A stretch of DNA of 64,000 nucleotides from an uncultured Pelagibacteraceae bacterium (GCA_902594705.1 CACJNI010000006.1:4781-68780); one strand, 5' to 3'. Positions 1 through 64,000 are shown, counted from the stretch's first letter. A program made the numbers and translations. The notes: a model not told the origin generated them from the letters alone.

Positions 1-762
1 AAAGCAAAGGAATTAATTGACTCTGATTTGATTGGACAAATCAAACTTGGAAATGCAATCTTTGCATTTCCTGGTGTTGAAAACTTTCATCCAAAACCAG
101 AGTCTTGGTATAAAAAAGAGGGAGGACCAGTAATAGATATGGGTCCTTATTTTTTTACAACGCTTGTTAATCTTTTAGGGCCAGCAAAACAGGTGCAAGG
201 AAGAACATTAACGGCGTTTAAAAGAAGAAATTATAGAGCGGGTCCGAATAAAGGAAAAACATTTAAGGTTGAAACACCAACTACTTATCTAGCAACAATT
301 CAATTTCATAATGAAGCAATTATTCAAGTCACTCTATCCTTTGATGTTATTAATCATCAAAGAAATCATATGGAACTTTATGGAACTAAAGGATCAATTA
401 TCGTTCCTGATCCGAATATGTTTGGTGGATCTGTTTATATTTCTGTTACAGAGGGTGGTCGTTGGGGTGAACATAAAACTGACAAAATGCACTTAGGAAA
501 AATAAATATTACATCTGCAAGTGGTAGATCTAATGAGTCACCTACAAATGCAAACTATAGAAGTGTTGGAATGTCTGAGATGTTATATTCAATCGAAAAA
601 AAGAAAAAACATCGATGTTCTGGAGAGCTATCTCTTCATGTTTTAGATATAATTGAGTCTACTATGAAAGCTGCAACAACTGGAGTACCTCAAAAAATAA
701 AAACTAAGTGTGAAAAGCCAAAAAGATTTACAGAAGAAGAAGTAAAAAAAATTCTCTTATAG
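1..762 (+). CDS. Gfo/Idh/MocA-family oxidoreductase, C-terminal part (5' end lies upstream of the window)
   Basis: Frame 1 is open from nt 1 into the listed ORF at 28. GGPVIDMGPYFFTTLVNLLGP resembles the G-G-x-(L/I)-x-D-x-G motif that opens the C-terminal domain of this family. First gene of a co-directional sugar-utilisation string. Confidence 0.65.
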   Translation, partial: KAKELIDSDLIGQIKLGNAIFAFPGVENFHPKPESWYKKEGGPVIDMGPYFFTTLVNLLGPAKQVQGRTLTAFKRRNYRAGPNKGKTFKVETPTTYLATIQFHNEAIIQVTLSFDVINHQRNHMELYGTKGSIIVPDPNMFGGSVYISVTEGGRWGEHKTDKMHLGKINITSASGRSNESPTNANYRSVGMSEMLYSIEKKKKHRCSGELSLHVLDIIESTMKAATTGVPQKIKTKCEKPKRFTEEEVKKILL

Positions 763-765
763 ATC

Positions 766-1785
766 ATGAAAGATATTGCAATTGTTGATCCGTATCCAAG
801 AACTATGGAGCTTATTTTTTCAAAACCAAAATTAAATGAATTAAAAAATAAATTTAAGCTTATTTTCGCACCAAAAACAAATAAACAAAAATTTTATATT
901 AATAATATTCATAAAGCGAAATTTATAATTGGACAGCCTGATCTTCCTAAATTTTTATTAATGAAAGCAAAAAAATTGAAAGCAGTAATAAATGTCGAAA
1001 GTAACTTTCTAGATAATATGGATTATAATTATTGCTTTGATAAAGGTATTCATGTTATTGCAACTTCACCCGTTTTCTCGAAACCAGTCGCAGAAATTGC
1101 GCTTGGATTTACACTCTCTCTTCTTAGAAATATTCATGGAGCAAATCAGGATTTCATTAATAAAAAGGAAAAGTATGGATTAGATGGAAATCTTAAGGCT
1201 TCATTGTTATCAGACAAAAAAATTGGATTATTGGGATTTGGAGACCTAGGGAAAGCTTTGGTTCCATTATTGAAACCATTTTCGAGTAAAATAAATATCT
1301 ATGATCCTTGGATACCAAACAAAAAAATTATTAATCAAGGATTTAAACCAATTACTTTAAAAAAAATGTTTAAAGAATGTGAAGTTATTTATGTGCTTGC
1401 TGCAATTACTACAAAAAACAAAGGACTGATTAATAAAAAATTTTTCAATCTTATGAAATCAAACTCACTTTTTATACTAATGAGTAGAGCTGCAGTTGTT
1501 AACTTTAAAGATTTAAAAAATAGGCTTAAAAAAGGTGACATTTATGCAGCGCTTGATGTTTTTCCGGAGGAACCAGTTAAAAAAAATGACCCAATAAGAA
1601 AATTAAAAAATGTTTTATTTTCTGCACATAGAGCGGGTGCTTTAGATGAGGCATTTAAAGAAATGGGCAATATTGTTTTTGAAGATATGAAATTAATTTC
1701 AAAAAATCTTAATCCAAGATTTTGTAAAAAAGCTCTAAGAAAAACTGTTCATCTTTTAAGGTCAAAACCTGTTGCAATTAATTAA
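766..1785 (+). CDS. D-isomer-specific 2-hydroxyacid dehydrogenase family protein (NAD-binding)
   Basis: Rossmann motif GLLGFGDLGKAL. C-terminal FSAHRAG catalytic-His region typical of the family. 339 aa. Confidence 0.75.
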   Translation: MKDIAIVDPYPRTMELIFSKPKLNELKNKFKLIFAPKTNKQKFYINNIHKAKFIIGQPDLPKFLLMKAKKLKAVINVESNFLDNMDYNYCFDKGIHVIATSPVFSKPVAEIALGFTLSLLRNIHGANQDFINKKEKYGLDGNLKASLLSDKKIGLLGFGDLGKALVPLLKPFSSKINIYDPWIPNKKIINQGFKPITLKKMFKECEVIYVLAAITTKNKGLINKKFFNLMKSNSLFILMSRAAVVNFKDLKNRLKKGDIYAALDVFPEEPVKKNDPIRKLKNVLFSAHRAGALDEAFKEMGNIVFEDMKLISKNLNPRFCKKALRKTVHLLRSKPVAIN

Positions 1786-1807
1786 TTTTTTTTTTAATTT
1801 AAATTAA

Positions 1808-2557
1808 ATGACTTCAACAAATAAATTGCTCTTAGAGGCTAAAGGTATCACAAAGTATTTTGGAACAATAACTGCTTTAGAAAATGTAAATTTAAAAGTG
1901 CACGAAGGTGAATGTTTAGGTGTAGTGGGAGATAATGGTGCAGGCAAATCTACACTAATGAAAGTTTTATCTGGTTTATACAAACCAAGTGCAGGTGCTT
2001 TATTTTTTGAGGGCAAAGAACATGTGTTAGATAGCCCAAAAGACTCTCAAAATTTAGGCTTAGAAATGGTTTATCAAGATCTTGCATTGGCAGGTAATTT
2101 ACCCATTGGAGAAAATATATTCTTAGGAAGAGAGCCTACAAAAAATATTGGCTTCTTAAAATTTCTAGATTTTAAAAAAATTCAAGAAATGACAAGCGCA
2201 CACTTAGAGAAACTAAAAATAAATGTTAAAAGTGCTGATCAGAAAGTAGAGGAATTATCTGGAGGACAAAGACAAGCAGTTGCAATAGCTAGGTCAACAG
2301 CATTTAATGCCAAAGTTGTTATAATGGATGAACCAACTGCTGCTTTAGCAATAAAAGAAGTTGGAAAAGTATTAGATTTAATTAATAAATTAAAAAGTAC
2401 TGGCGTAGGTGTTATAGTAATAAGCCATAGAATGGATGATATTTTTACTGTTTGCGACAGAGTAATGGCACTTTTTCAAGGAACAAACTTTGCTGAGTCT
2501 CAATTAGATAAAACTTCAAGAGATGAAGTCATTGGTTGGATTATGGGAAAAAAATAA
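1808..2557 (+). CDS. Sugar ABC transporter ATP-binding protein, single-NBD CUT2 type (FrcA-like)
   Basis: Walker A GDNGAGKST, ABC signature LSGGQRQ, Walker B VVIMDEPT, H-loop SHRM. 249 aa, so one NBD rather than the fused RbsA-type pair. Confidence 0.9.
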   Translation: MTSTNKLLLEAKGITKYFGTITALENVNLKVHEGECLGVVGDNGAGKSTLMKVLSGLYKPSAGALFFEGKEHVLDSPKDSQNLGLEMVYQDLALAGNLPIGENIFLGREPTKNIGFLKFLDFKKIQEMTSAHLEKLKINVKSADQKVEELSGGQRQAVAIARSTAFNAKVVIMDEPTAALAIKEVGKVLDLINKLKSTGVGVIVISHRMDDIFTVCDRVMALFQGTNFAESQLDKTSRDEVIGWIMGKK

Positions 2558-2559
2558 AT

Positions 2560-3573
2560 ATGGAAGATAAAGAAAAAAAACAAGATAGCTTATACGTAAA
2601 ACTTATTCCATATTTTGAAAAATATGGGATTTTACTATTATTAGTTATCATGATCTTGGTAATGCATATTTTGCAACCAGATGTCTTTTTGTCTTGGAGA
2701 AATGTAACAAACGTATTTAAACAAATATCTTGGCAATCAATGTTAGCTTTAGGAGTTTTCATGGTGATTGTGACCGCAGGTATAGATCTATCGGTTGGCT
2801 CAATAATGATGCTATCGTTGATGATTTTAGCAATAGTAGCTAAAGCTGGAGCTCCGTGGTTTATAGTTGTTCTAGTACCTTTATTTGCTGGATTTTTATG
2901 TGGGTTGATAAATGGTTTGGGGATAACACTTTTAAGAATGCCTCATCCTTTTATAATGACTTTAGGAACTCTTTATATTTTTAGAGGAACAGGAAACCTA
3001 ATATCAGGCGGAACACCTATAAGTGGATTTACCGATGAAGTTAGGTACTTGGGTCATGGTAGAATAGATCTAACCTGGTTAGGATTAGAGAAATCTCAAT
3101 ATCTCCCCGTAAGCTTAGTTTTAATCGCTGTTGTATATTTTGTTTTTTGGGTTTTCTTGAATCATAGTCGAACAGGAAAGTGGATTTATGCAATTGGTGG
3201 CAACCCAAGCGCAGCAAGAGCTTCAGGGATTAATGTTAATAAAATTTTAATAATTGTTTATTCACTTTGTGGATTTTTATCAGGTATTGGAGCATTAATT
3301 TTAGCAGGAAGAACAGACTCTGGTTATCCTAATGCAGGATTACAATCTGAATTGGATGCTATCGCAGCATGTATAATTGGTGGAGCTAGTTTCTTTGGTG
3401 GTAGAGGAACTGTTCTTGGAGTTTTTGCCGGAGTAATGATTATGGGAATTTTAAGAAATGGACTTAATTTGATGGATGTAAGTTCTTTCTGGCAACAAGT
3501 ATTGATTGGCTCAATCATCGTATTAGCGGTTTACGTGGATGTTTTAAGAAGAGATTTTGGCACGAGAAAATAA
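2560..3573 (+). CDS. Sugar ABC transporter permease (RbsC/FrcC-type, BPD_transp_2)
   Basis: Multi-TM protein with TAGIDLSVGS and GGNPSAARASGINV motifs typical of ribose/xylose-type permeases. I chose the ATG at 2560 (MEDKEKK), just after the upstream stop, rather than the track start at 2536. Confidence 0.85.
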   Translation: MEDKEKKQDSLYVKLIPYFEKYGILLLLVIMILVMHILQPDVFLSWRNVTNVFKQISWQSMLALGVFMVIVTAGIDLSVGSIMMLSLMILAIVAKAGAPWFIVVLVPLFAGFLCGLINGLGITLLRMPHPFIMTLGTLYIFRGTGNLISGGTPISGFTDEVRYLGHGRIDLTWLGLEKSQYLPVSLVLIAVVYFVFWVFLNHSRTGKWIYAIGGNPSAARASGINVNKILIIVYSLCGFLSGIGALILAGRTDSGYPNAGLQSELDAIAACIIGGASFFGGRGTVLGVFAGVMIMGILRNGLNLMDVSSFWQQVLIGSIIVLAVYVDVLRRDFGTRK

Positions 3574-3680
3574 ACACGTCAAAGTTGAATAGATGCTGTC
3601 ATAAGAGACCCTGTAAACAGTTGAATTTTTTTTAAAAATTTTATTAAATTAAACTTTAATAATTATTAAAGGGGAAATTT

Positions 3681-4613
3681 ATGAGAGAACTATCAAGAAA
3701 AATTGTTGTTTTAGTATCAGCAATTTTTTTATCGATAAGCATGATTTCAGCTTCTTTTGCTGATGGTCATGGTAAAAAAATCTTGTTCAGTATTAAAGGT
3801 CCTGGGTCTGGAAATCCTTTCTGGGCTTCTGTTACAAAAGGTGCTGAAGAAGAAGCTAAAAAATTAGGTGTTAAGTTAATCTTGGTTGCGCCACCTCAAG
3901 AAGGTGATGTTCAAGCACAAATTAACCAAGTGGAAGACCAACTTGCTAAAGGTGTTGATGCTTTAGCTCTTGCACCAGGAGATCCAAATGCATTTGCTCC
4001 AATTGTAGATGACGCTATCAAAAGTGGTGTTCCAGTTGTATTCGTAGATACAAAAGGGATCAATGAAGGTGTTACTTTTATTGGAACCAACAATATGAAC
4101 GGAGCAGAATTAGCTGCTAAATTCATTTGTGACAAAACTCCAAAAGGTTCAGATGTTGCAATTTTGACTGGAATAGAGTCTCAATCAACAGCTCTACTAA
4201 GAAGAGATGGTGCAATTAAAGGATTTAAAAATTGCGGTTTAAATATAGTTGCTACTCAAACAGCTGAGTGGGATACTGCGAAAGGTAGATCAGTTACTGA
4301 GTCTATTATTTTGAAAAATCCTAACATTAAAGCAATATTTGCTTCAAATGACAATATGGGCTTAGGTGCTATGCAAGCTCTTAAAGATGCAGATATGAAT
4401 GATGTTGTTGTTGTAGGTTTTGATGCAACTCCAGATGCTGCTACAAGTATCTTAAAAGGTGAAATGACCGCAACTATTGCTCAGTTCTCATATAACATGG
4501 GTGCTTATGGTGTTAAATATGCACTTGAGCTAGCTAATGGTGGAAGTATTGATCCAAACATTGATACTGGAACACAACTAGTAACAAAAGAAAACGCTAA
4601 CGATTTTAAATAA
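3681..4613 (+). CDS. Periplasmic monosaccharide-binding protein (RbsB/FrcB-like)
   Basis: Signal peptide (LVSAIFLSISMISASFA). Alternating beta-alpha pattern and NDNMGLGA / VVGFD motifs of the Peripla_BP_4 type. SD-like AAAGGGGA upstream. Followed by a strong terminator. Confidence 0.85.
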   Translation: MRELSRKIVVLVSAIFLSISMISASFADGHGKKILFSIKGPGSGNPFWASVTKGAEEEAKKLGVKLILVAPPQEGDVQAQINQVEDQLAKGVDALALAPGDPNAFAPIVDDAIKSGVPVVFVDTKGINEGVTFIGTNNMNGAELAAKFICDKTPKGSDVAILTGIESQSTALLRRDGAIKGFKNCGLNIVATQTAEWDTAKGRSVTESIILKNPNIKAIFASNDNMGLGAMQALKDADMNDVVVVGFDATPDAATSILKGEMTATIAQFSYNMGAYGVKYALELANGGSIDPNIDTGTQLVTKENANDFK

Positions 4614-4638
4614 TCATTAGTATATAATATTTAAAAAA

Positions 4639-4669
4639 GGGTGGAATTTTTATTCCACCCTTTTTTTTT
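4639..4669 (+). terminator. Rho-independent terminator after the sugar-binding-protein gene
   Basis: Perfect 9-bp stem GGGTGGAAT / ATTCCACCC, 4-nt loop TTTT, then a run of 9 T. Confidence 0.85.
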
Positions 4670-4687
4670 ATGTAATATAATCTTTTA

Positions 4688-5149
4688 ATGTTAATAAATA
4701 TTAATCCTGTTTTAAGCCCTGATTTACTTTTTAATTTAAGATCCATGGGTCATGGTGAGAAAATTATTCTTGCTGATGCTAATTTTCCTGCAAACTCTAT
4801 GAACAAAAATGTAGTTCGATTAGATGGGGTAGATATTAAAAGTGCAGCAAATGCAATTTTATCTGTTTTTCCATTAGATAGTTTTGTTGTATCTCAAGGT
4901 GGCTCTCCTGCACTTAGAATGGAAGTAGATGACAAACCAGAGGAACTAACTGAAACTCATAAAGAATTTATTGATGCAGTAAAAAATAATTCTGGTCCCC
5001 AATGGAAAGTTGGATCAATTTCAAGACAAAATTTTTATGAAGAAGCAAAAAAAGCGTATTGTATTGTAACCACTACAGATGCTCGACCTTTTGGATGTTT
5101 TATTATTACTAAAGGAGTTATTCTTCCTGACGGTAAAGTCTGGTCTTAA
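4688..5149 (+). CDS. RbsD/FucU-family sugar mutarotase/pyranase (FucU-like)
   Basis: N-terminus LSPDLLFNLRSMGHGEKIILADANFP matches the H-G-(D/E)-x-I-x-x-x-D-A-x-F-P active-site motif of FucU/RbsD. 153 aa. Confidence 0.85.
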   Translation: MLININPVLSPDLLFNLRSMGHGEKIILADANFPANSMNKNVVRLDGVDIKSAANAILSVFPLDSFVVSQGGSPALRMEVDDKPEELTETHKEFIDAVKNNSGPQWKVGSISRQNFYEEAKKAYCIVTTTDARPFGCFIITKGVILPDGKVWS

Positions 5150-5153
5150 TTAA

Positions 5154-6068
5154 ATGAAATCTATATGTGTATTTGGAGTATTTGTTGCAGACTTATGTTT
5201 TATTGGTGAAAAAATTCCTGAAGTGGGGCAAACTATTTTAGGAACAAAACACTTAATAGGGCCTGGTGGAAAAGGATCTAACCAAGCCATTGCTGCAGCA
5301 AGACTTGGCGGAAACATAAGTTTTATTACAAAAATAGGTGATGATAATAATGCTGAAATGGCACTAAATTTATATAAATCCTCTGGAGTAAATACCGATT
5401 ATATTATCAAAGATAAAAATCAATCAACTGGCGTTGCTGGTATTATGATTAATGCTAATACAGGTGATAATGCAATAAACATCATACCAGGCGCTGCTGG
5501 CACTTTAAATAGTTCTGATATAGATAATAATTTAAAAGCAATCGAGAAGTCAGATATATTCTTAACACAATTAGAAACACCATATGATGTTACAAGCTAT
5601 GCTTTACAAAAAGCAAAAGATACTGGATCAATCACTATTTTAAATCCAGCTCCGGCTTCAAAAATATCTGAGAATGACTTTAAAAATATAGACTATTTTA
5701 CACCAAATGAAACTGAGGCTAGTTTTTATTTAGAAAAGAAAATAGAAACAAAATCTGAAATAGAAAATGCAGCTAAAGAATTTTTAAAAAAAGGAGTAAA
5801 AAATATTCTAATAACTCTAGGTTCTAAAGGAGTTTATTTTTCAAATGGAACCGAAAGCCACTTTGTAGATGCTCACAAAATAAAAGACGATGTAAAAGAT
5901 ACTACTGGAGCAGGAGATGCATTTAATGGAGCTTTTAGTGTAGCATTAGCTAAATCGTTAAAAATTGCTGATGCATTAGAATTTTCTAATAAAGTTGCTG
6001 GTATTTCTACAACTAAAGAAGGGGCTGCAAATTCAATGCCAACATATGAAGAGGTCGAGGTTTACTAA
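5154..6068 (+). CDS. rbsK: Ribokinase (PfkB family)
   Basis: GPGGKGSNQAIAAARLG N-terminal motif and DTTGAGDAFNGAF C-terminal PfkB signature. Sits next to the RbsD/FucU gene and a ribose-type ABC system. Confidence 0.85.
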   Translation: MKSICVFGVFVADLCFIGEKIPEVGQTILGTKHLIGPGGKGSNQAIAAARLGGNISFITKIGDDNNAEMALNLYKSSGVNTDYIIKDKNQSTGVAGIMINANTGDNAINIIPGAAGTLNSSDIDNNLKAIEKSDIFLTQLETPYDVTSYALQKAKDTGSITILNPAPASKISENDFKNIDYFTPNETEASFYLEKKIETKSEIENAAKEFLKKGVKNILITLGSKGVYFSNGTESHFVDAHKIKDDVKDTTGAGDAFNGAFSVALAKSLKIADALEFSNKVAGISTTKEGAANSMPTYEEVEVY

Positions 6069-6070
6069 AT

Positions 6071-7099
6071 ATGAAATATAATGCTGATAATAAAAGATAT
6101 TCAGAGATGTTATACAGAACCTGCGGTGACAGTGGAGTTAAATTACCACTAATAAGCCTCGGGCTTTGGCATAACTTTGGAGGCAAAGTTCCACTTTCTA
6201 ATATTAAAAAAATATTATTTTATGCTTTTGATAAAGGCATTACTCATTTTGATTTGGCAAATAATTATGGCCCACCTTACGGTAGCACAGAAAGTAATTT
6301 TGGAAAAATAATAAGCAAAGATTTAAAAAAATACAGAGATGAACTGATTATATCATCAAAAGCTGGTTATGATATGTGGGAAGGACCTTATGGAGAATGG
6401 GGTTCAAAAAAACATATTATCGCAAGTTGTGATCAAAGTTTAAAAAGAATGAAAATTGATTACTTTGATATATTTTATTCACATAGATTTGATCCAAAAA
6501 CACCTTTAGAAGAAACAGCAGATGCATTAGAGAGTATTTATAAATCAGGAAAAGCTTTATATGTCGGTATATCATCTTATTCTTCCAAAAAGACGAACCA
6601 AATTTACAAAATTCTAAAATCAAGAAATATTAAATTATTTATTCATCAACCTTCATATTCTTTAATTAATAGATGGATTGAAAAAGATTTAACTAAAACT
6701 ATAAAAAAACTTAAAATTGGATGTATTGCCTTTTCGCCTCTTGCTCAAGGAATGCTATCAGATAAATATTTAAAAAAGATACCTAAAGTTTCAAGAGCGA
6801 GTGATGCTACATCGTATTTAGATAAATCTTTAATAACAAAAAAAAACTTAAAGATAGTTTCAGATTTAAATAAGATTGCAAATAAAAGAGGTCAATCTTT
6901 ATCTCAAATGGCAATCTCTTGGGTTCTATCAAATAATTATGTAACATCCGCTCTAATAGGAGTAAGAAATATTAATCAATTAAAAGAAAATTTAGAAAGT
7001 CTAAACAAACTTAAATTTACAACTTCTGAAATGAAAATAATTAATAAAACTGCAAAAGATGGTAATATTAACATCTGGAAGCAATCAAGTTCATATTAA
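6071..7099 (+). CDS. Aldo/keto reductase (Tas/YghZ-like)
   Basis: GLWHNFG, FDLANNYGPPYGS(T)E, IISSKAG and HRFDP motifs of the AKR superfamily. 342 aa. Confidence 0.85.
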   Translation: MKYNADNKRYSEMLYRTCGDSGVKLPLISLGLWHNFGGKVPLSNIKKILFYAFDKGITHFDLANNYGPPYGSTESNFGKIISKDLKKYRDELIISSKAGYDMWEGPYGEWGSKKHIIASCDQSLKRMKIDYFDIFYSHRFDPKTPLEETADALESIYKSGKALYVGISSYSSKKTNQIYKILKSRNIKLFIHQPSYSLINRWIEKDLTKTIKKLKIGCIAFSPLAQGMLSDKYLKKIPKVSRASDATSYLDKSLITKKNLKIVSDLNKIANKRGQSLSQMAISWVLSNNYVTSALIGVRNINQLKENLESLNKLKFTTSEMKIINKTAKDGNINIWKQSSSY

Positions 7100-7100
7100 A

Positions 7101-8006
7101 ATGCATATTGGTATTGATTTAGGTGGAACCAAAACAGAGTCAATAATTATTGATAAAAATGGAAAAGAGCTCGAGAGAATTAGGAGAACAACACCAAAAA
7201 ATTATAATGGAACTTTAGATACAGTATGTGAGCTTGTAAATTATTTAGAAGATAAATACAAAAAAAGTTGCAGTGTTGGTGTTGGCTCACCTGGAGCTTT
7301 ATCTAAAGAAACAAATTGTATAAAGGGTGGAAATTCAACCTGGTTAAATGACAGACCTTTAAAAAAAGATATTGAGCTTAGGTTAAATAGAAAAATATTT
7401 CTTGAAAATGATGCTAATTGCTTTGCTTTATCTGAATCAATTGATGGAGCTGGTCTTAATCATGAAATAGTATTTGGAGTTATAATTGGAACAGGTGTTG
7501 GCGGAGGATTAATTATTAATAATAAAATTGTCAATGGATTTAATAACATAACTGGGGAATGGGGACATAATCAAATGCCAATAGGAACAAATGATAAGTG
7601 GAAAAGGCACGATTGTTATTGTGGTAAAAAAGGATGCATTGAAACATTTCTATCTGGTCCAGGGTTTTCAAAACATTTTTATGACATTCATAAAATAGAT
7701 TTAGATGCTAAAATAATTCAAGAAAATGCAAACAAAGGAGATGAAAAATCTTTAGAATTTGTATTTCAATACTTAGATTACTTAGCACGAGGCTTATCCA
7801 CTGTAATTAATATTGTTGATCCTGGTGCAATTGTTATGGGTGGAGGTGTTTCCAATATGAAGCAGATTTATGGAAATATAAATTCAAAATTAAAAAAATA
7901 CGTATTTAGTGACACTGTAAATACTAAAGTTATGAAAAATATTCATGGTGATTCTAGTGGCGTAAGAGGAGCTGCAGATTTAGGAAGATCTAACGATACA
8001 ATATAA
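7101..8006 (+). CDS. ROK-family sugar kinase (fructokinase / N-acetylglucosamine-kinase-like)
   Basis: GIDLGGTK ATP motif and the ROK zinc motif GEWGHN...CYCGKKGCIETFLSG. Start taken at the ATG at 7101 (MHIGIDLGG), 1 nt after the upstream stop, not the track start at 7059. Confidence 0.8.
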   Translation: MHIGIDLGGTKTESIIIDKNGKELERIRRTTPKNYNGTLDTVCELVNYLEDKYKKSCSVGVGSPGALSKETNCIKGGNSTWLNDRPLKKDIELRLNRKIFLENDANCFALSESIDGAGLNHEIVFGVIIGTGVGGGLIINNKIVNGFNNITGEWGHNQMPIGTNDKWKRHDCYCGKKGCIETFLSGPGFSKHFYDIHKIDLDAKIIQENANKGDEKSLEFVFQYLDYLARGLSTVINIVDPGAIVMGGGVSNMKQIYGNINSKLKKYVFSDTVNTKVMKNIHGDSSGVRGAADLGRSNDTI

Positions 8007-8015
8007 ATTTAAATA

Positions 8016-8876
8016 ATGAAAAAATATAAAATCGGTTTTATTGGAATAGGTTTAATGGGATTTCCAATGGCTAAAAATCTTCTAAAATCAAAATATGAAA
8101 TTAAAGTTTTTAATAGAACTAAAAATAAAGCCATTAGACTAAAAAAATTTGGTGCGAAAGTATGTAATTCTCTAAAGGAAGTTGTTAAGGACCAGGATCT
8201 AATAATTACCATGTTGTCTGATGATAAGGCTATAAAAAAAATATATTTTAATTCAGAATTTTTAAAAAATTTAAAAAAAGGATCTACAGTCATTGATATG
8301 AGTTCTGCAAACCCTAGAACAGCAATTAATTTATCAAAATTATTAAAAAAATATAAAATTAATTTTTTAGACGCACCAGTTTCCGGAGGCACCAATGGCG
8401 CAGAGAATGCAGAGCTCGCCATAATGGTTGGTGGAGATAAGAAAGTTTTTTCTAAAAATTTAAATGTACTTAAGAAATTAGGCAATCCTGTTTTAGTTGG
8501 AAAAAATTCCGCAGGTCAAATAGCAAAATTAGCTAATCAAATAATAGTTGGAATTACAATAGGATCTGTTTCAGAAGCAATTAAACTATCACAAAAAAAT
8601 AACGTAAATCCAATTAATATTCTCAAAGCATTGAAAGGAGGATGGGCTGACAGTAAAGTATTGCAAACTCACGGACTAAGAATGATCAAAAATGATTTTA
8701 AACCAAGAGGAAAAAATTTTTCGCAATTAAAAGATATGAACAACATTCTAGATTGTGCGAAAAATAAAAAGTTAGAATTACCTTTGTCTAAAATAGTAAA
8801 AAAAATGTATAATAATCTCGTTAAAAAGGGATTGGGTGATTATGATCATAGTTCTTTATACAAAAGTTATAAATAA
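8016..8876 (+). CDS. NAD(P)-dependent beta-hydroxyacid dehydrogenase (3-hydroxyisobutyrate / tartronate-semialdehyde reductase family)
   Basis: N-terminal IGFIGIGLMGFPMAKNL Rossmann motif and DAPVSGG motif. 286 aa. Confidence 0.8.
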   Translation: MKKYKIGFIGIGLMGFPMAKNLLKSKYEIKVFNRTKNKAIRLKKFGAKVCNSLKEVVKDQDLIITMLSDDKAIKKIYFNSEFLKNLKKGSTVIDMSSANPRTAINLSKLLKKYKINFLDAPVSGGTNGAENAELAIMVGGDKKVFSKNLNVLKKLGNPVLVGKNSAGQIAKLANQIIVGITIGSVSEAIKLSQKNNVNPINILKALKGGWADSKVLQTHGLRMIKNDFKPRGKNFSQLKDMNNILDCAKNKKLELPLSKIVKKMYNNLVKKGLGDYDHSSLYKSYK

Positions 8877-8890
8877 TTCTTGGAGATGAA

Positions 8891-9733
8891 ATGAAATTAC
8901 TAAGAGTGGGAGAAAAAAATCAAGAAAAGCCAGCTATATTAGATAAAGATGGAAAGTTTAGAGATATATCCAAACATATAAATGATTTAGATCCAACTCA
9001 TTTAAATTTTGAAACATTTGAAAAAATTAAACAAATTGATTTATCATCACAGCCTGAGATTTCAAATAATACAAGGATTGGTTCATGCATAACTAAACCA
9101 GGAAAATTTATTGCAATTGGATTAAATTTTTCTGACCATGCAGCAGAAACTGGAGCAAAACCACCAACAGAACCAATTGTATTTATGAAAGCCACTAGTT
9201 CAATCAATGGACCAAATGATGATATTGAAATTGCAAGCTATTCAAACAAACTAGATTGGGAAGTTGAGCTAGGTTTAGTTATTGGAAAAAATGCTAAAAA
9301 TATTCAAGAGAAAAATTCACAAGATTATATCTTAGGCTATTGTTTAGTGAATGATGTAAGTGAGAGGGAGTGGCAAATAGAAAAAATGGGACAGTGGGTA
9401 AAAGGAAAGTCTCACGATACATTTGGTCCTGTTGGTCCATATCTTGTGACCAAAGATGAGATTAATGATGTAAACAACCTAAATATGGAATTAGATTTAA
9501 ATGGTGAACGAATGCAAACGGGTAATACAAAAACAATGATTTTTAATGTAGATCATATTGTTTCATATGTTAGCAGATATATGTCTCTTCAACCTGGAGA
9601 TATCATTACCACAGGAACACCCCCAGGGGTTGGAATGGGAATGAAGCCACAAAAATTTTTAAAAGCAGGTGATGAAATGAGGCTTTCAATTGAACTTCTT
9701 GGTGAACAAAAATCAAAAGTAGTAGCAATTTAA
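8891..9733 (+). CDS. Fumarylacetoacetate hydrolase (FAH) family protein
   Basis: C-terminal FAH-domain pattern: DWEVELGLVIG, ND(V)SERE, K(G)KSxDTF, L(Q)PGDII(T)TGTP(P)GVG. Confidence 0.8.
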   Translation: MKLLRVGEKNQEKPAILDKDGKFRDISKHINDLDPTHLNFETFEKIKQIDLSSQPEISNNTRIGSCITKPGKFIAIGLNFSDHAAETGAKPPTEPIVFMKATSSINGPNDDIEIASYSNKLDWEVELGLVIGKNAKNIQEKNSQDYILGYCLVNDVSEREWQIEKMGQWVKGKSHDTFGPVGPYLVTKDEINDVNNLNMELDLNGERMQTGNTKTMIFNVDHIVSYVSRYMSLQPGDIITTGTPPGVGMGMKPQKFLKAGDEMRLSIELLGEQKSKVVAI

Positions 9734-9767
9734 TCCAAATATAATCTCTTTTTTGATATAAGAAATT

Positions 9768-12449
9768 GTGATCAAAAGAGACTTATATTATGAAAGAATT
9801 CCTACAAAATCTTTAAGAGAGGATGTTAGGTTTTTAGGAAATTCATTAGGAAATGTAATTAAAGAACAAGAAGGTAAAAGCTTTTATAATCTTGTTGAGA
9901 AAATTAGAAAGTTATCAAAAGCAAATAAAATCCAAAAAAGATCATATAAAAAAATTTCTAGTGAAATAAAAAGTATTAATCCTAAAAATACTTACAAGCT
10001 TGCAAGAGCATTTAATCATTTTATGAATTTTATAAATCTAGCTGAGTCTATTGATGCATCTAGACAACTAAACCAATATGAAAATAAAAGAGACGGCAAA
10101 AATCAAAAAAATATTTTTATAGAAGAAATTTTTGAGAAATTATTTAAAAATAAAAAAATTAATAATAATAAAATATATAGTTTTGCAAAAAATTTAAATA
10201 TTGGAATAGTTTTGACAGCTCATCCAACAGAGGTCAAAAGAAGAACTTTAATTCAAAAATACCATAAAATTACAGAAATACTTGAGGATAGAGAGTTATT
10301 TAAAGATCACTCTTCAAAAATAAAATCTTTAAATAAAAAAATTCATGATGAATTTACCATTATCTGGAATACAGATGACTTAAAAAGATCAAAACCGTCT
10401 CCAGCCGATGAAGCGCGATGGGGTCTTGCAATAATAGAGGATAGTCTTTGGGAAACTATTCCAAAAGTCTACAGGAGACTTAATGAGATATTTTTGAAAA
10501 ATATGGGTAAAGGTTTGCCAAAAAATTTTAATCCTATTGAGTTTGGATCATGGATGGGTGGTGATAGAGATGGAAATCCAAATGTAACTTCAAAAGTAAC
10601 AAAAGAAGTTTTGTTATTATCAAGATGGGAAGCGGCAAAATTGTATGAAAAAGAACTTACCAAATTAATTAGATCATATTCAATGAAAAAGTGTTCAAAA
10701 AAAATTCAAAAACTTACAGGAAAATCATTTGAACCTTACAGAGTTTTCTTAAGACCTTTAAGAGATAAAATGCGATTTACTCATCGAGCAATTGAACAGT
10801 TTATAGTGAACAAAAAACCTTTAGACTATAACAAATTGCTAAACTCAAAAGAAGAAATTTTAAAACCCCTTAGAATTGTCCGTGAATCTTTAGAGGAAAA
10901 TCAAAGTGAAAATATCGCAAGCGGTGAATTATTAGACTTAATGAGAAGAGCAAAATGTTTTGGAATTAATTTAGCAAAACTAGATATTAGACAAGAATCA
11001 TCTAGACACTCACAATTAATTAATGAACTTGTTCAGAAAAAAAATAAACACAATTATTTAAAATGGAGTGAGGAGGAAAAAATTAAATTTTTATCATCTA
11101 AGATGAAAAAAAAATCCAATTTCATCAAAAATTTTAATTTTAAAAATAAAGAAAACAAAGAAGTTTGGTCAACATTTAAAATTTTATCTGAAGAGCCACC
11201 TGAATGTTTGGGGGCTTATGTTATTTCAATGACATCATCTGCATCTGACATTCTCTCTGTTTTATATTTGCAAAAAGAAGCAAATATTAAGAATAGATTA
11301 AGAGTTGTCCCATTATTTGAAACATTAGATGACTTAATTAATGCAAAATCAATAATGGCCAGCTTGTTTTCATTAAAGTGGTACAGAGATTTAATAAAAA
11401 ATAAACAAGAAGTCATGATTGGATATTCAGACTCAAGCAAAGATGCTGGAAAAATTTGCGCAAGTTGGCATCAATATAAGGCTCAAGAAGAAATTATTAA
11501 AATTGCTAAAAAATATAAAATAGATGTTACCTTCTTTCATGGAAGAGGTGGTTCAGCAGGTAGAGGTGGAGGCCCAATTCAAGCTACTTTAAAATCTCAG
11601 CCGCCAAATACAGTTAATGGAAAAATTAGAATAACCGATCAAGGAGAAGTAATTCAACAGAAATATGGATATCAACCTTTAGCAATTTACAATTTATGTA
11701 GCTATATAGGAGCAGTAATGGAGGCAACATTAACACCACCTCCAGTCCCTAAAAAAGATTGGAGGAATCTAATTGAAAAAATGTCTGATATTTCAAAAAG
11801 TTCATATAGAAAAAATATTAATCAAAGTTCAGATTTTATTAAATATTTTAAAACCGTTACGCCACATGTGTCTTTAGGAAAACTTTCAATTGGATCAAGA
11901 CCGTCTAAAAGAAAGAATATTGATAATATCAAAGGTTTAAGAGCAATACCCTGGGTATTTGCATGGACACAAATAAGACTAATGCTCCCAGCATGGCTTG
12001 GAAGTGCAGAAGCTTTAAGATATTCATCGATAGAAAAATTTGAGAAAACACTAATAGATATGGAAAAAAATTGGCCTTTCTTCAATTCAATGATGGATAT
12101 CTTGGATATGGTAATTTCAAAAGTGGACCCAGATATTTCAAAAATATATGAGGAGTATTTAGCAGACAAAGATTTAAAAAGAGTTGGAAAAAAACTTAGG
12201 TTCCAATTCGAAGTTATTAAGAAATTAAATAAAAAGATTACGCCAAAAGAAATTATAAATGAAAGAAAAAAATTTAGATCAGGAGTTATTGTAAGAAATA
12301 TTTACACAGAGGTTTTAAATATAATTCAAGCAGTAGTTATGAATAAAATTAAAAACAAAAAATTAAATTCAGATAAAAAAAATGATCTTAATGATGCATT
12401 ATTAACATCTATTGCAGGTATTTCAGCTGCAATGAAAAATACTGGTTAA
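9768..12449 (+). CDS. ppc: Phosphoenolpyruvate carboxylase
   Basis: VLTAHPTE, GYSDSSKDAG and FHGRGGSAGRGGGP signatures plus the C-terminal ...AAMKNTG ending. 893 aa. Apparent GTG start. Confidence 0.95.
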   Translation: MIKRDLYYERIPTKSLREDVRFLGNSLGNVIKEQEGKSFYNLVEKIRKLSKANKIQKRSYKKISSEIKSINPKNTYKLARAFNHFMNFINLAESIDASRQLNQYENKRDGKNQKNIFIEEIFEKLFKNKKINNNKIYSFAKNLNIGIVLTAHPTEVKRRTLIQKYHKITEILEDRELFKDHSSKIKSLNKKIHDEFTIIWNTDDLKRSKPSPADEARWGLAIIEDSLWETIPKVYRRLNEIFLKNMGKGLPKNFNPIEFGSWMGGDRDGNPNVTSKVTKEVLLLSRWEAAKLYEKELTKLIRSYSMKKCSKKIQKLTGKSFEPYRVFLRPLRDKMRFTHRAIEQFIVNKKPLDYNKLLNSKEEILKPLRIVRESLEENQSENIASGELLDLMRRAKCFGINLAKLDIRQESSRHSQLINELVQKKNKHNYLKWSEEEKIKFLSSKMKKKSNFIKNFNFKNKENKEVWSTFKILSEEPPECLGAYVISMTSSASDILSVLYLQKEANIKNRLRVVPLFETLDDLINAKSIMASLFSLKWYRDLIKNKQEVMIGYSDSSKDAGKICASWHQYKAQEEIIKIAKKYKIDVTFFHGRGGSAGRGGGPIQATLKSQPPNTVNGKIRITDQGEVIQQKYGYQPLAIYNLCSYIGAVMEATLTPPPVPKKDWRNLIEKMSDISKSSYRKNINQSSDFIKYFKTVTPHVSLGKLSIGSRPSKRKNIDNIKGLRAIPWVFAWTQIRLMLPAWLGSAEALRYSSIEKFEKTLIDMEKNWPFFNSMMDILDMVISKVDPDISKIYEEYLADKDLKRVGKKLRFQFEVIKKLNKKITPKEIINERKKFRSGVIVRNIYTEVLNIIQAVVMNKIKNKKLNSDKKNDLNDALLTSIAGISAAMKNTG

Positions 12450-13157
12450 ATGATAGAATTATTTGTTGCATTTGGAGCTGGATTGATAAGCTTTTTATCT
12501 CCATGTGTACTTCCATTAATACCTGGATATATATCTTATATTTCTGGAAGCTCTTTAAATGAGTTATTAGAAAAAAAAACAATTAATATATTCCCTATAG
12601 TTTTATTTACTTTTGGTTTTTCCATTGTTTTTATAAGCTTTGGAGCTACCGCAACTTTTTTAGGTTCTTTAATTTTAAGTAACTCTTTTGAATTAAGAAT
12701 TATTGCAGGAAGTATAATAATCATTTTCTCCCTTCATATTATGGGATTAATTAATATTAAGTTTTTAAATTATGAAAAAAGAATTAATACTGAGATTAAA
12801 TCAGGAAATTTTAGCTCAATATTAGTTGGTATGGCATTTGGATTTGGATGGACTCCATGTATTGGACCTATTTTGGGATCAATATTAGCTTTAGCTTCAA
12901 TTGAGCAAAGTTTGAACCGAGGCATATTGTTACTTGTGTTCTATTCACTTGGTTTAGCACTACCATTTATTGCATCAGGTTATTTGATTCAACGTTTTAT
13001 GGTTGTTACAAAAAATCTAAAATCAAAAATGATAACTATTTCAAGAATTGGTGGAGGATTATTATTGATAACAGGAATATTAATGATTACAAACCAGTTG
13101 CAAGCTTTAGGATTTTACATATTAAAGTATTTTCCTTTACTTCAGAAACTTGGATAA
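12450..13157 (+). CDS. ccdA: Cytochrome c biogenesis thiol-disulfide transporter, CcdA/DsbD-beta family
   Basis: Six-TM protein with SPCVLPLIPGYISYI and GWTPCIGPILGSIL, the two conserved Cys motifs. ATG immediately follows the ppc stop. Confidence 0.85.
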   Translation: MIELFVAFGAGLISFLSPCVLPLIPGYISYISGSSLNELLEKKTINIFPIVLFTFGFSIVFISFGATATFLGSLILSNSFELRIIAGSIIIIFSLHIMGLINIKFLNYEKRINTEIKSGNFSSILVGMAFGFGWTPCIGPILGSILALASIEQSLNRGILLLVFYSLGLALPFIASGYLIQRFMVVTKNLKSKMITISRIGGGLLLITGILMITNQLQALGFYILKYFPLLQKLG

Positions 13158-13159
13158 AA

Positions 13160-13747
13160 ATGAAAATATACCAAATCGATTGCAGCGCTAGAAAAGAGGG
13201 TTCTACATCAAGGATGCTTGCAAAAAAAATACTTGATAAAGTTAAAAAAGATGATGATGAAGTCATTTATAGAGATCTAGATGACGAAATGCTTTTTATA
13301 TCTGGTTTAACTGAGTCTGGAATGAAAATTCCAGAAAATGAGCAAACAGATGAACATAAAAAAATGTTTGAATTGTCTGATAAGTTAGTATCAGAGTTAA
13401 AAGAATGTGATGTAATTATTATATCAGTGCCAATTTATAATTTTGGCCCACCAGCAACACTTAAAGCTTGGGCTGATCTTGCAGCCAGAGTAAAATTGAC
13501 ATTTAAATATGGGGATGACGGAAGAAGAAAAGGTTTATTAGAAGATAAGCAGGTCTATTTGGTAATTACTTCTGGTGGAACAAAAATACAAGGTGAAGAA
13601 GACTTTTTAACTCCGTGGTTGATACATATGTTAAATTTTTTTGGTATTAAAAAAATCGATATAGTTGCAGCAGATCAAATGGCTTTAGATTATGAAAAGT
13701 CGATAAAAAACGCTGAAGAAAAAATAAAAGAATTATTTAAAGATTAA
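13160..13747 (+). CDS. azoR: FMN-dependent NADH-azoreductase / flavodoxin-like-fold quinone reductase
   Basis: 195 aa. SxR..GSxS N-terminus and PIYNFGPPATLKAW motif characteristic of AzoR/AcpD. Confidence 0.7.
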   Translation: MKIYQIDCSARKEGSTSRMLAKKILDKVKKDDDEVIYRDLDDEMLFISGLTESGMKIPENEQTDEHKKMFELSDKLVSELKECDVIIISVPIYNFGPPATLKAWADLAARVKLTFKYGDDGRRKGLLEDKQVYLVITSGGTKIQGEEDFLTPWLIHMLNFFGIKKIDIVAADQMALDYEKSIKNAEEKIKELFKD

Positions 13748-14840
13748 ATTTTCTTTTTAAATGTCTAAGTTTACCTTCTGTACTGTCGAAATCAATGTAG
13801 CATCCTTGTAAATATCTATCACCTTCGTTAACATCATACTTTGTTCTTCCATGAAGTAATCTATGATTGTCCATCATTAATAAATCTCCAGTTTCTAATT
13901 TAAATTCAACTTTATATTTATCAGAGTTATATAATTCAGAAATTTTATTTCTAGCTTTATAGAATAAATCCAATTTTGATTTTTCTAATATTGGAGCATA
14001 ATCTAATCTTGGACTAAATCTAACTTGTTTAAAATTATTTTTTTCATCCAATTTAATTAACTCAGACATATCTTCTAGAACAACTGTATTGTCTATAAAT
14101 TTAAATTTTACTTTAACTGAAGATAAAATTTCATAATATTCTGGATAATCCTCTTTGATTTTTTCACTTACTGTGTAACCATCAACCAAGGTAGAATTTC
14201 CTCCACTCACATTATTTGTAATACAATGCAATAATTGAACACAAGGAACTGGTTTTCTATACGGATTATCTGTATGTGGAGATAATGCTAATGATGTATA
14301 AGCTAAATCATTTGGATTAGGCACAGATCTTACATTAAAAAATTCCCCAAAATTAGTTCTTCTTACACTGCCAATTGAATTTGCAAATTTAATAATAAAA
14401 TTATCTTCAGTTGTAACATTAGTTAAAACTACAAAACCATATTTATAGAATGATACTAATAAATCATACATGATTTTTTTTTCAAAAATATCATTTTCAA
14501 ATTTAAATTTTTGAAAATTATTAAAATTTGAATCCCATTTAATTTTATCAATTGAAATAGGATCAAGATTTTGCGATTTATACTCATTTAATATTTGATC
14601 TTCTTTTATTTTATAATTGGTTCCATCATTGAAAAATAAATTAAGTAATCCATCTTCATTCTCAATTTTTTCTATATCAATGTTAGTATTTATAGAATTT
14701 GGATCAAATAATCTTTGTTGATTTCCTTTATCCAGAGCATCTTCGTTATTTATTCTTTCTCTAAGCCAAAATGGATGTATTTCTTCTTTATTATTTCCAC
14801 TATTTATAAATACTTTTTTAGAATCGATTTCTATTTTCAT
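13737..14840 (-). CDS. Gamma-butyrobetaine dioxygenase-like Fe(II)/2-oxoglutarate oxygenase (TauD/TfdA superfamily with N-terminal DUF971-like domain)
   Basis: H-x-D facial-triad motif SPHTDNPY and distal NHRLLHGRT. N-terminal HPFWLRER aligns to the (F/V)WLRDxCxC region of BBOX, but the zinc cysteines are absent. Confidence 0.7.
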   Translation of the reverse strand: MKIEIDSKKVFINSGNNKEEIHPFWLRERINNEDALDKGNQQRLFDPNSINTNIDIEKIENEDGLLNLFFNDGTNYKIKEDQILNEYKSQNLDPISIDKIKWDSNFNNFQKFKFENDIFEKKIMYDLLVSFYKYGFVVLTNVTTEDNFIIKFANSIGSVRRTNFGEFFNVRSVPNPNDLAYTSLALSPHTDNPYRKPVPCVQLLHCITNNVSGGNSTLVDGYTVSEKIKEDYPEYYEILSSVKVKFKFIDNTVVLEDMSELIKLDEKNNFKQVRFSPRLDYAPILEKSKLDLFYKARNKISELYNSDKYKVEFKLETGDLLMMDNHRLLHGRTKYDVNEGDRYLQGCYIDFDSTEGKLRHLKRKFNL

Positions 14841-14927
14841 CTATCTAGATTCTTCTATCAAATTCTAAAATTTTCAAGATATTTTATTTGAACTAGTTGT
14901 ATATTTTAACTATTACTCATCAGATAA

Positions 14928-15731
14928 ATGACCTTCAAAAAAACAAAAGATTTCAAGATTTATTACACCTTTTTGAATAAGCTTGCTAAGGATTTAACTA
15001 ATTTTTATTATACTAAACTTAACAAAACTTTTACAATTAATAACAAGTTAAAAGGTAAAGGTTATGATCCCGTTACCAGTGCTGATAAAGCTTTTGAAAA
15101 ATTTATAAGAAAAAAGATTAATGATAAGTTCCCAGATCATCAAATTATCGGTGAAGAGTTTGGTGCAAAAAAAACAAAAAGTCTATTTTCATGGATAATT
15201 GACCCAATTGATGGGACAAGATCATTTGTCGCTGGAAATCCTACATGGAGCAATTTAATTTCTCTAAATTATAACGACGCCCCTATAGTTGGTTTAGCAA
15301 ATTTTCCAAGAATGAAAAGATACTATTTAAATCAAGATGATAAATCTGCTTTTGTGTTTGAAAATGGAAGAAAAAGAAAATTAAAAGTAAACAAAAAAAT
15401 AAAATTTGATTATTTGAAAGTAGCTGCTGCTTTTCACGGAACTTTATCTTTTCAGAAACAAAAAAAAATAATGAAATTTATCAAGAGAATGCAGTTTCCA
15501 TGTTTTGATGCACTAACATATTGCCAATTAGCAGAGGGAAGACTAGATATTGTAGCTCAATGTGCAAACAAAATTTGGGATATACATCCGATAATACCAA
15601 TTATTAAAGCATCAGGCGGAATAATTACTACATGGGATAATAAAGATGCTTCATTAGGTGGAAACATAATTGTTTCAAATAATTTATCAAATCATAAAAA
15701 AATTTTAAAATTAATAAAACCAGCTACATGA
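14928..15731 (+). CDS. Inositol monophosphatase family protein (possibly HisN-type histidinol-phosphatase)
   Basis: IIGEEFG, WIIDPIDGTRSF and WDIHP motifs. Confidence 0.8.
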   Translation: MTFKKTKDFKIYYTFLNKLAKDLTNFYYTKLNKTFTINNKLKGKGYDPVTSADKAFEKFIRKKINDKFPDHQIIGEEFGAKKTKSLFSWIIDPIDGTRSFVAGNPTWSNLISLNYNDAPIVGLANFPRMKRYYLNQDDKSAFVFENGRKRKLKVNKKIKFDYLKVAAAFHGTLSFQKQKKIMKFIKRMQFPCFDALTYCQLAEGRLDIVAQCANKIWDIHPIIPIIKASGGIITTWDNKDASLGGNIIVSNNLSNHKKILKLIKPAT

Positions 15732-16453
15732 AAAATATAATCGTTCTTCAACACATTAAAATTGAGGATCCTGGTTATATTAAAGATTTAATGTTAAAGG
15801 ATAAAGTTCATATTAAAACTGTAGAACTTGACGAAGGAGAAAAAATACCTGATGATTTAACTGGATTTGATGCAATGTTTTGTATGGGCGGACCAATGGA
15901 TACTTGGATGGAAAAAGATTACCCTTGGTTAATAGAAGAGAAAAAAAAAATCAAAGAATTTGTAGTAGATTTAAATAAACCATATTTGGGTTTTTGTTTA
16001 GGTTGTCAATTATTAGGAGAGGTAGTTGGAGGTAAAGTAGTTAAATCAAAAAATCCAGAGATAGGTATTTTAGATATTAATTTTTTAAATAGTAAAAAGG
16101 ACGATTTATTATTTAAAGAATATCCTGATATTATCAAATCACTCCAATGGCATTCATATGAAGTTCAAAATCTAGAAAATAATAATGATATAACTCTTTT
16201 AGCATCATCTCCTGAAACGAAATACCAAATTTTTAAATATAAAAAACATGCTTACGGTATTCAATTTCATATAGAGATAAAAGATACCACTGTAGGAGAA
16301 TGGGGATGTGTGCCTGAATATAAGTCTGCTTTAGAGAGTCAGTTAGGACAAGGAGCTCTTGATAAATTTGATAGTGATGCGAAAGACAACATTCAATCTA
16401 TGAACAAATATTCTAAAATTCTTTACGAAAACTTCAAAAAAATAGTGAATTAA
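15728..16453 (+). CDS. Class-I glutamine amidotransferase-like protein
   Basis: Nucleophile elbow GFCLGCQLL and the His-Glu pair in QFHIE. ATGA overlap with the upstream gene. Confidence 0.75.
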   Translation: MKNIIVLQHIKIEDPGYIKDLMLKDKVHIKTVELDEGEKIPDDLTGFDAMFCMGGPMDTWMEKDYPWLIEEKKKIKEFVVDLNKPYLGFCLGCQLLGEVVGGKVVKSKNPEIGILDINFLNSKKDDLLFKEYPDIIKSLQWHSYEVQNLENNNDITLLASSPETKYQIFKYKKHAYGIQFHIEIKDTTVGEWGCVPEYKSALESQLGQGALDKFDSDAKDNIQSMNKYSKILYENFKKIVN

Positions 16454-16514
16454 ATCACTTTAGTTTACATAATTAATAAGTTAGATTTTTATTTTAATAA
16501 TATAGGAGAGAGAA

Positions 16515-18077
16515 ATGAAGTATGGGTATTTTATAAAAATTTTATTGGCTTTTTTTCTAGCTTTTGCTCCAACACAAGCGTTTGCAAAAACTATTAAATG
16601 GTCAATGCAGGGTGATAGTTTAACACTTGATCCTCATGCTCAAAACGAAGGTCCTACCACTCAAGTATCTAGACAAGTATACGAAGCTCTAGTTACCAGA
16701 GGATTAGATATGAAAATTGGACCTCAACTAGCAACAGAGTGGAGAACTCAAGGTCCTAATACTTGGATCTTTAAATTAAGAGAAGATGTTAAATTTTCTG
16801 ATGGAACTCCATTTACATCTGAAGACGTTGTATTTAGTATTTTAAGAGCAAAACAAAGAACATCTGATTTTAAAGAATATATTAGTACAGTATCAGGTGT
16901 AAAAGCAGTTAATGACTACACAGTAGAAATTACAACAAGTAAACCAAATCCAATTCTTTTAAACCAACTTTCAAACATTTTTATAATGTCAAAAAAATGG
17001 AGTGAAAAGAATTTTGCAGTCATGGCGCAGAACTGGGATGCTGGACAAGAAACATTTTCAGCTACAAATGCTATGGGAACTGGACCATTTAAAATTACAT
17101 TAAGAGAACCAAATACTAAAACAGTTTTCAAACGTAATAAAAAATGGTGGGGTACTATGAAAGATGACAAAGTAACAGAAATTCATCTACTACCTATAAA
17201 AAATGCAGCTACTAGAGTTGCAGCTCTTTTATCTGGTGAAATTGATGTTGTTACTGATGCACCTGTGCAAGATTTAGCTAGAATTAAAAATTCACCTGCT
17301 CACAAAGTTGAAAGCACTGCTCAAATGAGAACTATATTCCTTGGTATGGATCAGGGAGCCGATAAACTTAGAACAGGTAATACAGGTGATAATCCATTCA
17401 AAAAGAAAGCAGTTAGACAAGCTCTTTATCAAGCTATAGATATTGAAGCTATTAAGAAAAAAGTAATGAGAGGTTTAAGTGAACCTGCTGGAATAATTAC
17501 TTTTCCAGGTGTTAATGGATACACAGAAGAACTTGATAAAAGACTTCCTTATGATGTAGCTGCTGCAAAAAAACTTCTAGCTGATGCTGGATATCCGAAT
17601 GGATTTGAAGTTGAGCTTAGATGTCCAAATGACAGATATGTAAATGATGAAGCTATATGCACAGCTGTTGTTGGTATGTTAGGTAAAATCGGTGTTAAAG
17701 TAAATTTATTTGCCCAAACAAAAAGTAAGCACTTTAAAGAACTAAAAGATAATCAAGGTGACTTTTATATGTTAGGTTGGGGAGTTCCAACTTTAGATAG
17801 TCATTATGTTTTCCATTACTTATATGAAAGTGGAGCAAGCTGGAACAGAGTTAACTTTAGTAACTCTGATGTAGATGCTGCGATAAGAGTTATGGAAGGT
17901 GAAGTTAACCTAGATAAGAGAAATGCTGCAATAGCTGAAGCTTGGAAAATAGTAAAAGATGATATTTCTTATCTTCCTTTACATCACCAAGTTATATCTT
18001 GGGCTGCAAAAAAAGATGTTAATGTTCCGATAAGACCGAATAACGAGCCGTTGTTCCGTTTTGCGAGCTTTGACTAA
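16515..18077 (+). CDS. ABC transporter substrate-binding protein, family 5 (peptide/nickel/opine type)
   Basis: Signal peptide, 520 aa, family-5 pattern (FKLREDVKFSDGTPFTSEDVVFS). SD AGGAGA upstream. Followed by two DppB/C-type permeases and a fused DppD/F ATPase. Confidence 0.85.
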   Translation: MKYGYFIKILLAFFLAFAPTQAFAKTIKWSMQGDSLTLDPHAQNEGPTTQVSRQVYEALVTRGLDMKIGPQLATEWRTQGPNTWIFKLREDVKFSDGTPFTSEDVVFSILRAKQRTSDFKEYISTVSGVKAVNDYTVEITTSKPNPILLNQLSNIFIMSKKWSEKNFAVMAQNWDAGQETFSATNAMGTGPFKITLREPNTKTVFKRNKKWWGTMKDDKVTEIHLLPIKNAATRVAALLSGEIDVVTDAPVQDLARIKNSPAHKVESTAQMRTIFLGMDQGADKLRTGNTGDNPFKKKAVRQALYQAIDIEAIKKKVMRGLSEPAGIITFPGVNGYTEELDKRLPYDVAAAKKLLADAGYPNGFEVELRCPNDRYVNDEAICTAVVGMLGKIGVKVNLFAQTKSKHFKELKDNQGDFYMLGWGVPTLDSHYVFHYLYESGASWNRVNFSNSDVDAAIRVMEGEVNLDKRNAAIAEAWKIVKDDISYLPLHHQVISWAAKKDVNVPIRPNNEPLFRFASFD

Positions 18078-18088
18078 ATAATTTATTA

Positions 18089-18114
18089 CAAGCCCTTTTT
18101 AATTAAAGGGCTTG
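18089..18114 (+). terminator. Intercistronic GC-containing hairpin after the family-5 SBP gene (attenuator or mRNA-stabiliser candidate)
   Basis: Perfect 10-bp stem CAAGCCCTTT / AAAGGGCTTG with a 6-nt loop. No U-tract follows, so it is not a classical terminator. Confidence 0.5.
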
Positions 18115-18136
18115 AATAAAAATAAAATTTCATAAA

Positions 18137-19120
18137 TTGATAAAGTATTTTTTTAAACGATTGTTTCAATCTGCAATGGTTATGCTTGTCGTAGCTTTTG
18201 TATCTTTTTCTCTTTTTAATTTTGTAGGAGACCCAATAAATAACATGGTGGGTGAGGAAACATCAGATGAAGAAAGAGCTGAGTTAAGAGAAACCTTGGG
18301 TTTGATGGACCCAATTCATGTACAATTTACCAGGTTTATAATTAATGCCTCAAAAGGAGAATTTGGAATATCTTATCAATTAAGAAGACCTGTATCAGAA
18401 TTAATCATTGAAAGATTACCGGCAACAATTGAATTAGTTTTAATATCTGCTCTAATTGCATTGGTTTCTGGTACTTTATTGGGAGTATATACAGGCATAA
18501 AAAGAAAAGGTTTTTTGAGTGATTTTATCTTAGCAGTTTCTTTATTAGGTGTTTCTCTTCCAACTTTTGTAATTGGTATTTTATTTATTTATCTTTTTGC
18601 AGTTATATTAGGCGTTCTACCATCGTTTGGAAGAGGTGAGGTGGTAGATCTAGGATTTTGGTCGACAGGCTTTTTAACCATATCAGGTTTAAAAGCAATT
18701 ATATTACCGTCAGTTACTTTAAGTCTTTTTCAAATGACTTATATAATCAGGCTCGTCAGAGCTGAAATGATGGAAATACTTCAGACTGATTACATAAAGT
18801 TTGCAAGAGCCAGAGGCATTAATGAAAAAAGCATTAATTATAAGCACGCACTTAAAAATGGACTAATTCCAGTAATAACTATTGCTGGTATAAATATTGG
18901 AACATTAATTGCATTTTCAATTATTACGGAAACAGTATTTCAATGGCCAGGTATGGGATTTCTTTTTATTCAAGCTGTTCAGTTTGTAGATATTCCAATT
19001 ATGTCAGCATATTTAGTATTTATAGCATTCGTTTTTGTAATGATAAATTTTATAGTCGATATCTTGTATTACTTTATAGATCCAAGAATTAGAGTTAAAG
19101 GAGATTCAGCTAGTGGATAA
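18137..19120 (+). CDS. ABC transporter permease (DppB/OppB-type)
   Basis: N-terminus (M)IKYFFKRLFQS typical of DppB, which needs the TTG start at 18137. EAA-type loop ...DYIKFARARGI. Confidence 0.85.
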   Translation: MIKYFFKRLFQSAMVMLVVAFVSFSLFNFVGDPINNMVGEETSDEERAELRETLGLMDPIHVQFTRFIINASKGEFGISYQLRRPVSELIIERLPATIELVLISALIALVSGTLLGVYTGIKRKGFLSDFILAVSLLGVSLPTFVIGILFIYLFAVILGVLPSFGRGEVVDLGFWSTGFLTISGLKAIILPSVTLSLFQMTYIIRLVRAEMMEILQTDYIKFARARGINEKSINYKHALKNGLIPVITIAGINIGTLIAFSIITETVFQWPGMGFLFIQAVQFVDIPIMSAYLVFIAFVFVMINFIVDILYYFIDPRIRVKGDSASG

Positions 19121-20042
19121 TAAAGCTTTAACAACTTGGGATAAAATAAAAGATAGTGAAATTTATTTTAGTTTTATAAAATCTCCTACAGCAATAGTTT
19201 CATCGATATTATTAGCAATAATATTTTTCTGTTCATTTTTTGTAGAATTTATTACACCTTATAATCCATTCGACCCATCTTCTTTATCTTTAATGGATGC
19301 ATTCACCCCACCATCTTGGACTAGCGAAGGAAAAGTAGAATTTTTACTTGGTACTGATGGACAAGGAAGAGATATGTTATCGACTATTCTTTATGGATCT
19401 AGAATATCTTTGATTGTTGGTTTCTCAGCAATTTTATTTAGTTTAATTTTAGGAGTTGGATTAGGTCTTACTGCTGGTTTTTTTGGTGGTAAGTATGAAA
19501 TGATTGTTATGAGATTAACTGATGTTCAGTTAACAGTTCCAAGTATTTTGATGGCACTTCTTGTTGATGGTATTGCTAGAGGTATAATTTCGCGTGAACT
19601 TCATGATGAGATGGCAATATATGTTTTAATTTTTGCAATTGGTATTTCAGAGTGGCCACAGTTTGCAAGAGTATCAAGAGCAGCAACTTTAGTTGAAAAA
19701 AATAAAGATTATGTCTCAGCATCAACAATTATTGGAGTTTCTAATTTTATAGTAATGTTTAAACATATTCTTCCAAATATTATGAGACCAGTACTTGTTA
19801 TAGGAACTATAGGTCTTGCATTAGCAATAATTGCAGAAGCCACATTGAGTTTTCTAGGTGTTGGCGTTCCTCCAACTACTCCTTCTTTAGGAACATTAAT
19901 AAGACTTGGAAATGACTTTTTATTTTCTGGTGAATGGTGGATAACTTTTTTTCCAGCAATATTCTTAGTTGTTTTGGCTTTTTCCATTAATCTATTAGGA
20001 GACTGGATGAGAGACACTCTTAATCCTAAATTGAAAAAATGA
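19113..20042 (+). CDS. ABC transporter permease (DppC/OppC-type)
   Basis: LGTDGQGRDMLS motif and EAA-like loop DYVSASTIIGVS. GTG start overlapping the upstream gene by 8 nt. Confidence 0.85.
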   Translation: MDNKALTTWDKIKDSEIYFSFIKSPTAIVSSILLAIIFFCSFFVEFITPYNPFDPSSLSLMDAFTPPSWTSEGKVEFLLGTDGQGRDMLSTILYGSRISLIVGFSAILFSLILGVGLGLTAGFFGGKYEMIVMRLTDVQLTVPSILMALLVDGIARGIISRELHDEMAIYVLIFAIGISEWPQFARVSRAATLVEKNKDYVSASTIIGVSNFIVMFKHILPNIMRPVLVIGTIGLALAIIAEATLSFLGVGVPPTTPSLGTLIRLGNDFLFSGEWWITFFPAIFLVVLAFSINLLGDWMRDTLNPKLKK

Positions 20043-21721
20043 GTTTTTTAAAAATACAAAATTTAAGTGTAGATTATAAATTGAGAAAAGAGACAGTTCA
20101 TGCTGCAAAAGATATTAATATTGAGATAAAAAGAGGAGAAATTGTAGGATTAGTTGGGGAATCTGGGTCTGGAAAAAGTACTGTAGCAAATGCAATAATT
20201 GATTTAATTGACGAACCAGGGAAAGTATCTGAAGGATCAATTTATTTAAGCGACATAAATATTCATGAAAATAAAAAAAATATTCTAAGTTTAAGAGGAA
20301 AAAAAATTGGATTTATTTTTCAAGATCCTCAGACATCTTTAAATCCTATCTTAACAATTGGACAACAACTTATTGAAACAATCCAAACTCATTTAAACCT
20401 CAGTAACTCAAAAGCAAAAGAAAAAGCAATAAATCTTTTAAAAGAAGTAGGCATAAAAGATGCTGAAAAAAGATTTAATGATTATCCTCATCAATTTTCA
20501 GGAGGTATGAGACAAAGGGTTGTTATATCACTTTCTCTATGTTGTGAACCAGAGTTGTTAATTGCAGATGAGCCCACAACTGCACTTGATGTATCAATAC
20601 AATCACAAATATTAGAACTTATCAAAAAACTGACTAAAGAGAGAAACTTAGCAGTTATATTAATTACACATGATATGGGAGTTATAGCAGAGACTACCAA
20701 TAGAGTTGCTGTCATGAAAAATGGTAATTTGGTAGAATTGGGAACAACAAAGCAAATATTAACAGAGCCAAAAGAAACTTATACGAAAAGTTTAGTTAGT
20801 TCTGTTCCTCCAACAAATAAAAAAATATCCAGATTTAAAATTATAGAGAAAGAAAGCAATAACCAGGAAAACATTAATTTAAAAATTTTAAACAGATGGA
20901 ATAAAAGAGAGATTTTAAAAAAAGATTTAGTTCAAATAAAAAATCTCTGTAAAACTTTTAATGAAGGTTTTTTTACAGAAAAATCTCAAAATAATGTATT
21001 AGCAGTTGATACTGTTTCATTTAATATACAAGAGGGAAAATCTTTTGGACTTGTTGGTGAAAGTGGCAGTGGAAAAACTACAATTGCAAAAATGATTGTT
21101 AATTTATTTAAACCCACCTCAGGTGAAATTTATTTTGATGATGTATGTATTAATAATATAAAAAGTAACAAAGAATTACTTAAATTTAGAAAACAAATTC
21201 AAATGATATTCCAAGATCCGTACTCTTCGTTGAATGGTAGGCTTAAGGTTAAAGATATCATTGCTGAACCTATAAAGTTACATGATGCAAATATTAGCTC
21301 TAATGAATTAAAAGAGTATATAAATGATCTCTTAGACTCTGTGGAGTTATCCAAGTCTTCAGCCGAAAGATATCCTCATGAGTTTTCAGGAGGACAGAGA
21401 CAAAGAATTTCTATTGCAAGAGCATTAGCAACAAAACCAAGATTATTAGTTTGTGATGAGCCAACATCTGCTTTGGATGTGAGTATTCAGGCTCAAATAC
21501 TAAATTTACTTAAAGATTTACAAGAACAACTTAATTTAACTATCCTTTTTATAAGTCATGATCTACCAGTTGTTCGACAAATGTGTGATGATATTGGAGT
21601 TTTAAGGAATGGAAAACTATGCGAGGTTTCTGAGACAGAAGAGTTGTTTAAAAATCCAAATCATGAATATACTAAGGAATTATTAAGATTAATGCCTAAA
21701 ATAGAAACAATTTACAATTAA
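20039..21721 (+). CDS. Fused double-NBD ABC ATPase (DppD-DppF fusion)
   Basis: Two complete sets of motifs: GESGSGKST / FSGGMRQR / LIADEPTTALD and GESGSGKTT / FSGGQRQR / LVCDEPTSALD. ATGA overlap with the permease gene. Confidence 0.9.
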   Translation: MSFLKIQNLSVDYKLRKETVHAAKDINIEIKRGEIVGLVGESGSGKSTVANAIIDLIDEPGKVSEGSIYLSDINIHENKKNILSLRGKKIGFIFQDPQTSLNPILTIGQQLIETIQTHLNLSNSKAKEKAINLLKEVGIKDAEKRFNDYPHQFSGGMRQRVVISLSLCCEPELLIADEPTTALDVSIQSQILELIKKLTKERNLAVILITHDMGVIAETTNRVAVMKNGNLVELGTTKQILTEPKETYTKSLVSSVPPTNKKISRFKIIEKESNNQENINLKILNRWNKREILKKDLVQIKNLCKTFNEGFFTEKSQNNVLAVDTVSFNIQEGKSFGLVGESGSGKTTIAKMIVNLFKPTSGEIYFDDVCINNIKSNKELLKFRKQIQMIFQDPYSSLNGRLKVKDIIAEPIKLHDANISSNELKEYINDLLDSVELSKSSAERYPHEFSGGQRQRISIARALATKPRLLVCDEPTSALDVSIQAQILNLLKDLQEQLNLTILFISHDLPVVRQMCDDIGVLRNGKLCEVSETEELFKNPNHEYTKELLRLMPKIETIYN

Positions 21722-21730
21722 GGAGGTGAA

Positions 21731-22123
21731 ATGGCAGTTTTTAATATGATTGAAGAAGCTGATGCTACAGGAAAAGTGAAAGAGGTATTTGAAGATATAA
21801 AAAAGAAGAGAAATACAGACTACATAAACAATTTTTGGAAAATGTTAGCCAATAACCCAGAAACTTTAGAGAGAACTTGGACTTCTATACAGCAAGTGAT
21901 GAAAAAAGGTGCTTTGGATGAAATGACAAAAGAGCTTATTTATGTTGCAGTTTCAATGACAAATAGTTGTGAGTATTGTATTAAATCTCACAGTATCGCT
22001 GCTAAATCTAAAGGTGCTACTACAGAGATGTTAAGCGAACTTATTGCAGTTGTTGCAATGGCAAATGAAACTAACAGACTTGTTGAATCATATCAGGTAA
22101 AAGTTGACAAAGTTTATGAATGA
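21731..22123 (+). CDS. Carboxymuconolactone decarboxylase / AhpD-like family protein
   Basis: 130 aa with the CxxC-x2-H motif CEYCIKSH typical of AhpD-like proteins. Confidence 0.75.
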   Translation: MAVFNMIEEADATGKVKEVFEDIKKKRNTDYINNFWKMLANNPETLERTWTSIQQVMKKGALDEMTKELIYVAVSMTNSCEYCIKSHSIAAKSKGATTEMLSELIAVVAMANETNRLVESYQVKVDKVYE

Positions 22124-22676
22124 TAGAGCCAAAGCAATATTAGATTTTTGGTTTGATGATATGGTCGTTGAAAAGCGATTTAAAAGAGATGATAATTTTG
22201 ATCAATTGATTAGAGACAAATTCAAAGATGATCATGAAAAAGCTACTTTAAATGAATATGATGATTGGCAAGATGAACCATTAAGTACTCTAGCTTTAGT
22301 TATTTTATTGGATCAATTTTCAAGAAATTTATATAGAGATGATAAAAAAGCTTTTGAGTTTGATCATAAAGCAAGACTGATTGTAAATGATGCAGTCTAT
22401 AACGGGTATCTTGATCAAATGGATGAATATCAACGTTTTTTCATGCTATTGCCATACATTCACAGTGAAGAAGTTATAGATCATGATAGAGCATATAAAT
22501 TGTTAGATAATTATTTATCTAATCATCCAAACTATAATGAGATAAAAAAATTTTGGAAAGATCATACCGCTGCAATTAAACGATTTCATAGATATCCGCA
22601 TCGAAATAAAGTTATGGGGAGAAAATCTACACCGGATGAGTTAAAATTTTTGGAGAGTCCAAATTCCTCTTGGTAA
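22116..22676 (+). CDS. DUF924 family protein
   Basis: LALVILLDQFSRNLYR, LPYIHSEE and RFHRYPHRNKVMGRKSTPDE match my memory of the DUF924 signature blocks. ATG at 22116 (ATGAATGA overlap) preferred over the track start at 22104. Confidence 0.75.
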   Translation: MNDRAKAILDFWFDDMVVEKRFKRDDNFDQLIRDKFKDDHEKATLNEYDDWQDEPLSTLALVILLDQFSRNLYRDDKKAFEFDHKARLIVNDAVYNGYLDQMDEYQRFFMLLPYIHSEEVIDHDRAYKLLDNYLSNHPNYNEIKKFWKDHTAAIKRFHRYPHRNKVMGRKSTPDELKFLESPNSSW

Positions 22677-23591
22677 TTATTCTATTGGATAATCCCAAGC
22701 ATCTCCACCAATTACCTTTGATATAGCAGAAAAATCTTTCGAACTGTTTCCATCCTCACAAAACTTTGAATATATTTCTAATGCCATCTCTCCTAATGGA
22801 GTAGATGCATTTGCATTTTTAGCACATTCATTTGCAAGTTTTAAATCTTTGTTCATCATACCTGCAGAAAAGCCTGGCTTATATTTATTGTTAGATGGAG
22901 TTCCTTCAATTAATCCAGGTAAAGGTGGATAAACTGAAATAGGCCAACTATTTCCGGAAGCATTTTTCATAATTTCATGAACTTTCTTTATATCTATATT
23001 CAATCTTCTTGCTAACATTAATGACTCTGAAGCAGCAATCATTGTTATTCCAAGAGACATGTTGTTACAAATCTTTGCACCGTTTCCGCTTCCTATCTCT
23101 CCAGCATGATAAATATTTTTACCCATTAATTTTAAAATAGGTAAAGCTTGATTAAATGCATCATTTGATCCACCAACCATAATATTTAAAGTTGCTTTTT
23201 GTGCACCCATCACTCCACCACTTACTGGTGCATCAATCATCTTAATACCTTTTTCATTTGCTTTCTTTCCTATTTCTTTAGAGGTATCTATATCGATTGT
23301 TGAACAATCTATTAGTAGACAATTTTTAGAAACTTTATCTAGAACACCATTTTCTTTTAAATAAACTTCTTTTGAATGTTTTCCCTCAGGCAGCATAGTG
23401 ATTACAACAGACGTTTCACTATTGATTAGTTTTCCAAAATCCTTCTCAACATCAAGATTATTTTCAACTGCTTTATCAATCATTTCTTTAGAAACATCAA
23501 AAACCTTAACCTTTTTCCCTGCGTTCTTTAAATTACAGGCCATTGGGTTTCCCATATTACCAACTCCTATAAAAGCTATATTTTCACTCAT
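22677..23591 (-). CDS. 3-hydroxyisobutyrate dehydrogenase family protein
   Basis: IAFIGVGNMGNPMACNL Rossmann motif, DAPVSGG, KICNN. Last gene of the TRAP operon. Its stop abuts the convergent DUF924 stop with zero spacer. Confidence 0.8.
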   Translation of the reverse strand: MSENIAFIGVGNMGNPMACNLKNAGKKVKVFDVSKEMIDKAVENNLDVEKDFGKLINSETSVVITMLPEGKHSKEVYLKENGVLDKVSKNCLLIDCSTIDIDTSKEIGKKANEKGIKMIDAPVSGGVMGAQKATLNIMVGGSNDAFNQALPILKLMGKNIYHAGEIGSGNGAKICNNMSLGITMIAASESLMLARRLNIDIKKVHEIMKNASGNSWPISVYPPLPGLIEGTPSNNKYKPGFSAGMMNKDLKLANECAKNANASTPLGEMALEIYSKFCEDGNSSKDFSAISKVIGGDAWDYPIE

Positions 23592-23603
23592 ATGACATCC
23601 TCT

Positions 23604-23825
23604 CTATTTAGTAATTTTTTCCACTAATTTATTAACCAACGGTGCAACAAAAGTTGTTGCAACTAATGCAACTGGCAAACTAATAGACCAAGCTTTGAAA
23701 AATCTTTTATAATAAAATTCATCATAACCTGTATTTATAAATGTAATAATTAGGGTCATTAACAAACTCATTCCTAAACCCATAAAAAAAACGAAAAGAA
23801 TTTTAGAGAATTTTTTTGGAAACAT
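23604..23825 (-). CDS. Small two-TM membrane protein (DUF2798-like)
   Basis: 73 aa with two hydrophobic helices. Pattern ...GMSLLMT...G....F...W.....P.A... recalled for DUF2798. Translationally coupled to the upstream gene (1-nt overlap). Confidence 0.5.
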   Translation of the reverse strand: MFPKKFSKILFVFFMGLGMSLLMTLIITFINTGYDEFYYKRFFKAWSISLPVALVATTFVAPLVNKLVEKITK

Positions 23826-24700
23826 TATTTATATTTGTCTTCAATATCGTAATATTCGTTGAAGCCAACTATATCTCTTAAGTCTGAAAATTTAGAAACA
23901 TTTTTATTATAAACTTTATTTTTCATATTATTCAAACATTCTTGCATCGTTTTTACTGATGCACTCATTAGGGTTAGAGGCATTACAGCAATTTTATAAC
24001 CAATTTCCTCTATTTCATTAATTTCTAATAATGGGGTTTCACCATCTTCGATCAAATTTAACATATGATGACCTGGAACTTCTTTGATAATTCTTTTCAT
24101 ATCTTCTTTATTTTTAACAGCTTCAATAAATAAAATATCAACACCAAGTTTTGAAAATGATTGCATTCTTTTAATTGCATCATCCAATCCTCTAGTTGCT
24201 ATGGCATCAGTTCTTGCCATTATTAAGATATCTTTATTTCCATATTCTCTTGCGTCCACTGCAGCTTTAATTCTTGAGTTAGCCTCATCAAGATCGACAA
24301 CATCTTTTCCCTTTGTGTGACCACATTTTTTTGGCCACTTTTGGTCTTCAATCATCACACCAGCTGCTCCTGCATCCGCATACCCTCTTACAGTTCTAAA
24401 TACGTTCACTGAATTTCCATATCCAGTATCCCCATCAAATATTATTGGAATTGATGTAGCATTGCATATATTTCTTACTTGTTCTGCCATTTCAGAAAAA
24501 GAAATTAAACCTGTGTCCGGCATACCAAGCTTTGTAGATGAAACACTGAAGCCAGACATAAATCCAACTTTCAAACCTTCTCTTTCAATTAATTTTGCTG
24601 ATAATGCATCAAAGCATCCAGGCATTACAATTATTTCTGGTCCATTTAATAATTGTCTTAATTGTTCTGCTTTATCTTTTGATTTTATTTTTGAAAACAT
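23825..24700 (-). CDS. Isocitrate lyase / PEP mutase superfamily C-C lyase (methylisocitrate-lyase-like)
   Basis: MPGCFDALSA, FDGDTGYG and the gating-loop signature KKCGH (WPKKCGHTKGK), which in this superfamily marks lyases rather than mutases. Confidence 0.8.
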   Translation of the reverse strand: MFSKIKSKDKAEQLRQLLNGPEIIVMPGCFDALSAKLIEREGLKVGFMSGFSVSSTKLGMPDTGLISFSEMAEQVRNICNATSIPIIFDGDTGYGNSVNVFRTVRGYADAGAAGVMIEDQKWPKKCGHTKGKDVVDLDEANSRIKAAVDAREYGNKDILIMARTDAIATRGLDDAIKRMQSFSKLGVDILFIEAVKNKEDMKRIIKEVPGHHMLNLIEDGETPLLEINEIEEIGYKIAVMPLTLMSASVKTMQECLNNMKNKVYNKNVSKFSDLRDIVGFNEYYDIEDKYK

Positions 24701-24702
24701 AT

Positions 24703-25974
24703 TTATAATTTAAAAGGTATATATAATGCTAGGTCAGGGAATAAGTAAATAACAAATACTGTAAATAACATTATAATGACAAAAGGTATCACACCTTTAG
24801 CTATTTCTGACATTTTTGCTTTACCAATTGCTTGGAGAACATAAATATTTAGTCCAACAGGTGGTGTAATTAATGCACACTCAATCATTAGTGTAAAAAT
24901 TATTCCAAACCAAATTAAATCAATATTCATTGCAGCGATTGAAATCGAAAATATAGGCATCATGATTAAAATTAATGAAAGGGTTTCCATTATAAATCCT
25001 AAGATTAGCAAAGTAATACAAACAACAAGTATAAATAAACCAGTCTCATTAATATTAGTAACTATGAAAGATGATAAATCTTGAGGAATTCTATAAAGCG
25101 AAATTGCTTTACCAAAAACTTTAGCTCCTGCAATAATTATAAATATTGTAACTGTAGTTTTCATTGTCTCCAAACCAGCTTCGATAAAACCTTTAAAATC
25201 CAATCTTTTTTTAGCCACAACATAGATAAATGATATTAAAAAACCAATACCACCTGCTTCTGTTGGTGTATAAATTCCAGCATAAATTCCACCCAGCATA
25301 ATGAAGGCCATTAATAATATTGGCAAACCTCTTTTTGTGTATTTAATTTTTTCTTCTAAAGTACTGGATACATTTTGAACTTCTTTATTAAAAAATTTCA
25401 CGTAAAAAACTGAAAAGATAATAAAAAATAATGCTAAAACTATTCCTGGCCCAATTCCAGCAAGAAACATACTTAGTACAGACTCTTCAACAACAAATGC
25501 ATAAACAATCATTGGAATTGATGGAGGAATTAAAATCCCTAAAGTTCCACCCGCTGCCAAAATACCTAAAGTAAAGTTTCTGTGATAACCTCTATTAATC
25601 ATTGCAGGAAATGCTACAGTTGAGATTGTTGCTGCAGTAGCCACTGATGATCCAGATATAGCAGCAAAAATACTGCAAGAAACTATAGTTGCTATTGCTA
25701 AACCTCCTGGAAAATTTCCAACCCAGCTTTGAGCAAAATTAAAAAGATCTTCTCCAACACCTGCCTTTAATAATATATTAGACATCATCAAAAACATCGG
25801 AACAGCTAATAAAATAAAGTTATCTGCCACACTGTAAAAAGTTTGTGGGATCATTAAAGGAGAAATATCTCCAAATAACATTAAACCCAATCCTATAGAA
25901 CCTAAACCAAATGCTATTGGCACTCCTAAAAAAAGCACGAAAAATAACAAAAATAAGATTATTGCTACTGTCAT
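24703..25974 (-). CDS. dctM: TRAP transporter large permease
   Basis: 423-aa polytopic protein with DctM-type repeats. Overlaps dctQ by 4 nt. Confidence 0.9.
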   Translation of the reverse strand: MTVAIILFLLFFVLFLGVPIAFGLGSIGLGLMLFGDISPLMIPQTFYSVADNFILLAVPMFLMMSNILLKAGVGEDLFNFAQSWVGNFPGGLAIATIVSCSIFAAISGSSVATAATISTVAFPAMINRGYHRNFTLGILAAGGTLGILIPPSIPMIVYAFVVEESVLSMFLAGIGPGIVLALFFIIFSVFYVKFFNKEVQNVSSTLEEKIKYTKRGLPILLMAFIMLGGIYAGIYTPTEAGGIGFLISFIYVVAKKRLDFKGFIEAGLETMKTTVTIFIIIAGAKVFGKAISLYRIPQDLSSFIVTNINETGLFILVVCITLLILGFIMETLSLILIMMPIFSISIAAMNIDLIWFGIIFTLMIECALITPPVGLNIYVLQAIGKAKMSEIAKGVIPFVIIMLFTVFVIYLFPDLALYIPFKL

Positions 25975-26447
25975 TTAATTATATCTTTGATGTATTTAGG
26001 TACTTCGAAAAGCACTCTTAATACCAAAAATGCAAAACATAATGGTATCGCAAATTCTGTAAGAAAGGATGGAACATCTAAAATTGTAGAGCTTGTTCTT
26101 CCAACTTTAAGAGAGTCGTAAGCAATTAACCATCCATAATAAAGTACAAATCCACTAAAAATTAAAATGAATATTGCACTTATTAAATCTAATATCTTTT
26201 TTCCTTTATCTCCTACTTTGTCATATATAACTGTTATTCTGATAAAATCATTTTTATGAAAAGTATAAGTTAAAGCTAAATAAGTAGCCCAAATTTGTAA
26301 AAATCGAGAAATTTCGTTTACCCAAATAGTAGGTGAATTAAATATGTATCTCATGATAACTTCATAAGAAACTATAAAGCCTATCATAATAAATAACGCT
26401 GAAGCTAAATAGCCAGAATATTTTACAATTTTGTCGTAGGTATTCAT
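25971..26447 (-). CDS. dctQ: TRAP transporter small permease
   Basis: Four-TM protein of ~158 aa between dctP and dctM. ATG at 26447 (MNTYDK) preferred, because the track start (GTG at 26462) lies inside the intercistronic hairpin. Confidence 0.8.
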   Translation of the reverse strand: MNTYDKIVKYSGYLASALFIMIGFIVSYEVIMRYIFNSPTIWVNEISRFLQIWATYLALTYTFHKNDFIRITVIYDKVGDKGKKILDLISAIFILIFSGFVLYYGWLIAYDSLKVGRTSSTILDVPSFLTEFAIPLCFAFLVLRVLFEVPKYIKDIIK

Positions 26448-26450
26448 TTG

Positions 26451-26475
26451 AAAACCCCGCACTTAAGTGCGGGGT
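26451..26475 (-). terminator. Intercistronic terminator/attenuator hairpin between dctP and dctQ
   Basis: Minus-strand RNA reads ACCCCGCAC-TTAA-GTGCGGGGT followed by TTT, giving a 9-bp GC-rich stem in an AT-rich context directly after the SBP gene. Confidence 0.6.
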
Positions 26476-26486
26476 ATTTATACGAT

Positions 26487-27476
26487 TTAAAGTTTGTTTG
26501 CAGCTTTTACAAGTTGATCACCAACTCCACCAGCTCCACCTGTTCTAGAAATGTAATCATCAATAACAGATGACGATGCTTTTTTAAGAGCAGAAACTTC
26601 AGAACTACTTAGGTTTACAATGTTCATTCCATTTGCTTTTGCTTCTTTGTAAGCGCCAGCCTCGATGTTAGCCATGTCATCTCTAACAGCTTTTTCAGCT
26701 ACTTTTGATGCTTCAGCTATAGCGTCTCTTTGTTTTTGAGTTAATGAGCTTAGCCATTTATCATTAGCAACAACAACGAATTCGATATCGCCATGATTTG
26801 TAACTGTTAAAGTATCCATTACTTGATATAATTTTCTAGATTTTACACCAGATACACCAGTCATACCTGCATCAACTGTATTTCTTTGGTAAGCTAAATA
26901 TTGCTCAGATCCAGATATTAATGCTGGTTTACCACCTAAAGAACTCACAAAAGCTCCAAGTGTTTTTCCAAAAACTCTGATTTTTTTGTCTTTAAAATCA
27001 GCCGGAGTTTTCATTGGACCACCATTGGATAACATAATTGCTGATCCATAAGCTTGATAATAAAGTGGAACAGCTCCAGTCTTTGCTATTGCAGGATCAA
27101 GAATAGCTCTTATCTCAGATCCAGCTTGAGTTGCTTTTCTTACTTTTTGTTCTGAATCAAATAAGAATGGAAGATAGAAAACATCAACTTCAGGATTAGT
27201 TCCTGCAAATCTTGTTATAGATGCAACACCAGCTTCGATCGCTCCTGAACCTACAGCTTGCGGAACCTCTTTATCTTTGTAAAGTTGTGCAGAGTCGTAA
27301 ATCTCTACTTTAATGTCTGATCTTGATTCTAATTCTTTTTTAAATACCAAAAGGTTCTGACCTAAGTGAGCCTTTAATGGTAATTGAAGTGTAATTCTCA
27401 TTTTTGTTTCTGCCAAACTTGCACTGGCAAAAGAAACGAAAATTAGAGAAAATATTATTCTTTTAAAGATTTTCAT
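26487..27476 (-). CDS. dctP: TRAP transporter substrate-binding protein
   Basis: Signal peptide, 329 aa, DctP-family pattern. SD GAGGGA upstream. First gene of the dctPQM operon. Confidence 0.9.
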   Translation of the reverse strand: MKIFKRIIFSLIFVSFASASLAETKMRITLQLPLKAHLGQNLLVFKKELESRSDIKVEIYDSAQLYKDKEVPQAVGSGAIEAGVASITRFAGTNPEVDVFYLPFLFDSEQKVRKATQAGSEIRAILDPAIAKTGAVPLYYQAYGSAIMLSNGGPMKTPADFKDKKIRVFGKTLGAFVSSLGGKPALISGSEQYLAYQRNTVDAGMTGVSGVKSRKLYQVMDTLTVTNHGDIEFVVVANDKWLSSLTQKQRDAIAEASKVAEKAVRDDMANIEAGAYKEAKANGMNIVNLSSSEVSALKKASSSVIDDYISRTGGAGGVGDQLVKAANKL

Positions 27477-27551
27477 GTTATTTCCCTCTTTTTTGTTAAA
27501 TGAGACTATTTAAGTCGACTTTAAAATTAAATACAATATTAATAATCATCA

Positions 27552-28451
27552 ATGAATTGGATAATTGTAGCTATTTCTGGGGCTTTTTTTCAAAATCTTA
27601 GATCAACTTTACAGAAAAAACTTAATCAAAAAGTATCTACTATTGCATCAACTTATGTAAGATTTGCTTTTGCGTTACCATTTGGGACAGTTTTATTTTT
27701 TTTGTATTTCCAAGATTTAAATGTAATTCCTGAAATACTAAGTCAAAAAAAATTTATATTTAACGTATTATTAGGTTCAATTTTCCAAATAATTTTTACA
27801 TTTGTTTTACTCTATTTATTTAGATTTGCTAATTTTGTAGTTGGAACTTCATTGAGCAAGACTGAAGTTATTCAAGTTGCAATTTTTGAATATTTAATAA
27901 TAGGGGATAAATTAAATAAATTTGGAATAACAGGAATTATTGTATCTACAATTGGAGTAATTATATTATCGATTAAAGATTTAAGTTTATTTATAAAAAA
28001 CTTATTTTCAAAAACAACTTTAATTGGTTTATCCGCAGGACTATTCTTAGGTTTAAGTGTTGTATATTTTAGAGCAGCAGCATTAACATTGGAAAATTTT
28101 AGTAATAACTTTGAAAAAGCTATAGCAACACTATTTTTTGGTCTAGTTATACAAACAACATTAGTTACTATTTATTTAATTATATTTGAAAAGTCACAGT
28201 TTAAAAAATTATATGAAAACAAGTATGAATGCTTGACAGCTGGGTTAGCTGGATTTCTCGCAACATTATCTTGGTTTTATGCTTTTACCTTAATACAGTC
28301 TTCATTTGTTAGAGCTATCGGCCAAATAGAATTATTATTTAGCTATGTGTCTTCAAAGTATATGTTTAAAGAAAAAGTTAAAATTACAGAAATTTTAGGG
28401 ATAATTATATTTGTAATAGGTGTACTAATTTTATTACTTAATAAGAGCTAA
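27552..28451 (+). CDS. EamA/DMT-superfamily transporter
   Basis: 299 aa with ~10 predicted TM helices arranged as two similar halves. Confidence 0.65.
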   Translation: MNWIIVAISGAFFQNLRSTLQKKLNQKVSTIASTYVRFAFALPFGTVLFFLYFQDLNVIPEILSQKKFIFNVLLGSIFQIIFTFVLLYLFRFANFVVGTSLSKTEVIQVAIFEYLIIGDKLNKFGITGIIVSTIGVIILSIKDLSLFIKNLFSKTTLIGLSAGLFLGLSVVYFRAAALTLENFSNNFEKAIATLFFGLVIQTTLVTIYLIIFEKSQFKKLYENKYECLTAGLAGFLATLSWFYAFTLIQSSFVRAIGQIELLFSYVSSKYMFKEKVKITEILGIIIFVIGVLILLLNKS

Positions 28452-28783
28452 TTAATTCTTCCAAGATAATTAACCATTACAACACCAATAATAATTAAAA
28501 AAATTCCAATTAAACCGTATATATTTGGTATCTGATTATATTTAATCATCCCGAAGACTAAAATAGCAGCCACTGTTATCCCACTATAAGTGGCATAAGT
28601 AAAACCTACTGGTATCATAGACATAGCTTTTGCAAGTCCATACATAGTTATACACATAAAAGCTATTGATAATATCGTTGGAGTTAATTTTGAAAATCCA
28701 TCTGAAATTTTAGCAAAACTATTTGCGGCAATTCCTGTTGATATAGCTAATACTAAATAAATGTAACCAGATAACGGTTTCAC
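28448..28783 (-). CDS. SMR-family small membrane protein (SugE/EmrE-like fold), TM1 glutamate absent
   Basis: 111 aa, 4 TM. ...SDGFSKLTPTILSI...AMSMIPVGFTYATYSGI... parallels SugE/EmrE (GF(S/T)RL.PS; (I/L)P(V/T)G.AYA.W.G). TM1 (GYIYLVLAISTGIAANSFAK) contains no acidic residue. Confidence 0.8.
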   Translation of the reverse strand: MKPLSGYIYLVLAISTGIAANSFAKISDGFSKLTPTILSIAFMCITMYGLAKAMSMIPVGFTYATYSGITVAAILVFGMIKYNQIPNIYGLIGIFLIIIGVVMVNYLGRIN

Positions 28784-29115
28784 TTATTTGTTCCTAATAA
28801 GTTAACTATTAAGACACCCGAGATAATTAAAATCAATCCAATTATTGTATAAAAATTTGGTACTTGATTAAATTTTATAACACCAACGGCAGCTGTTGCA
28901 ATTATACATAAGCCTGCAAAAGAGGCATATGTTATTCCAACTGGTATACTTTTCATAACTAAAGACAAAGTATACATGCATCCAACAATTGTTACTGCTG
29001 TGATTATACTAGGTATTAATAATGTAAAACCTTGAGCACTTTTAGCAAAACTGTTAGATGCTGTTCCAAGAATTACTGCGATTAATAAAATTATATAAGC
29101 AGTTATATTATTCAT
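28780..29115 (-). CDS. SMR-family small membrane protein, partner of 28448-28783, TM1 glutamate absent
   Basis: ~111 aa from the ATG at 29115 (MNNITAY), 4 TM, ...AQGFTLLIPSII...MKSIPVGITYASFAGL... TM1 (AYIILLIAVILGTASNSFAK) has no acidic residue. 4-nt overlap with the downstream SMR gene. Confidence 0.75.
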   Translation of the reverse strand: MNNITAYIILLIAVILGTASNSFAKSAQGFTLLIPSIITAVTIVGCMYTLSLVMKSIPVGITYASFAGLCIIATAAVGVIKFNQVPNFYTIIGLILIISGVLIVNLLGTNK

Positions 29116-29704
29116 TTGCCTTCGACCATTTGATTGCATCTTCCATTCTATCATCTCCCCAGAATATTTCATTTTTTACAACAAATGACGGACTTCCAAA
29201 TATTTTATTTTTTCTAGCTTTTTCTGTATTTGATAAATAAATATTATTTATTTCCTCAGAGCTTGCCTCTGAAACAATCTTTTCTTTATCTAAGCTTAGT
29301 TTTTCGCAGATTTCACTCAAGTTTGGTTCAACAGCAGGCTCTTTTCCTTCTTGAAACCATCGTTTATACGTAAGCTGAACGTAATCTACACCCCAATTAT
29401 TTTTTAAACCTAATATTGCAATTTTATTAGCTAAATCAAATTCTGTTAAAGGGTAAGGGACTGGTGTTTTAGCAAAAAATCCATAATTTTTTGCTCGTCT
29501 TTCTATGTCCCTCCACATGTAATCTACTTTATTTTTTTTTTCTTTAGGAAAGGGAACATTGTTCATTTCTTTCATTATTGCTCTCACACTAAAAGGAGTC
29601 CAATTAAACTTAATTTGATGTTGTTTTTCTGCTTCTAGTGCTCGAGTAACCGAAAGATAAGTATAAGTACTTCCAATAGAAAAATAAAAATCTATGTTGT
29701 TCAC
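29108..29704 (-). CDS. DsbA-fold 2-hydroxychromene-2-carboxylate isomerase-like protein
   Basis: IDFYFSIGSTYTYL N-terminus, the HCCA-isomerase/DsbA-like pattern FYFDxxSPxxYL with the CxxC replaced. C-terminal IFGSPSFVV...FWGDDR motif. Confidence 0.7.
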   Translation of the reverse strand: MNNIDFYFSIGSTYTYLSVTRALEAEKQHQIKFNWTPFSVRAIMKEMNNVPFPKEKKNKVDYMWRDIERRAKNYGFFAKTPVPYPLTEFDLANKIAILGLKNNWGVDYVQLTYKRWFQEGKEPAVEPNLSEICEKLSLDKEKIVSEASSEEINNIYLSNTEKARKNKIFGSPSFVVKNEIFWGDDRMEDAIKWSKANE

Positions 29705-30025
29705 TTATTTTGGCATTGGCGTTGCGCCAGTTTCTAAACTAATCATTTTGCCATCTTTGTATTTGTAGACTGCCATAACTGCTTCTACATTACCATCATC
29801 AAATGTTACGAACGCATGGTGAACACCAACTTCATCATTTTCATAAACAATTCTAGTTTTATCTTGCTTAATGTCACCACTCATTGCCCATTTGATAACA
29901 TCACTTTTAGTTAAAACACTCCCTGATTTATGCATTGTGAATTTAAAATCATCATGCAAAAGTTCATTCATTGCTGCTTCATCTTTATTTTTAATTGCAG
30001 CACTATATTTTTCTAATATTGACAT
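29705..30025 (-). CDS. Small NTF2-like (SnoaL/DUF4440-like) protein, 106 aa
   Basis: N-terminal helix pattern EKYSAAIKNKDEAAMNELLHDDFKF followed by beta-rich sequence, typical of alpha+beta cone proteins. Stop-to-start junction with the downstream gene is 0 nt. Confidence 0.5.
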   Translation of the reverse strand: MSILEKYSAAIKNKDEAAMNELLHDDFKFTMHKSGSVLTKSDVIKWAMSGDIKQDKTRIVYENDEVGVHHAFVTFDDGNVEAVMAVYKYKDGKMISLETGATPMPK

Positions 30026-30036
30026 TTTTTTCTCCT

Positions 30037-30327
30037 TTATGCTCCTTTAATTATTAATGTATTTGATACTGTATTATCTAATCTAATTTGTCTGATAGGT
30101 TTATATATTTCTGAATTGTACCACTCAAAAACTTTTTCATAAGATGGGAATTTAATTACAACAGTTCTTGGATATTTCCACTCACCTTCTATGACTTCAT
30201 TTTCGCCACCTCTTATTATGTACTCGCCGCCAAACATTTGAGCAGTTGGAGGAGCTTTTTCCAAATACTCTTTGTAATTTTCAGGATTTAACACATTAAT
30301 ATTTAATATGATATATCCTGAAGGCAT
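30037..30327 (-). CDS. DUF1330-domain protein (dimeric alpha/beta-barrel fold), 96 aa
   Basis: YIILNINVLNPENYKEYLEKAPPTAQMFGGEYIIRGG...VVIKFPSYEKVFEWYNSEIYKPIRQIR matches my memory of the DUF1330 pattern. Confidence 0.7.
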   Translation of the reverse strand: MPSGYIILNINVLNPENYKEYLEKAPPTAQMFGGEYIIRGGENEVIEGEWKYPRTVVIKFPSYEKVFEWYNSEIYKPIRQIRLDNTVSNTLIIKGA

Positions 30328-30350
30328 TACAAACCTTATTACAAAAATTA

Positions 30351-30641
30351 TTACATATCTACTTTATTTAATTCGTAGACACTGTAACTTTCCATAACTT
30401 CTTTCATAACTGGAGCTGATACTGGATTGCTTCCATCTATAAAAGCTTTAAGAGCAGCTTTATCGGTCACAAAAATTTTAAACATTACTGTTTTTTTGTC
30501 AGGTGCAACTGTTCCAATTGTTTTTGATACATTTGCAACTTTCGATCTTTCTGCCATACCAGCATCTGATTGCATAAAGCCCATAAATTTTTCTAACATA
30601 CCTTCTTTTAAATGAGCTACTACTAGTGTTTCTGTTTCCAT
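30351..30641 (-). CDS. Hypothetical small protein, 96 aa (ferredoxin-like alpha/beta pattern; family not identified)
   Basis: ORF fills the gap between neighbours on the same strand. Weak similarity to the next gene (APDKKTVMFKIF..KAALKAF versus EDPTKFTVIVKY..EGFEAF). Confidence 0.55.
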   Translation of the reverse strand: METETLVVAHLKEGMLEKFMGFMQSDAGMAERSKVANVSKTIGTVAPDKKTVMFKIFVTDKAALKAFIDGSNPVSAPVMKEVMESYSVYELNKVDM

Positions 30642-30668
30642 ATTTTATCCTTTCTTTATATTGATTGT

Positions 30669-30959
30669 TTATCCACTAAAATTTTCCATAAAATCTTCAT
30701 GCATCGGTGTAACCTTTGCTGAATCTAAATCCACGCCTGCTTCAGCTCTTGCTGCATGAAGTTCTTTGTCATTTTTAAATGCTTCAAAACCTTCCATGGT
30801 TGCATACTTAACGATTACAGTAAATTTTGTAGGGTCTTCTTTTGATACACCTGCAAAAATAATCGTAGCACCAAATCCTTTAATTTTTTCAGCATTCGCC
30901 TTTACCATATTCATCCAAGATGAAAATGATTTTATATTTTCTTCTATTTTTATGATCAT
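30669..30959 (-). CDS. Hypothetical small protein, 96 aa (ferredoxin-like alpha/beta pattern; family not identified)
   Basis: Same length as 30351-30641 and weakly similar to it. Co-directional with a tight spacer. Confidence 0.55.
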   Translation of the reverse strand: MIIKIEENIKSFSSWMNMVKANAEKIKGFGATIIFAGVSKEDPTKFTVIVKYATMEGFEAFKNDKELHAARAEAGVDLDSAKVTPMHEDFMENFSG

Positions 30960-30972
30960 TTCTTTTTCCTTT

Positions 30973-31371
30973 TTATTTTATTGGTGTCATAATTTTCTGT
31001 CCTTCGACACCAATTGCAACTACAATCGCTTTAACTGGAACATTTCCAATATTTTTCGACTCGTGTACAATTCCAACATCTTCAACAAATGCATCACCAG
31101 CTTTGAATACTTGGGTTTTTCCTTCATGAATTAATTCAATTTCACCTTGCTGAATCATAATTAGAACTGGAAATGAGTGCGTATGAGGAGTTACTGGAGC
31201 TCCTACAGGTACAGTAAATTCAAAAGCTGTTATTTTTGCTTTTCCTGTAGGGTATACAATATCATTTCCCATTCCTGTTTGACTTGTTGATAAAATTCTC
31301 TTTACATGGCTATCTGCGTAAACATTAGCTGTAAATAAACTTAAAATTAATACTAAAATTGTTTTTTTCAT
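30973..31371 (-). CDS. Secreted single-domain cupin protein, 132 aa
   Basis: Signal peptide MKKTILVLILSLFTANVYA. Cupin motif 1 PHTHSFP...GE and motif 2 GDAFVEDVGIVHESKNIG (H-x3-N). Confidence 0.75.
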   Translation of the reverse strand: MKKTILVLILSLFTANVYADSHVKRILSTSQTGMGNDIVYPTGKAKITAFEFTVPVGAPVTPHTHSFPVLIMIQQGEIELIHEGKTQVFKAGDAFVEDVGIVHESKNIGNVPVKAIVVAIGVEGQKIMTPIK

Positions 31372-31384
31372 TTTTTTCTTTCAG

Positions 31385-31852
31385 TTAGTTCAAATTATAA
31401 GTACCAACGATTTGATTGTAAGATTGTACAACTCCATCTTTAGCTGAATCAATTTGCGCATAAGATGTTGTTCCACCTCCAGAAATATTCTCATATTTCC
31501 CTGTTCCACTTACAAACTTCCATCTTAATATTTTTCCCATTACGCCTTCGTAATGTGTTGTTGTAGTACTACCATCTTCAAATTTGTTTATACAAACGCC
31601 TGTCTCAAAACCTTTTCCTTTAAGTCCAACAATTGATCCAACACAATATGATGAAGATCTGTCACCAAAAGTTGTTCCCTCAATGGCTTTATTACCAATA
31701 GTTCCTTCATATATTATCGAAAAATTGCCTTTATCATCACCTATAACTTTAGAAGTGCCAGAGAAAAAACCAGTTTGTTTAATTTGTCCTTGCTCAGCAA
31801 AAGCTGTGCTCGACATAAATATGATAATTAAAAAAAAATATAATTTTTTCAT
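31385..31852 (-). CDS. Secreted beta-rich hypothetical protein, 155 aa (possible allene-oxide-cyclase/dirigent-like barrel)
   Basis: Signal peptide MKKLYFFLIIIFMSSTAFA, two Cys, Gly/Thr-rich beta pattern. The FVSGTGKYENISGGG motif resembles the (T/S)GGTGxFxGxxG motif of AOC-barrel-like proteins; this is from memory only. Confidence 0.5.
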   Translation of the reverse strand: MKKLYFFLIIIFMSSTAFAEQGQIKQTGFFSGTSKVIGDDKGNFSIIYEGTIGNKAIEGTTFGDRSSSYCVGSIVGLKGKGFETGVCINKFEDGSTTTTHYEGVMGKILRWKFVSGTGKYENISGGGTTSYAQIDSAKDGVVQSYNQIVGTYNLN

Positions 31853-31858
31853 AAACTA

Positions 31859-32233
31859 TTACTTTTTCATTGCATTGAACATGCTCAATGTGTCGTCAAA
31901 CGCAATAAACAATGTCAGTTTACCATCATCGCTTACTTCAAAATAATGACCAAAAATAGTATCCATGCCATCTGCCTTAGCAATTGCTTTAACAAACACT
32001 TTATTCCCCTCACTTATCATCATATCAGGGGTTACTGAAAAATTACTCCATAGATCTGGAACTTGCATCATGGTTTTCATATATGCTTCTTTGCCTTTAT
32101 GAGTTCCTGACATTGGATGCTTATCTCCAGGATAAATCCAAGTGATATCATCATGTACCATTTCCATAAATCCCTCCATATCTCCTTTGCCAAAAAGTTC
32201 ATATCCTTTTTTTACTACTTCTTTTGCGTTCAT
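31859..32233 (-). CDS. SnoaL-like / ketosteroid-isomerase-like NTF2-fold protein, 124 aa
   Basis: KEVVKKGYELFGKGDMEGFMEMVHDDITW... start, typical of SnoaL_2-type proteins. Confidence 0.65.
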   Translation of the reverse strand: MNAKEVVKKGYELFGKGDMEGFMEMVHDDITWIYPGDKHPMSGTHKGKEAYMKTMMQVPDLWSNFSVTPDMMISEGNKVFVKAIAKADGMDTIFGHYFEVSDDGKLTLFIAFDDTLSMFNAMKK

Positions 32234-32281
32234 AAAATTCCTTTAATTATTAGATAATTATTATTCATTCTAAATTAAAAA

Positions 32282-32299
32282 TGTAATGGTTTTATTACA
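32282..32299 (-). terminator. Weak AT-rich hairpin plus T-run after cysK (possible leaky terminator)
   Basis: Minus strand reads TGTAAT-AAAACC-ATTACA followed by TTTTTAATTT. The stem is only 6 bp and all A/T/G-T. Confidence 0.3.
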
Positions 32300-32315
32300 G
32301 TGCTGGTATGCGTGA

Positions 32316-33317
32316 TTATATCCAGTCGGGATAAGGCAAACCTTTTTCAATTAAAAAAGGTTTATTAAACATCTTTGAGTTGTATCTGTCTGATTTGTCG
32401 CAAAGAATAGTGACAATAGTTTTACCTGGTCCTAATTTTTTCCCTAATCTAATTGCACCTGCAATATTTACTCCACAACTTGTTCCAAGACTTAAACCTT
32501 CATTTTTGATTAAATCATATAGTATTGGCAAAGATTCTTTATCTTCAATTGAAAAAGCTCCATCTATTTTTGCTTCTGCAAAATTAGCAGTTACTCTGCT
32601 GGATCCAATGCCCTCAGTTATTGATCCACCTTCAGCTTTTAACTCGCCGTTTTCAATGTGATTGTAAAGAGATGATCCCTTTGGATCTGATAGATAAATT
32701 TTTATATCTTTATTTTTTTCTTTTAAAAAACTACTTACTCCACCAATAGTTCCACCAGTTCCAGAAGAACATACAAATCCATCAACTTTTCCCTCCGTTT
32801 GCTCCCATATCTCAGGACCCGTTGTATGGTAGTGACCTTTAGAGTTTGCGGTATTATCAAATTGGTTAGCCCAAACAACTCCGTGATTATTTGAACTTTT
32901 TAGCTCTTCAGCCATTCTGGCAGCAACCTTAACAAAGTTATTTTCATCTTTATAAGGTTTTGGTGGAACTAATTTTAAATCTGCACCAATATTTCTTAAT
33001 GTATCTTTTTTTTCTTGAGTTTGATTATCATTCATTACAATAATCGTTTTATAACCAAGTGAATTTCCAATAAGGCATAAACCAATACCAGTGTTTCCTG
33101 CAGTTCCTTCTACAATTATTCCACCTTTAGATATTAATTTTTTTTGTTCAGCATCCCTTATTAAAGCAAGTGCTGCTCTGTCTTTTACAGATCCTCCTGG
33201 ATTTAAATATTCGGCTTTACCATAAATGTTACAGCCAGTTATTTCAGATGCAGCTTTTAGTTTTATTAAAGGAGTATTTCCAATTGATTGGATAAAATCA
33301 TCCTTGTAATTTTTCAT
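32316..33317 (-). CDS. cysK: Cysteine synthase / cystathionine-beta-synthase-family PLP enzyme (O-acetylserine sulfhydrylase-like)
   Basis: PLP-lysine motif NPGGSVKDR, GTAGNTGIG, SSGTGGTIGG. Translationally coupled (1-nt overlap) to cysE upstream. Confidence 0.8.
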   Translation of the reverse strand: MKNYKDDFIQSIGNTPLIKLKAASEITGCNIYGKAEYLNPGGSVKDRAALALIRDAEQKKLISKGGIIVEGTAGNTGIGLCLIGNSLGYKTIIVMNDNQTQEKKDTLRNIGADLKLVPPKPYKDENNFVKVAARMAEELKSSNNHGVVWANQFDNTANSKGHYHTTGPEIWEQTEGKVDGFVCSSGTGGTIGGVSSFLKEKNKDIKIYLSDPKGSSLYNHIENGELKAEGGSITEGIGSSRVTANFAEAKIDGAFSIEDKESLPILYDLIKNEGLSLGTSCGVNIAGAIRLGKKLGPGKTIVTILCDKSDRYNSKMFNKPFLIEKGLPYPDWI

Positions 33318-33892
33318 TATTCTTTTTCCTCATTACCATTTGTAACAGCATAAGGTTTAAATTCTTCAGTTGCTGTTCCAACATTCTTAGCAGGTATTCC
33401 TACCATAACAGCATTTTCAGGAACATTTTTTGTTACAACTGCATTAGCTCCAATTCTTGCATTTTTCCCTACAACTACAGGCCCCAAAATCTGTGCACCC
33501 GAACCAACGACTACATTATCATGAAGAGTAGGGTGTCTTTTAATTTCTCTTTGATCATTGGAATTTATGCTTGGAGATATTCCACCTAAAGTAACCATAT
33601 GATAAATTGTTACGTTATCTGCAATGTCAGAAGTTTCACCTATAACAACGCCCATACCGTGATCAATAAATAAATTTTTACCTATCTTAGCTCTTGGATG
33701 AATTTCAATACCAGTTAAAAATCTCGAAAATTGAGAAATTATTCTTGCGATAAGATCAAATTTTGCAGTAGCAAAAAAATTTGCAATTCTGTGAAAAAAT
33801 ACAGCCTTAACGCCAGGGTACGTTAATATTACACTTAACTTAGATCTTGCTGCTGGATCCCTATCAATAATTGATTGCAAATAGTCATTCAT
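33317..33892 (-). CDS. cysE: Serine O-acetyltransferase
   Basis: [29 protein letters not shown]-terminal SAT motif followed by left-handed beta-helix hexapeptide repeats (IGKN..IDHG.GVVIGE...). Confidence 0.85.
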
Positions 33893-33929
33893 AGACTGCC
33901 TATATAGTTATTAATGTTGGAATTTAAAG

Positions 33930-34625
33930 TTAATTAATATTGTCTAAAGTAAGCCCTTTTACATTAGCAGGTACTGCGACATCCATCATTTTTGGATTTG
34001 CAAGATTTAGATTATTCATTATGTCCGCATATTCTTCCTTTGAGCTTACTTGTAATCTTGGATTATTATTTTTTTCATTTTCAATAGTGGAAAATTTCTT
34101 GCCATTATAATCATGAGCTGGAAATACGAGAGTTTTTTCGGGTAATTTTAATAATTTATTAAATATAGAATCATAAGCATCGTAAGCATTACCATTTTGA
34201 AAATCTGTTCTACCACTTCCATTTATTAAAAGTGTATCTCCAGTAAAAACTCTATCATTCATCAAAAAACTATAAGAGCAGTCAGTATGACCAGGAGTAT
34301 AAATTGCTTGAAGTTCAACTTCTTCAACTTTAATTTTTTCACCATCTTTAATTCTTAGATCTATCACTTCTGATTTAGATTTTTCTCCCATAACTCTTAT
34401 ACAGTTTGTTCTTTTGTTTAATTCATTTAATGCTGAGATGTGATCAGCATGAATGTGAGTATCAATTACTTTTACAAGTTTAAGATCTAAATTATTTAAT
34501 ATAGTTGAATACTCATCAGAATGTTCAATGACTGGATCAATTATTAATGCTTCTCTACCTTCACCACTTGCAATTATATAAGTGTATGTAGAAGATTTTT
34601 GATCGAAAAGTTGTTCAAATATCAT
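33930..34625 (-). CDS. Persulfide dioxygenase (ETHE1-type metallo-beta-lactamase-fold enzyme)
   Basis: DTHIHADH metal motif. The C-terminal half FPAHDYNGKKFSTIENEKNNNPRL...VAVPANV closely parallels human ETHE1 as I remember it ([24 protein letters not shown]...FAVPANM). Confidence 0.8.
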   Translation of the reverse strand: MIFEQLFDQKSSTYTYIIASGEGREALIIDPVIEHSDEYSTILNNLDLKLVKVIDTHIHADHISALNELNKRTNCIRVMGEKSKSEVIDLRIKDGEKIKVEEVELQAIYTPGHTDCSYSFLMNDRVFTGDTLLINGSGRTDFQNGNAYDAYDSIFNKLLKLPEKTLVFPAHDYNGKKFSTIENEKNNNPRLQVSSKEEYADIMNNLNLANPKMMDVAVPANVKGLTLDNIN

Positions 34626-34687
34626 AAATACTTAACTTTATAAAAGTTTGCTTAGTAAAACAATCTTTCATATAATATTTTTTTTAT

Positions 34688-34695
34688 AAGGAGGA
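34688..34695 (+). promoter_or_regulatory. Strong Shine-Dalgarno sequence of the peroxiredoxin gene
   Basis: AAGGAGGA ends 5 nt before the ATG at 34700. Among the best SD matches in the window. Confidence 0.6.
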
Positions 34696-34699
34696 GACA

Positions 34700-35359
34700 A
34701 TGTTAAAAATAAATAGTATGTGTCCTGATTTTCAAGCTAAAACAACTGAAGGAGATATTTCTTTTCACGAATGGTTAGGTGATAGTTGGGGAGTTATTTT
34801 TTCACACCCTAAAGATTTTACACCAGTTTGTACTACAGAACTTGGTGCTTTAGGATTAATGAAAGATGAATTCGATAAAAGAAATGTCAAAGTAATTGGT
34901 TTAAGCGTTGATGGGGTAGAGGATCATAAAAAATGGCTAGATGATATTAAAGATGTATCTGGTACAAAACCAAATTATCCAATTATTGCTGATGAAGATT
35001 TAAAAGTAGCAAAATTGTTTAATATGTTGGAAGCAGATGCTGGAACAACCTCAATGGGTAGAACTGCAGTTGATAATGAAACTGTAAGAACTATTTTTGT
35101 AATCAGACCTGATAAGAGAATTGGATTATATCTTACATATCCTATGGCAACTGGAAGAAACTTTTTAGAGATTTTGCGTGCAATAGACTCTATGCAGCTA
35201 ACAGCTAAACATAAAGTAGCTACTCCTGCTAATTGGAAAAAGGGAGAGGATGTTGTTATTTTGCCAGCGATTAAAGATGACGAAGCTAAAAAAATATATC
35301 CAGATGGATGGGAAACTGTAAAACCTTATCTAAGAAAGGTTCCAGATCCTTCTAAGTAA
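34700..35359 (+). CDS. 1-Cys peroxiredoxin (Prx6 subfamily)
   Basis: FSHPKDFTPVCTTE peroxidatic-Cys motif and no resolving-Cys motif. 219 aa. Confidence 0.9.
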   Translation: MLKINSMCPDFQAKTTEGDISFHEWLGDSWGVIFSHPKDFTPVCTTELGALGLMKDEFDKRNVKVIGLSVDGVEDHKKWLDDIKDVSGTKPNYPIIADEDLKVAKLFNMLEADAGTTSMGRTAVDNETVRTIFVIRPDKRIGLYLTYPMATGRNFLEILRAIDSMQLTAKHKVATPANWKKGEDVVILPAIKDDEAKKIYPDGWETVKPYLRKVPDPSK

Positions 35360-35360
35360 A

Positions 35361-36014
35361 TTGGATAAAAATATTTTAAACCGACAATCTCAGCATTGGG
35401 AAACTAATTTCTCAAATAAGCCTGAGATGTTTGGTTTAGAACCAAGTTTACCTGCAAAAAAAGCTTTAAATATTTTCAAAGAAAATAATTATTCTAAAAT
35501 TGTTGAGCTAGGAGCAGGTCTAGGAAGAGATAGCATTTACTTTGGAAAGAATTCGATAAATGTGACAGCATTAGACTATAGTGAAAATGGAATTAAAATT
35601 ATCAATGAAAAAATAAAAAAAGAAAATTTAACATCTTCAATTTCAACATTAAAATTTGACATAAGAGAAGACTTACCATTTGAAACTAATTCAGTTGACG
35701 CTTGTTATTCACATATGCTTTATTGCATGGCTTTAACCCAGAAAGATTTGGACAAACTTAATAGCGAGATTCATAGAATTTTAAAACCTGGAGGATTAAA
35801 TATTTACACAGTCAGAAATACTGATGATGGAGACTATAAAAAAGGAATTCATAGAGGAGAAGATCTATACGAAATAGATGGTTTTATTATTCATTTTTTT
35901 TCTAAAGATAAAATACTGAATTTAACAAATGGATTTAAAAACTTAAATATTGAGTATTTTGAAGAAGGATCATTTCCAAGAAAATTATATTTTATTTGTA
36001 ATAAAAAAAATTGA
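35361..36014 (+). CDS. Class I SAM-dependent methyltransferase
   Basis: Motif I VELGAGLGRD and post-I LDYS. The N-terminal HWE..F...PEMFG.EPS block is usual in this subgroup and needs the TTG start at 35361. Confidence 0.8.
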   Translation: MDKNILNRQSQHWETNFSNKPEMFGLEPSLPAKKALNIFKENNYSKIVELGAGLGRDSIYFGKNSINVTALDYSENGIKIINEKIKKENLTSSISTLKFDIREDLPFETNSVDACYSHMLYCMALTQKDLDKLNSEIHRILKPGGLNIYTVRNTDDGDYKKGIHRGEDLYEIDGFIIHFFSKDKILNLTNGFKNLNIEYFEEGSFPRKLYFICNKKN

Positions 36015-36016
36015 AT

Positions 36017-36718
36017 TTACTTTAAATTTTTGTATTTTTTCATGCAAACTTGAGCTAACAAAAGATTTGGGTCTATAAATAATTTTGAATCTTTTGCTTT
36101 TTTAAAAGATTTGTATGAAAAAATAGCTATTGGTAGTTCTGTACAACCAAGAATTATTTTTTTACATTTTTTTTTCATTAAAAATTTAACTGCTGGTCTT
36201 AAAGCTTTTTCAGCATCTTTTACTTTACCTTTTTTCACATATTTAATTGCAGTATTTACTGAACTCTTTTGTAACCTTTCACTCGGACTTATCAAATTAT
36301 AATTTTTTTCAAAATACTTATGGTAGATTTTTGTGTCTAAAGTAGCTTCAGTACATAATAATCCTATAGTTGAATTTTTCTTAAATTTTTTTTTTGTGTT
36401 TAAATATACCTCTTTTGGCATACTAAGAAATGGTACTGATATTTTTTTTTGAATATCTTCATGCCAGTAATGTGCTGTGTTGCAAGGCATTACAATAAAC
36501 TTGCACTTATTTTTTTCCAGCATTTGACAACCAGCAATTAATTCTTTTAAAACATTTTTGTATTGTTTTAAATTCTCTGCTCTTCGTGGTGTATTTGATT
36601 TATTATAGAGGACAAACATTGGGTATTTTTGATCTAATTTTCCTCTGTTTAATTTTGCAAGCTTATCACAAAAGTCTAAGCCCGCTTGAGTTCCCATACC
36701 TCCTAATATACCAATCAT
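36017..36718 (-). CDS. Aspartate/glutamate racemase family protein
   Basis: GILGGMG, MPCNTAH and LGCTELP, the two catalytic-Cys motifs. Confidence 0.85.
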   Translation of the reverse strand: MIGILGGMGTQAGLDFCDKLAKLNRGKLDQKYPMFVLYNKSNTPRRAENLKQYKNVLKELIAGCQMLEKNKCKFIVMPCNTAHYWHEDIQKKISVPFLSMPKEVYLNTKKKFKKNSTIGLLCTEATLDTKIYHKYFEKNYNLISPSERLQKSSVNTAIKYVKKGKVKDAEKALRPAVKFLMKKKCKKIILGCTELPIAIFSYKSFKKAKDSKLFIDPNLLLAQVCMKKYKNLK

Positions 36719-36801
36719 AATTTAAATAATATCTTCTATATTAAAATTCAAAACAACTATATAGATATTTAAATAACAGCAAAAATATATTGACGCTAAT
36801 T

Positions 36802-37971
36802 ATGAATAGAAATTTATCCTTACTTACGTTAAGTCAGATATTTGGTTTTACCACAGCAACAATAACAGTATTTCTCAGTGGAATTGTTGGTTCCCAAATT
36901 AGCTCAAATCAATCTTTATCAACTTTGCCAACTGCTTTATTTGTAGTTGGAACTGCAAGTTTTACTGTCTTAGCGGCAAATATTATGAGTAAAATTGGAA
37001 GAAGAAATGGTTTTGTCTTTGCGGCTATAGGAAGTTCATGTTCTGCACTACTTGCTGCTTTTGCAATAAGTCAGAAAAATTTTACTTTATTTTGTTTATC
37101 TTGCCTAATTCTTGGAATGGGAGCAGCATTTAATCATCAATATAGATTTGCAGCAGCTGAAAGTGTTGAAAAAGACAAAATACCAAAAGCAATTTCTACT
37201 CTTCTATTGGCAGGGATTGTGTCTGCATTTTTAGGCATAAGTCTTGCAAATTACACTAAAGATTTAATTCAAGATCAATTGTATGTTGGCTCTTATCTTT
37301 TGTTATCTTTCCTATCTTTCATGCCTGGAGTTTTTTTATTTTTTTTTAAAAATGTAGAAAATATTCAGGAGGATAGTCTAAAGGAAGGAAATATAAGAAA
37401 TCTAAAATCTATCGTATTACAACCAAGATTTTTACAAGCAATTACTGCGGCTGCTTTTGCTTATGCAGTAATGTCATTTTTAATGACAGCAACTCCTTTA
37501 AGTATGCATGTTATGGAAAATATGAGCTTAAAAGAAACTGGCTTAGTATTACAATTTCATGTGGTTGCAATGTTTTTACCTTCGCTAGTAACAGGTAATT
37601 TAATAAAAAAATATGGACACAGTACAATAATTTATGGTGGAGTTTTATTTTTTTTTATTACAGTTCTTTTAAGTTTATTTGAACAGACATATCTCAATTA
37701 TATGATCTCATTAATTTTTTTAGGTCTCGGTTGGAATTTTTTATTTATATCAGGCACTAGCTTAGTGGTTTTGACTTACAACAAAGAAGAAAAATTTAAA
37801 GTGCAAGGGATAAATGACTTAATTGTTTTTTCAACTATGGCTTTGGCCAGTTTATCTGCAGGAATTTTACTAAATTCTATTGGATGGAAAATGATGAATC
37901 TTATTTGCATACCTTTTTTAGTATTAATTATTTTAGTAAGTTTTATGGCTGATAAAAAATCAGTTTCTTAA
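36802..37971 (+). CDS. MFS transporter
   Basis: ~12 TM helices with a central loop at ~190-215 aa. ATG at 36802 chosen (track start 36790 is TTG). Confidence 0.75.
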   Translation: MNRNLSLLTLSQIFGFTTATITVFLSGIVGSQISSNQSLSTLPTALFVVGTASFTVLAANIMSKIGRRNGFVFAAIGSSCSALLAAFAISQKNFTLFCLSCLILGMGAAFNHQYRFAAAESVEKDKIPKAISTLLLAGIVSAFLGISLANYTKDLIQDQLYVGSYLLLSFLSFMPGVFLFFFKNVENIQEDSLKEGNIRNLKSIVLQPRFLQAITAAAFAYAVMSFLMTATPLSMHVMENMSLKETGLVLQFHVVAMFLPSLVTGNLIKKYGHSTIIYGGVLFFFITVLLSLFEQTYLNYMISLIFLGLGWNFLFISGTSLVVLTYNKEEKFKVQGINDLIVFSTMALASLSAGILLNSIGWKMMNLICIPFLVLIILVSFMADKKSVS

Positions 37972-37973
37972 AA

Positions 37974-38588
37974 ATGTCTTTTATTTTTTTTGGTTTTTTG
38001 ACGGGCTTAACATTAATTTTTGCAATAGGACCACAAAATGTTTTTGTAATAGAGCAAGGACTAAAGAAACAATATATATTTTTAGTTTGCTTGGTCTGTG
38101 CATTATCTGATTTGATTTTAATTTTCTTAGGTATTTTTTTATTTAATTATTTTTCTTATTATTTTAATAATGTAGTAGAGCTGATTTTAAATATCCTTTT
38201 AATTATTTTTTTATCTTTTTTTATTTATGGAAAAATTAAAGAAATATTTAAATTTAGATCTTTAGAATTTAAAAATAATGTCATAGCACAGAGCTCATTT
38301 AATATCTTTATTAAGACCTTAGGTTTTACATATTTAAATCCTCACGTATATTCTGATACAGTATTTTTTTTAGGAAATTTCTCAAAATCCTTTAATATTG
38401 AAAACAAAATTTACTTTGGAATAGGCGCTTCTATAGCTTCTTTTTTATTTTTCTTTTCTTTAGGATACTTATCTAAAATTTTTTCAAACAAATTAAATAA
38501 CAGAAGCTTTTGGAAATACATAAATATTTTTATTATAATATTTATGTCAGGTATAGTTTTTTACATCATTAAGGATATTATTTATTAA
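37974..38588 (+). CDS. LysE/ArgO-family amino-acid exporter
   Basis: N-terminal AIGPQNVFVIEQG motif characteristic of LysE/ArgO. 204 aa, 5-6 TM. Confidence 0.85.
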   Translation: MSFIFFGFLTGLTLIFAIGPQNVFVIEQGLKKQYIFLVCLVCALSDLILIFLGIFLFNYFSYYFNNVVELILNILLIIFLSFFIYGKIKEIFKFRSLEFKNNVIAQSSFNIFIKTLGFTYLNPHVYSDTVFFLGNFSKSFNIENKIYFGIGASIASFLFFFSLGYLSKIFSNKLNNRSFWKYINIFIIIFMSGIVFYIIKDIIY

Positions 38589-39237
38589 AGATTTTTTTTG
38601 ATAATTTATTAACCTTTAAATAGTTTCCATCAAATTCGTATTGAGTGTGATATTTTCCAGGAAATGCAATGCATTTTATATCAGCACTTAAAGCAGAATT
38701 TAAACTTTCTTCTGTATCTTCAATTGCAACACATTCGTCTGAGTTAATATTAAAGTATTTTAAAGCATAATTATAAATATCGGGATATGGTTTTTCTCTT
38801 AATATGAATTCATTGTTGCCGATAAAATCAAAATCTTTTTTTTCAATTCTTCCTCTTAACGAGTTAAAAATAGAATTGATATTATTACTTGTTGTTGAGC
38901 TAGCAAGCCCAATTTTTATTTTGTTCTTTTTGCAAAATTGAATTATTTCATTTACACCTTCTCTAGGCTCAACTTTGTGTTTGTTTAAATATTCATTAAA
39001 AATTTTGGTTTTTAAATTTCTTATTTTTTTTCCATCTATTTCAACACTAGTTTTTTTTGCGTAATCATTAATTCTTGTAGTTCCGCCTGATTTTGACAAT
39101 AGTTTTCTGTATATATCTTCATCCCAGAACCAGTCTAATCCACTTATTTTAAAAGCTTCATTAAATGCATTTCTTTGAAGATCTGATGTTTCAGCTAAGG
39201 TTCCAATTGAACCAAATAAAACAGCTTTATAGCTCAT
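38578..39237 (-). CDS. HAD-superfamily, CbbY-like protein lacking the motif-I aspartates
   Basis: AVLFGSIGTLAETSDLQRNAFNEAFKISGLDWFWDEDIYRKLL...GG..RI parallels CbbY-type proteins (recalled as ..IFDVDGTLAETE..H..AFN.AF...GLDW.W....Y..LL), but DxD is replaced by GSI. Motifs II (ASST), III (K in REKPYPDIY) and IV (EDTEES) are present. Start at 39237 (TAATG junction) rather than the track start at 39345. Confidence 0.75.
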   Translation of the reverse strand: MSYKAVLFGSIGTLAETSDLQRNAFNEAFKISGLDWFWDEDIYRKLLSKSGGTTRINDYAKKTSVEIDGKKIRNLKTKIFNEYLNKHKVEPREGVNEIIQFCKKNKIKIGLASSTTSNNINSIFNSLRGRIEKKDFDFIGNNEFILREKPYPDIYNYALKYFNINSDECVAIEDTEESLNSALSADIKCIAFPGKYHTQYEFDGNYLKVNKLSKKIFNK

Positions 39238-40118
39238 TATCCCTTCACAGCACCAGCTGTTAATCCACTGATTACTTGTCTTTGGAAAAACATAACTAAC
39301 ATAAATAAAGGAGCAGTTGCTGAGACAACTGCAGAAACAGCCCACATCAAATTACCTTCATGTTGATTTGTTCCAAGATAACTTTGAATTTTGGGTACCA
39401 TAGTATGATTTTCCTGATTTAATAAAAGAGCAGTTACTGTAAAATCATTATACGCAAGCATTAAACTAAATAATCCAGCTGTTATTACTCCAGGCCACAT
39501 AACTGGCATAATGATATGTCTAAATGCTTGAAAATAAGAGCAGCCATCAATTAAAGCACTTTCATCAAGTTCTTTAGGAACAGTTTTAAAAAATGAATAC
39601 AATAACCACAATGTAAATGGTTGATTTATTGCAACAAGAACAACGATAGTCGTCGGTAGTATTCCCCAAATTTGTAATTGAAAAAACGGAAATAAATAAC
39701 CAGAGACTAATGTAATATGTGGCATTGCTCTAAAAATTAATGCTGCAATTAATATCCAAAATGCATAATTTCTTGTTGATCTAGATAAAGCATAAGCTCC
39801 TAAGGTTCCGAGGAACAATGAAATGGTTACAACAAAAAATGTAACTATAACTGTATTCCTAGATGCTTTCCAAAACTCTCCTTCAGTCCATGCTTGACTA
39901 TAAGCATCTGTTGTAAACTTTCCTCCAGTTTCTAACAACGTATTGAATGCTGTAATAGCATACCACCAGTCAGCTCTTGAAAAAAAGTCAGCTCTTACTT
40001 TAAATGATCCCCAGAAAGTCCAAATAAAGGGAAAGCATGCAACCAACAACCAAACTATTATAAAGGTTGTATTAAAAATTTTTAAAGCATTTGATCTTTT
40101 ATCAAGTCCGTATTCCAT
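39237..40118 (-). CDS. CUT1-type ABC permease (MalG/UgpE-like)
   Basis: Six TM. EAA loop DESALIDGCSYFQAFRHIIMP. Confidence 0.85.
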   Translation of the reverse strand: MEYGLDKRSNALKIFNTTFIIVWLLVACFPFIWTFWGSFKVRADFFSRADWWYAITAFNTLLETGGKFTTDAYSQAWTEGEFWKASRNTVIVTFFVVTISLFLGTLGAYALSRSTRNYAFWILIAALIFRAMPHITLVSGYLFPFFQLQIWGILPTTIVVLVAINQPFTLWLLYSFFKTVPKELDESALIDGCSYFQAFRHIIMPVMWPGVITAGLFSLMLAYNDFTVTALLLNQENHTMVPKIQSYLGTNQHEGNLMWAVSAVVSATAPLFMLVMFFQRQVISGLTAGAVKG

Positions 40119-41147
40119 TTATCTCGCTGTCCTAAATTCCTTCCATGTTCTTATTAAAACTGGTGCTAAAAGTATGGCTATCCCAACAATTGTCATCATT
40201 GAGGTGGCTGCGGCCGAACCAAATAATATTACTTCCTCATTAACGAGGTTATCATAAATTAACCAAGACAAAGATTGAGCACTTCCTTCAGCACTGAAAC
40301 CAATTATAGGCTCAAAAACTCTAAAATTATCCATCAATGAAATGAGAGCAACAAATGTAACTACAGGATAAATATGAGGCAAAACAATATGTCTTACTCT
40401 CTGCCATCTTGATGCTCCATCAATAATAGCTGCTTCAACAGGTTCTTGAGGAACAGTTTGTAAAGCTGCATAAAATACTACAAAAGCAAATGGTGAATGG
40501 TGCCAAATTCCATATATTATTATAGTTATCCAAGTAAGAGTTTTTGAAGATTTTAACGATAAATAAGGATCATCCATTAACATTTGCAAATTCGCGCCAA
40601 TAATTCCTTCTGCATCTATCATCCAAAATAAAACTAAAGAACCTACTAAAGGAGTAACAATCATCGGCAATATGGTTCCAAATATTAATGGTCCTCTAAT
40701 TCTTCTAGTTACTGCATTAAGACTTAATGCAATTATAAAACCTAAAAGTAAGACGTTAGGCGTTACAAACAAACAATAAGTTAAAGTAAAAATTAGAGCC
40801 TTGTAAAAGGGTAGGTTGGTAACTTGATCTACAAATTCCCCAAAACTATTTGTTTCATTCCAAAATTTTCCAATTTCTTCTATTGCAAGATGATTTCTGT
40901 CGATATAAGTCCCAAATCCGTTGAATTTTCCTAAAGGCTTTTCTTCTCGAATTTTTGAGGTTTTTTCTTGGTCAACAACTATAGAAACTGTACATCCAAA
41001 AGGATCACATTTTTTTACTTCCTTAACTACTTGGTCGTGCTGCGCATAAAATGATTGTATCCCTGTTGAAATAATAGGAAGACCTATAAATAAAATCATT
41101 GCCAATCCAGTTGGCAAGAAAAACCAAAAAAAAGTTTTGTTAGGCAT
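40119..41147 (-). CDS. CUT1-type ABC permease (MalF/UgpA-like)
   Basis: EAA loop EAAIIDGASRWQRVRHIVLP with a large first periplasmic loop. Abuts the downstream permease gene with 0-nt spacer. Confidence 0.85.
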   Translation of the reverse strand: MPNKTFFWFFLPTGLAMILFIGLPIISTGIQSFYAQHDQVVKEVKKCDPFGCTVSIVVDQEKTSKIREEKPLGKFNGFGTYIDRNHLAIEEIGKFWNETNSFGEFVDQVTNLPFYKALIFTLTYCLFVTPNVLLLGFIIALSLNAVTRRIRGPLIFGTILPMIVTPLVGSLVLFWMIDAEGIIGANLQMLMDDPYLSLKSSKTLTWITIIIYGIWHHSPFAFVVFYAALQTVPQEPVEAAIIDGASRWQRVRHIVLPHIYPVVTFVALISLMDNFRVFEPIIGFSAEGSAQSLSWLIYDNLVNEEVILFGSAAATSMMTIVGIAILLAPVLIRTWKEFRTAR

Positions 41148-41156
41148 TAATGTAAT

Positions 41157-41180
41157 AAGTGGGGATTTTCATCCCCACTT
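41157..41180 (-). terminator. Intercistronic GC-rich hairpin after the CUT1 SBP gene (attenuator or mRNA-stabiliser candidate)
   Basis: Perfect 10-bp stem AAGTGGGGAT / ATCCCCACTT with a 4-nt loop. No U-tract. Confidence 0.55.
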
Positions 41181-41192
41181 AAAATTTATTGA

Positions 41193-42413
41193 TTATAGAA
41201 AGCCTTGTTCTTTTGCTTTACTCATGTAAGCTGCTTCCACATCTTTTAAAGCTTGTTCTGCTGACTCTTTACCTTGTAAAAATTCAACAATCTCACTTCC
41301 TAATGCACCATGCATTAAACCCATTTGTGGTAACATTGGATATGGTTTAGCTTTCATTTTAACAGCTTCGATAACTCCAATTGATTTTGGTCCAGGCTTA
41401 AAACCTTCAATTAACCAAACAGCTTGATCTGCTGCATCTGCAACCATCTTTTTGTTAGCAGCTGCGTGTGCCAAAGATCTAAAAGTTGCTTCAGCATCCG
41501 CGTCAGATCTATTTTTTGCTAATGTGAAACCGTCCCACCATAAAGTCGCTGCTGGTATGTTTCCTCCACCAACCGTTGCTGGTCCAGTTAATTTTGTAGC
41601 AGCTGTAATTTTTGCATCACCATCATCATCAAGCAATGTTCCTGATCTTGATGCCCAAAGAGTCATTAATGCAACATTACCAGATTCCCATTCAACTTTA
41701 ATAGCTTCACTATCGTGAGTTAAATAATCTGGGTTACTTAAACCTGCTAATTTTTTTAGCATATTTAATGTTGCTACACCTTTTGCATTGTTAATGCTTG
41801 GTTGAGCAGTTCCTGCTTTAAAGAATTCTCCTCCATGTCCAATGTACATGTTAACGAATTCTTCTGCTAAATTCCAACCAGCTTTGTATGCTGCTGCGTA
41901 AGGATATTGCATTTTACCAGATGCTCTTATTTTTTCTGATGCCGCAACTACTTCCTCATATGTTTTAGGAACAGCAATACCCAATTCTTTTAAAACATCT
42001 TCTCTGTAATATAAGTGCTGAGTATTTGCCATAAAAGCAACTGCCATTATTTTTCCGTCAATTGTTATTAATTGAGAGTCTTGTATTCCTTTTCCATATT
42101 TTTTGACAAGATCATCAAGTGGTCTAATTAAGTCTTGGTTCATCAAAGGAACTATAGAGCTATTTGCTGCAATTCTTGCAGAAAACTCTGATGGATTTGC
42201 AGTTAGAGCTGGCACAGCAATTTTATTGTGCTCAGATGAGTGTGTAACTTTAAAATCTGCACTTCCTTTACATCCTTTAGCTGTTTCCACGAAAGTTCTT
42301 AAAGCTGGAAAATCATTTGCTAAAATATTTATTGATCCACTCTTAATGTTACAATCTGCGTAAACAGAAGTTCCAAAAAGAAGAAACAATAAAGATATTA
42401 ATATTTTTTTCAT
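41193..42413 (-). CDS. ABC substrate-binding protein, family 1 (CUT1 / UgpB-MalE type)
   Basis: Signal peptide MKKILISLLFLLFGTSVYA, ~406 aa, family-1 pattern. SD AGGGA lies 7 nt upstream of the ATG at 42413, which is why I prefer it to the track start at 42428. Confidence 0.8.
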   Translation of the reverse strand: MKKILISLLFLLFGTSVYADCNIKSGSINILANDFPALRTFVETAKGCKGSADFKVTHSSEHNKIAVPALTANPSEFSARIAANSSIVPLMNQDLIRPLDDLVKKYGKGIQDSQLITIDGKIMAVAFMANTQHLYYREDVLKELGIAVPKTYEEVVAASEKIRASGKMQYPYAAAYKAGWNLAEEFVNMYIGHGGEFFKAGTAQPSINNAKGVATLNMLKKLAGLSNPDYLTHDSEAIKVEWESGNVALMTLWASRSGTLLDDDGDAKITAATKLTGPATVGGGNIPAATLWWDGFTLAKNRSDADAEATFRSLAHAAANKKMVADAADQAVWLIEGFKPGPKSIGVIEAVKMKAKPYPMLPQMGLMHGALGSEIVEFLQGKESAEQALKDVEAAYMSKAKEQGFL

Positions 42414-42486
42414 ATTTGTTTCCCTCATTAAATTTAAATTTATGGATTAAAGGATATATATTCCTTGGGGAATTTAAAAGTAGTTT

Positions 42487-43614
42487 TTAAATCGCATTTG
42501 ACGCAAGCTCTGCACCTGCGACCAAAGATTCAAATTTTTTGTAAACAATATTTTCATCAACATTTCCAAAGCCAGCAAAAGTACTAAATCCACAATCACT
42601 TCCAGCCATTAATTGGTTTTTATCAATTACTTTTGAATACTGAATTATTCTATTTTTTACTAACTCTTCATGCTCTACAAAGTTTGAGGTTGAGTCTATT
42701 ACACCAGGAACTATTACTTTGTTATTAGGAAGTTTTATGTTCTCAAATACCTTCCATTCATGAGCATGCCTTGGATTGGATGCCTCAATTAAATAAGTTT
42801 GGATATTTGCTTTTAATGCAATGGGTAATATTTTTTCTAATCCAATATCGTGAATATGCGGACCTTCATAATTTCCCCAGCAGATATGCATTCTTAATTT
42901 AGAGGAATCGATATCTTTGATTGCTTCATTAAGACATTCAATTTGTTTTTCAGCTCTAACTAAAAATTCTTCATCTGATACATTTTTAAAAGTCATATGT
43001 CTTGCTAGCGCAAGATCTGGGCAATCAATTTGTAATAATAAATCATTCTTTGTTATTTCATCATATTCAGTTTTCATCATTTTTGATAATGCCTCTAAAT
43101 AATCATCGTCATTTTTATAGAATTTATTTGGAAGGAAATTTGAAATTACTCCTGGTGAAGCAGAGTTAATAAATCCCTGGGGATGGTTATTTTTTTTTAA
43201 CGCTGATTTTAAATTACTGATATCTTTAGTAAGAGACTGAGTATCTTTGATTTTTAAATCAGCAGTACAACATGGTCTTGTATAAGTAGGCGTACCCCCT
43301 GATTTTGAAATTTTTTCTTTATATGATGGAAAATCATCTAAGTCTTTAGGAGCTCTTCTCTCACTTTCACCACTAAAGCCATGTAATCGATCCTTGACAT
43401 AAGTAGCGTAACTTATCTTTGACATTTCACCATCACTTATAATGTCAATTCCGATATCAATTTGTTTTTTTACAATTTTGTTTACATCTTCTTCAATTAT
43501 CTTATCAAGTTCTCCTTGATCAAATAATTCATTTTTATCTTTTTTAAAAAGTATTTCAGATAGCTTTTTTGATCTTGGCAGACTTCCAACATGTGTGGTT
43601 TTAATTTTATCCAT
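42487..43614 (-). CDS. Cobalamin-independent methionine-synthase-like protein, catalytic (C-terminal) domain only (Zn thiol-alkyltransferase fold)
   Basis: ~375 aa. TTHVGSLPRS N-terminal motif, Zn-ligand motifs MHICWGN (H-x-C) and GSDCGF (Cys). No N-terminal MetE half. The alternative start at 43641 would overlap the upstream gene by 22 nt. Confidence 0.75.
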   Translation of the reverse strand: MDKIKTTHVGSLPRSKKLSEILFKKDKNELFDQGELDKIIEEDVNKIVKKQIDIGIDIISDGEMSKISYATYVKDRLHGFSGESERRAPKDLDDFPSYKEKISKSGGTPTYTRPCCTADLKIKDTQSLTKDISNLKSALKKNNHPQGFINSASPGVISNFLPNKFYKNDDDYLEALSKMMKTEYDEITKNDLLLQIDCPDLALARHMTFKNVSDEEFLVRAEKQIECLNEAIKDIDSSKLRMHICWGNYEGPHIHDIGLEKILPIALKANIQTYLIEASNPRHAHEWKVFENIKLPNNKVIVPGVIDSTSNFVEHEELVKNRIIQYSKVIDKNQLMAGSDCGFSTFAGFGNVDENIVYKKFESLVAGAELASNAI

Positions 43615-43619
43615 AGTTT

Positions 43620-44579
43620 TTACATTAATATTTGTTTCCAAATAGCCACTTCATCAAATAATACCCATTCTCTTATTATTTTATCATCTCTTAATTCTGC
43701 ATGATTTATACCCATTATAAATAAATCTTTGTCAGTCTTTCCCCCAAATTCTTCGCTGTCTTTAGAGTGCTTGCCACTTAAAAACCATCTGATTGTAGCT
43801 TTTTGATTGTTATTTTTTTCATCTAAAGATGCAACATGTTCGATTGTAAACTTTATTTCAGAAAATATATTTTTTAAAGAGCTCCAATATTTAATTATAT
43901 CTTCACTGCCATTTCCAACTTTATTACTTGGCCAAAATAGACTGGCTGCTCTATCATAATCTTCAAAATCATAATCATCATTAAATATTTTCTTTAAAAT
44001 ATTGGAATATATATAACCTGATGAAACTTGATTAACTTTTACTGGAGTATAATCTGACTTTTTATCAGAAGATCTATTAAAAACTTTGATAGCTTTAGAT
44101 ATGCCACCTTCTTTATCAATTAAATGCCTTGCAAATTGCTCAGGTGTATAACCCAGCTGTCTAACCATTGCACCTTGATCTCTCACAATCCACTCATCAT
44201 AAACCTGATTATTTTTACATGCACAGTCGGCTATAACTCTATAAACAATTTTGTTTCCTGTTTTTTTTCCGTAATACCCGTCATTTAAATGTGTAGCTTT
44301 ACTCAGAATTCTGTGCGATGAATGATATCCTTCATCGTCATTTCCACTCCAAATTACATCTTCACCTAATAATTGTCTGTCTGGAAATTCGTCTAAAGTT
44401 TTATAAGTTGCATCAATAACAGGTTTAAAACCATAGGTTATTCCAAAGGGTGATCTTACGGGGATATTCTCTGAATAATATTTAGATATCGACTCGACAT
44501 CTTTACCTTCCCAAATTTGTTTAGTAATTTTTAAAATGTAATCAGTTAAATTTTTATAATTACTATCAAATCCTTTCAT
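43620..44579 (-). CDS. Tandem NTF2-like (SnoaL / predicted ester-cyclase-like) two-domain protein, 319 aa
   Basis: Two repeats, each ending in the same block: NNQVYDEWIVRDQGAMVRQLG (~aa 125-145) and DDKIIREWVLFDEVAIWKQI (C-terminus). N-terminal ILKITKQIWEGKDVESISKYYSE is typical of SnoaL-like starts. Confidence 0.65.
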   Translation of the reverse strand: MKGFDSNYKNLTDYILKITKQIWEGKDVESISKYYSENIPVRSPFGITYGFKPVIDATYKTLDEFPDRQLLGEDVIWSGNDDEGYHSSHRILSKATHLNDGYYGKKTGNKIVYRVIADCACKNNQVYDEWIVRDQGAMVRQLGYTPEQFARHLIDKEGGISKAIKVFNRSSDKKSDYTPVKVNQVSSGYIYSNILKKIFNDDYDFEDYDRAASLFWPSNKVGNGSEDIIKYWSSLKNIFSEIKFTIEHVASLDEKNNNQKATIRWFLSGKHSKDSEEFGGKTDKDLFIMGINHAELRDDKIIREWVLFDEVAIWKQILM

Positions 44580-45517
44580 TAGATCTGACTAACAAAATTT
44601 AAAATACTATTTTCTGAATTATTACAAGATATATCTATTTTGCTACTCAAAGGAACTGAAAAAGTGTCTCCTTTTTCTAATTTTATATTTGAGTTTCCTA
44701 TTACTATTTCCCAATTACCTTCTTGAGCAAAAAGGACGGTAGGCTTTATACATTCAATATCTTTAATTTCACCAGATATAGAATTTAATGTTGTTAAATT
44801 AAATCCAGTATCTTGTTTGATTGAAGGTTCATAAGTTTTTTTATTAAATTTATTTCCTAATACTTGATATAATTTAATACCATTAACTTCATCGCTGATA
44901 TTGTTTTGTTTATTTCTATAAATATTTTTTTCTAATTCTTCTGGCAAATAATTATCAAATTTTTCTAATTCATCTTGAGTGATAGGCTCTATCATCTTTC
45001 TACCGTTAGGCACTTCAATCTTTTTTAAATCTATTAACGAATTATCATCAAGCAATGCCATACCGGTCTCTTTTGCCTTTTTTAAAATTTCTGGAACCCA
45101 TGTTATTATACCAGGATCATCTCCGCCTAATACAACAAACATCAAACTTTCTTTATCTCCAACATTTTCAAAAGCTCTGAACATATTTGTAGGCATTGAA
45201 ATTATATCGCCAGCTTCTAATATTGTTTCTTGTTTTCCATCAGCACCCCAATAAAATCTCCATTTACCTGAGTAAATTACAAATACTTCAGCCGTAGTAT
45301 GACTGTGAAGACCAGATCCATTTTTTGGCATAGCACTCACTGCTCCTAAATTATACCCATGTAAAGACTGTATTTTTATTAGTTGTTTGGTGTCTTCAGC
45401 GACACCACGTCCAATAATTGTATAATTTTTTCTTTCTTTATGACCTTCTAATCTACCCTCTACAAAAGGAAGACTACTCGGAACGAGCTCATTAAATTTT
45501 GCCAATCTATCAATCAT
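44579..45517 (-). CDS. Bicupin protein, 312 aa (N-terminal cupin with an H-x-H-x3-E metal motif; C-terminal cupin without obvious ligands)
   Basis: GSGLHSHTTAEVFVIYSGKWRF...GDIISMP in the first barrel. A second beta-barrel-like segment ...VLFAQEGNWEIVIGNSNIKLEKGDTFSVP follows. Shares 1 nt with the start of the downstream gene. Confidence 0.65.
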   Translation of the reverse strand: MIDRLAKFNELVPSSLPFVEGRLEGHKERKNYTIIGRGVAEDTKQLIKIQSLHGYNLGAVSAMPKNGSGLHSHTTAEVFVIYSGKWRFYWGADGKQETILEAGDIISMPTNMFRAFENVGDKESLMFVVLGGDDPGIITWVPEILKKAKETGMALLDDNSLIDLKKIEVPNGRKMIEPITQDELEKFDNYLPEELEKNIYRNKQNNISDEVNGIKLYQVLGNKFNKKTYEPSIKQDTGFNLTTLNSISGEIKDIECIKPTVLFAQEGNWEIVIGNSNIKLEKGDTFSVPLSSKIDISCNNSENSILNFVSQI

Positions 45518-45558
45518 ATTCTTGTTATTTATCTCTATTTAAATATAAATTGCAATTT

Positions 45559-46635
45559 ATGCAAATAGAACAATTTGATACAGGACTTAAAAATCAAAAT
45601 AATTTTCAAGAATTAAAAATCACAGCTGAAGAAAATAAACAAAATAAACAAATAGTTAGAAATTATTTGAACAATATTTACAAGCTTGGACCATCTAAAA
45701 TAGAAGAAAATTTAAGCAAATATTTTAGCGAAGATGTAAATATTAAATGTTTTTTTCCATTAAATGAATTTAAAGGTTTGTCTAATTTTAGGGATAAATT
45801 TTGGACCCCACTTTTTGATGCGTTTCCTGATTTAGAGAGAAGAGAACAACTCGTTATAGGCGGAGCCTTTAGAGATAAATTTCAAGTTGGAACAATATCT
45901 ACCTTATCAGGAATTTTTAAAAAGAAATGGCTAAATGTAGAGCCAAATTTTAAAATGGTAAATTTAAGATGCTGTGAGATACACGAATTAAAAAACGATA
46001 AAATTATTGAAAGTCACATTTTAATCGACACAATAAATTTTCTAAATCAAGTAGGGAAGTTTCCAATAAATCCTTCAAGAGGGTATGAGGGCATTTGGAT
46101 GACACCAATAAATACAGATGGTGTAAATTTTTACGAAAACAATTTAGATGTTTCAAAAGCCACTTTAGATCAATCTCTTACTATGCAAAGAAGTTTAAAT
46201 ATTAAACCAGAATTAGAAGCATCATCTGACTCTGATTTAAAAGAAAAACTTATTAATCACCCACAAAAAGATTTTTGGCATGAAAAAATGATTTGGTATG
46301 GACCTAGCGGTATAGGAACAGCACGCTCTTTGGAAGGTTTCATTGATCATCATCAACTTCCTTTTAGAAAAACATTTAAAGAAAGAAATTATTGGGAATT
46401 AGGACATTATTGTGAATTAGGAGATGGTAAATTTTCACTTACTGCTGGATGGCACAGTATACAAGCAGTGTATGATTCAAATGATTGGCTAGGATATAAT
46501 TCAAATAAAAATAAAGTAACTATGAGAGTTATGGATTTTTATCATCATGATGAGGGAAAAATCAGAGAAAATTGGGTACCGATAGATCTAGCGCATATAT
46601 TAAGTCAGATCGGAATTGATATTTTTAAATCTTGA
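45559..46635 (+). CDS. Tandem NTF2-like (SnoaL / ester-cyclase-like) two-domain protein, 358 aa, paralogous in architecture to 43620-44579
   Basis: Domain ends NDKIIESHILIDTINFLNQVG and EGKIRENWVPIDLAHILSQIG repeat the block seen in 43620-44579. ATG at 45559 (MQIEQFD) chosen, because the track start at 45499 would overlap the divergent bicupin gene. Confidence 0.65.
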   Translation: MQIEQFDTGLKNQNNFQELKITAEENKQNKQIVRNYLNNIYKLGPSKIEENLSKYFSEDVNIKCFFPLNEFKGLSNFRDKFWTPLFDAFPDLERREQLVIGGAFRDKFQVGTISTLSGIFKKKWLNVEPNFKMVNLRCCEIHELKNDKIIESHILIDTINFLNQVGKFPINPSRGYEGIWMTPINTDGVNFYENNLDVSKATLDQSLTMQRSLNIKPELEASSDSDLKEKLINHPQKDFWHEKMIWYGPSGIGTARSLEGFIDHHQLPFRKTFKERNYWELGHYCELGDGKFSLTAGWHSIQAVYDSNDWLGYNSNKNKVTMRVMDFYHHDEGKIRENWVPIDLAHILSQIGIDIFKS

Positions 46636-46648
46636 AAACTAAAGTTCT

Positions 46649-47935
46649 CTAATTTGAAAAACCATATTTTCGAAGTCTTACATCACCAGTTCTAGCATGA
46701 GCTTCCATACCTTCATATCTAGAAATTCTAGCTGCTGCAGCACCAACTTCTTTGTTAGATTCTTTATTCATCTTTTGGTAAGTGACTGTTTTTATAAATT
46801 TTCCAACGTATAAGCCTCCAGTATATTTTCCTGCACCTTTTGTTGGTAGAATATGATTTGGTCCAGAGCATTTATCTCCATACGCAACTGTTGTTTCCTC
46901 ACCTAAAAATAAAGAACCATAATTTTTAAGATTTTTTAAATACCAGTCTAAGTCTTCAGCTTGAACCTCTAAATGTTCTGGTGCATATTCATCACTCACT
47001 TTCATCATTTCTTCTATGGTATCGCACATAATTACTTCTCCATAATCTCTCCATGCAGCATCAGCATTATCTCTGTTATGTTCAGGTAGTTCTTGAATAA
47101 TTTCTGGAACTCTTTTCATAACATAATCACATAAAGATTTATCAGTAGTGTAAAGCCAAGCTGGAGAGTCAGGACCATGTTCAGCCTGTCCAACTAAATC
47201 ATAAGCGATTATTTCTTTGTCAGCTGTATGATCTGCAATAATGCCTATTTCGGTTGGTCCTGCAAATAAATCAATTCCAACTTTTCCAAATAAAATCCTT
47301 TTAGACTCTGCTACAAATTTATTTCCAGGTCCAACAATCATATCTACTTCTGGATTACCAAAGCAACCATATGCAAGCGCACCAATTGCTCCTATACCGC
47401 CAATGTTCATAATTACATCTGCACCACAAAGGTTAGCTGTATAAATTATAATTGGGTTAGCACCATTTGAATCTTTCGGCGGACTTGTTGCAATTACATT
47501 TTTTACTCCAGCAACTTTTGCAGTTGTCACACTCATTATAGCAGAGGCGATATTGTTATATCTTCCACCGGGCACGTAACACCCAACGGTATTTACAGGT
47601 ATTAATTTTTGCCCTGCTATTAAACCAGGCGATAATTCAACTTCTGAGTCTTTTCCAAGATTTTCTAGTTGATGTTCTGCAAACTTCCTTACTCTTTCAT
47701 GAGAGAACTGAATATCATCTTTAATCTTCTGATCTAAAGTTTTATTTATTTCCTCAATTTTTTCTTTGCTAACAATTATATCACCTTCATAATTATCAAA
47801 TTTTTTTAAAATATCTTTAACACCTTGATCTTTAGTTTTTTCTAAATCTTTTAAAATAGAACTTACCTTAGTTCTTGTTTCATCTTCTCCAGTAAATGCA
47901 GTTTTTTCAGCTTTTTTTATATAAGTAATTGCCAT
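46649..47935 (-). CDS. Histidinol-dehydrogenase-family NAD-dependent 4-electron dehydrogenase (HisD or HpsN-like; substrate unresolved)
   Basis: 428 aa. AGPTEIGIIAD, GQAEHGPDS and APEHLEV blocks of the HisD family. No other his genes nearby; sits downstream of a Pta-like gene. Confidence 0.8.
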   Translation of the reverse strand: MAITYIKKAEKTAFTGEDETRTKVSSILKDLEKTKDQGVKDILKKFDNYEGDIIVSKEKIEEINKTLDQKIKDDIQFSHERVRKFAEHQLENLGKDSEVELSPGLIAGQKLIPVNTVGCYVPGGRYNNIASAIMSVTTAKVAGVKNVIATSPPKDSNGANPIIIYTANLCGADVIMNIGGIGAIGALAYGCFGNPEVDMIVGPGNKFVAESKRILFGKVGIDLFAGPTEIGIIADHTADKEIIAYDLVGQAEHGPDSPAWLYTTDKSLCDYVMKRVPEIIQELPEHNRDNADAAWRDYGEVIMCDTIEEMMKVSDEYAPEHLEVQAEDLDWYLKNLKNYGSLFLGEETTVAYGDKCSGPNHILPTKGAGKYTGGLYVGKFIKTVTYQKMNKESNKEVGAAAARISRYEGMEAHARTGDVRLRKYGFSN

Positions 47936-47994
47936 TATTTTTTCTCTAATTTTACAAATGTTTAAATTATATAAGATGTTTATTCAATAGAAGT

Positions 47995-48906
47995 TTAATC
48001 TAAAGCAACAACGGCTGCAGCTATAGAAGCAAGTCTTGCTGTCGCATCATCTGATCTACTTGTTATAACAACAGGTACTTTACCTCCAACAACTACGCCT
48101 GCTGCACATGCTCCCATAAAATAAATCATCATTTTTACAAGCGCATTTCCAGTTTCGACATTTGGAACTAATAATACATCAGCTTCTCCAGCAACTATAT
48201 TCTCAATTCCCTTAATAGAAGCAGATTTTTTTGAAATACTATTATCAAATGCCAAGGGTCCAAAGATATCAGCATTAAAATTTTCTTTACTTGCCAATTC
48301 AGTTAATTCTTTAGCTTCAACTGAACTCTGTACACTATCAATAACTTCCTCTGTTGCTGAAAGAACAGAAATCTTTGGTCTTGGAATATTAATTCTATGA
48401 CTAAAATCTATAACATTTCTTAAAATATGCATTTTAGTTTTTAGGTTAGGAGAAACATTCAACGCTCCATCGGTTATGATTAATGGTTTATCATCTTTTT
48501 GTAATGTCATATGCCAAATATGACTTAGTCTTGTTTTTCCAATTAATTTATATTCTCTTTTAAGAACTTCTTTCATCAATATATCAGTATGAATATGTCC
48601 TTTTACAATAATTTTTACTTTATCTTCCGATGCAAGTTTTGTTGCAATTCCAGCCGTATTATTTTCAACTGGTTCATTAATTATTTCAAAATTTGATATA
48701 TCAAATTTAAGTTCATCTGCGCATTCTTGTATTTTTTGTTTATCACCTATTAATATTGGGGTGATCAATTTTTCAGAGACAGCATCCATTACCGACATCA
48801 TTGGTAATTTTTTACCCGCATTTACAATGGCTGCTTTTACTCCTCTTTTTTGATGAGCTATATTAAGTAGATTAACAGGGCAAACTGTGGATTTATCAGA
48901 TAACAT
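47995..48906 (-). CDS. Phosphate acetyl/butyryl-transferase (PTA_PTB family, short form)
   Basis: 303 aa with the family pattern (...PILIGD...VKGHIHTD...ITDGALN...GKVPVVITSRSD). Confidence 0.75.
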   Translation of the reverse strand: MLSDKSTVCPVNLLNIAHQKRGVKAAIVNAGKKLPMMSVMDAVSEKLITPILIGDKQKIQECADELKFDISNFEIINEPVENNTAGIATKLASEDKVKIIVKGHIHTDILMKEVLKREYKLIGKTRLSHIWHMTLQKDDKPLIITDGALNVSPNLKTKMHILRNVIDFSHRINIPRPKISVLSATEEVIDSVQSSVEAKELTELASKENFNADIFGPLAFDNSISKKSASIKGIENIVAGEADVLLVPNVETGNALVKMMIYFMGACAAGVVVGGKVPVVITSRSDDATARLASIAAAVVALD

Positions 48907-48990
48907 ATGAGTTTAAATATTTGTTATGGTTCTAAATATCAATATTTTTTATTACGTTCGATATAAAAATAGTTTAAAATTGAATAAACG

Positions 48991-49839
48991 ATGGAGATAG
49001 TTACAAAAATTGCACCTATAGCGTTAGCACTTATAATGTTAGGTCTTGGATTGGGCTTATCAACTAGAGATTTTTTAAGAGTTATAAATAATCCAAAAGA
49101 TTTTACAGTCGGAATAATTTGTCAATTAATCCTTCTCCCAATCGTTGCTTATATTTTACTTTTAATATTAAGATTACCAGTTGAATTAGCTTTAGGATTG
49201 ATGATTATTGCTGCTGCTCCTGGAGGAGTAACATCAAATGTCTTAACAAAATTTGCAAATGGAGATGTTGCATTATCTATTTCGTTAACAGCAATAGGTA
49301 GTTTAATTAGTATTTTTTCTGTTCCATTTATTGTTTTTTCTTCAGCCAAATTATTAGGTGTAATTGATTTATCCTCAGATATTACGATGACTGGTATTGC
49401 TCTTAAAATGGCACTAGTTGTAACTGTGCCAGTAATTCTTGGAATGATAATTAGAAGATTCGCTGAAAACTTTATTTCGTCTAATATTAATATTGTAAAT
49501 AGAATTACAGGTATTTTATTTATTGTTGTATTTGCAGCAATATGGATTGAGGAAAGAGAAAATATAATATCATACTTAGGTCAAGCGGGTTTAGCTGTTT
49601 TAATATTAAACGTTGTCATGATGACTTTGGCATTTTATATTGCAAAAGGTTTTGCAACTGGAATACCACAGAGAAAATGTATTTCTTTAGAATGTGGATT
49701 ACAAAATGGAACTTTAGCTGTATTTGTAGCAACACAAATTTTCAATGATGTCGCTTACATGGTTCCAACAGCTGCTTACGCATTAATAATGTATATAACT
49801 GGATTTATATTTATATATATTCTTAAAAATTCTAATTAA
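48991..49839 (+). CDS. Bile acid:Na+ symporter (BASS/SBF) family transporter
   Basis: 282 aa, ~9-10 TM. IIAAAPGGVTSNVLT and LECGLQNGTLA motifs typical of the family. Confidence 0.8.
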   Translation: MEIVTKIAPIALALIMLGLGLGLSTRDFLRVINNPKDFTVGIICQLILLPIVAYILLLILRLPVELALGLMIIAAAPGGVTSNVLTKFANGDVALSISLTAIGSLISIFSVPFIVFSSAKLLGVIDLSSDITMTGIALKMALVVTVPVILGMIIRRFAENFISSNINIVNRITGILFIVVFAAIWIEERENIISYLGQAGLAVLILNVVMMTLAFYIAKGFATGIPQRKCISLECGLQNGTLAVFVATQIFNDVAYMVPTAAYALIMYITGFIFIYILKNSN

Positions 49840-50794
49840 GATTTATTTGATTGTAGGTTCTTTTTATAAAAACATTTATAGATTTTAAATTTTCATCTTG
49901 GATTATCGACATATCTTTAAAATTTTGTTTGCTGACATCAAAATTTATCAATTTATTTTTGTCTAAAGAAATAAATTTATTTTTAATTAATTTCTTGATT
50001 TTTCTTACAACTGTTGGTCTTGGTATTCCTGTTATTTCAGAAATAGACATTGCATTAATTCCTTTTATTTTTTTATTAATAATTTTATCTCTCCATTTAT
50101 CTAAATAACTATCAACCCCTTTAAGTTGCCTTCCAATTTTTGAATTATTATTCAAAATTATAGTTGCCAAAATAGTAAATATTTCCATATCACCAAAATA
50201 ATTTTTCCACCTTAAGCAGTAAGGAAATAAAAATTTATAAAATTGATACCAGCAAAATGAGAAATTATGTTTTATTAAGTTATTAATTTCATTACTGGAC
50301 ATTTCGTTTTTTATAACTTTTTCTTCTTTTAAAATTTGACTAAAAACAGATAAAAGTACGCATATATTTTTTAATGTATCATTTGGCTGTGTTGAATTGT
50401 AAGCACTTCTATCTATTGTAATCTTCTTGCCTTTTTTTTTAATTATTCCCTTTTTTTCCAGGGATATAACTTTTCTTCTGACACTTTCTTTTGGTATTTT
50501 AAGATCCTTTGATATTCTTATAAGGTTAATTTTCTCAATCTCTAATGCTTTATCCTTATAAAAATCATTGAAAGTAATATTTAAATTATTTCGTCTGTAA
50601 AAATCAAACTGCTTACTAATCAAATAAATTAGAATTGTGTAAGTATCTATATCTTTGAACACTTTATAAGCACCGATTGTCCATTCAGACATAAGTTTTA
50701 AAAAGAAAGGACTTAAAATATCAAAATGATTTTTGAAAATTTTATCGATAAGCTCATCATCTAGTTCGGAATTTACACTTGGTAGCTGCTTCAT
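49832..50794 (-). CDS. Internally duplicated winged-helix (MarR/wHTH-like x2) putative transcriptional regulator, 320 aa
   Basis: Two similar halves, each with a hydrophobic helix block (DIDTYTILIYLI / DMEIFTILATII) followed by a wHTH-like segment (INLIRISKDLKIPKESVRRKVISLEKKGIIKKKGKKITIDRS / INAMSISEITGIPRPTVVRKIKKLIKNKFISLDKNKLINFDVS). Confidence 0.55.
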   Translation of the reverse strand: MKQLPSVNSELDDELIDKIFKNHFDILSPFFLKLMSEWTIGAYKVFKDIDTYTILIYLISKQFDFYRRNNLNITFNDFYKDKALEIEKINLIRISKDLKIPKESVRRKVISLEKKGIIKKKGKKITIDRSAYNSTQPNDTLKNICVLLSVFSQILKEEKVIKNEMSSNEINNLIKHNFSFCWYQFYKFLFPYCLRWKNYFGDMEIFTILATIILNNNSKIGRQLKGVDSYLDKWRDKIINKKIKGINAMSISEITGIPRPTVVRKIKKLIKNKFISLDKNKLINFDVSKQNFKDMSIIQDENLKSINVFIKRTYNQINLN

Positions 50795-50804
50795 AATGTA
50801 TCAA

Positions 50805-50854
50805 AACCCAATTTGAACAATTTTAAAACTTGAGTCAACCCATTTTGAACAGTT
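50805..50854. repeat. Two 18-bp direct repeats (16/18 identical), 32 bp start-to-start, in the regulator's divergent promoter region; candidate operator
   Basis: AACCCAATTTGAACAATT (50805-50822) and AACCCATTTTGAACAGTT (50837-50854). The C-rich core stands out in an AT-rich spacer. Confidence 0.6.
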
Positions 50855-50895
50855 AAATTCTGTAAAATTTTTTTTCTATATGATTTAATAATTCA

Positions 50896-51102
50896 ATGAG
50901 TACTGAAAGCTTAAACAGAACATCTAATATTGAAATACCTGAAAAAAAACAGAGAGTAATTCGAATGTCCCCTCGTAAAGTAAATATAGATGTTCTAAAG
51001 AAACGAGTAATCACTGAAAAGAAAAAAGAGGCACTTCAGTCAAAAATAATAATACTTTCAGTCTGTTTATCTATCGGAATACTAGGTTATTTTGCAGGTT
51101 AA
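50896..51102 (+). CDS. Small Lys-rich protein with a C-terminal TM anchor, 68 aa (hypothetical)
   Basis: Only ORF filling a ~300-bp interval in an otherwise saturated genome. C-terminal helix IIILSVCLSIGILGYFAG. Its stop overlaps the convergent Ldh_2 stop. Confidence 0.4.
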   Translation: MSTESLNRTSNIEIPEKKQRVIRMSPRKVNIDVLKKRVITEKKKEALQSKIIILSVCLSIGILGYFAG

Positions 51103-52103
51103 TTAGCTAAGAGAATATCTAAATCCTTTTTAATATTTTTTGGAATTTTTATAGATTTTTCAGAGTTTGTTTTTGATCTTAAAAACTTTTGCTCGCCAGG
51201 ATAAAAGATTTTTTGTCCTTTTAAATTAGGTATTTTTTTTATTCTTTTAATATTTTTTTTTATTTCTTTTTTATAATCTTTAACAAATAGATTGTCTTTA
51301 AATGCTAAAAATAGGTGACCGATATTTTGCGGCCCAGAGAAATCATCAAATGGGTCTTTTACTTTGCCACCGTGATTACTTCCAACAAATACTCCAGTTA
51401 AAATATCTACCATCCAAGCTAATCCAGATCCTCTAAATCCAGCTATTGGAAGTTGTACCCCAGCTAGAGCTTCTTTTGCATTTGTAGTTGGTTTACCAAA
51501 TTTGTTTAAAGCAACTCCATATGGTATTTTTTTTCCTAACTTTTCTGCAATCCTAATTTTACCTCTATTAATTATAGACATTGATGTATCTAGTATAAAT
51601 GGAACCTTGCTATTAGTTTGAGTTCCAAAACATATTGGATTAGTTCCAAAGACTGATTTTTTTCCACCAAAAGGCGCAATAGCTGGAGGAGCATTTGTAA
51701 ATGCGAATGTTATTAAATTTTTTTTAACCGCTTGCTCAACGTAATACCCTGATAGACCATAATGTCCGCTGTTTTTTACAGCAACTAACCCAATCCCTGT
51801 TTTTTTTGCATTTTGAATAGTTTTTTTAATTGCTTCATCTGCTGCAACAAAACCAATAGAATTATCAGCATCAATTATTGATATAGATTTCGATATATTT
51901 TTTATAGTTATTTTAGGTCTAGGATTAATTACTTTTTTTGAGATTCTTTCACAATACATTTTTAAACGAGACAATCCATGTGAAGGCGCACCCACAAGCT
52001 CTGCATTCATAATTGCATTTGCGCAAACTATAGAGTGTTTTCTACTTAATTTAAAATTAGTAAAAATTTTAATTATTAAATTTTTAAGCTCTTTTTCATT
52101 CAT
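51099..52103 (-). CDS. Ldh_2-family (malate / L-lactate / L-sulfolactate / ureidoglycolate type) NAD(P)H 2-hydroxyacid dehydrogenase
   Basis: GAPSHGLSRL catalytic-His motif, NSGHYG, and FGGKKSVFGTNPI blocks recalled for PF02615 members. 334 aa. Confidence 0.8.
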   Translation of the reverse strand: MNEKELKNLIIKIFTNFKLSRKHSIVCANAIMNAELVGAPSHGLSRLKMYCERISKKVINPRPKITIKNISKSISIIDADNSIGFVAADEAIKKTIQNAKKTGIGLVAVKNSGHYGLSGYYVEQAVKKNLITFAFTNAPPAIAPFGGKKSVFGTNPICFGTQTNSKVPFILDTSMSIINRGKIRIAEKLGKKIPYGVALNKFGKPTTNAKEALAGVQLPIAGFRGSGLAWMVDILTGVFVGSNHGGKVKDPFDDFSGPQNIGHLFLAFKDNLFVKDYKKEIKKNIKRIKKIPNLKGQKIFYPGEQKFLRSKTNSEKSIKIPKNIKKDLDILLAN

Positions 52104-52213
52104 AATTTATGTAAACATAATTGATTTGAAAATTAAACTATAAATTGAATATTTTTTTTATTTATTAAAATTATCTTTAAATTTAAAGTAACAAAAGATT
52201 AACATTAGTCGTT

Positions 52214-52232
52214 TAAATTTATTATCATTAAC
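52214..52232 (+). promoter_or_regulatory. Weak Fur-box-like sequence upstream of the Fe3+/Afu-type SBP gene
   Basis: TAAATTTATTATCATTAAC matches 13/19 positions of GATAATGATAATCATTATC (core ATTATCATTA), ~20 nt upstream of the ATG. A chance match is quite possible in AT-rich DNA. Confidence 0.25.
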
Positions 52233-52253
52233 TAATAAAAAAGTGAGGGATAT

Positions 52254-53291
52254 ATGAAAAATATACTTAAAGTAGCTTCTATGGCTCTAGTTCTTTCATT
52301 AACACTTTTCGGTATCACAAATAAAGCTTCAGCTGCAAAACTAACTTTATATTGCAGTGTTGAAATAGACGTTTGTGAAATGCTTGAACAAGCTTATGAA
52401 AAAGAAACTGGAACAAAAGTTGCTATGACAAGAGCAAGTAGTGGTGAAACTTTTGCAAAAATAAAAGCAGAAGCATCAAATCCAAAAGGAGATGTTTGGT
52501 TTGGTGGAACAGGCGATCCACATTTAACTGCAGCACAAGAAAATTTAACTGAGAAATATAAATCTGTTCATTTTAATGATTTATTACCTGCAGCTCAGAA
52601 CCAAGCAAAAAATGCTGATTTTAAATCAGTAGGAATTTATGTTGGTGCATTAGGTTTTGGATACAACAAAGATCTTTTAGCAAAAAAAGGTCTTCCAGCT
52701 CCAAAATCATGGATGGATTTAACAAAACCAATATATAAAGGCGAAATACAAGTAGCAAATCCAAACTCATCTGGAACCGCTTACACTACCTTAGCCACAA
52801 TTCTTCAAATATTTGGAGAAGATAAAGGTTGGGATTACATGAAAAAACTTCATGCAAACATAAATACATATACTAAATCTGGTTCTGCACCAATTAAGGC
52901 AACTGGTAGAGGTGAAAACTTAATCGGTATTTGTTTCCAACATGATGGTGTTAAACAAACGAAGAAAGGTTTGCCGGTTGTTACCGTCTCTCCTGCTGAA
53001 GGAACTGGTTATGAAGTTGGATCTATGAGTATTATTGCAGGTGCAAGAAATATGAAGGAAGCTAAAAAGTTTTATGACTGGGCTTTAAGTCCCGCTATTC
53101 AAACTATGGTCTTCACTTCAGGAAAATCTTTGCAAGTGCCATCTAATACTAAGGCAAAAGCTGATCCTGATGCTCCAGATTTATCAACAATAAACTTAAT
53201 TGATTATAATTTTAAAGTTTACGGAGATAAAAGTACTAGAGCGAGTTTGTTATCCAAATGGGATAACGATGTTTCTGTAATTCCTAGATAA
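52254..53291 (+). CDS. ABC substrate-binding protein of the Fe3+ / AfuA / PhnS-like class (substrate not assignable)
   Basis: Signal peptide, 345 aa. LTLYCS..., GDVWFGG, NPNSSGTAYT blocks typical of the FbpA/AfuA-like class. SD GAGGGA upstream. Followed by a fused two-domain permease and a PotA/FbpC-type ATPase. Confidence 0.7.
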   Translation: MKNILKVASMALVLSLTLFGITNKASAAKLTLYCSVEIDVCEMLEQAYEKETGTKVAMTRASSGETFAKIKAEASNPKGDVWFGGTGDPHLTAAQENLTEKYKSVHFNDLLPAAQNQAKNADFKSVGIYVGALGFGYNKDLLAKKGLPAPKSWMDLTKPIYKGEIQVANPNSSGTAYTTLATILQIFGEDKGWDYMKKLHANINTYTKSGSAPIKATGRGENLIGICFQHDGVKQTKKGLPVVTVSPAEGTGYEVGSMSIIAGARNMKEAKKFYDWALSPAIQTMVFTSGKSLQVPSNTKAKADPDAPDLSTINLIDYNFKVYGDKSTRASLLSKWDNDVSVIPR

Positions 53292-53300
53292 GGAATTATA

Positions 53301-55499
53301 ATGAGAGGGCTCGTTATCTGTTGGATGCTCATCGGAGTATTGGGTTTCCTAATATTTCCATGGTATGTAACAGGTGACGGGTTTTTCTCAATAAACTGGA
53401 TTTTAGAATATTCTTTAGAAGATTACGGTTCTGTATTACCACAGGTATTTATAAACAAAAAATATTGGCTTCTTCCTTTAATTGTTCCTTTATTTTTTCC
53501 ATTAACAACTTTAAAATTAAATCAGAATAATCCCATTTACTCCAAAATTTTCTTATACTCCGGATTATTTGGTATTTTTTATTTTATTCTTCAAGGGTTT
53601 TCAATTGGCATAAGAGGATGGAACTTTGAAATTTTTCAATCAATTTTTGGTGATGTAGAAAATCAATTTGGAGTAGGGTCTGGTGCAGTTCTTTTATGCT
53701 CTACATTTATTTTTTATATTACACACGGGCTATCCTCACGTGGGTGGTTGAATGGAGATAATTTTATTGTAGGAAGTATAGGAAGCATAATTATTTTAGT
53801 TTCAACTTTCGTTTTTTTTCCTATTTTTAGAATGTTTGCTGTTGCCTTTAAAGGTACAGAAGGTGGATATGAAATTAGTAATTTTTCAACCAAAATATTT
53901 AATAAAGGAATTTGGGGTCTTGATTGTTTGTATAGTGATTATGCATGTGGTGTTTTTTGGAACACTGTTACTATGGGAACACTTACAGCTTTCTCTTCAA
54001 CAATTTTGGGTTTAGGTTTTGCTTTATTAATTGCAAGAACAAGTTTTAAATTTAAAAAAACGATTAGAATTTTATCTGTTTTACCAATCATAACACCTCC
54101 ATTTGTAATCGGTTTAGCAATAATAATATTATTCGGTAGAACGGGAGTTGTAAGTTCTTTTCTTGAATGGGCATTTGAGATTGAGCCCTCGAGATGGATT
54201 TATGGTTTACCAGGAATATGGTTTGCACAAACTCTTGCTTTTACACCTATTGCTTTTTTAGTTTTGATAGGAGTTGTTGAAAGTGTAAGTCCTGCAATGG
54301 AAGAGGCTTCACAAACATTGAGAGCTTCAAAATGGCAAGTTTTTAAAACTGTTACATTACCTTTAATGAGACCTGGAATTGCAAATGCATTTTTGCTTGG
54401 GTTTATTGAAAGCTTAGCTGATTTTGGAAATCCACTTGTACTAGGTGCCGAATATGATGTTTTATCTACAGAAATATTCTTTGCAATTGTAGGTGCACAG
54501 TATGATGAAACTAAAGCTGCAATATTAGCAATGATTTTATTAACCGTTGTTCTGGTAGTATTTTATCTTCAGAATCAATGGTTGGGAAAAAAATCCTATA
54601 TTTCAATTTCTGGGAAAGGTGATAGTGGAGTTCATCCTGAATTACCAAATAATACTAAGTGGATAATTTACTCAACTGTTCTACCTTGGGCACTCCTTAC
54701 ATTTATAATTTATATAATGATTATGTTTGGTGGATTTGTAGAGATGTGGGGTGTCGATCACAGTTTTACGTTAAGACATTATGTTGAAGCATTTAGTGTT
54801 GAATGGGTTAAAGAAAGAGGAATTTTGTGGACTGGTACTGCGTGGAATTCTTTTAACACTACTTTTGCGATAGCATTAATTTCATCATTTCCTACTGCTG
54901 CAATAGGTATTTTAACAGCATATCTTCTTACAAGACACAAGTTTAAAGGAAAAAATGCTTTCGAATTCGGTACAATGTTAAGTTTTGCAATACCTGGAAG
55001 TGTTATTGGTGTGAGTTACGTTTTTGCGTTTAATGTTCCGCCACTTGAACTTACAGGAACAGGAATTATTTTGGTAATCGCTTTTGTATTTAGAAATATG
55101 CCGGTTGGGGTTAGGGCAGGTATAGCTTCAATGAATCAATTAGATCCTCATTTAGATGAAGCATCATCAACATTAAATGCATCTAGTTCTCAAACTTTTA
55201 GGAATGTAATTCTTCCATTGCTTAAACCTGCAATTACTGCTTCTTTAGTTTTTAGTTTTGTTAGAGCAATGACGGCAATTAGTGCTGTTATATTCCTTGT
55301 TAGTGCTAATTATGATTTAGCTGTCTCATATATATTAGGAAGATTAGAAAACAATGATTATGGTTTAGCAATTGTTTACTCATCTGCATTAATTGTTGTT
55401 ATGTTATTTACAATAACATTAATGCAATTAATAATAGGTAAACGAAAATTAGGAAGAAGAGAAGAAACAGCAGGAATATTACAAGGAAATTTTGGATAA
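53301..55499 (+). CDS. Fused two-module ABC permease (FbpB/SfuB/AfuB type) with extra N-terminal TM region, 732 aa
   Basis: Two EAA-type loops (EEASQTLRASKWQVFKTVTLP and DEASSTLNASSSQTFRNVILP), preceded by ~190 aa with several additional hydrophobic helices. Confidence 0.8.
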   Translation: MRGLVICWMLIGVLGFLIFPWYVTGDGFFSINWILEYSLEDYGSVLPQVFINKKYWLLPLIVPLFFPLTTLKLNQNNPIYSKIFLYSGLFGIFYFILQGFSIGIRGWNFEIFQSIFGDVENQFGVGSGAVLLCSTFIFYITHGLSSRGWLNGDNFIVGSIGSIIILVSTFVFFPIFRMFAVAFKGTEGGYEISNFSTKIFNKGIWGLDCLYSDYACGVFWNTVTMGTLTAFSSTILGLGFALLIARTSFKFKKTIRILSVLPIITPPFVIGLAIIILFGRTGVVSSFLEWAFEIEPSRWIYGLPGIWFAQTLAFTPIAFLVLIGVVESVSPAMEEASQTLRASKWQVFKTVTLPLMRPGIANAFLLGFIESLADFGNPLVLGAEYDVLSTEIFFAIVGAQYDETKAAILAMILLTVVLVVFYLQNQWLGKKSYISISGKGDSGVHPELPNNTKWIIYSTVLPWALLTFIIYIMIMFGGFVEMWGVDHSFTLRHYVEAFSVEWVKERGILWTGTAWNSFNTTFAIALISSFPTAAIGILTAYLLTRHKFKGKNAFEFGTMLSFAIPGSVIGVSYVFAFNVPPLELTGTGIILVIAFVFRNMPVGVRAGIASMNQLDPHLDEASSTLNASSSQTFRNVILPLLKPAITASLVFSFVRAMTAISAVIFLVSANYDLAVSYILGRLENNDYGLAIVYSSALIVVMLFTITLMQLIIGKRKLGRREETAGILQGNFG

Positions 55500-56554
55500 T
55501 GAAAAAAGCAGAAGTAAAATTTGAAAATATTACAAAAAAATTTAATGAGACTGTAGCAGTAGATAATGTGAGTTGTACTTTTGAAGCAGGAACACTGACT
55601 ACATTATTAGGTCCCTCTGGATGTGGAAAAACTACTTCTTTAAGAATTATTGCTGGTTTAGAAAGAGCTACCAGTGGCAGAATATTAGTAGAAAATGAAG
55701 ATGTAACATTATTACCAGCAACAGATAGAGATGTATCTATGGTATTCCAATCTTATGCTTTGTTCCCACATATGAGTGTGCTTGAAAATGTATCTTATGG
55801 TTTGAAGATGATAAATGTTCCAAAAGAAGAATTTACAGAAAAGTCGTTAGAAACTCTTAAGTTAGTTAATTTAGAAGGTTATGAAAATAGGATGCCCTCA
55901 GAGTTATCTGGAGGTCAACAACAAAGAGTAGCTGTTGCAAGAGCAATTGTGCTAAAACCAAAGGTTCTACTCTTTGACGAGCCTTTATCTAATTTAGATG
56001 CAAAATTAAGAAGACAAGTAAGAGAGGATATTAGAGAAATTCAACAAAAACTTGGAGTAACTACAATTTATGTAACTCATGATCAAGAGGAAGCATTAGC
56101 AATTTCTGACAAAGTAATTGTAATGAACAATGCTATTATTGCTCAACAAGGTAGCCCAAAAGAATTGTATAATTTTCCTAAAACTAAATTTGTAGCCAAC
56201 TTCATAGGAGATGCAAATGTTGTTAAAGCTGAAATCATTAATCAAAATAATAATTTTTACGAGATTCAATTAGCAGAAATGAAAATTAATATAGAAAGTG
56301 ATCAAAAATTAGAAAGTTCAGTTTCTGTCTCTTTAAGACCAGAAAAAATAACTATTTCAAAAAGTCCTGAAGAAAACTCAATACATGCATCTGTTAATAA
56401 CGCGTCATTCGTTGGAAATAGTTATCAATATATAGTCAATTCAAAAGTCGGTAAGATTTATGTTGTTTCTAGTGATACCAATGAAATATTTAATGTTGGA
56501 GAAAACGTTTACTTAAAATTCGACGAAAAAGAATTACGGTTGCTTAACGATTAA
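55499..56554 (+). CDS. ABC ATP-binding protein (FbpC/PotA type with C-terminal TOBE-like domain)
   Basis: GPSGCGKTT, LSGGQQQR, LLFDEPLSNLD, THDQ. ~110-aa C-terminal beta-rich extension. ATG overlaps the permease stop. Confidence 0.9.
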   Translation: MKKAEVKFENITKKFNETVAVDNVSCTFEAGTLTTLLGPSGCGKTTSLRIIAGLERATSGRILVENEDVTLLPATDRDVSMVFQSYALFPHMSVLENVSYGLKMINVPKEEFTEKSLETLKLVNLEGYENRMPSELSGGQQQRVAVARAIVLKPKVLLFDEPLSNLDAKLRRQVREDIREIQQKLGVTTIYVTHDQEEALAISDKVIVMNNAIIAQQGSPKELYNFPKTKFVANFIGDANVVKAEIINQNNNFYEIQLAEMKINIESDQKLESSVSVSLRPEKITISKSPEENSIHASVNNASFVGNSYQYIVNSKVGKIYVVSSDTNEIFNVGENVYLKFDEKELRLLND

Positions 56555-56557
56555 GGA

Positions 56558-58483
56558 TTAACCTTTTCCTCTCCAAGGAATTGTCTTATCTATAATTTTT
56601 CTCAAAGTTACGTCAAATAGAAGACCCAACATACCCATAATAAAAATTGTGATCCAAATTACTTCATATTGAAAATACTTTTTGGCAACATTTTCAACAA
56701 ATCCAATTCCAGTTGTACCTGCTAAAAATTCTGCTGCAACTAAAGTTCCCCAGCACATACCGACGGCTACTCTAATACCTGTTAAAATTTCAGGTAAAGA
56801 ATTTGGAAAAATAACATATCTAAGTATCTGTCTTTTAGAAGCACCAAGAGAATGCGCTGCATGTATTTTAGATAACTGTGTACCTGATGCTCCGGCTCTA
56901 GCTGAAATGATCATTATAGATAATGAAACCATAAATAATAAAAATACTTTTCCAGTATTATCAATCCCTAAAACCGAGATTATTAAAGGAGCCCACGCAA
57001 GAGGGGGTACTGGTCTATACAGTTCAATTAATGGATCAAAGAAACCTTTAGCAAATCTATTTAAACCCATAAAAAGTCCTAATGGTACACCAATCAATAT
57101 TCCAAAAACTAATCCTAGAAAAACTCTTAAAAATGAATCCCAAATATGACCATAAGGAACAGGGATTTTAAATAATTTAAAATCACCAGTAACAATTTTT
57201 AAAACTTTACCTTTAAAATTTTGCTTAACCACACCGTCTTTAGTGTGAACCGGATATTCTCCAGGCAAAACATCGGCTATCCAATCCGGCAATATAAAGC
57301 CAATTATCTGGCTTACATCCATCATATCAATCCAAAGAAGTGGGATATTTTTGTAACCTACACTTGGCTTAGACATTAAAATAAATTTATTAAGTGTATC
57401 GGAGGGTTTTGGTAACCATCTACCTGAACCTTGCTCAGAACAACTAGGACCACTTGCAACTATAGTTCCAGCAGGGAATAAAAGAATGTCAATTAATCTT
57501 AAACCTCCTTGCTCAGTTTTTTGAAGATTATCAAATTCTATAATTGCATTTTGCATTTCATTAAGAGCATTTGGTGGATAAATACTTGCAAATTCAATTC
57601 TTCTTGCAATTTTTACAATGTTTTTTGCGTAAGTAGATGCCACTTCCTCAGTGTCATCTAAATTTTTTCTATATAATTTTATCTCTGATTTAAGTTCTTT
57701 TATTGCATTTTTGAATTGAGGATTATGGTTTCTTAATTTAAAAAATTTATCATTAATTTTTTTTAATTGTTCAGCTGCAGCGTGAAATTTCAACCCTCTA
57801 TCTGTTTCAGGCACTAAAGGCACTTCAATAGTATTTTCTATTGATCCTGTTCCGGCACTTACAGTTACTATGCCCCAGCTTCCTTGCTCATCAATTGCTT
57901 TTTGTCTTTCATTTTTTTGCTCTGGTGTTTCAAATGGATAATCTTTCTTTTGAAAATTAGTACTTAATAATCTAATTTCATCAGTCATCTCATCTATTTT
58001 AATTTTTGTGTTAATCTCCATTAGATTATCGTTAGTAAGTAATGGAATTAATTTGTTTGTTTTATTAATAAAACCAACTAATGCAGTTTTCTGTATGTTG
58101 CTTAAATCTGGCGAATTTTGAATTTCTAAACTTATTTTTTTAAGATTTTTATTTTCTATTTTTATTATTGAAGTACTTTTGAATTCTCTTTCTTCAATTG
58201 GAAATTGATATTTTAATCCTAATAAAGACTCATTTATTTTTGCGACCTGACATAATTCATTTGCTGATTTTGGATAAAATCCTTTTGCAATATCCCAAGA
58301 ATAATAAAGCCAAACTAACAATATTGCACTACTTCCGACAATTATCCAATGAGTTCCACCTTTTGCTCTTTCTGGATTTCCAAAAACTGCATCAACTTTT
58401 TCAGTTTTTATTAAACGTCTTCCATAAAGTATGCACCCGATAATTGATACGAGAATTAATATTGTTATTATTTGAGTAAACAT
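56558..58483 (-). CDS. tauC: Taurine/sulfonate-type (NitT/TauT family) ABC permease with a ~440-aa N-terminal extension, 641 aa
   Basis: The C-terminal ~200 aa align to the TauC/SsuC core (LRVFLGLVFGILIGVPLGLFMG...LYRPVPPLAWAPL...AHSLGASKRQILRYVIFP). The N-terminal part has 2 TM helices (aa 4-20, 45-62) and then a ~380-aa Lys/Glu/Asn-rich domain. Confidence 0.8.
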   Translation of the reverse strand: MFTQIITILILVSIIGCILYGRRLIKTEKVDAVFGNPERAKGGTHWIIVGSSAILLVWLYYSWDIAKGFYPKSANELCQVAKINESLLGLKYQFPIEEREFKSTSIIKIENKNLKKISLEIQNSPDLSNIQKTALVGFINKTNKLIPLLTNDNLMEINTKIKIDEMTDEIRLLSTNFQKKDYPFETPEQKNERQKAIDEQGSWGIVTVSAGTGSIENTIEVPLVPETDRGLKFHAAAEQLKKINDKFFKLRNHNPQFKNAIKELKSEIKLYRKNLDDTEEVASTYAKNIVKIARRIEFASIYPPNALNEMQNAIIEFDNLQKTEQGGLRLIDILLFPAGTIVASGPSCSEQGSGRWLPKPSDTLNKFILMSKPSVGYKNIPLLWIDMMDVSQIIGFILPDWIADVLPGEYPVHTKDGVVKQNFKGKVLKIVTGDFKLFKIPVPYGHIWDSFLRVFLGLVFGILIGVPLGLFMGLNRFAKGFFDPLIELYRPVPPLAWAPLIISVLGIDNTGKVFLLFMVSLSIMIISARAGASGTQLSKIHAAHSLGASKRQILRYVIFPNSLPEILTGIRVAVGMCWGTLVAAEFLAGTTGIGFVENVAKKYFQYEVIWITIFIMGMLGLLFDVTLRKIIDKTIPWRGKG

Positions 58484-59281
58484 TTAATTTTCTTTTCCCA
58501 TAATTTCTTCCTCCATGTTCCAAATCATGGATAAAATTTCTTCTCTTTTTGATGAAAAATCTTTATTTTTTTTTATTTCTCTTAAATCTTCTTTTAATCC
58601 CATCTCTGCAAATGGAAGATTATATTCTTTATGTATCCTACCTGGTCTTGGTGCCATTACATACAACCTTTCACCAAGCAGTAGTGCTTCCTCAACCGAG
58701 TGCGTAATTAAAATAATTGTTTTTCCAGTTTCTTTCCAAATTTTCAAAACTAAAGATTGCATTTTTTCTCTTGTTAAAGCATCAAGAGCACCTAAAGGCT
58801 CATCCATTAAAATCAAATCAGGATCATTGATTAAACATCTTGCAAGAGCTACTCTTTGCTGCATTCCTCCAGATAATTGATATGTTGGGGTATTTCCAAA
58901 TCCTTTTAAGCCAACAATCTCCAGCCACTCATCAACTTTTTTCGAAGTTTCTATAGGATCTTTTTTTTTCATTCTAAGACCAAAGTTTACGTTCTCTGCA
59001 ACAGTCAACCATTCGAATAATGCACCTTGTTGAAAAACCATGCCTCTTTCAACTCCAGGTCCATCAATTTCTTTACCATTCAAAGTTATATTTCCAGATG
59101 TTGGTCTTAAGAAACCAGCTGCAATATTTAATAAAGTTGTTTTTCCACAACCAGAGGGCCCAAGGACAGTTAACAGTTCTCCTTTTTTTAATTTGAAATT
59201 TAAATCTTTTAAAGCATGAACAGTCTCTCCTTTTGGAGTTTTGAAAATCATGTTTAAGTTTTGAGATATTAAATCACTCAT
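58484..59281 (-). CDS. tauB: Taurine/sulfonate-type ABC ATP-binding protein
   Basis: GPSGCGKTT, LSGGMQQR, ILMDEPLGALD, THS. 265 aa. Abuts the permease gene with 0-nt spacer. Confidence 0.85.
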   Translation of the reverse strand: MSDLISQNLNMIFKTPKGETVHALKDLNFKLKKGELLTVLGPSGCGKTTLLNIAAGFLRPTSGNITLNGKEIDGPGVERGMVFQQGALFEWLTVAENVNFGLRMKKKDPIETSKKVDEWLEIVGLKGFGNTPTYQLSGGMQQRVALARCLINDPDLILMDEPLGALDALTREKMQSLVLKIWKETGKTIILITHSVEEALLLGERLYVMAPRPGRIHKEYNLPFAEMGLKEDLREIKKNKDFSSKREEILSMIWNMEEEIMGKEN

Positions 59282-59309
59282 TAGTTGACTTTATATAAAA
59301 TATTTACTT

Positions 59310-59342
59310 AAAAAAATAGGCACCAATAAAATTGGCGCCTAT
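59310..59342 (-). terminator. Intercistronic rho-independent terminator/attenuator after tauA
   Basis: Minus-strand RNA reads ATAGGCGCCAAT-TTT-ATTGGTGCCTAT, a 12-bp stem with one G-U pair, followed by TTTTTT. On the plus strand the same position is an A-C mismatch, so the structure is optimised for the tauA transcript. Confidence 0.75.
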
Positions 59343-59363
59343 TTAATTATTCTAATCTTTAAA

Positions 59364-60305
59364 TTATAAAGGTAAGAAACTAGTGTCTACTGCTCCACCT
59401 GGAGTTCCCATTCCTTTTAAGAATGCATCTAAGTTTCCACTTTCCATAGATTTTTTAGTTTCTTCTGGAGTTAAGAATTTGAAACCACTTAAAGTGTCTT
59501 TCATATCAGCAATTTTCATTTCTGAAGCTTTTGACATAGAATTCATATCACTTTTTCCATTTCTATATCTTTCATTTGCTTCATGAGTTACTTCAATAAA
59601 AGTTCTCAACATTCCAGGATTTTCCTTCATAAACTTGTCTGTTACAGAAGTTATATCTATTCCTAAAATACCTGCATCTCTTGCTTCTTGAACTGTTAAA
59701 AGTCTTGATCCTACAGCAACCGCAGCTTTGATAGAATTACCACCAAATAAACATGCCATCACTACATCTCCACTTACTAATGCAGCCGCACCTTCTTCTG
59801 GATCCATTTGAATAATATCCATTTTGCTTCTGTCAGCTCCGACAACTTTCATACTTTCGTCAAAAACGTACTCAGCCATAGTACCTAACGGAACAGCAAC
59901 TTTTTTACCTTCTAATTCAGTTGCATTTGCTTTTGTTATTCCTGATGCATTAGATGTTACACAAGTTGTTCCACCCATTCCGTATTCCATTGCAATATCA
60001 ACTAATTTGATAGGTGCATTTGATTTTACAGCATTAATAAATGGTACTAAACCTTGTGAGTAAGAAATATCAATATCTCCTGCTAACATTGCATCTGTCA
60101 TTGCTCCACCATTTGTGAAGTTTGTCCATTTTACTGGAACTCCTAAAGCTTTAGCAAAATTCTTTTTTTGCATGTCCTCTAAATTTGGACTTGGCCACTC
60201 TAGAAAGTATGCAACTCTAACTTCGTTCGCAGCAGAGTTTGCTGCTGTGATTGTTAAGTTTAGAGCAAATAAACTTCCTAAAATGAAACTAACTATTTTT
60301 TTCAT
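59364..60305 (-). CDS. tauA: Taurine-type ABC substrate-binding protein (NMT1/SsuA/TauA family)
   Basis: Signal peptide, 313 aa. The overall block order parallels E. coli TauA as I recall it (VAY...W..F..G......A.GD.DI, ...VAVP.G..., ...LTPEE...). SD AGGAGA upstream. Followed by tauB/tauC and divergent from an aminotransferase-ald pair. Confidence 0.75.
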   Translation of the reverse strand: MKKIVSFILGSLFALNLTITAANSAANEVRVAYFLEWPSPNLEDMQKKNFAKALGVPVKWTNFTNGGAMTDAMLAGDIDISYSQGLVPFINAVKSNAPIKLVDIAMEYGMGGTTCVTSNASGITKANATELEGKKVAVPLGTMAEYVFDESMKVVGADRSKMDIIQMDPEEGAAALVSGDVVMACLFGGNSIKAAVAVGSRLLTVQEARDAGILGIDITSVTDKFMKENPGMLRTFIEVTHEANERYRNGKSDMNSMSKASEMKIADMKDTLSGFKFLTPEETKKSMESGNLDAFLKGMGTPGGAVDTSFLPL

Positions 60306-60478
60306 TTCATCTCCTGTTAATTAAATTTAATTATCGATATTTAAGTTTAAATTTTCTTTTAAGTAAATGATGAATAAATTACACAGGCTTCAAAAGTCAT
60401 AAGTTACAACCTATAGTTGCGGTCATTTAACATAGCAAGTATGACTAAAATTTACTGGTTAATTTATATAATTAGTCT

Positions 60479-61840
60479 ATGAATCGAAACATAATTATGA
60501 GTTCAGAAAAACCTCAAATACCAAATTCTTTAAATGAACATTGGATGCCATTTACATCCAATAGAGATTTTAAAGAGTCTCCAAGATTAATTGTAGAAGC
60601 AAAAGGTGTTTATTTAAAAAATCATCAAGGTCAAACTCAGATAGATGCAAGCTCGGGATTATTTTGTAATCCTTTAGGTCATGGAAGAGAAGAAATTATT
60701 AATGCAATTACAAATCAATTAAAAAAATTAGACTATGCTCAACCATTTCAACAAGGTTTTGGAGGTTCATTTGAACTTGCAACAAAAATTTCAAAACATA
60801 CACCAGGGAATTTAAATAGAATTTTTTATACAATTTGTGGATCTACTGCTGTTGAGACTGCAATAAAAATTGCAGTTGCATATCATAAAGCAAGAGGTGA
60901 AGGACATAGATTTAGGTTTGTTGGAAGAGAAAGAGGCTATCATGGAATGAATATCGGAGCTACTTCTGTTGGCGGAATGATTAACAACGTGAAAACATTT
61001 GCCAATGTTTTGATGCCAGGTGTTCTTCACATGAGACATACACATTTACCAGAACATAAATTTGTTTCTGGTCAACCTGAAACTGGTGCGGAAATGGCAG
61101 AAGACCTTGAGAGAATTTGTACAAATTTTGGCTCAGAAAATATAGCAGCTTGCATTGTTGAACCAATTGCTGGATCAACAGGAACTTTAGTTCCACCAAA
61201 AGGATATTTGCAAAGACTAAGAGAAATTTGCGATAAGCATGGTATTTTATTAGTTTTTGACGAAGTTATTACAGGTTGGGGAAGAACAGGTTCACCTTTT
61301 GCATCTCAAGAATACGGAGTTACACCTGATATTATAACAATGGCTAAAGCTACAACAAATGGAATAAGTCCTTTAGGTGCAGTTGCGTGTAAAGAAGAAA
61401 TTTATGACACAGTTATGGATGGATCTCCAAAAGGAACAATAGAATTATTTCATGGTTACACTTACTCTGGTATTCCTGTCTCAGTAGCTGCAGGCTTAGC
61501 GGTTCAAGATATTTTTGAAAAAGATGATATCTTTAATAGAGCAAAAAATTTATCTCCATATTTCCAAGAAGGTTTAATGTCTTTAAAAGATATTGATGTT
61601 GTTGATAACATAAGAGGTTATGGAATGATGGGTGGTATTGATATTAAAATGCATAAAAAACCTGGCGCAGCAGGATTTACATGTTTCAAACACTGCTATG
61701 ATGCAGGAGTTAACTTTAAAGCGACTGGAGATTGTTTAATTATTGCTCCAATGTTTATCTGTGAAAAAAAACATATTGATGAAATAATCGAGAAACTAAG
61801 AACTGGTATTACAAACTATTCAAAAAGCAAAAAAAATTAA
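60479..61840 (+). CDS. Class-III (omega-amino acid:pyruvate) aminotransferase; candidate taurine:pyruvate aminotransferase (Tpa) or beta-alanine:pyruvate transaminase
   Basis: HWMPFTSNRDF N-terminal block, DEVITGWGRTG, PLP-Lys in ITMAKATTNG, HGYTYSG. Context: between tauABC and ald. Confidence 0.8.
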   Translation: MNRNIIMSSEKPQIPNSLNEHWMPFTSNRDFKESPRLIVEAKGVYLKNHQGQTQIDASSGLFCNPLGHGREEIINAITNQLKKLDYAQPFQQGFGGSFELATKISKHTPGNLNRIFYTICGSTAVETAIKIAVAYHKARGEGHRFRFVGRERGYHGMNIGATSVGGMINNVKTFANVLMPGVLHMRHTHLPEHKFVSGQPETGAEMAEDLERICTNFGSENIAACIVEPIAGSTGTLVPPKGYLQRLREICDKHGILLVFDEVITGWGRTGSPFASQEYGVTPDIITMAKATTNGISPLGAVACKEEIYDTVMDGSPKGTIELFHGYTYSGIPVSVAAGLAVQDIFEKDDIFNRAKNLSPYFQEGLMSLKDIDVVDNIRGYGMMGGIDIKMHKKPGAAGFTCFKHCYDAGVNFKATGDCLIIAPMFICEKKHIDEIIEKLRTGITNYSKSKKN

Positions 61841-61849
61841 TTTAATTCT

Positions 61850-62968
61850 ATGAAAATCGGGGTTCCAAAAGAAATAAAGCCTCAAGAAAATAGAATTGGA
61901 CTCACTCCCGAAAGTGTAAAGACATTAACTTCTAATGGCCACGAAGTTTTAATTGAAAATAATGGAGGTTTTGAAGCAGGATTTGAAAACGATCATTACG
62001 TATCAAGTGGAGCAAAAATAGTTAATACAGCTGAAGATATATTTAACGACTCCGACATCATTGTTAAAGTCAAAGAGCCACAATCTAGCGAAGTAAGAAT
62101 GATAAGAGAAAATCAAGTTGTCTTTACATATCTTCATCTTGCTGCAGCCAAGGAACTGACACAAGGTTTAATAGACAGCAAATCAATATGCATCGCTTAT
62201 GAAACAGTCACAGATAATAACGGAAGACTTCCTTTGTTAGCACCAATGAGTGCAGTAGCTGGAAGAATGTCAGTACAAGCGGGTGCACATTGTTTAGAAA
62301 AAAATCAAAAAGGCCGTGGTCTTTTGTTAGGAGGAGCTCCTGGTGTAGAGCCTGGAAATGTAGTTATACTTGGAGGTGGAGTAGTAGGAGAAAATGCTGC
62401 TATAATTGCAACAGGCATGAAAGCCAAAGTTAATATTGTAGATAAATCTGAAAAAAGATTAAACGAACTTACCCAAATGTTTGGAGATAAAATAATACCT
62501 AATTTAAGTGATAAAACTGATTTAGAAAAATTAATTTCCGAATGTGATTTGTTAGTAGGTGGTGTTTTGATACCAGGTGCTGAGGCACCAAAATTAGTTA
62601 CAAAGAATATGTTAAAAAAAATGAAAAGGGGATCAGTAATTGTAGATGTTGCAATTGATCAAGGAGGATGTGTTGAAACCAGTAAACCGACTACTTTTGC
62701 AGAACCAACTTTTATAATAGATGATATAATTCATTATTGCGTTGCAAATATGCCCGGTGGTGTTCCTAGAACATCAACAATTGCATTGAATAAAGCAACA
62801 CTTCCTTTTTTATCTAAATTAGCAAAAGATGGATACTTAAAAGCTTTAAATGATGATCAAAATTTTCAAGCAGGATTAAATATATTTAAAGGAGGTGTTA
62901 CTCATAAAGCTGTAGCTGATGTATTTGGTCATGATTATTTACCAGCTCAAAAAGCATTGCTTAATTAA
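61850..62968 (+). CDS. ald: Alanine dehydrogenase
   Basis: MKIGVPKEIKPQENRIGLTPESV N-terminus, VKVKEP, LGGGVVGENAA Rossmann motif, VDVAIDQGG. 372 aa. Confidence 0.9.
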   Translation: MKIGVPKEIKPQENRIGLTPESVKTLTSNGHEVLIENNGGFEAGFENDHYVSSGAKIVNTAEDIFNDSDIIVKVKEPQSSEVRMIRENQVVFTYLHLAAAKELTQGLIDSKSICIAYETVTDNNGRLPLLAPMSAVAGRMSVQAGAHCLEKNQKGRGLLLGGAPGVEPGNVVILGGGVVGENAAIIATGMKAKVNIVDKSEKRLNELTQMFGDKIIPNLSDKTDLEKLISECDLLVGGVLIPGAEAPKLVTKNMLKKMKRGSVIVDVAIDQGGCVETSKPTTFAEPTFIIDDIIHYCVANMPGGVPRTSTIALNKATLPFLSKLAKDGYLKALNDDQNFQAGLNIFKGGVTHKAVADVFGHDYLPAQKALLN

Positions 62969-62998
62969 AATCCCTAATTTTTCTTGCTTTTTCATAAA

Positions 62999-63026
62999 TT
63001 GACAAAAAAAAAATTAATTCTATATA
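62999..63026 (+). promoter_or_regulatory. Sigma70-like promoter candidate with no annotated downstream gene
   Basis: TTGACA (62999-63004), 16-nt spacer, TATATA (63021-63026). Lies in a convergent intergenic region. A chance match is possible in AT-rich DNA. Confidence 0.3.
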
Positions 63027-63094
63027 GCAGTCGTAATTTAAAAAATTATTCCTGAATTTAACATTCATTTATTTCTCTCTTTTTTGTTGAATTC

Positions 63095-63114
63095 ACCTCC
63101 TCGAAAGGGGAGGT
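63095..63114 (+). other. GC-rich hairpin with GAAA tetraloop in the ald / thioredoxin-like convergent spacer
   Basis: ACCTCCTC-GAAA-GGGGAGGT, 8 bp with one G-U pair on the plus-strand RNA (an A-C mismatch on the minus strand). No U-tract on either side. Confidence 0.5.
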
Positions 63115-63123
63115 AAAAAGGAA

Positions 63124-63498
63124 TTATATACCTTTATTTATAAGATTGTATATTTGATCTTTGTCAGTTAAACCAATTTCTCTTGCTACTTCTTTTTCAC
63201 CTTTAAAAACTACTATTGTGGTCCAATAATTAACAGCTAAAGCTTTAGCAATATCTTCATGTTCTGTTTGCTCATAAAATAAAAACTCAACATCTTTAAA
63301 GTCTTTCATTGCTTGATCGAAAACTTTTGTTTGTGCTGCACATGTTGAACAATATTCGTTCCAAGAATTAATAACGATTGTTTTACCAGATTTTTGAATT
63401 TCTAATAATTTTTTCAGATCAAAATTTGTAGTTTTTTCAAAACCAAATGAGATATTTGGTATTAAGAATAAAATTAGAAAGACAAAATATTTTTTCAT
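63124..63498 (-). CDS. Secreted thioredoxin-fold protein
   Basis: Signal peptide MKKYFVFLILFLIPNISFG. WNEYCSTCAAQ CxxC motif. 124 aa. Confidence 0.75.
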   Translation of the reverse strand: MKKYFVFLILFLIPNISFGFEKTTNFDLKKLLEIQKSGKTIVINSWNEYCSTCAAQTKVFDQAMKDFKDVEFLFYEQTEHEDIAKALAVNYWTTIVVFKGEKEVAREIGLTDKDQIYNLINKGI

Positions 63499-63511
63499 AA
63501 GCTTTATTTAA

Positions 63512-64000
63512 TTATCTGGTCATTCTTTTCAAGATGTTTTCTTTCAAAAATATTTGATGAAACAAAACTGCTAAAATATGCAATGAGATTAAAACTATTA
63601 ATGTATAATTTGAAATAACATGAACATTGTAAAATTGATCTGCTAAATCAAAATTATCTTCAATCCTTAATTTAAAAATAAAAAAATTTAGTTTTTCACC
63701 ATTAAATAGCTTTTTTAAAATTCCTGATGTTGTTATTGTTAAAAGTGCGACATAAAGAGCGAAATGATTCAATTTCGCAATCAAGTTTTGTCCAAAGAAT
63801 GCCTCAGGCATTAGTTTTGGGGACTTGCTAAAAAATTTATAAATTAACCTAAATAAGGTTATGTAAAATATGGATATTCCTACAATTACATGTACATTTT
63901 CAATAGTTATTCTTAAATCCGAAAAATCTAATCTGACCAAAATAAACCCCATTGGTATCTGAGCAATTAGAAGGAGCAAAGTGAACCAATGGAAAAATTT
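63512..64000 (-). CDS. Cytochrome b561-family membrane protein (N-terminus beyond the window end)
   Basis: The reading frame stays open to nt 64000 (..KFFHWFTLLLLIAQIPMGF..). Multi-TM with conserved His positions (FHW, NVHVI, HILAVLFH), typical of the b561/YceJ-like family. Confidence 0.6.
   Translation of the reverse strand, partial: KFFHWFTLLLLIAQIPMGFILVRLDFSDLRITIENVHVIVGISIFYITLFRLIYKFFSKSPKLMPEAFFGQNLIAKLNHFALYVALLTITTSGILKKLFNGEKLNFFIFKLRIEDNFDLADQFYNVHVISNYTLIVLISLHILAVLFHQIFLKENILKRMTR

Follow-up and report, generated by a model that had tools for sequence, protein, structure and literature searches.

The locus considered here raises the question of what an importer might take up, and how the compound would be converted, when the adjoining enzymes belong together in no recognized pathway. 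The locus belongs to Candidatus Pelagibacter (SAR11), the most abundant bacterium in the ocean. A preliminary description, made from the sequence alone, could map the gene combination to no known pathway, and this assessment stands: no characterized pathway was found in profile libraries or the literature, and the literature yielded no published characterization of the gene cluster. The same description spoke of an orphan-fold enzyme set. However, the folds are known, and it is the families that are the orphans.

Within the window (the whole 64,000-nucleotide stretch of DNA analyzed), recomputed open reading frames returned the eight genes at the coordinates first reported. Operon reading frames overlap or nearly abut, and TAATG overlaps are present at 44579 and 39237 as originally placed, the latter joining a permease gene to a gene for a HAD-fold protein. 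Gene coordinates also bear out the 73-nt and 41-nt spacers. The 41-nt spacer (45518..45558, no strand assigned) is a divergent, AT-rich intergenic region presumed to hold promoters; an RNA-family search gave no match within it, and found no SAM riboswitch or other riboswitch in the operon. The reported GC-rich hairpin (41156..41181, minus strand; AAGTGGGGAT-gaaa-ATCCCCACTT) was recovered between the binding-protein and permease genes as a terminator-like site with 11 pairs, and would act as an intra-operon attenuator or stabilizer. Beyond the divergent gene, only 13 nt separate its end from a convergent gene for an HpsN-type alcohol dehydrogenase.

Gene-neighborhood comparisons bear out the proposal that enzymes and importer form one functional unit, with synteny reaching across phyla and well beyond Pelagibacterales. 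The MetE-like gene, the bicupin gene and both tandem-NTF2 families occur together in 20/20 SAR11 loci, with gene order conserved in all 20, and in 29/60 non-SAR11 loci from hosts that include SAR116, Paracoccaceae, Devosia, Halioglobus, Woeseia, Polaromonas, Acidimicrobiia, and Anaerolineae. The set also lies on two independent contigs retrieved via the bicupin, one of them a 14-gene single-strand run. This gene set is not a chance neighborhood. Outside SAR11, it is usually extended by a LacI regulator (22/29 clusters), an HpsN-like alcohol dehydrogenase (20/29), a KduD/gluconate-5-dehydrogenase-like short-chain dehydrogenase (SDR; 18/29), a pyruvate aldolase of the GarL-like type (17/29), and lactonase-type hydrolases, including a fuconolactonase-like Amidohydro_2 protein. 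Uptake there usually relies either on the same ABC importer with an ATPase (ABC binding protein in 11/29) or on a TonB receptor and sodium symporter (SSF symporter or TonB receptor in 11/29). The added regulator, dehydrogenase, lactonase, and aldolase genes point to catabolism of a sugar- or sugar-acid-like compound.

The set includes a single-barrel ("core") MetE-like zinc enzyme (42487..43614, minus strand), a proposed homocysteine S-alkyl(methyl)transferase. As first described, it consists of the MetE catalytic domain only: Meth_synt_2 (PF01717) is the sole domain in its 375 residues. With the full-length MetE model it reaches 43.8 bits (cut-off 929.95), and no curated methionine-synthase model scores it above cut-off, the short ones falling far below. 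The zinc/thiolate motifs are indeed kept, with H243, C245, and C341 conserved in 50–51 of the 51 relatives compared (E277 in 37); these residues correspond to His641, Cys643, Cys726, and Glu665 of MetE (PMC7857596). Residues that bind homocysteine in MetE (Ser433, Glu484, and Asp599; PMC7857596) are likewise retained as S11 and E63, both invariant, and D197 (50/51). Because the zinc site and these three residues are kept, thiol alkylation, probably of homocysteine, is a reasonable inference for the predicted activity. The family also has six residues that MetE lacks, all of them invariant or nearly so (H253, N280, R282, H283, H285, and E286).

Representative relatives of the MetE-like enzyme number 671 at E < 1e-30, and several of them (E 1e-55 to 1e-70) have a KS-PP-MetE-flavoprotein architecture, some with an additional acyltransferase match. 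One natural fusion (P0157) joins a MetE-like domain to a cupin that matches the N-terminal half of the bicupin at E 3e-16, and thus ties the two proteins together; in many non-SAR11 loci, gene-order maps show the bicupin gene immediately upstream of its MetE-like neighbor. Roughly half of the homologues outside SAR11 (47–51% identical) have no bicupin or NTF2 genes within 10 kb, which suggests that the MetE-like enzyme may not need them. In Phaeobacter inhibens, a MetE-like ("mes-like") gene that may belong to another subfamily failed to confer methionine prototrophy, and deleting it had no effect in the assays applied (PMC12478193, PMC12366255).

Among the closest known systems are the core methionine synthases MesA–MesD, especially MesD with MesX (Price et al., 2021, PMC7857596). 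Mes proteins and the MetE-like enzyme share a single MetE C-terminal barrel without a folate-binding domain, as well as the conserved zinc and homocysteine residues, and both the MesD system and the SAR11 set occur in aerobes, apparently depend on partners encoded alongside, and have no assigned methyl donor. Unlike the Mes proteins, the MetE-like enzyme lies far below every curated short methionine-synthase cut-off; its partners are a bicupin and tandem NTF2 proteins instead of a DUF1852 protein, and its gene is part of a catabolic operon of the LacI type that brings its own importer, not of a stand-alone biosynthetic pair. The algal MetE-fusion (AT-KS-PP-MetE-CzcO/FMO; Rao et al., 2024, PMC10861871) has the KS-PP-MetE-flavoprotein type of architecture, and MetE domains of this architecture are among the nearest relatives (33–40% identity). 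Its levels increase when B12 is scarce, and it is regarded as a methionine synthase with a methyl donor yet to be named. Both the fusion and the MetE-like enzyme lack a folate domain, and each is linked to a partner that putatively uses oxygen, a flavoprotein in the former and a cupin in the latter. The SAR11 protein, in contrast, stands alone, with partners of other folds encoded by separate genes and a context of nutrient uptake rather than a B12-sparing response.

The partner proteins have recognizable folds. For the bicupin (44579..45517, minus strand; Cupin_2), an AlphaFold2 model with pLDDT 93.7 upheld the fold, matching vicilins, oxalate decarboxylase, MncA, and quercetinase in a Foldseek search (TM ~0.55–0.59), and the family profile matches cupins with both halves. 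Its N-terminal barrel contains H71, H73, and E77, with an invariant Arg114 at the usual third-His position of cupins; the C-terminal barrel has no metal ligands. Two matched SnoaL stretches occur in each of the tandem SnoaL/NTF2 proteins, NTF2a (43620..44579, minus strand; family present in 20/20 SAR11 and 29/60 other loci) and the divergent NTF2b (45559..46635, plus strand), which is only 63% identical between strains that are otherwise 98% identical. A C-terminal block common to the NTF2 domains had been read as a mark of paralogy. However, it also aligns with an unrelated "predicted ester cyclase" in the PDB, and thus looks like a general SnoaL feature. The last operon gene encodes the HAD-fold protein (38578..39237, minus strand; HAD_2 at 3e-22), in which loss of the catalytic aspartates was confirmed: FGSIGT stands where DxDGT is expected, and FG(S/A)IG occurs in 10/10 aligned homologues, including those of one SAR116 genome and one Pseudomonadota MAG. 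Homologues retain the motif III Lys and the motif IV E-D, and the gene is present in 17/20 SAR11 loci versus only 2/60 others.

The importer comprises a family-1 (CUT1) periplasmic binding protein (41193..42413, minus strand; SBP_bac_1), a MalF/UgpA-type permease (40119..41147, minus strand; BPD_transp_1, best NCBIfam match UgpA, below cut-off), and a MalG/UgpE-type permease (39237..40118, minus strand; BPD_transp_1, NCBIfam GlcU and MalG matches below cut-off) that is 91–94% identical among SAR11 Ia lineages. The 90% cluster of the binding protein has 1505 members, and orthologues 49–56% identical accompany non-SAR11 clusters. By sequence, its nearest solved relatives are sugar-type binders (5iai first, at E 4e-10, followed by the trehalose/maltose, sorbitol, and SmoF binders), although the relationship to any solved protein is distant (E 1e-6 to 1e-10). 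This composition resembles UgpBAEC, MalEFGK, and SmoEFGH, and the hairpin 3′ of the binding-protein gene could give differential expression as in those CUT1 importers. Unlike them, the operon in this lineage has no ATPase gene. That earlier observation is true of the genes here but not a trait of the system, since an ATPase match lies inside the fetched locus for 9/11 non-SAR11 clusters with this binding protein and for 8/20 SAR11 loci. Some sister lineages within SAR11 have an ABC ATPase gene that comes after the NTF2b gene and overlaps it, so its absence here is a lineage-specific loss. The only candidate in the window for energizing the CUT1 permeases in trans, a speculative assignment, is a PotA/UgpC-type ATPase with a TOBE domain (55499..56554, plus strand; ABC_tran and TOBE_2; UgpC model 1.5e-101, below cut-off) that is part of a neighboring importer and ~37–42% identical to the NTF2b-adjoining ATPase of sister lineages.

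We tentatively propose, with confidence that remains limited, that this conserved uptake-and-conversion module performs catabolic methyl transfer from a small polar compound to homocysteine. The neighboring LacI, KduD-like SDR, lactonase, and aldolase genes, and a binding protein closest to sugar-type binders, suggest a sugar-like substrate, with a sugar, polyol, or sugar acid that bears a methyl group as the likeliest kind. The binding protein and two permeases would import the compound, energized in this lineage by an ATPase supplied from elsewhere in the genome. The tandem NTF2 proteins, as putative cofactor-free isomerases or dehydratases, would reshape it together with the metal-dependent bicupin. 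The MetE-like enzyme, working with the bicupin, would then transfer an alkyl, most likely methyl, group from the compound or a derivative to the zinc-activated thiol of L-homocysteine, forming methionine. Since unactivated sugar O-methyl ethers are poor methyl donors for a thiolate, an activation step must be assumed. Gene content, conserved synteny, the fusion, and the conserved catalytic and ligand residues are observed, whereas we infer what the substrate is, that a methyl group is transferred, and in which order the steps occur. In other bacteria, the leftover carbon skeleton would be degraded by the HpsN-like dehydrogenase, KduD-like SDR, lactonases, and pyruvate-forming aldolase under a LacI-type regulator, a module that SAR11 would have pared down to the importer and four enzymes.

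This logic is similar to that of SAR11 BhmT in glycine betaine catabolism, where an imported methylated osmolyte is demethylated onto zinc-activated homocysteine, methionine is formed, and the skeleton is opened to catabolism. The fold families differ (PF02574 for BhmT, PF01717 here), and the donor in this operon is not known to be an onium compound. A SAM riboswitch controls BhmT, which responds to sulfur limitation by induction (PMC5069961), whereas this operon has no riboswitch. In sulfur-limited HTCC1062, no gene of the SAR11_026x/027x locus is among the induced methionine genes (PMC5069961), which, together with the lack of a riboswitch, argues for a catabolic rather than a housekeeping role.

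An organosulfonate pathway is an unlikely alternative, in which the importer would take up 2,3-dihydroxypropane-1-sulfonate (DHPS), or else a related sulfonate of the C3 or sugar type, for oxidation by the HpsN-type dehydrogenase, and the MetE-like, bicupin, and NTF2 enzymes would perform some processing or desulfonation step. The convergent neighbor (46649..47935, minus strand), whose membership of the unit is uncertain, is DHPS-3-dehydrogenase-like (513 bits to CpHpsN, 8V35, versus 243 to HisD), and so adjoins the operon as a likeness to the hps cluster (HpsN/HpsO/HpsP with the HpsKLM TRAP importer); in other taxa an SDR and a different HpsN-like subfamily lie within the cluster itself (HpsN-like genes in 20/29). 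The window region also encodes an L-sulfolactate-dehydrogenase-like Ldh_2, Pta, a tauABC-like importer, an omega-aminotransferase, and alanine dehydrogenase; the PDB relatives of the binding protein include SmoF, which binds sulfoquinovosyl (SQ)-glycerol, and DHPS catabolism is reported for SAR11 (PMC11131964). Against this, the HpsN signature G-R-Y-A/S-H, whose His126 binds sulfonate (PMC11382572), reads G-R-Y-N-N here: this lineage has Asn in place of the His, and the subfamily associated with the cluster has Met or Leu. Moreover, a tested SAR11 HpsN homologue has a Km of ~106 mM for R-DHPS (PMC11131964). The conserved neighbor families include no SuyAB, Xsc, or CuyA-type desulfonating enzymes and no sulfo-lyase, DHPS importers known so far are TRAP systems (PMC13335735) rather than of this importer family, and the MetE-like, cupin, and NTF2 proteins have no counterpart or role in known DHPS pathways.

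It is similarly improbable that the MetE-like barrel is a zinc-dependent hydratase, decarboxylase, or isomerase acting on a sugar-acid intermediate without homocysteine. The six family-specific residues listed above suggest an anionic co-substrate pocket, and decarboxylation would be within reach of the fold by comparison with the uroporphyrinogen decarboxylases (URO-D), a separate Pfam family with the same barrel as MetE; a URO-D gene also adjoins the cluster in two loci. However, the His-Cys-Cys(-Glu) zinc site is a hallmark of thiol-alkylating enzymes (PMC7857596), and all three residues that hold the amino-acid end of homocysteine are kept.

Slightly more doubtful is salvage of an S-substituted homocysteine on a sugar or polyol, such as S-ribosylhomocysteine or a glyceryl thioether, with the NTF2 and cupin proteins isomerizing the sugar and the MetE-like enzyme, in the lyase direction, freeing homocysteine as reduced sulfur. 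MetE-related epoxyalkane:CoM transferase offers a lyase-direction precedent, the conserved zinc and homocysteine-binding residues would serve it, and isomerase-type folds might suit carbonyl migration before β-elimination by analogy with LuxS chemistry. A requirement for reduced sulfur is established for SAR11 (PMC5069961), but the substrate pool is hypothetical, the cluster occurs in many bacteria for which sulfur auxotrophy is not expected, the aldolase, lactonase, and SDR set is more in keeping with a free sugar acid, and the MetE-fusion relatives are tied to methionine synthesis (PMC10861871). Finally, it is very improbable that the MetE-like protein is a stand-alone housekeeping methionine synthase lying by coincidence beside an unrelated sugar importer: stand-alone homologues do occur in about half of the non-SAR11 loci, but synteny largely refutes this reading, and the overlapping or nearly abutting reading frames, the cupin fusion, and the missing SAM riboswitch also speak against it.

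We return to methyl transfer to homocysteine as the preferred reading, although the zinc and amino-acid pocket could instead hold a thioether or amino-acid part of the substrate. SAR11 reportedly lacks both MetE and MetH (PMC12478193, PMC5069961). If the proposed transfer takes place, it would provide methionine despite this reported absence of a methionine synthase.

The cluster at 38578-46635 of the window encodes, on the minus strand, a HAD-like protein (38578-39237), two permeases, a CUT1-type binding protein (41193-42413), a MetE-like enzyme (42487-43614), the protein NTF2a (43620-44579) and a bicupin (44579-45517), with NTF2b (45559-46635) on the plus strand. ORF calls and Pfam/NCBIfam annotation place every gene where the preliminary description had put it, with the domain content it gave, and inspection of the sequence bears out its two TAATG overlaps, its 73-nt and 41-nt spacers and a hairpin (AAGTGGGGAT/ATCCCCACTT) 3' of the binding-protein gene. 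The G+C content of the window is ~30%, its MetE-like protein is 96-98% identical to Candidatus Pelagibacter MAG and SAG proteins, and the closest genomic loci are single-cell genomes of uncultured Pelagibacteraceae. Elsewhere, the window carries a TauD/TfdA-family dioxygenase gene (13737-14840, minus strand) and, at 22677-27476 (minus strand), a PEP-mutase/isocitrate-lyase-family gene and a 3-hydroxyisobutyrate-dehydrogenase-like gene beside a TRAP transporter (DctP and DctM matches).

The MetE-like protein was searched against 1.8 billion representative proteins, which returned 671 relatives at E<1e-30, typically ~380 aa long and 30-45% identical. Fifty-one of these were aligned, and the alignment was used to fetch 80 numbered loci (L001 onwards; 20 from SAR11, 60 from other taxa) from GTDB species genomes; their ORFs were compared all-against-all and the recurrent families annotated with Pfam and NCBIfam. 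The MetE-like, bicupin and NTF2a genes occur together in 20/20 SAR11 loci and NTF2b in 19/20, and wherever sequence extends to the transporter side the transporter genes are present in unchanged order. Outside SAR11, the bicupin is found in 32/60 loci, NTF2a in 29/60 and NTF2b in 24/60, alongside LacI regulators (25/60), SDR proteins (25/60) and HpsN/HisD-like dehydrogenases (23/60). MetE-like, bicupin and NTF2 genes stand together in 29/60, and these 29 clusters include a LacI regulator (22), an HpsN/HisD-like dehydrogenase (20), an SDR (18), a pyruvate aldolase of the GarL-like HpcH or RraA-like kind (17), a window-type ABC binding protein (11) and an SSF symporter or TonB receptor (11). Their hosts include SAR116, Paracoccaceae, Devosia pacifica, Geminicoccaceae, Parasphingorhabdus, Halioglobus, Pseudohalioglobus, Woeseia, Granulosicoccaceae, Polaromonas, Acidimicrobiia and Anaerolineae. 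Two extra contigs, found independently via the bicupin, both carry the gene set: a Pelagibius sp. contig has it as a 14-gene run on one strand (NTF2, ATPase, binding protein, two permeases, SnoaL, HisD-like, SDR, LacI, NTF2, bicupin, MetE-like, alpha/beta-hydrolase, RraA-like), and the second has the TonB/SSF version. The synteny that the preliminary description had proposed to look for in related genomes is conserved, and extends well outside Pelagibacterales. This recurrence is far beyond chance, and the genes are a real, ancient and widely distributed module. Our confidence that they form one functional unit is much higher than our confidence in the chemistry that we prefer for them. A literature search on the combination (SnoaL, cupin, methionine synthase, histidinol dehydrogenase, SAR11) found no characterisation.

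Several loci carry additional genes around the module. In other SAR11 subclades (L014-L021) the cluster is fuller, with extra NTF2 genes, LacI, SDR and a cluster-type HpsN-like gene (for example L016, 1929-5507 and 11132-19598), and a CysN/CysC-type gene (sulfate adenylyltransferase/APS kinase) lies directly upstream. Halioglobus- and Woeseia-type loci have a TPR-sulfotransferase gene near the TonB receptor. A protein of the URO-D family, the fold family of methylcobamide methyltransferases, adjoins the cluster in a Lysobacterales MAG (L027, 708-1919) and an Anaerolineae MAG (L046, 3060-4232).

The MetE-like enzyme is a single catalytic barrel of 375 aa that matches PF01717 only. MetE (EC 2.1.1.14) has two barrels, an N-terminal folate-binding Meth_synt_1 domain and the catalytic one, whereas the window enzyme lacks the first and scores 43.8 bits against the full-length model TIGR01371 (cut-off 929.95). 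The zinc/thiolate site noticed at first reading is kept across the aligned relatives (H243 in 51/51, C245 and C341 each in 50/51, E277 in 37/51). Zinc and homocysteine residues alike align to MetE: S11 and E63, both invariant, and D197, present in 50/51 relatives, correspond to Ser433, Glu484 and Asp599, which in MetE hold the amino-acid end of homocysteine (PMC7857596). A further set of invariant or near-invariant residues is specific to the family (N280, R282, H283, H285, E286 and H253), and their conservation suggests a pocket for an anionic or polar co-substrate. The enzyme scores below cut-off with every curated methionine-synthase model. Membership in the MesD/MesX, YxjG or archaeal core-MetE families was rejected, all curated models being far below cut-off and DUF1852 absent; the best NCBIfam short-synthase scores against their cut-offs were 104.7/406, 74/576, 68.7/313, 53/392 and 51/258, with the mapping of models to MesA-D assumed. 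Unlike MesD, which has MesX (DUF1852) encoded alongside, the window enzyme has no DUF1852 nearby, and MesX was not found among the window genes or the scanned conserved neighbour families.

The relatives of the enzyme include fusion proteins. P0157 is a MetE-like domain fused to a cupin that matches the N-terminal half of the bicupin (28% identity, E 3e-16), and in many loci the gene-order maps show the MetE-like gene immediately beside the bicupin gene. Three other relatives (P0175, P0194 and P0251) combine KS, PP-binding, MetE and class-B flavoprotein domains with partial acyltransferase matches, and P0218 and P0168 are shorter versions. This architecture is that of the Phaeocystis 'MetE-fusion' of Rao et al. 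(PMC10861871), which joins MetE to PKS/PP-binding and CzcO-type flavoprotein domains, whereas the window protein stands alone. The Phaeocystis protein rises under B12 scarcity and is taken as a methionine synthase whose methyl donor is not known (PMC10861871), and MesD, another core family, needs a partner protein and oxygen (Price et al., PMC7857596). Because its relatives include both a cupin fusion and the MetE-fusion-type architecture, the SAR11 enzyme groups with a subfamily that has physiological support for methionine synthesis and is repeatedly coupled to a potential oxygen-using partner. No common partner emerges among the scanned neighbours of stand-alone MetE-like genes, which encode a PQQ dehydrogenase, a metallo-beta-lactamase, a Pyr_redox_2 protein, a carboxylesterase and an MFS transporter. 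In three loci from Bryobacterales-type MAGs (L039, deposited as Bordetella parapertussis, L051 and L052), the stand-alone gene is followed by genes for two paralogues of ~310 aa with no Pfam match, a metallo-beta-lactamase-fold protein and a Pyr_redox_2/cNMP-binding protein; L039 and L052 also have a PQQ-dependent alcohol dehydrogenase gene ahead of the set. These genes may represent a different partner set for the MetE-like family.

The bicupin had been described as an orphan fold. Its AlphaFold2 model (pLDDT 93.7) aligned by Foldseek with vicilins, oxalate decarboxylase, MncA and quercetinase at TM 0.55-0.59 and 12-14% identity, so the fold is ordinary and only the family is an orphan; the search returned generic bicupins only, and no functional neighbour. 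Pfam sees the N-terminal barrel, and the family profile matches cupins with both halves. Within the family, H71, H73 and E77 are kept, the usual position of the third cupin His is an invariant Arg114, and the C-terminal barrel is without metal ligands. From these residues, the N-terminal barrel is predicted to hold a 2-His-1-carboxylate site with a nearby Arg, and such a site would suit an oxygenase, an isomerase or a decarboxylase whose substrate is an acidic enol or keto compound. A role as DMSP lyase was considered and rejected: similarity to DddK is weak (E 3e-4), DddK-like cupin DMSP lyases have a 3His-1Glu metal site whereas the bicupin has Arg for the third His, and the Tyr after the metal-site Glu, which is catalytic in cupin DMSP lyases, is replaced by a near-invariant Phe.

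NTF2a and NTF2b have the SnoaL/NTF2 fold, each with two stretches matching PF07366. The preliminary description had called them paralogues sharing an internal duplication, and a comparison of the domains agrees with this: the N-terminal domain of one protein is closer to that of the other (30%) than to its own C-terminal domain (18%), as expected if the duplication is older than the divergence of the two paralogues. The C-terminal sequence block that it had offered as the mark of paralogy does not serve, since an unrelated PDB 'ester cyclase' also aligns and the block looks general to SnoaL. The fold is shared with SnoaL-like polyketide cyclases, but the polyketide biosynthetic context is missing; PKS genes were found in none of the bacterial loci, where the context is a LacI-regulated transport/catabolic operon. 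Because the cluster has no dehydratase of a known family, the NTF2 proteins are obvious candidates for a dehydratase step. Compared with L001, L002, L004 and L005, and with L003, NTF2b is only 63% identical in strains whose flanks are 95-99% identical but 97% identical in another such strain, a pattern that suggests allelic replacement of this gene alone.

The HAD-like protein was correctly described as lacking its aspartates. In CbbY/beta-PGM HAD phosphatases the DxD of motif I supplies the nucleophilic Asp and the Asp+2 general acid/base, both of which are missing here: the motif reads FGSIGT, and FG(S/A)IG is kept in 10/10 aligned homologues, which include one from a SAR116 genome and one from a Pseudomonadota MAG. 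Motif III still has its Lys and motif IV its acidic pair, and all curated models fall below cut-off except a generic HAD-IA subfamily model. The protein is a conserved, predicted non-phosphatase rather than the product of a decaying gene, and it is nearly confined to SAR11 and SAR116.

The importer has the CUT1 hallmark of a family-1 binding protein with two MalF/MalG-type permeases, and a MalK/UgpC-type ATPase gene is absent within 38578-46635, as had been reported; NTF2b is separated from the convergent next gene by only 13 nt, which leaves no room for one. The missing ATPase is a property of the window lineage and not of the importer as such. In sister SAR11 loci (L009, L011-L013 and L020) NTF2b shares its last stretch with an overlapping ABC ATPase frame; in L007, L008 and L010, after the ATPase come genes for a second CUT1 binding protein, a pair of permeases and an MGH1/GH63-like hydrolase; and 9/11 non-SAR11 clusters with the window-type binding protein have an ATPase match. 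Loss of the gene is thus specific to the window lineage (L001-L006). The window encodes a single MalK/UgpC/PotA-type ATPase (55499-56554), which shares only about 37-42% identity with the lost protein and is part of a neighbouring PhnS2-like importer, so the ATPase would have to be supplied in trans. That importer (52254-56554, plus strand) comprises a PhnS2-like binding protein, a fused double permease of 732 aa and a PotA/FbpC/UgpC-like ATPase with TOBE, every curated match being below cut-off. The second CUT1 operon of L007, L008 and L010 (~670-6960), with its mannosylglycerate-hydrolase-type (MGH1/GH63-like) enzyme, is absent from the window. Across SAR11 Ia (window versus L007-L013 and L020) the binding protein and permeases (41193-41147 region) are 85-94% identical, whereas the enzymes beside them reach only 59-76%; either constraint on the transporter is much tighter than on these enzymes or it was exchanged more recently. 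The nearest relatives of the binding protein are sugar-type binders. Clifton et al. characterised 16/18 HTCC1062 binding proteins, SAR11_0266 and SAR11_1290 not being expressible (PMC11485210), and a protein-cluster look-up returned no HTCC1062 accession for the window protein.

The accessory enzymes found outside SAR11 have as their nearest NCBIfam models, all below cut-off, KduD/gluconate-5-dehydrogenase, L-fucono-1,5-lactonase, 3-oxoadipate enol-lactonase and 2-dehydro-3-deoxyglucarate aldolase. Combined with the presence of LacI regulators and the sugar-type relatives of the binding protein, these matches point to a sugar-, polyol- or sugar-acid-like substrate degraded to pyruvate without phosphorylation. 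Methylthioribose, S-ribosylhomocysteine, 4-O-methylglucuronate, methylated cyclitols, deacylated betaine lipids, trigonelline/homarine and pantoate were weighed as candidates, and we claim none of them. Our preferred reading, which we put forward tentatively and at somewhat less than even confidence, is that the importer would take up a methyl-bearing sugar-like compound, the NTF2 and bicupin proteins would reshape it, and the core-MetE-like enzyme, partnered by the bicupin, would move the methyl group to homocysteine. In a more specific version, which we regard as improbable, the cluster would be an oxygen-dependent methionine-forming system needing neither folate nor B12: the bicupin would act as an oxygenase on the NTF2-processed compound, yielding an activated methyl donor such as a methyl ester or vinylogous ester with which the core-MetE-like enzyme would methylate homocysteine.

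One alternative is that a sulfonate pathway explains the cluster, a real rival because the window region carries sulfonate-type genes. An organosulfonate-style neighbourhood (47995-52103 and 56558-62968) encodes a Pta-like phosphotransacylase, an SBF-family transporter, a 320-aa protein with weak HTH matches, an L-sulfolactate-dehydrogenase-like Ldh_2, a tauCBA-like ABC system, an AptA-like omega-aminotransferase and alanine dehydrogenase, and it is Ldh_2, Pta, the tauABC-like system, the aminotransferase and alanine dehydrogenase that speak for this reading. Against it, a conserved desulfonating enzyme occurs in 0/80 loci, and Xsc, SuyAB and CuyA were not seen in the window. The dehydrogenase gene next to the cluster (46649-47935, minus strand) is not hisD: its best HisD match scores 243 bits versus 513 for Cupriavidus HpsN (8V35) and 495 for Ruegeria HpsN (8WWE), and its catalytic E-H and G-D-K (Asp-Lys pair) motifs align with HpsN. 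In the HpsN signature G-R-Y-A/S-H the last His (His126) binds sulfonate (PMC11382572). The signature is G-R-Y-A-H in some sister SAR11 lineages (L011-L013 and L020) and G-R-Y-N-N in the window lineage, with the sulfonate-binding His changed to Asn. A third type (G-K-F/Y-P-M/L, Asp-Lys pair kept) accompanies the cluster in other SAR11 subclades and in every non-SAR11 taxon, and it is nearer HpsN (370-380 bits) than HisD (255 bits). A SAR11 HpsN homologue that may or may not be the orthologue of the window gene was reported to have a Km of ~106 mM for R-DHPS, on par with its side activities (PMC11131964). Counts of SAR11 'hpsN' in marine data sets may mix forms with and without the sulfonate-binding His, and if so, DHPS may not be the real substrate of the His-less enzymes. 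Thioether salvage and a non-thiol chemistry are two further alternatives, both less probable than the preferred reading. A coincidental neighbourhood is hard to reconcile with the recurrence of the gene set.

Evidence on regulation bears on the role of the module. The SAR11 bhmT, mmuM and metY genes are described as SAM-V riboswitch-controlled and as induced by sulfur limitation (PMC5069961). Rfam scans gave no match over the whole window at gathering score or over 38000-49200 at E≤1, and riboswitch control of the cluster was rejected on this basis; no SAR11_026x or SAR11_027x gene is mentioned in the SAR11 sulfur-limitation study (PMC5069961). Both observations favour a substrate-linked, catabolic role rather than housekeeping methionine synthesis. 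A promoter scan was uninformative in such AT-rich DNA (62 sites versus 61 expected).

SAR11 bacteria dominate the surface ocean and need reduced sulfur; they are described as lacking MetE and MetH (PMC12478193, PMC5069961), relying on BhmT, MmuM, MetY or external methionine, and the function of core-MetE homologues in marine bacteria has been noted as unknown (PMC12478193). An importer-linked core-MetE-type module points to an unrecognised dissolved SAR11 substrate, probably widespread because the cluster also occurs in uncultured lineages and MAGs of several other phyla, and to a possible extra way of regenerating methionine. The module also offers a tractable bacterial model for finding the methyl donor that aerobes use in folate-independent methionine synthesis, whether by MesD/MesX or by the algal MetE-fusions. 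Were the improbable oxygenase-partner reading true, its logic would account for the flavin-monooxygenase domain of those MetE-fusions and for the requirement of MesD for oxygen and MesX. In that case SAR11 would have a third route to methionine from homocysteine, drawing on a dissolved organic compound not yet recognised as a methyl source.
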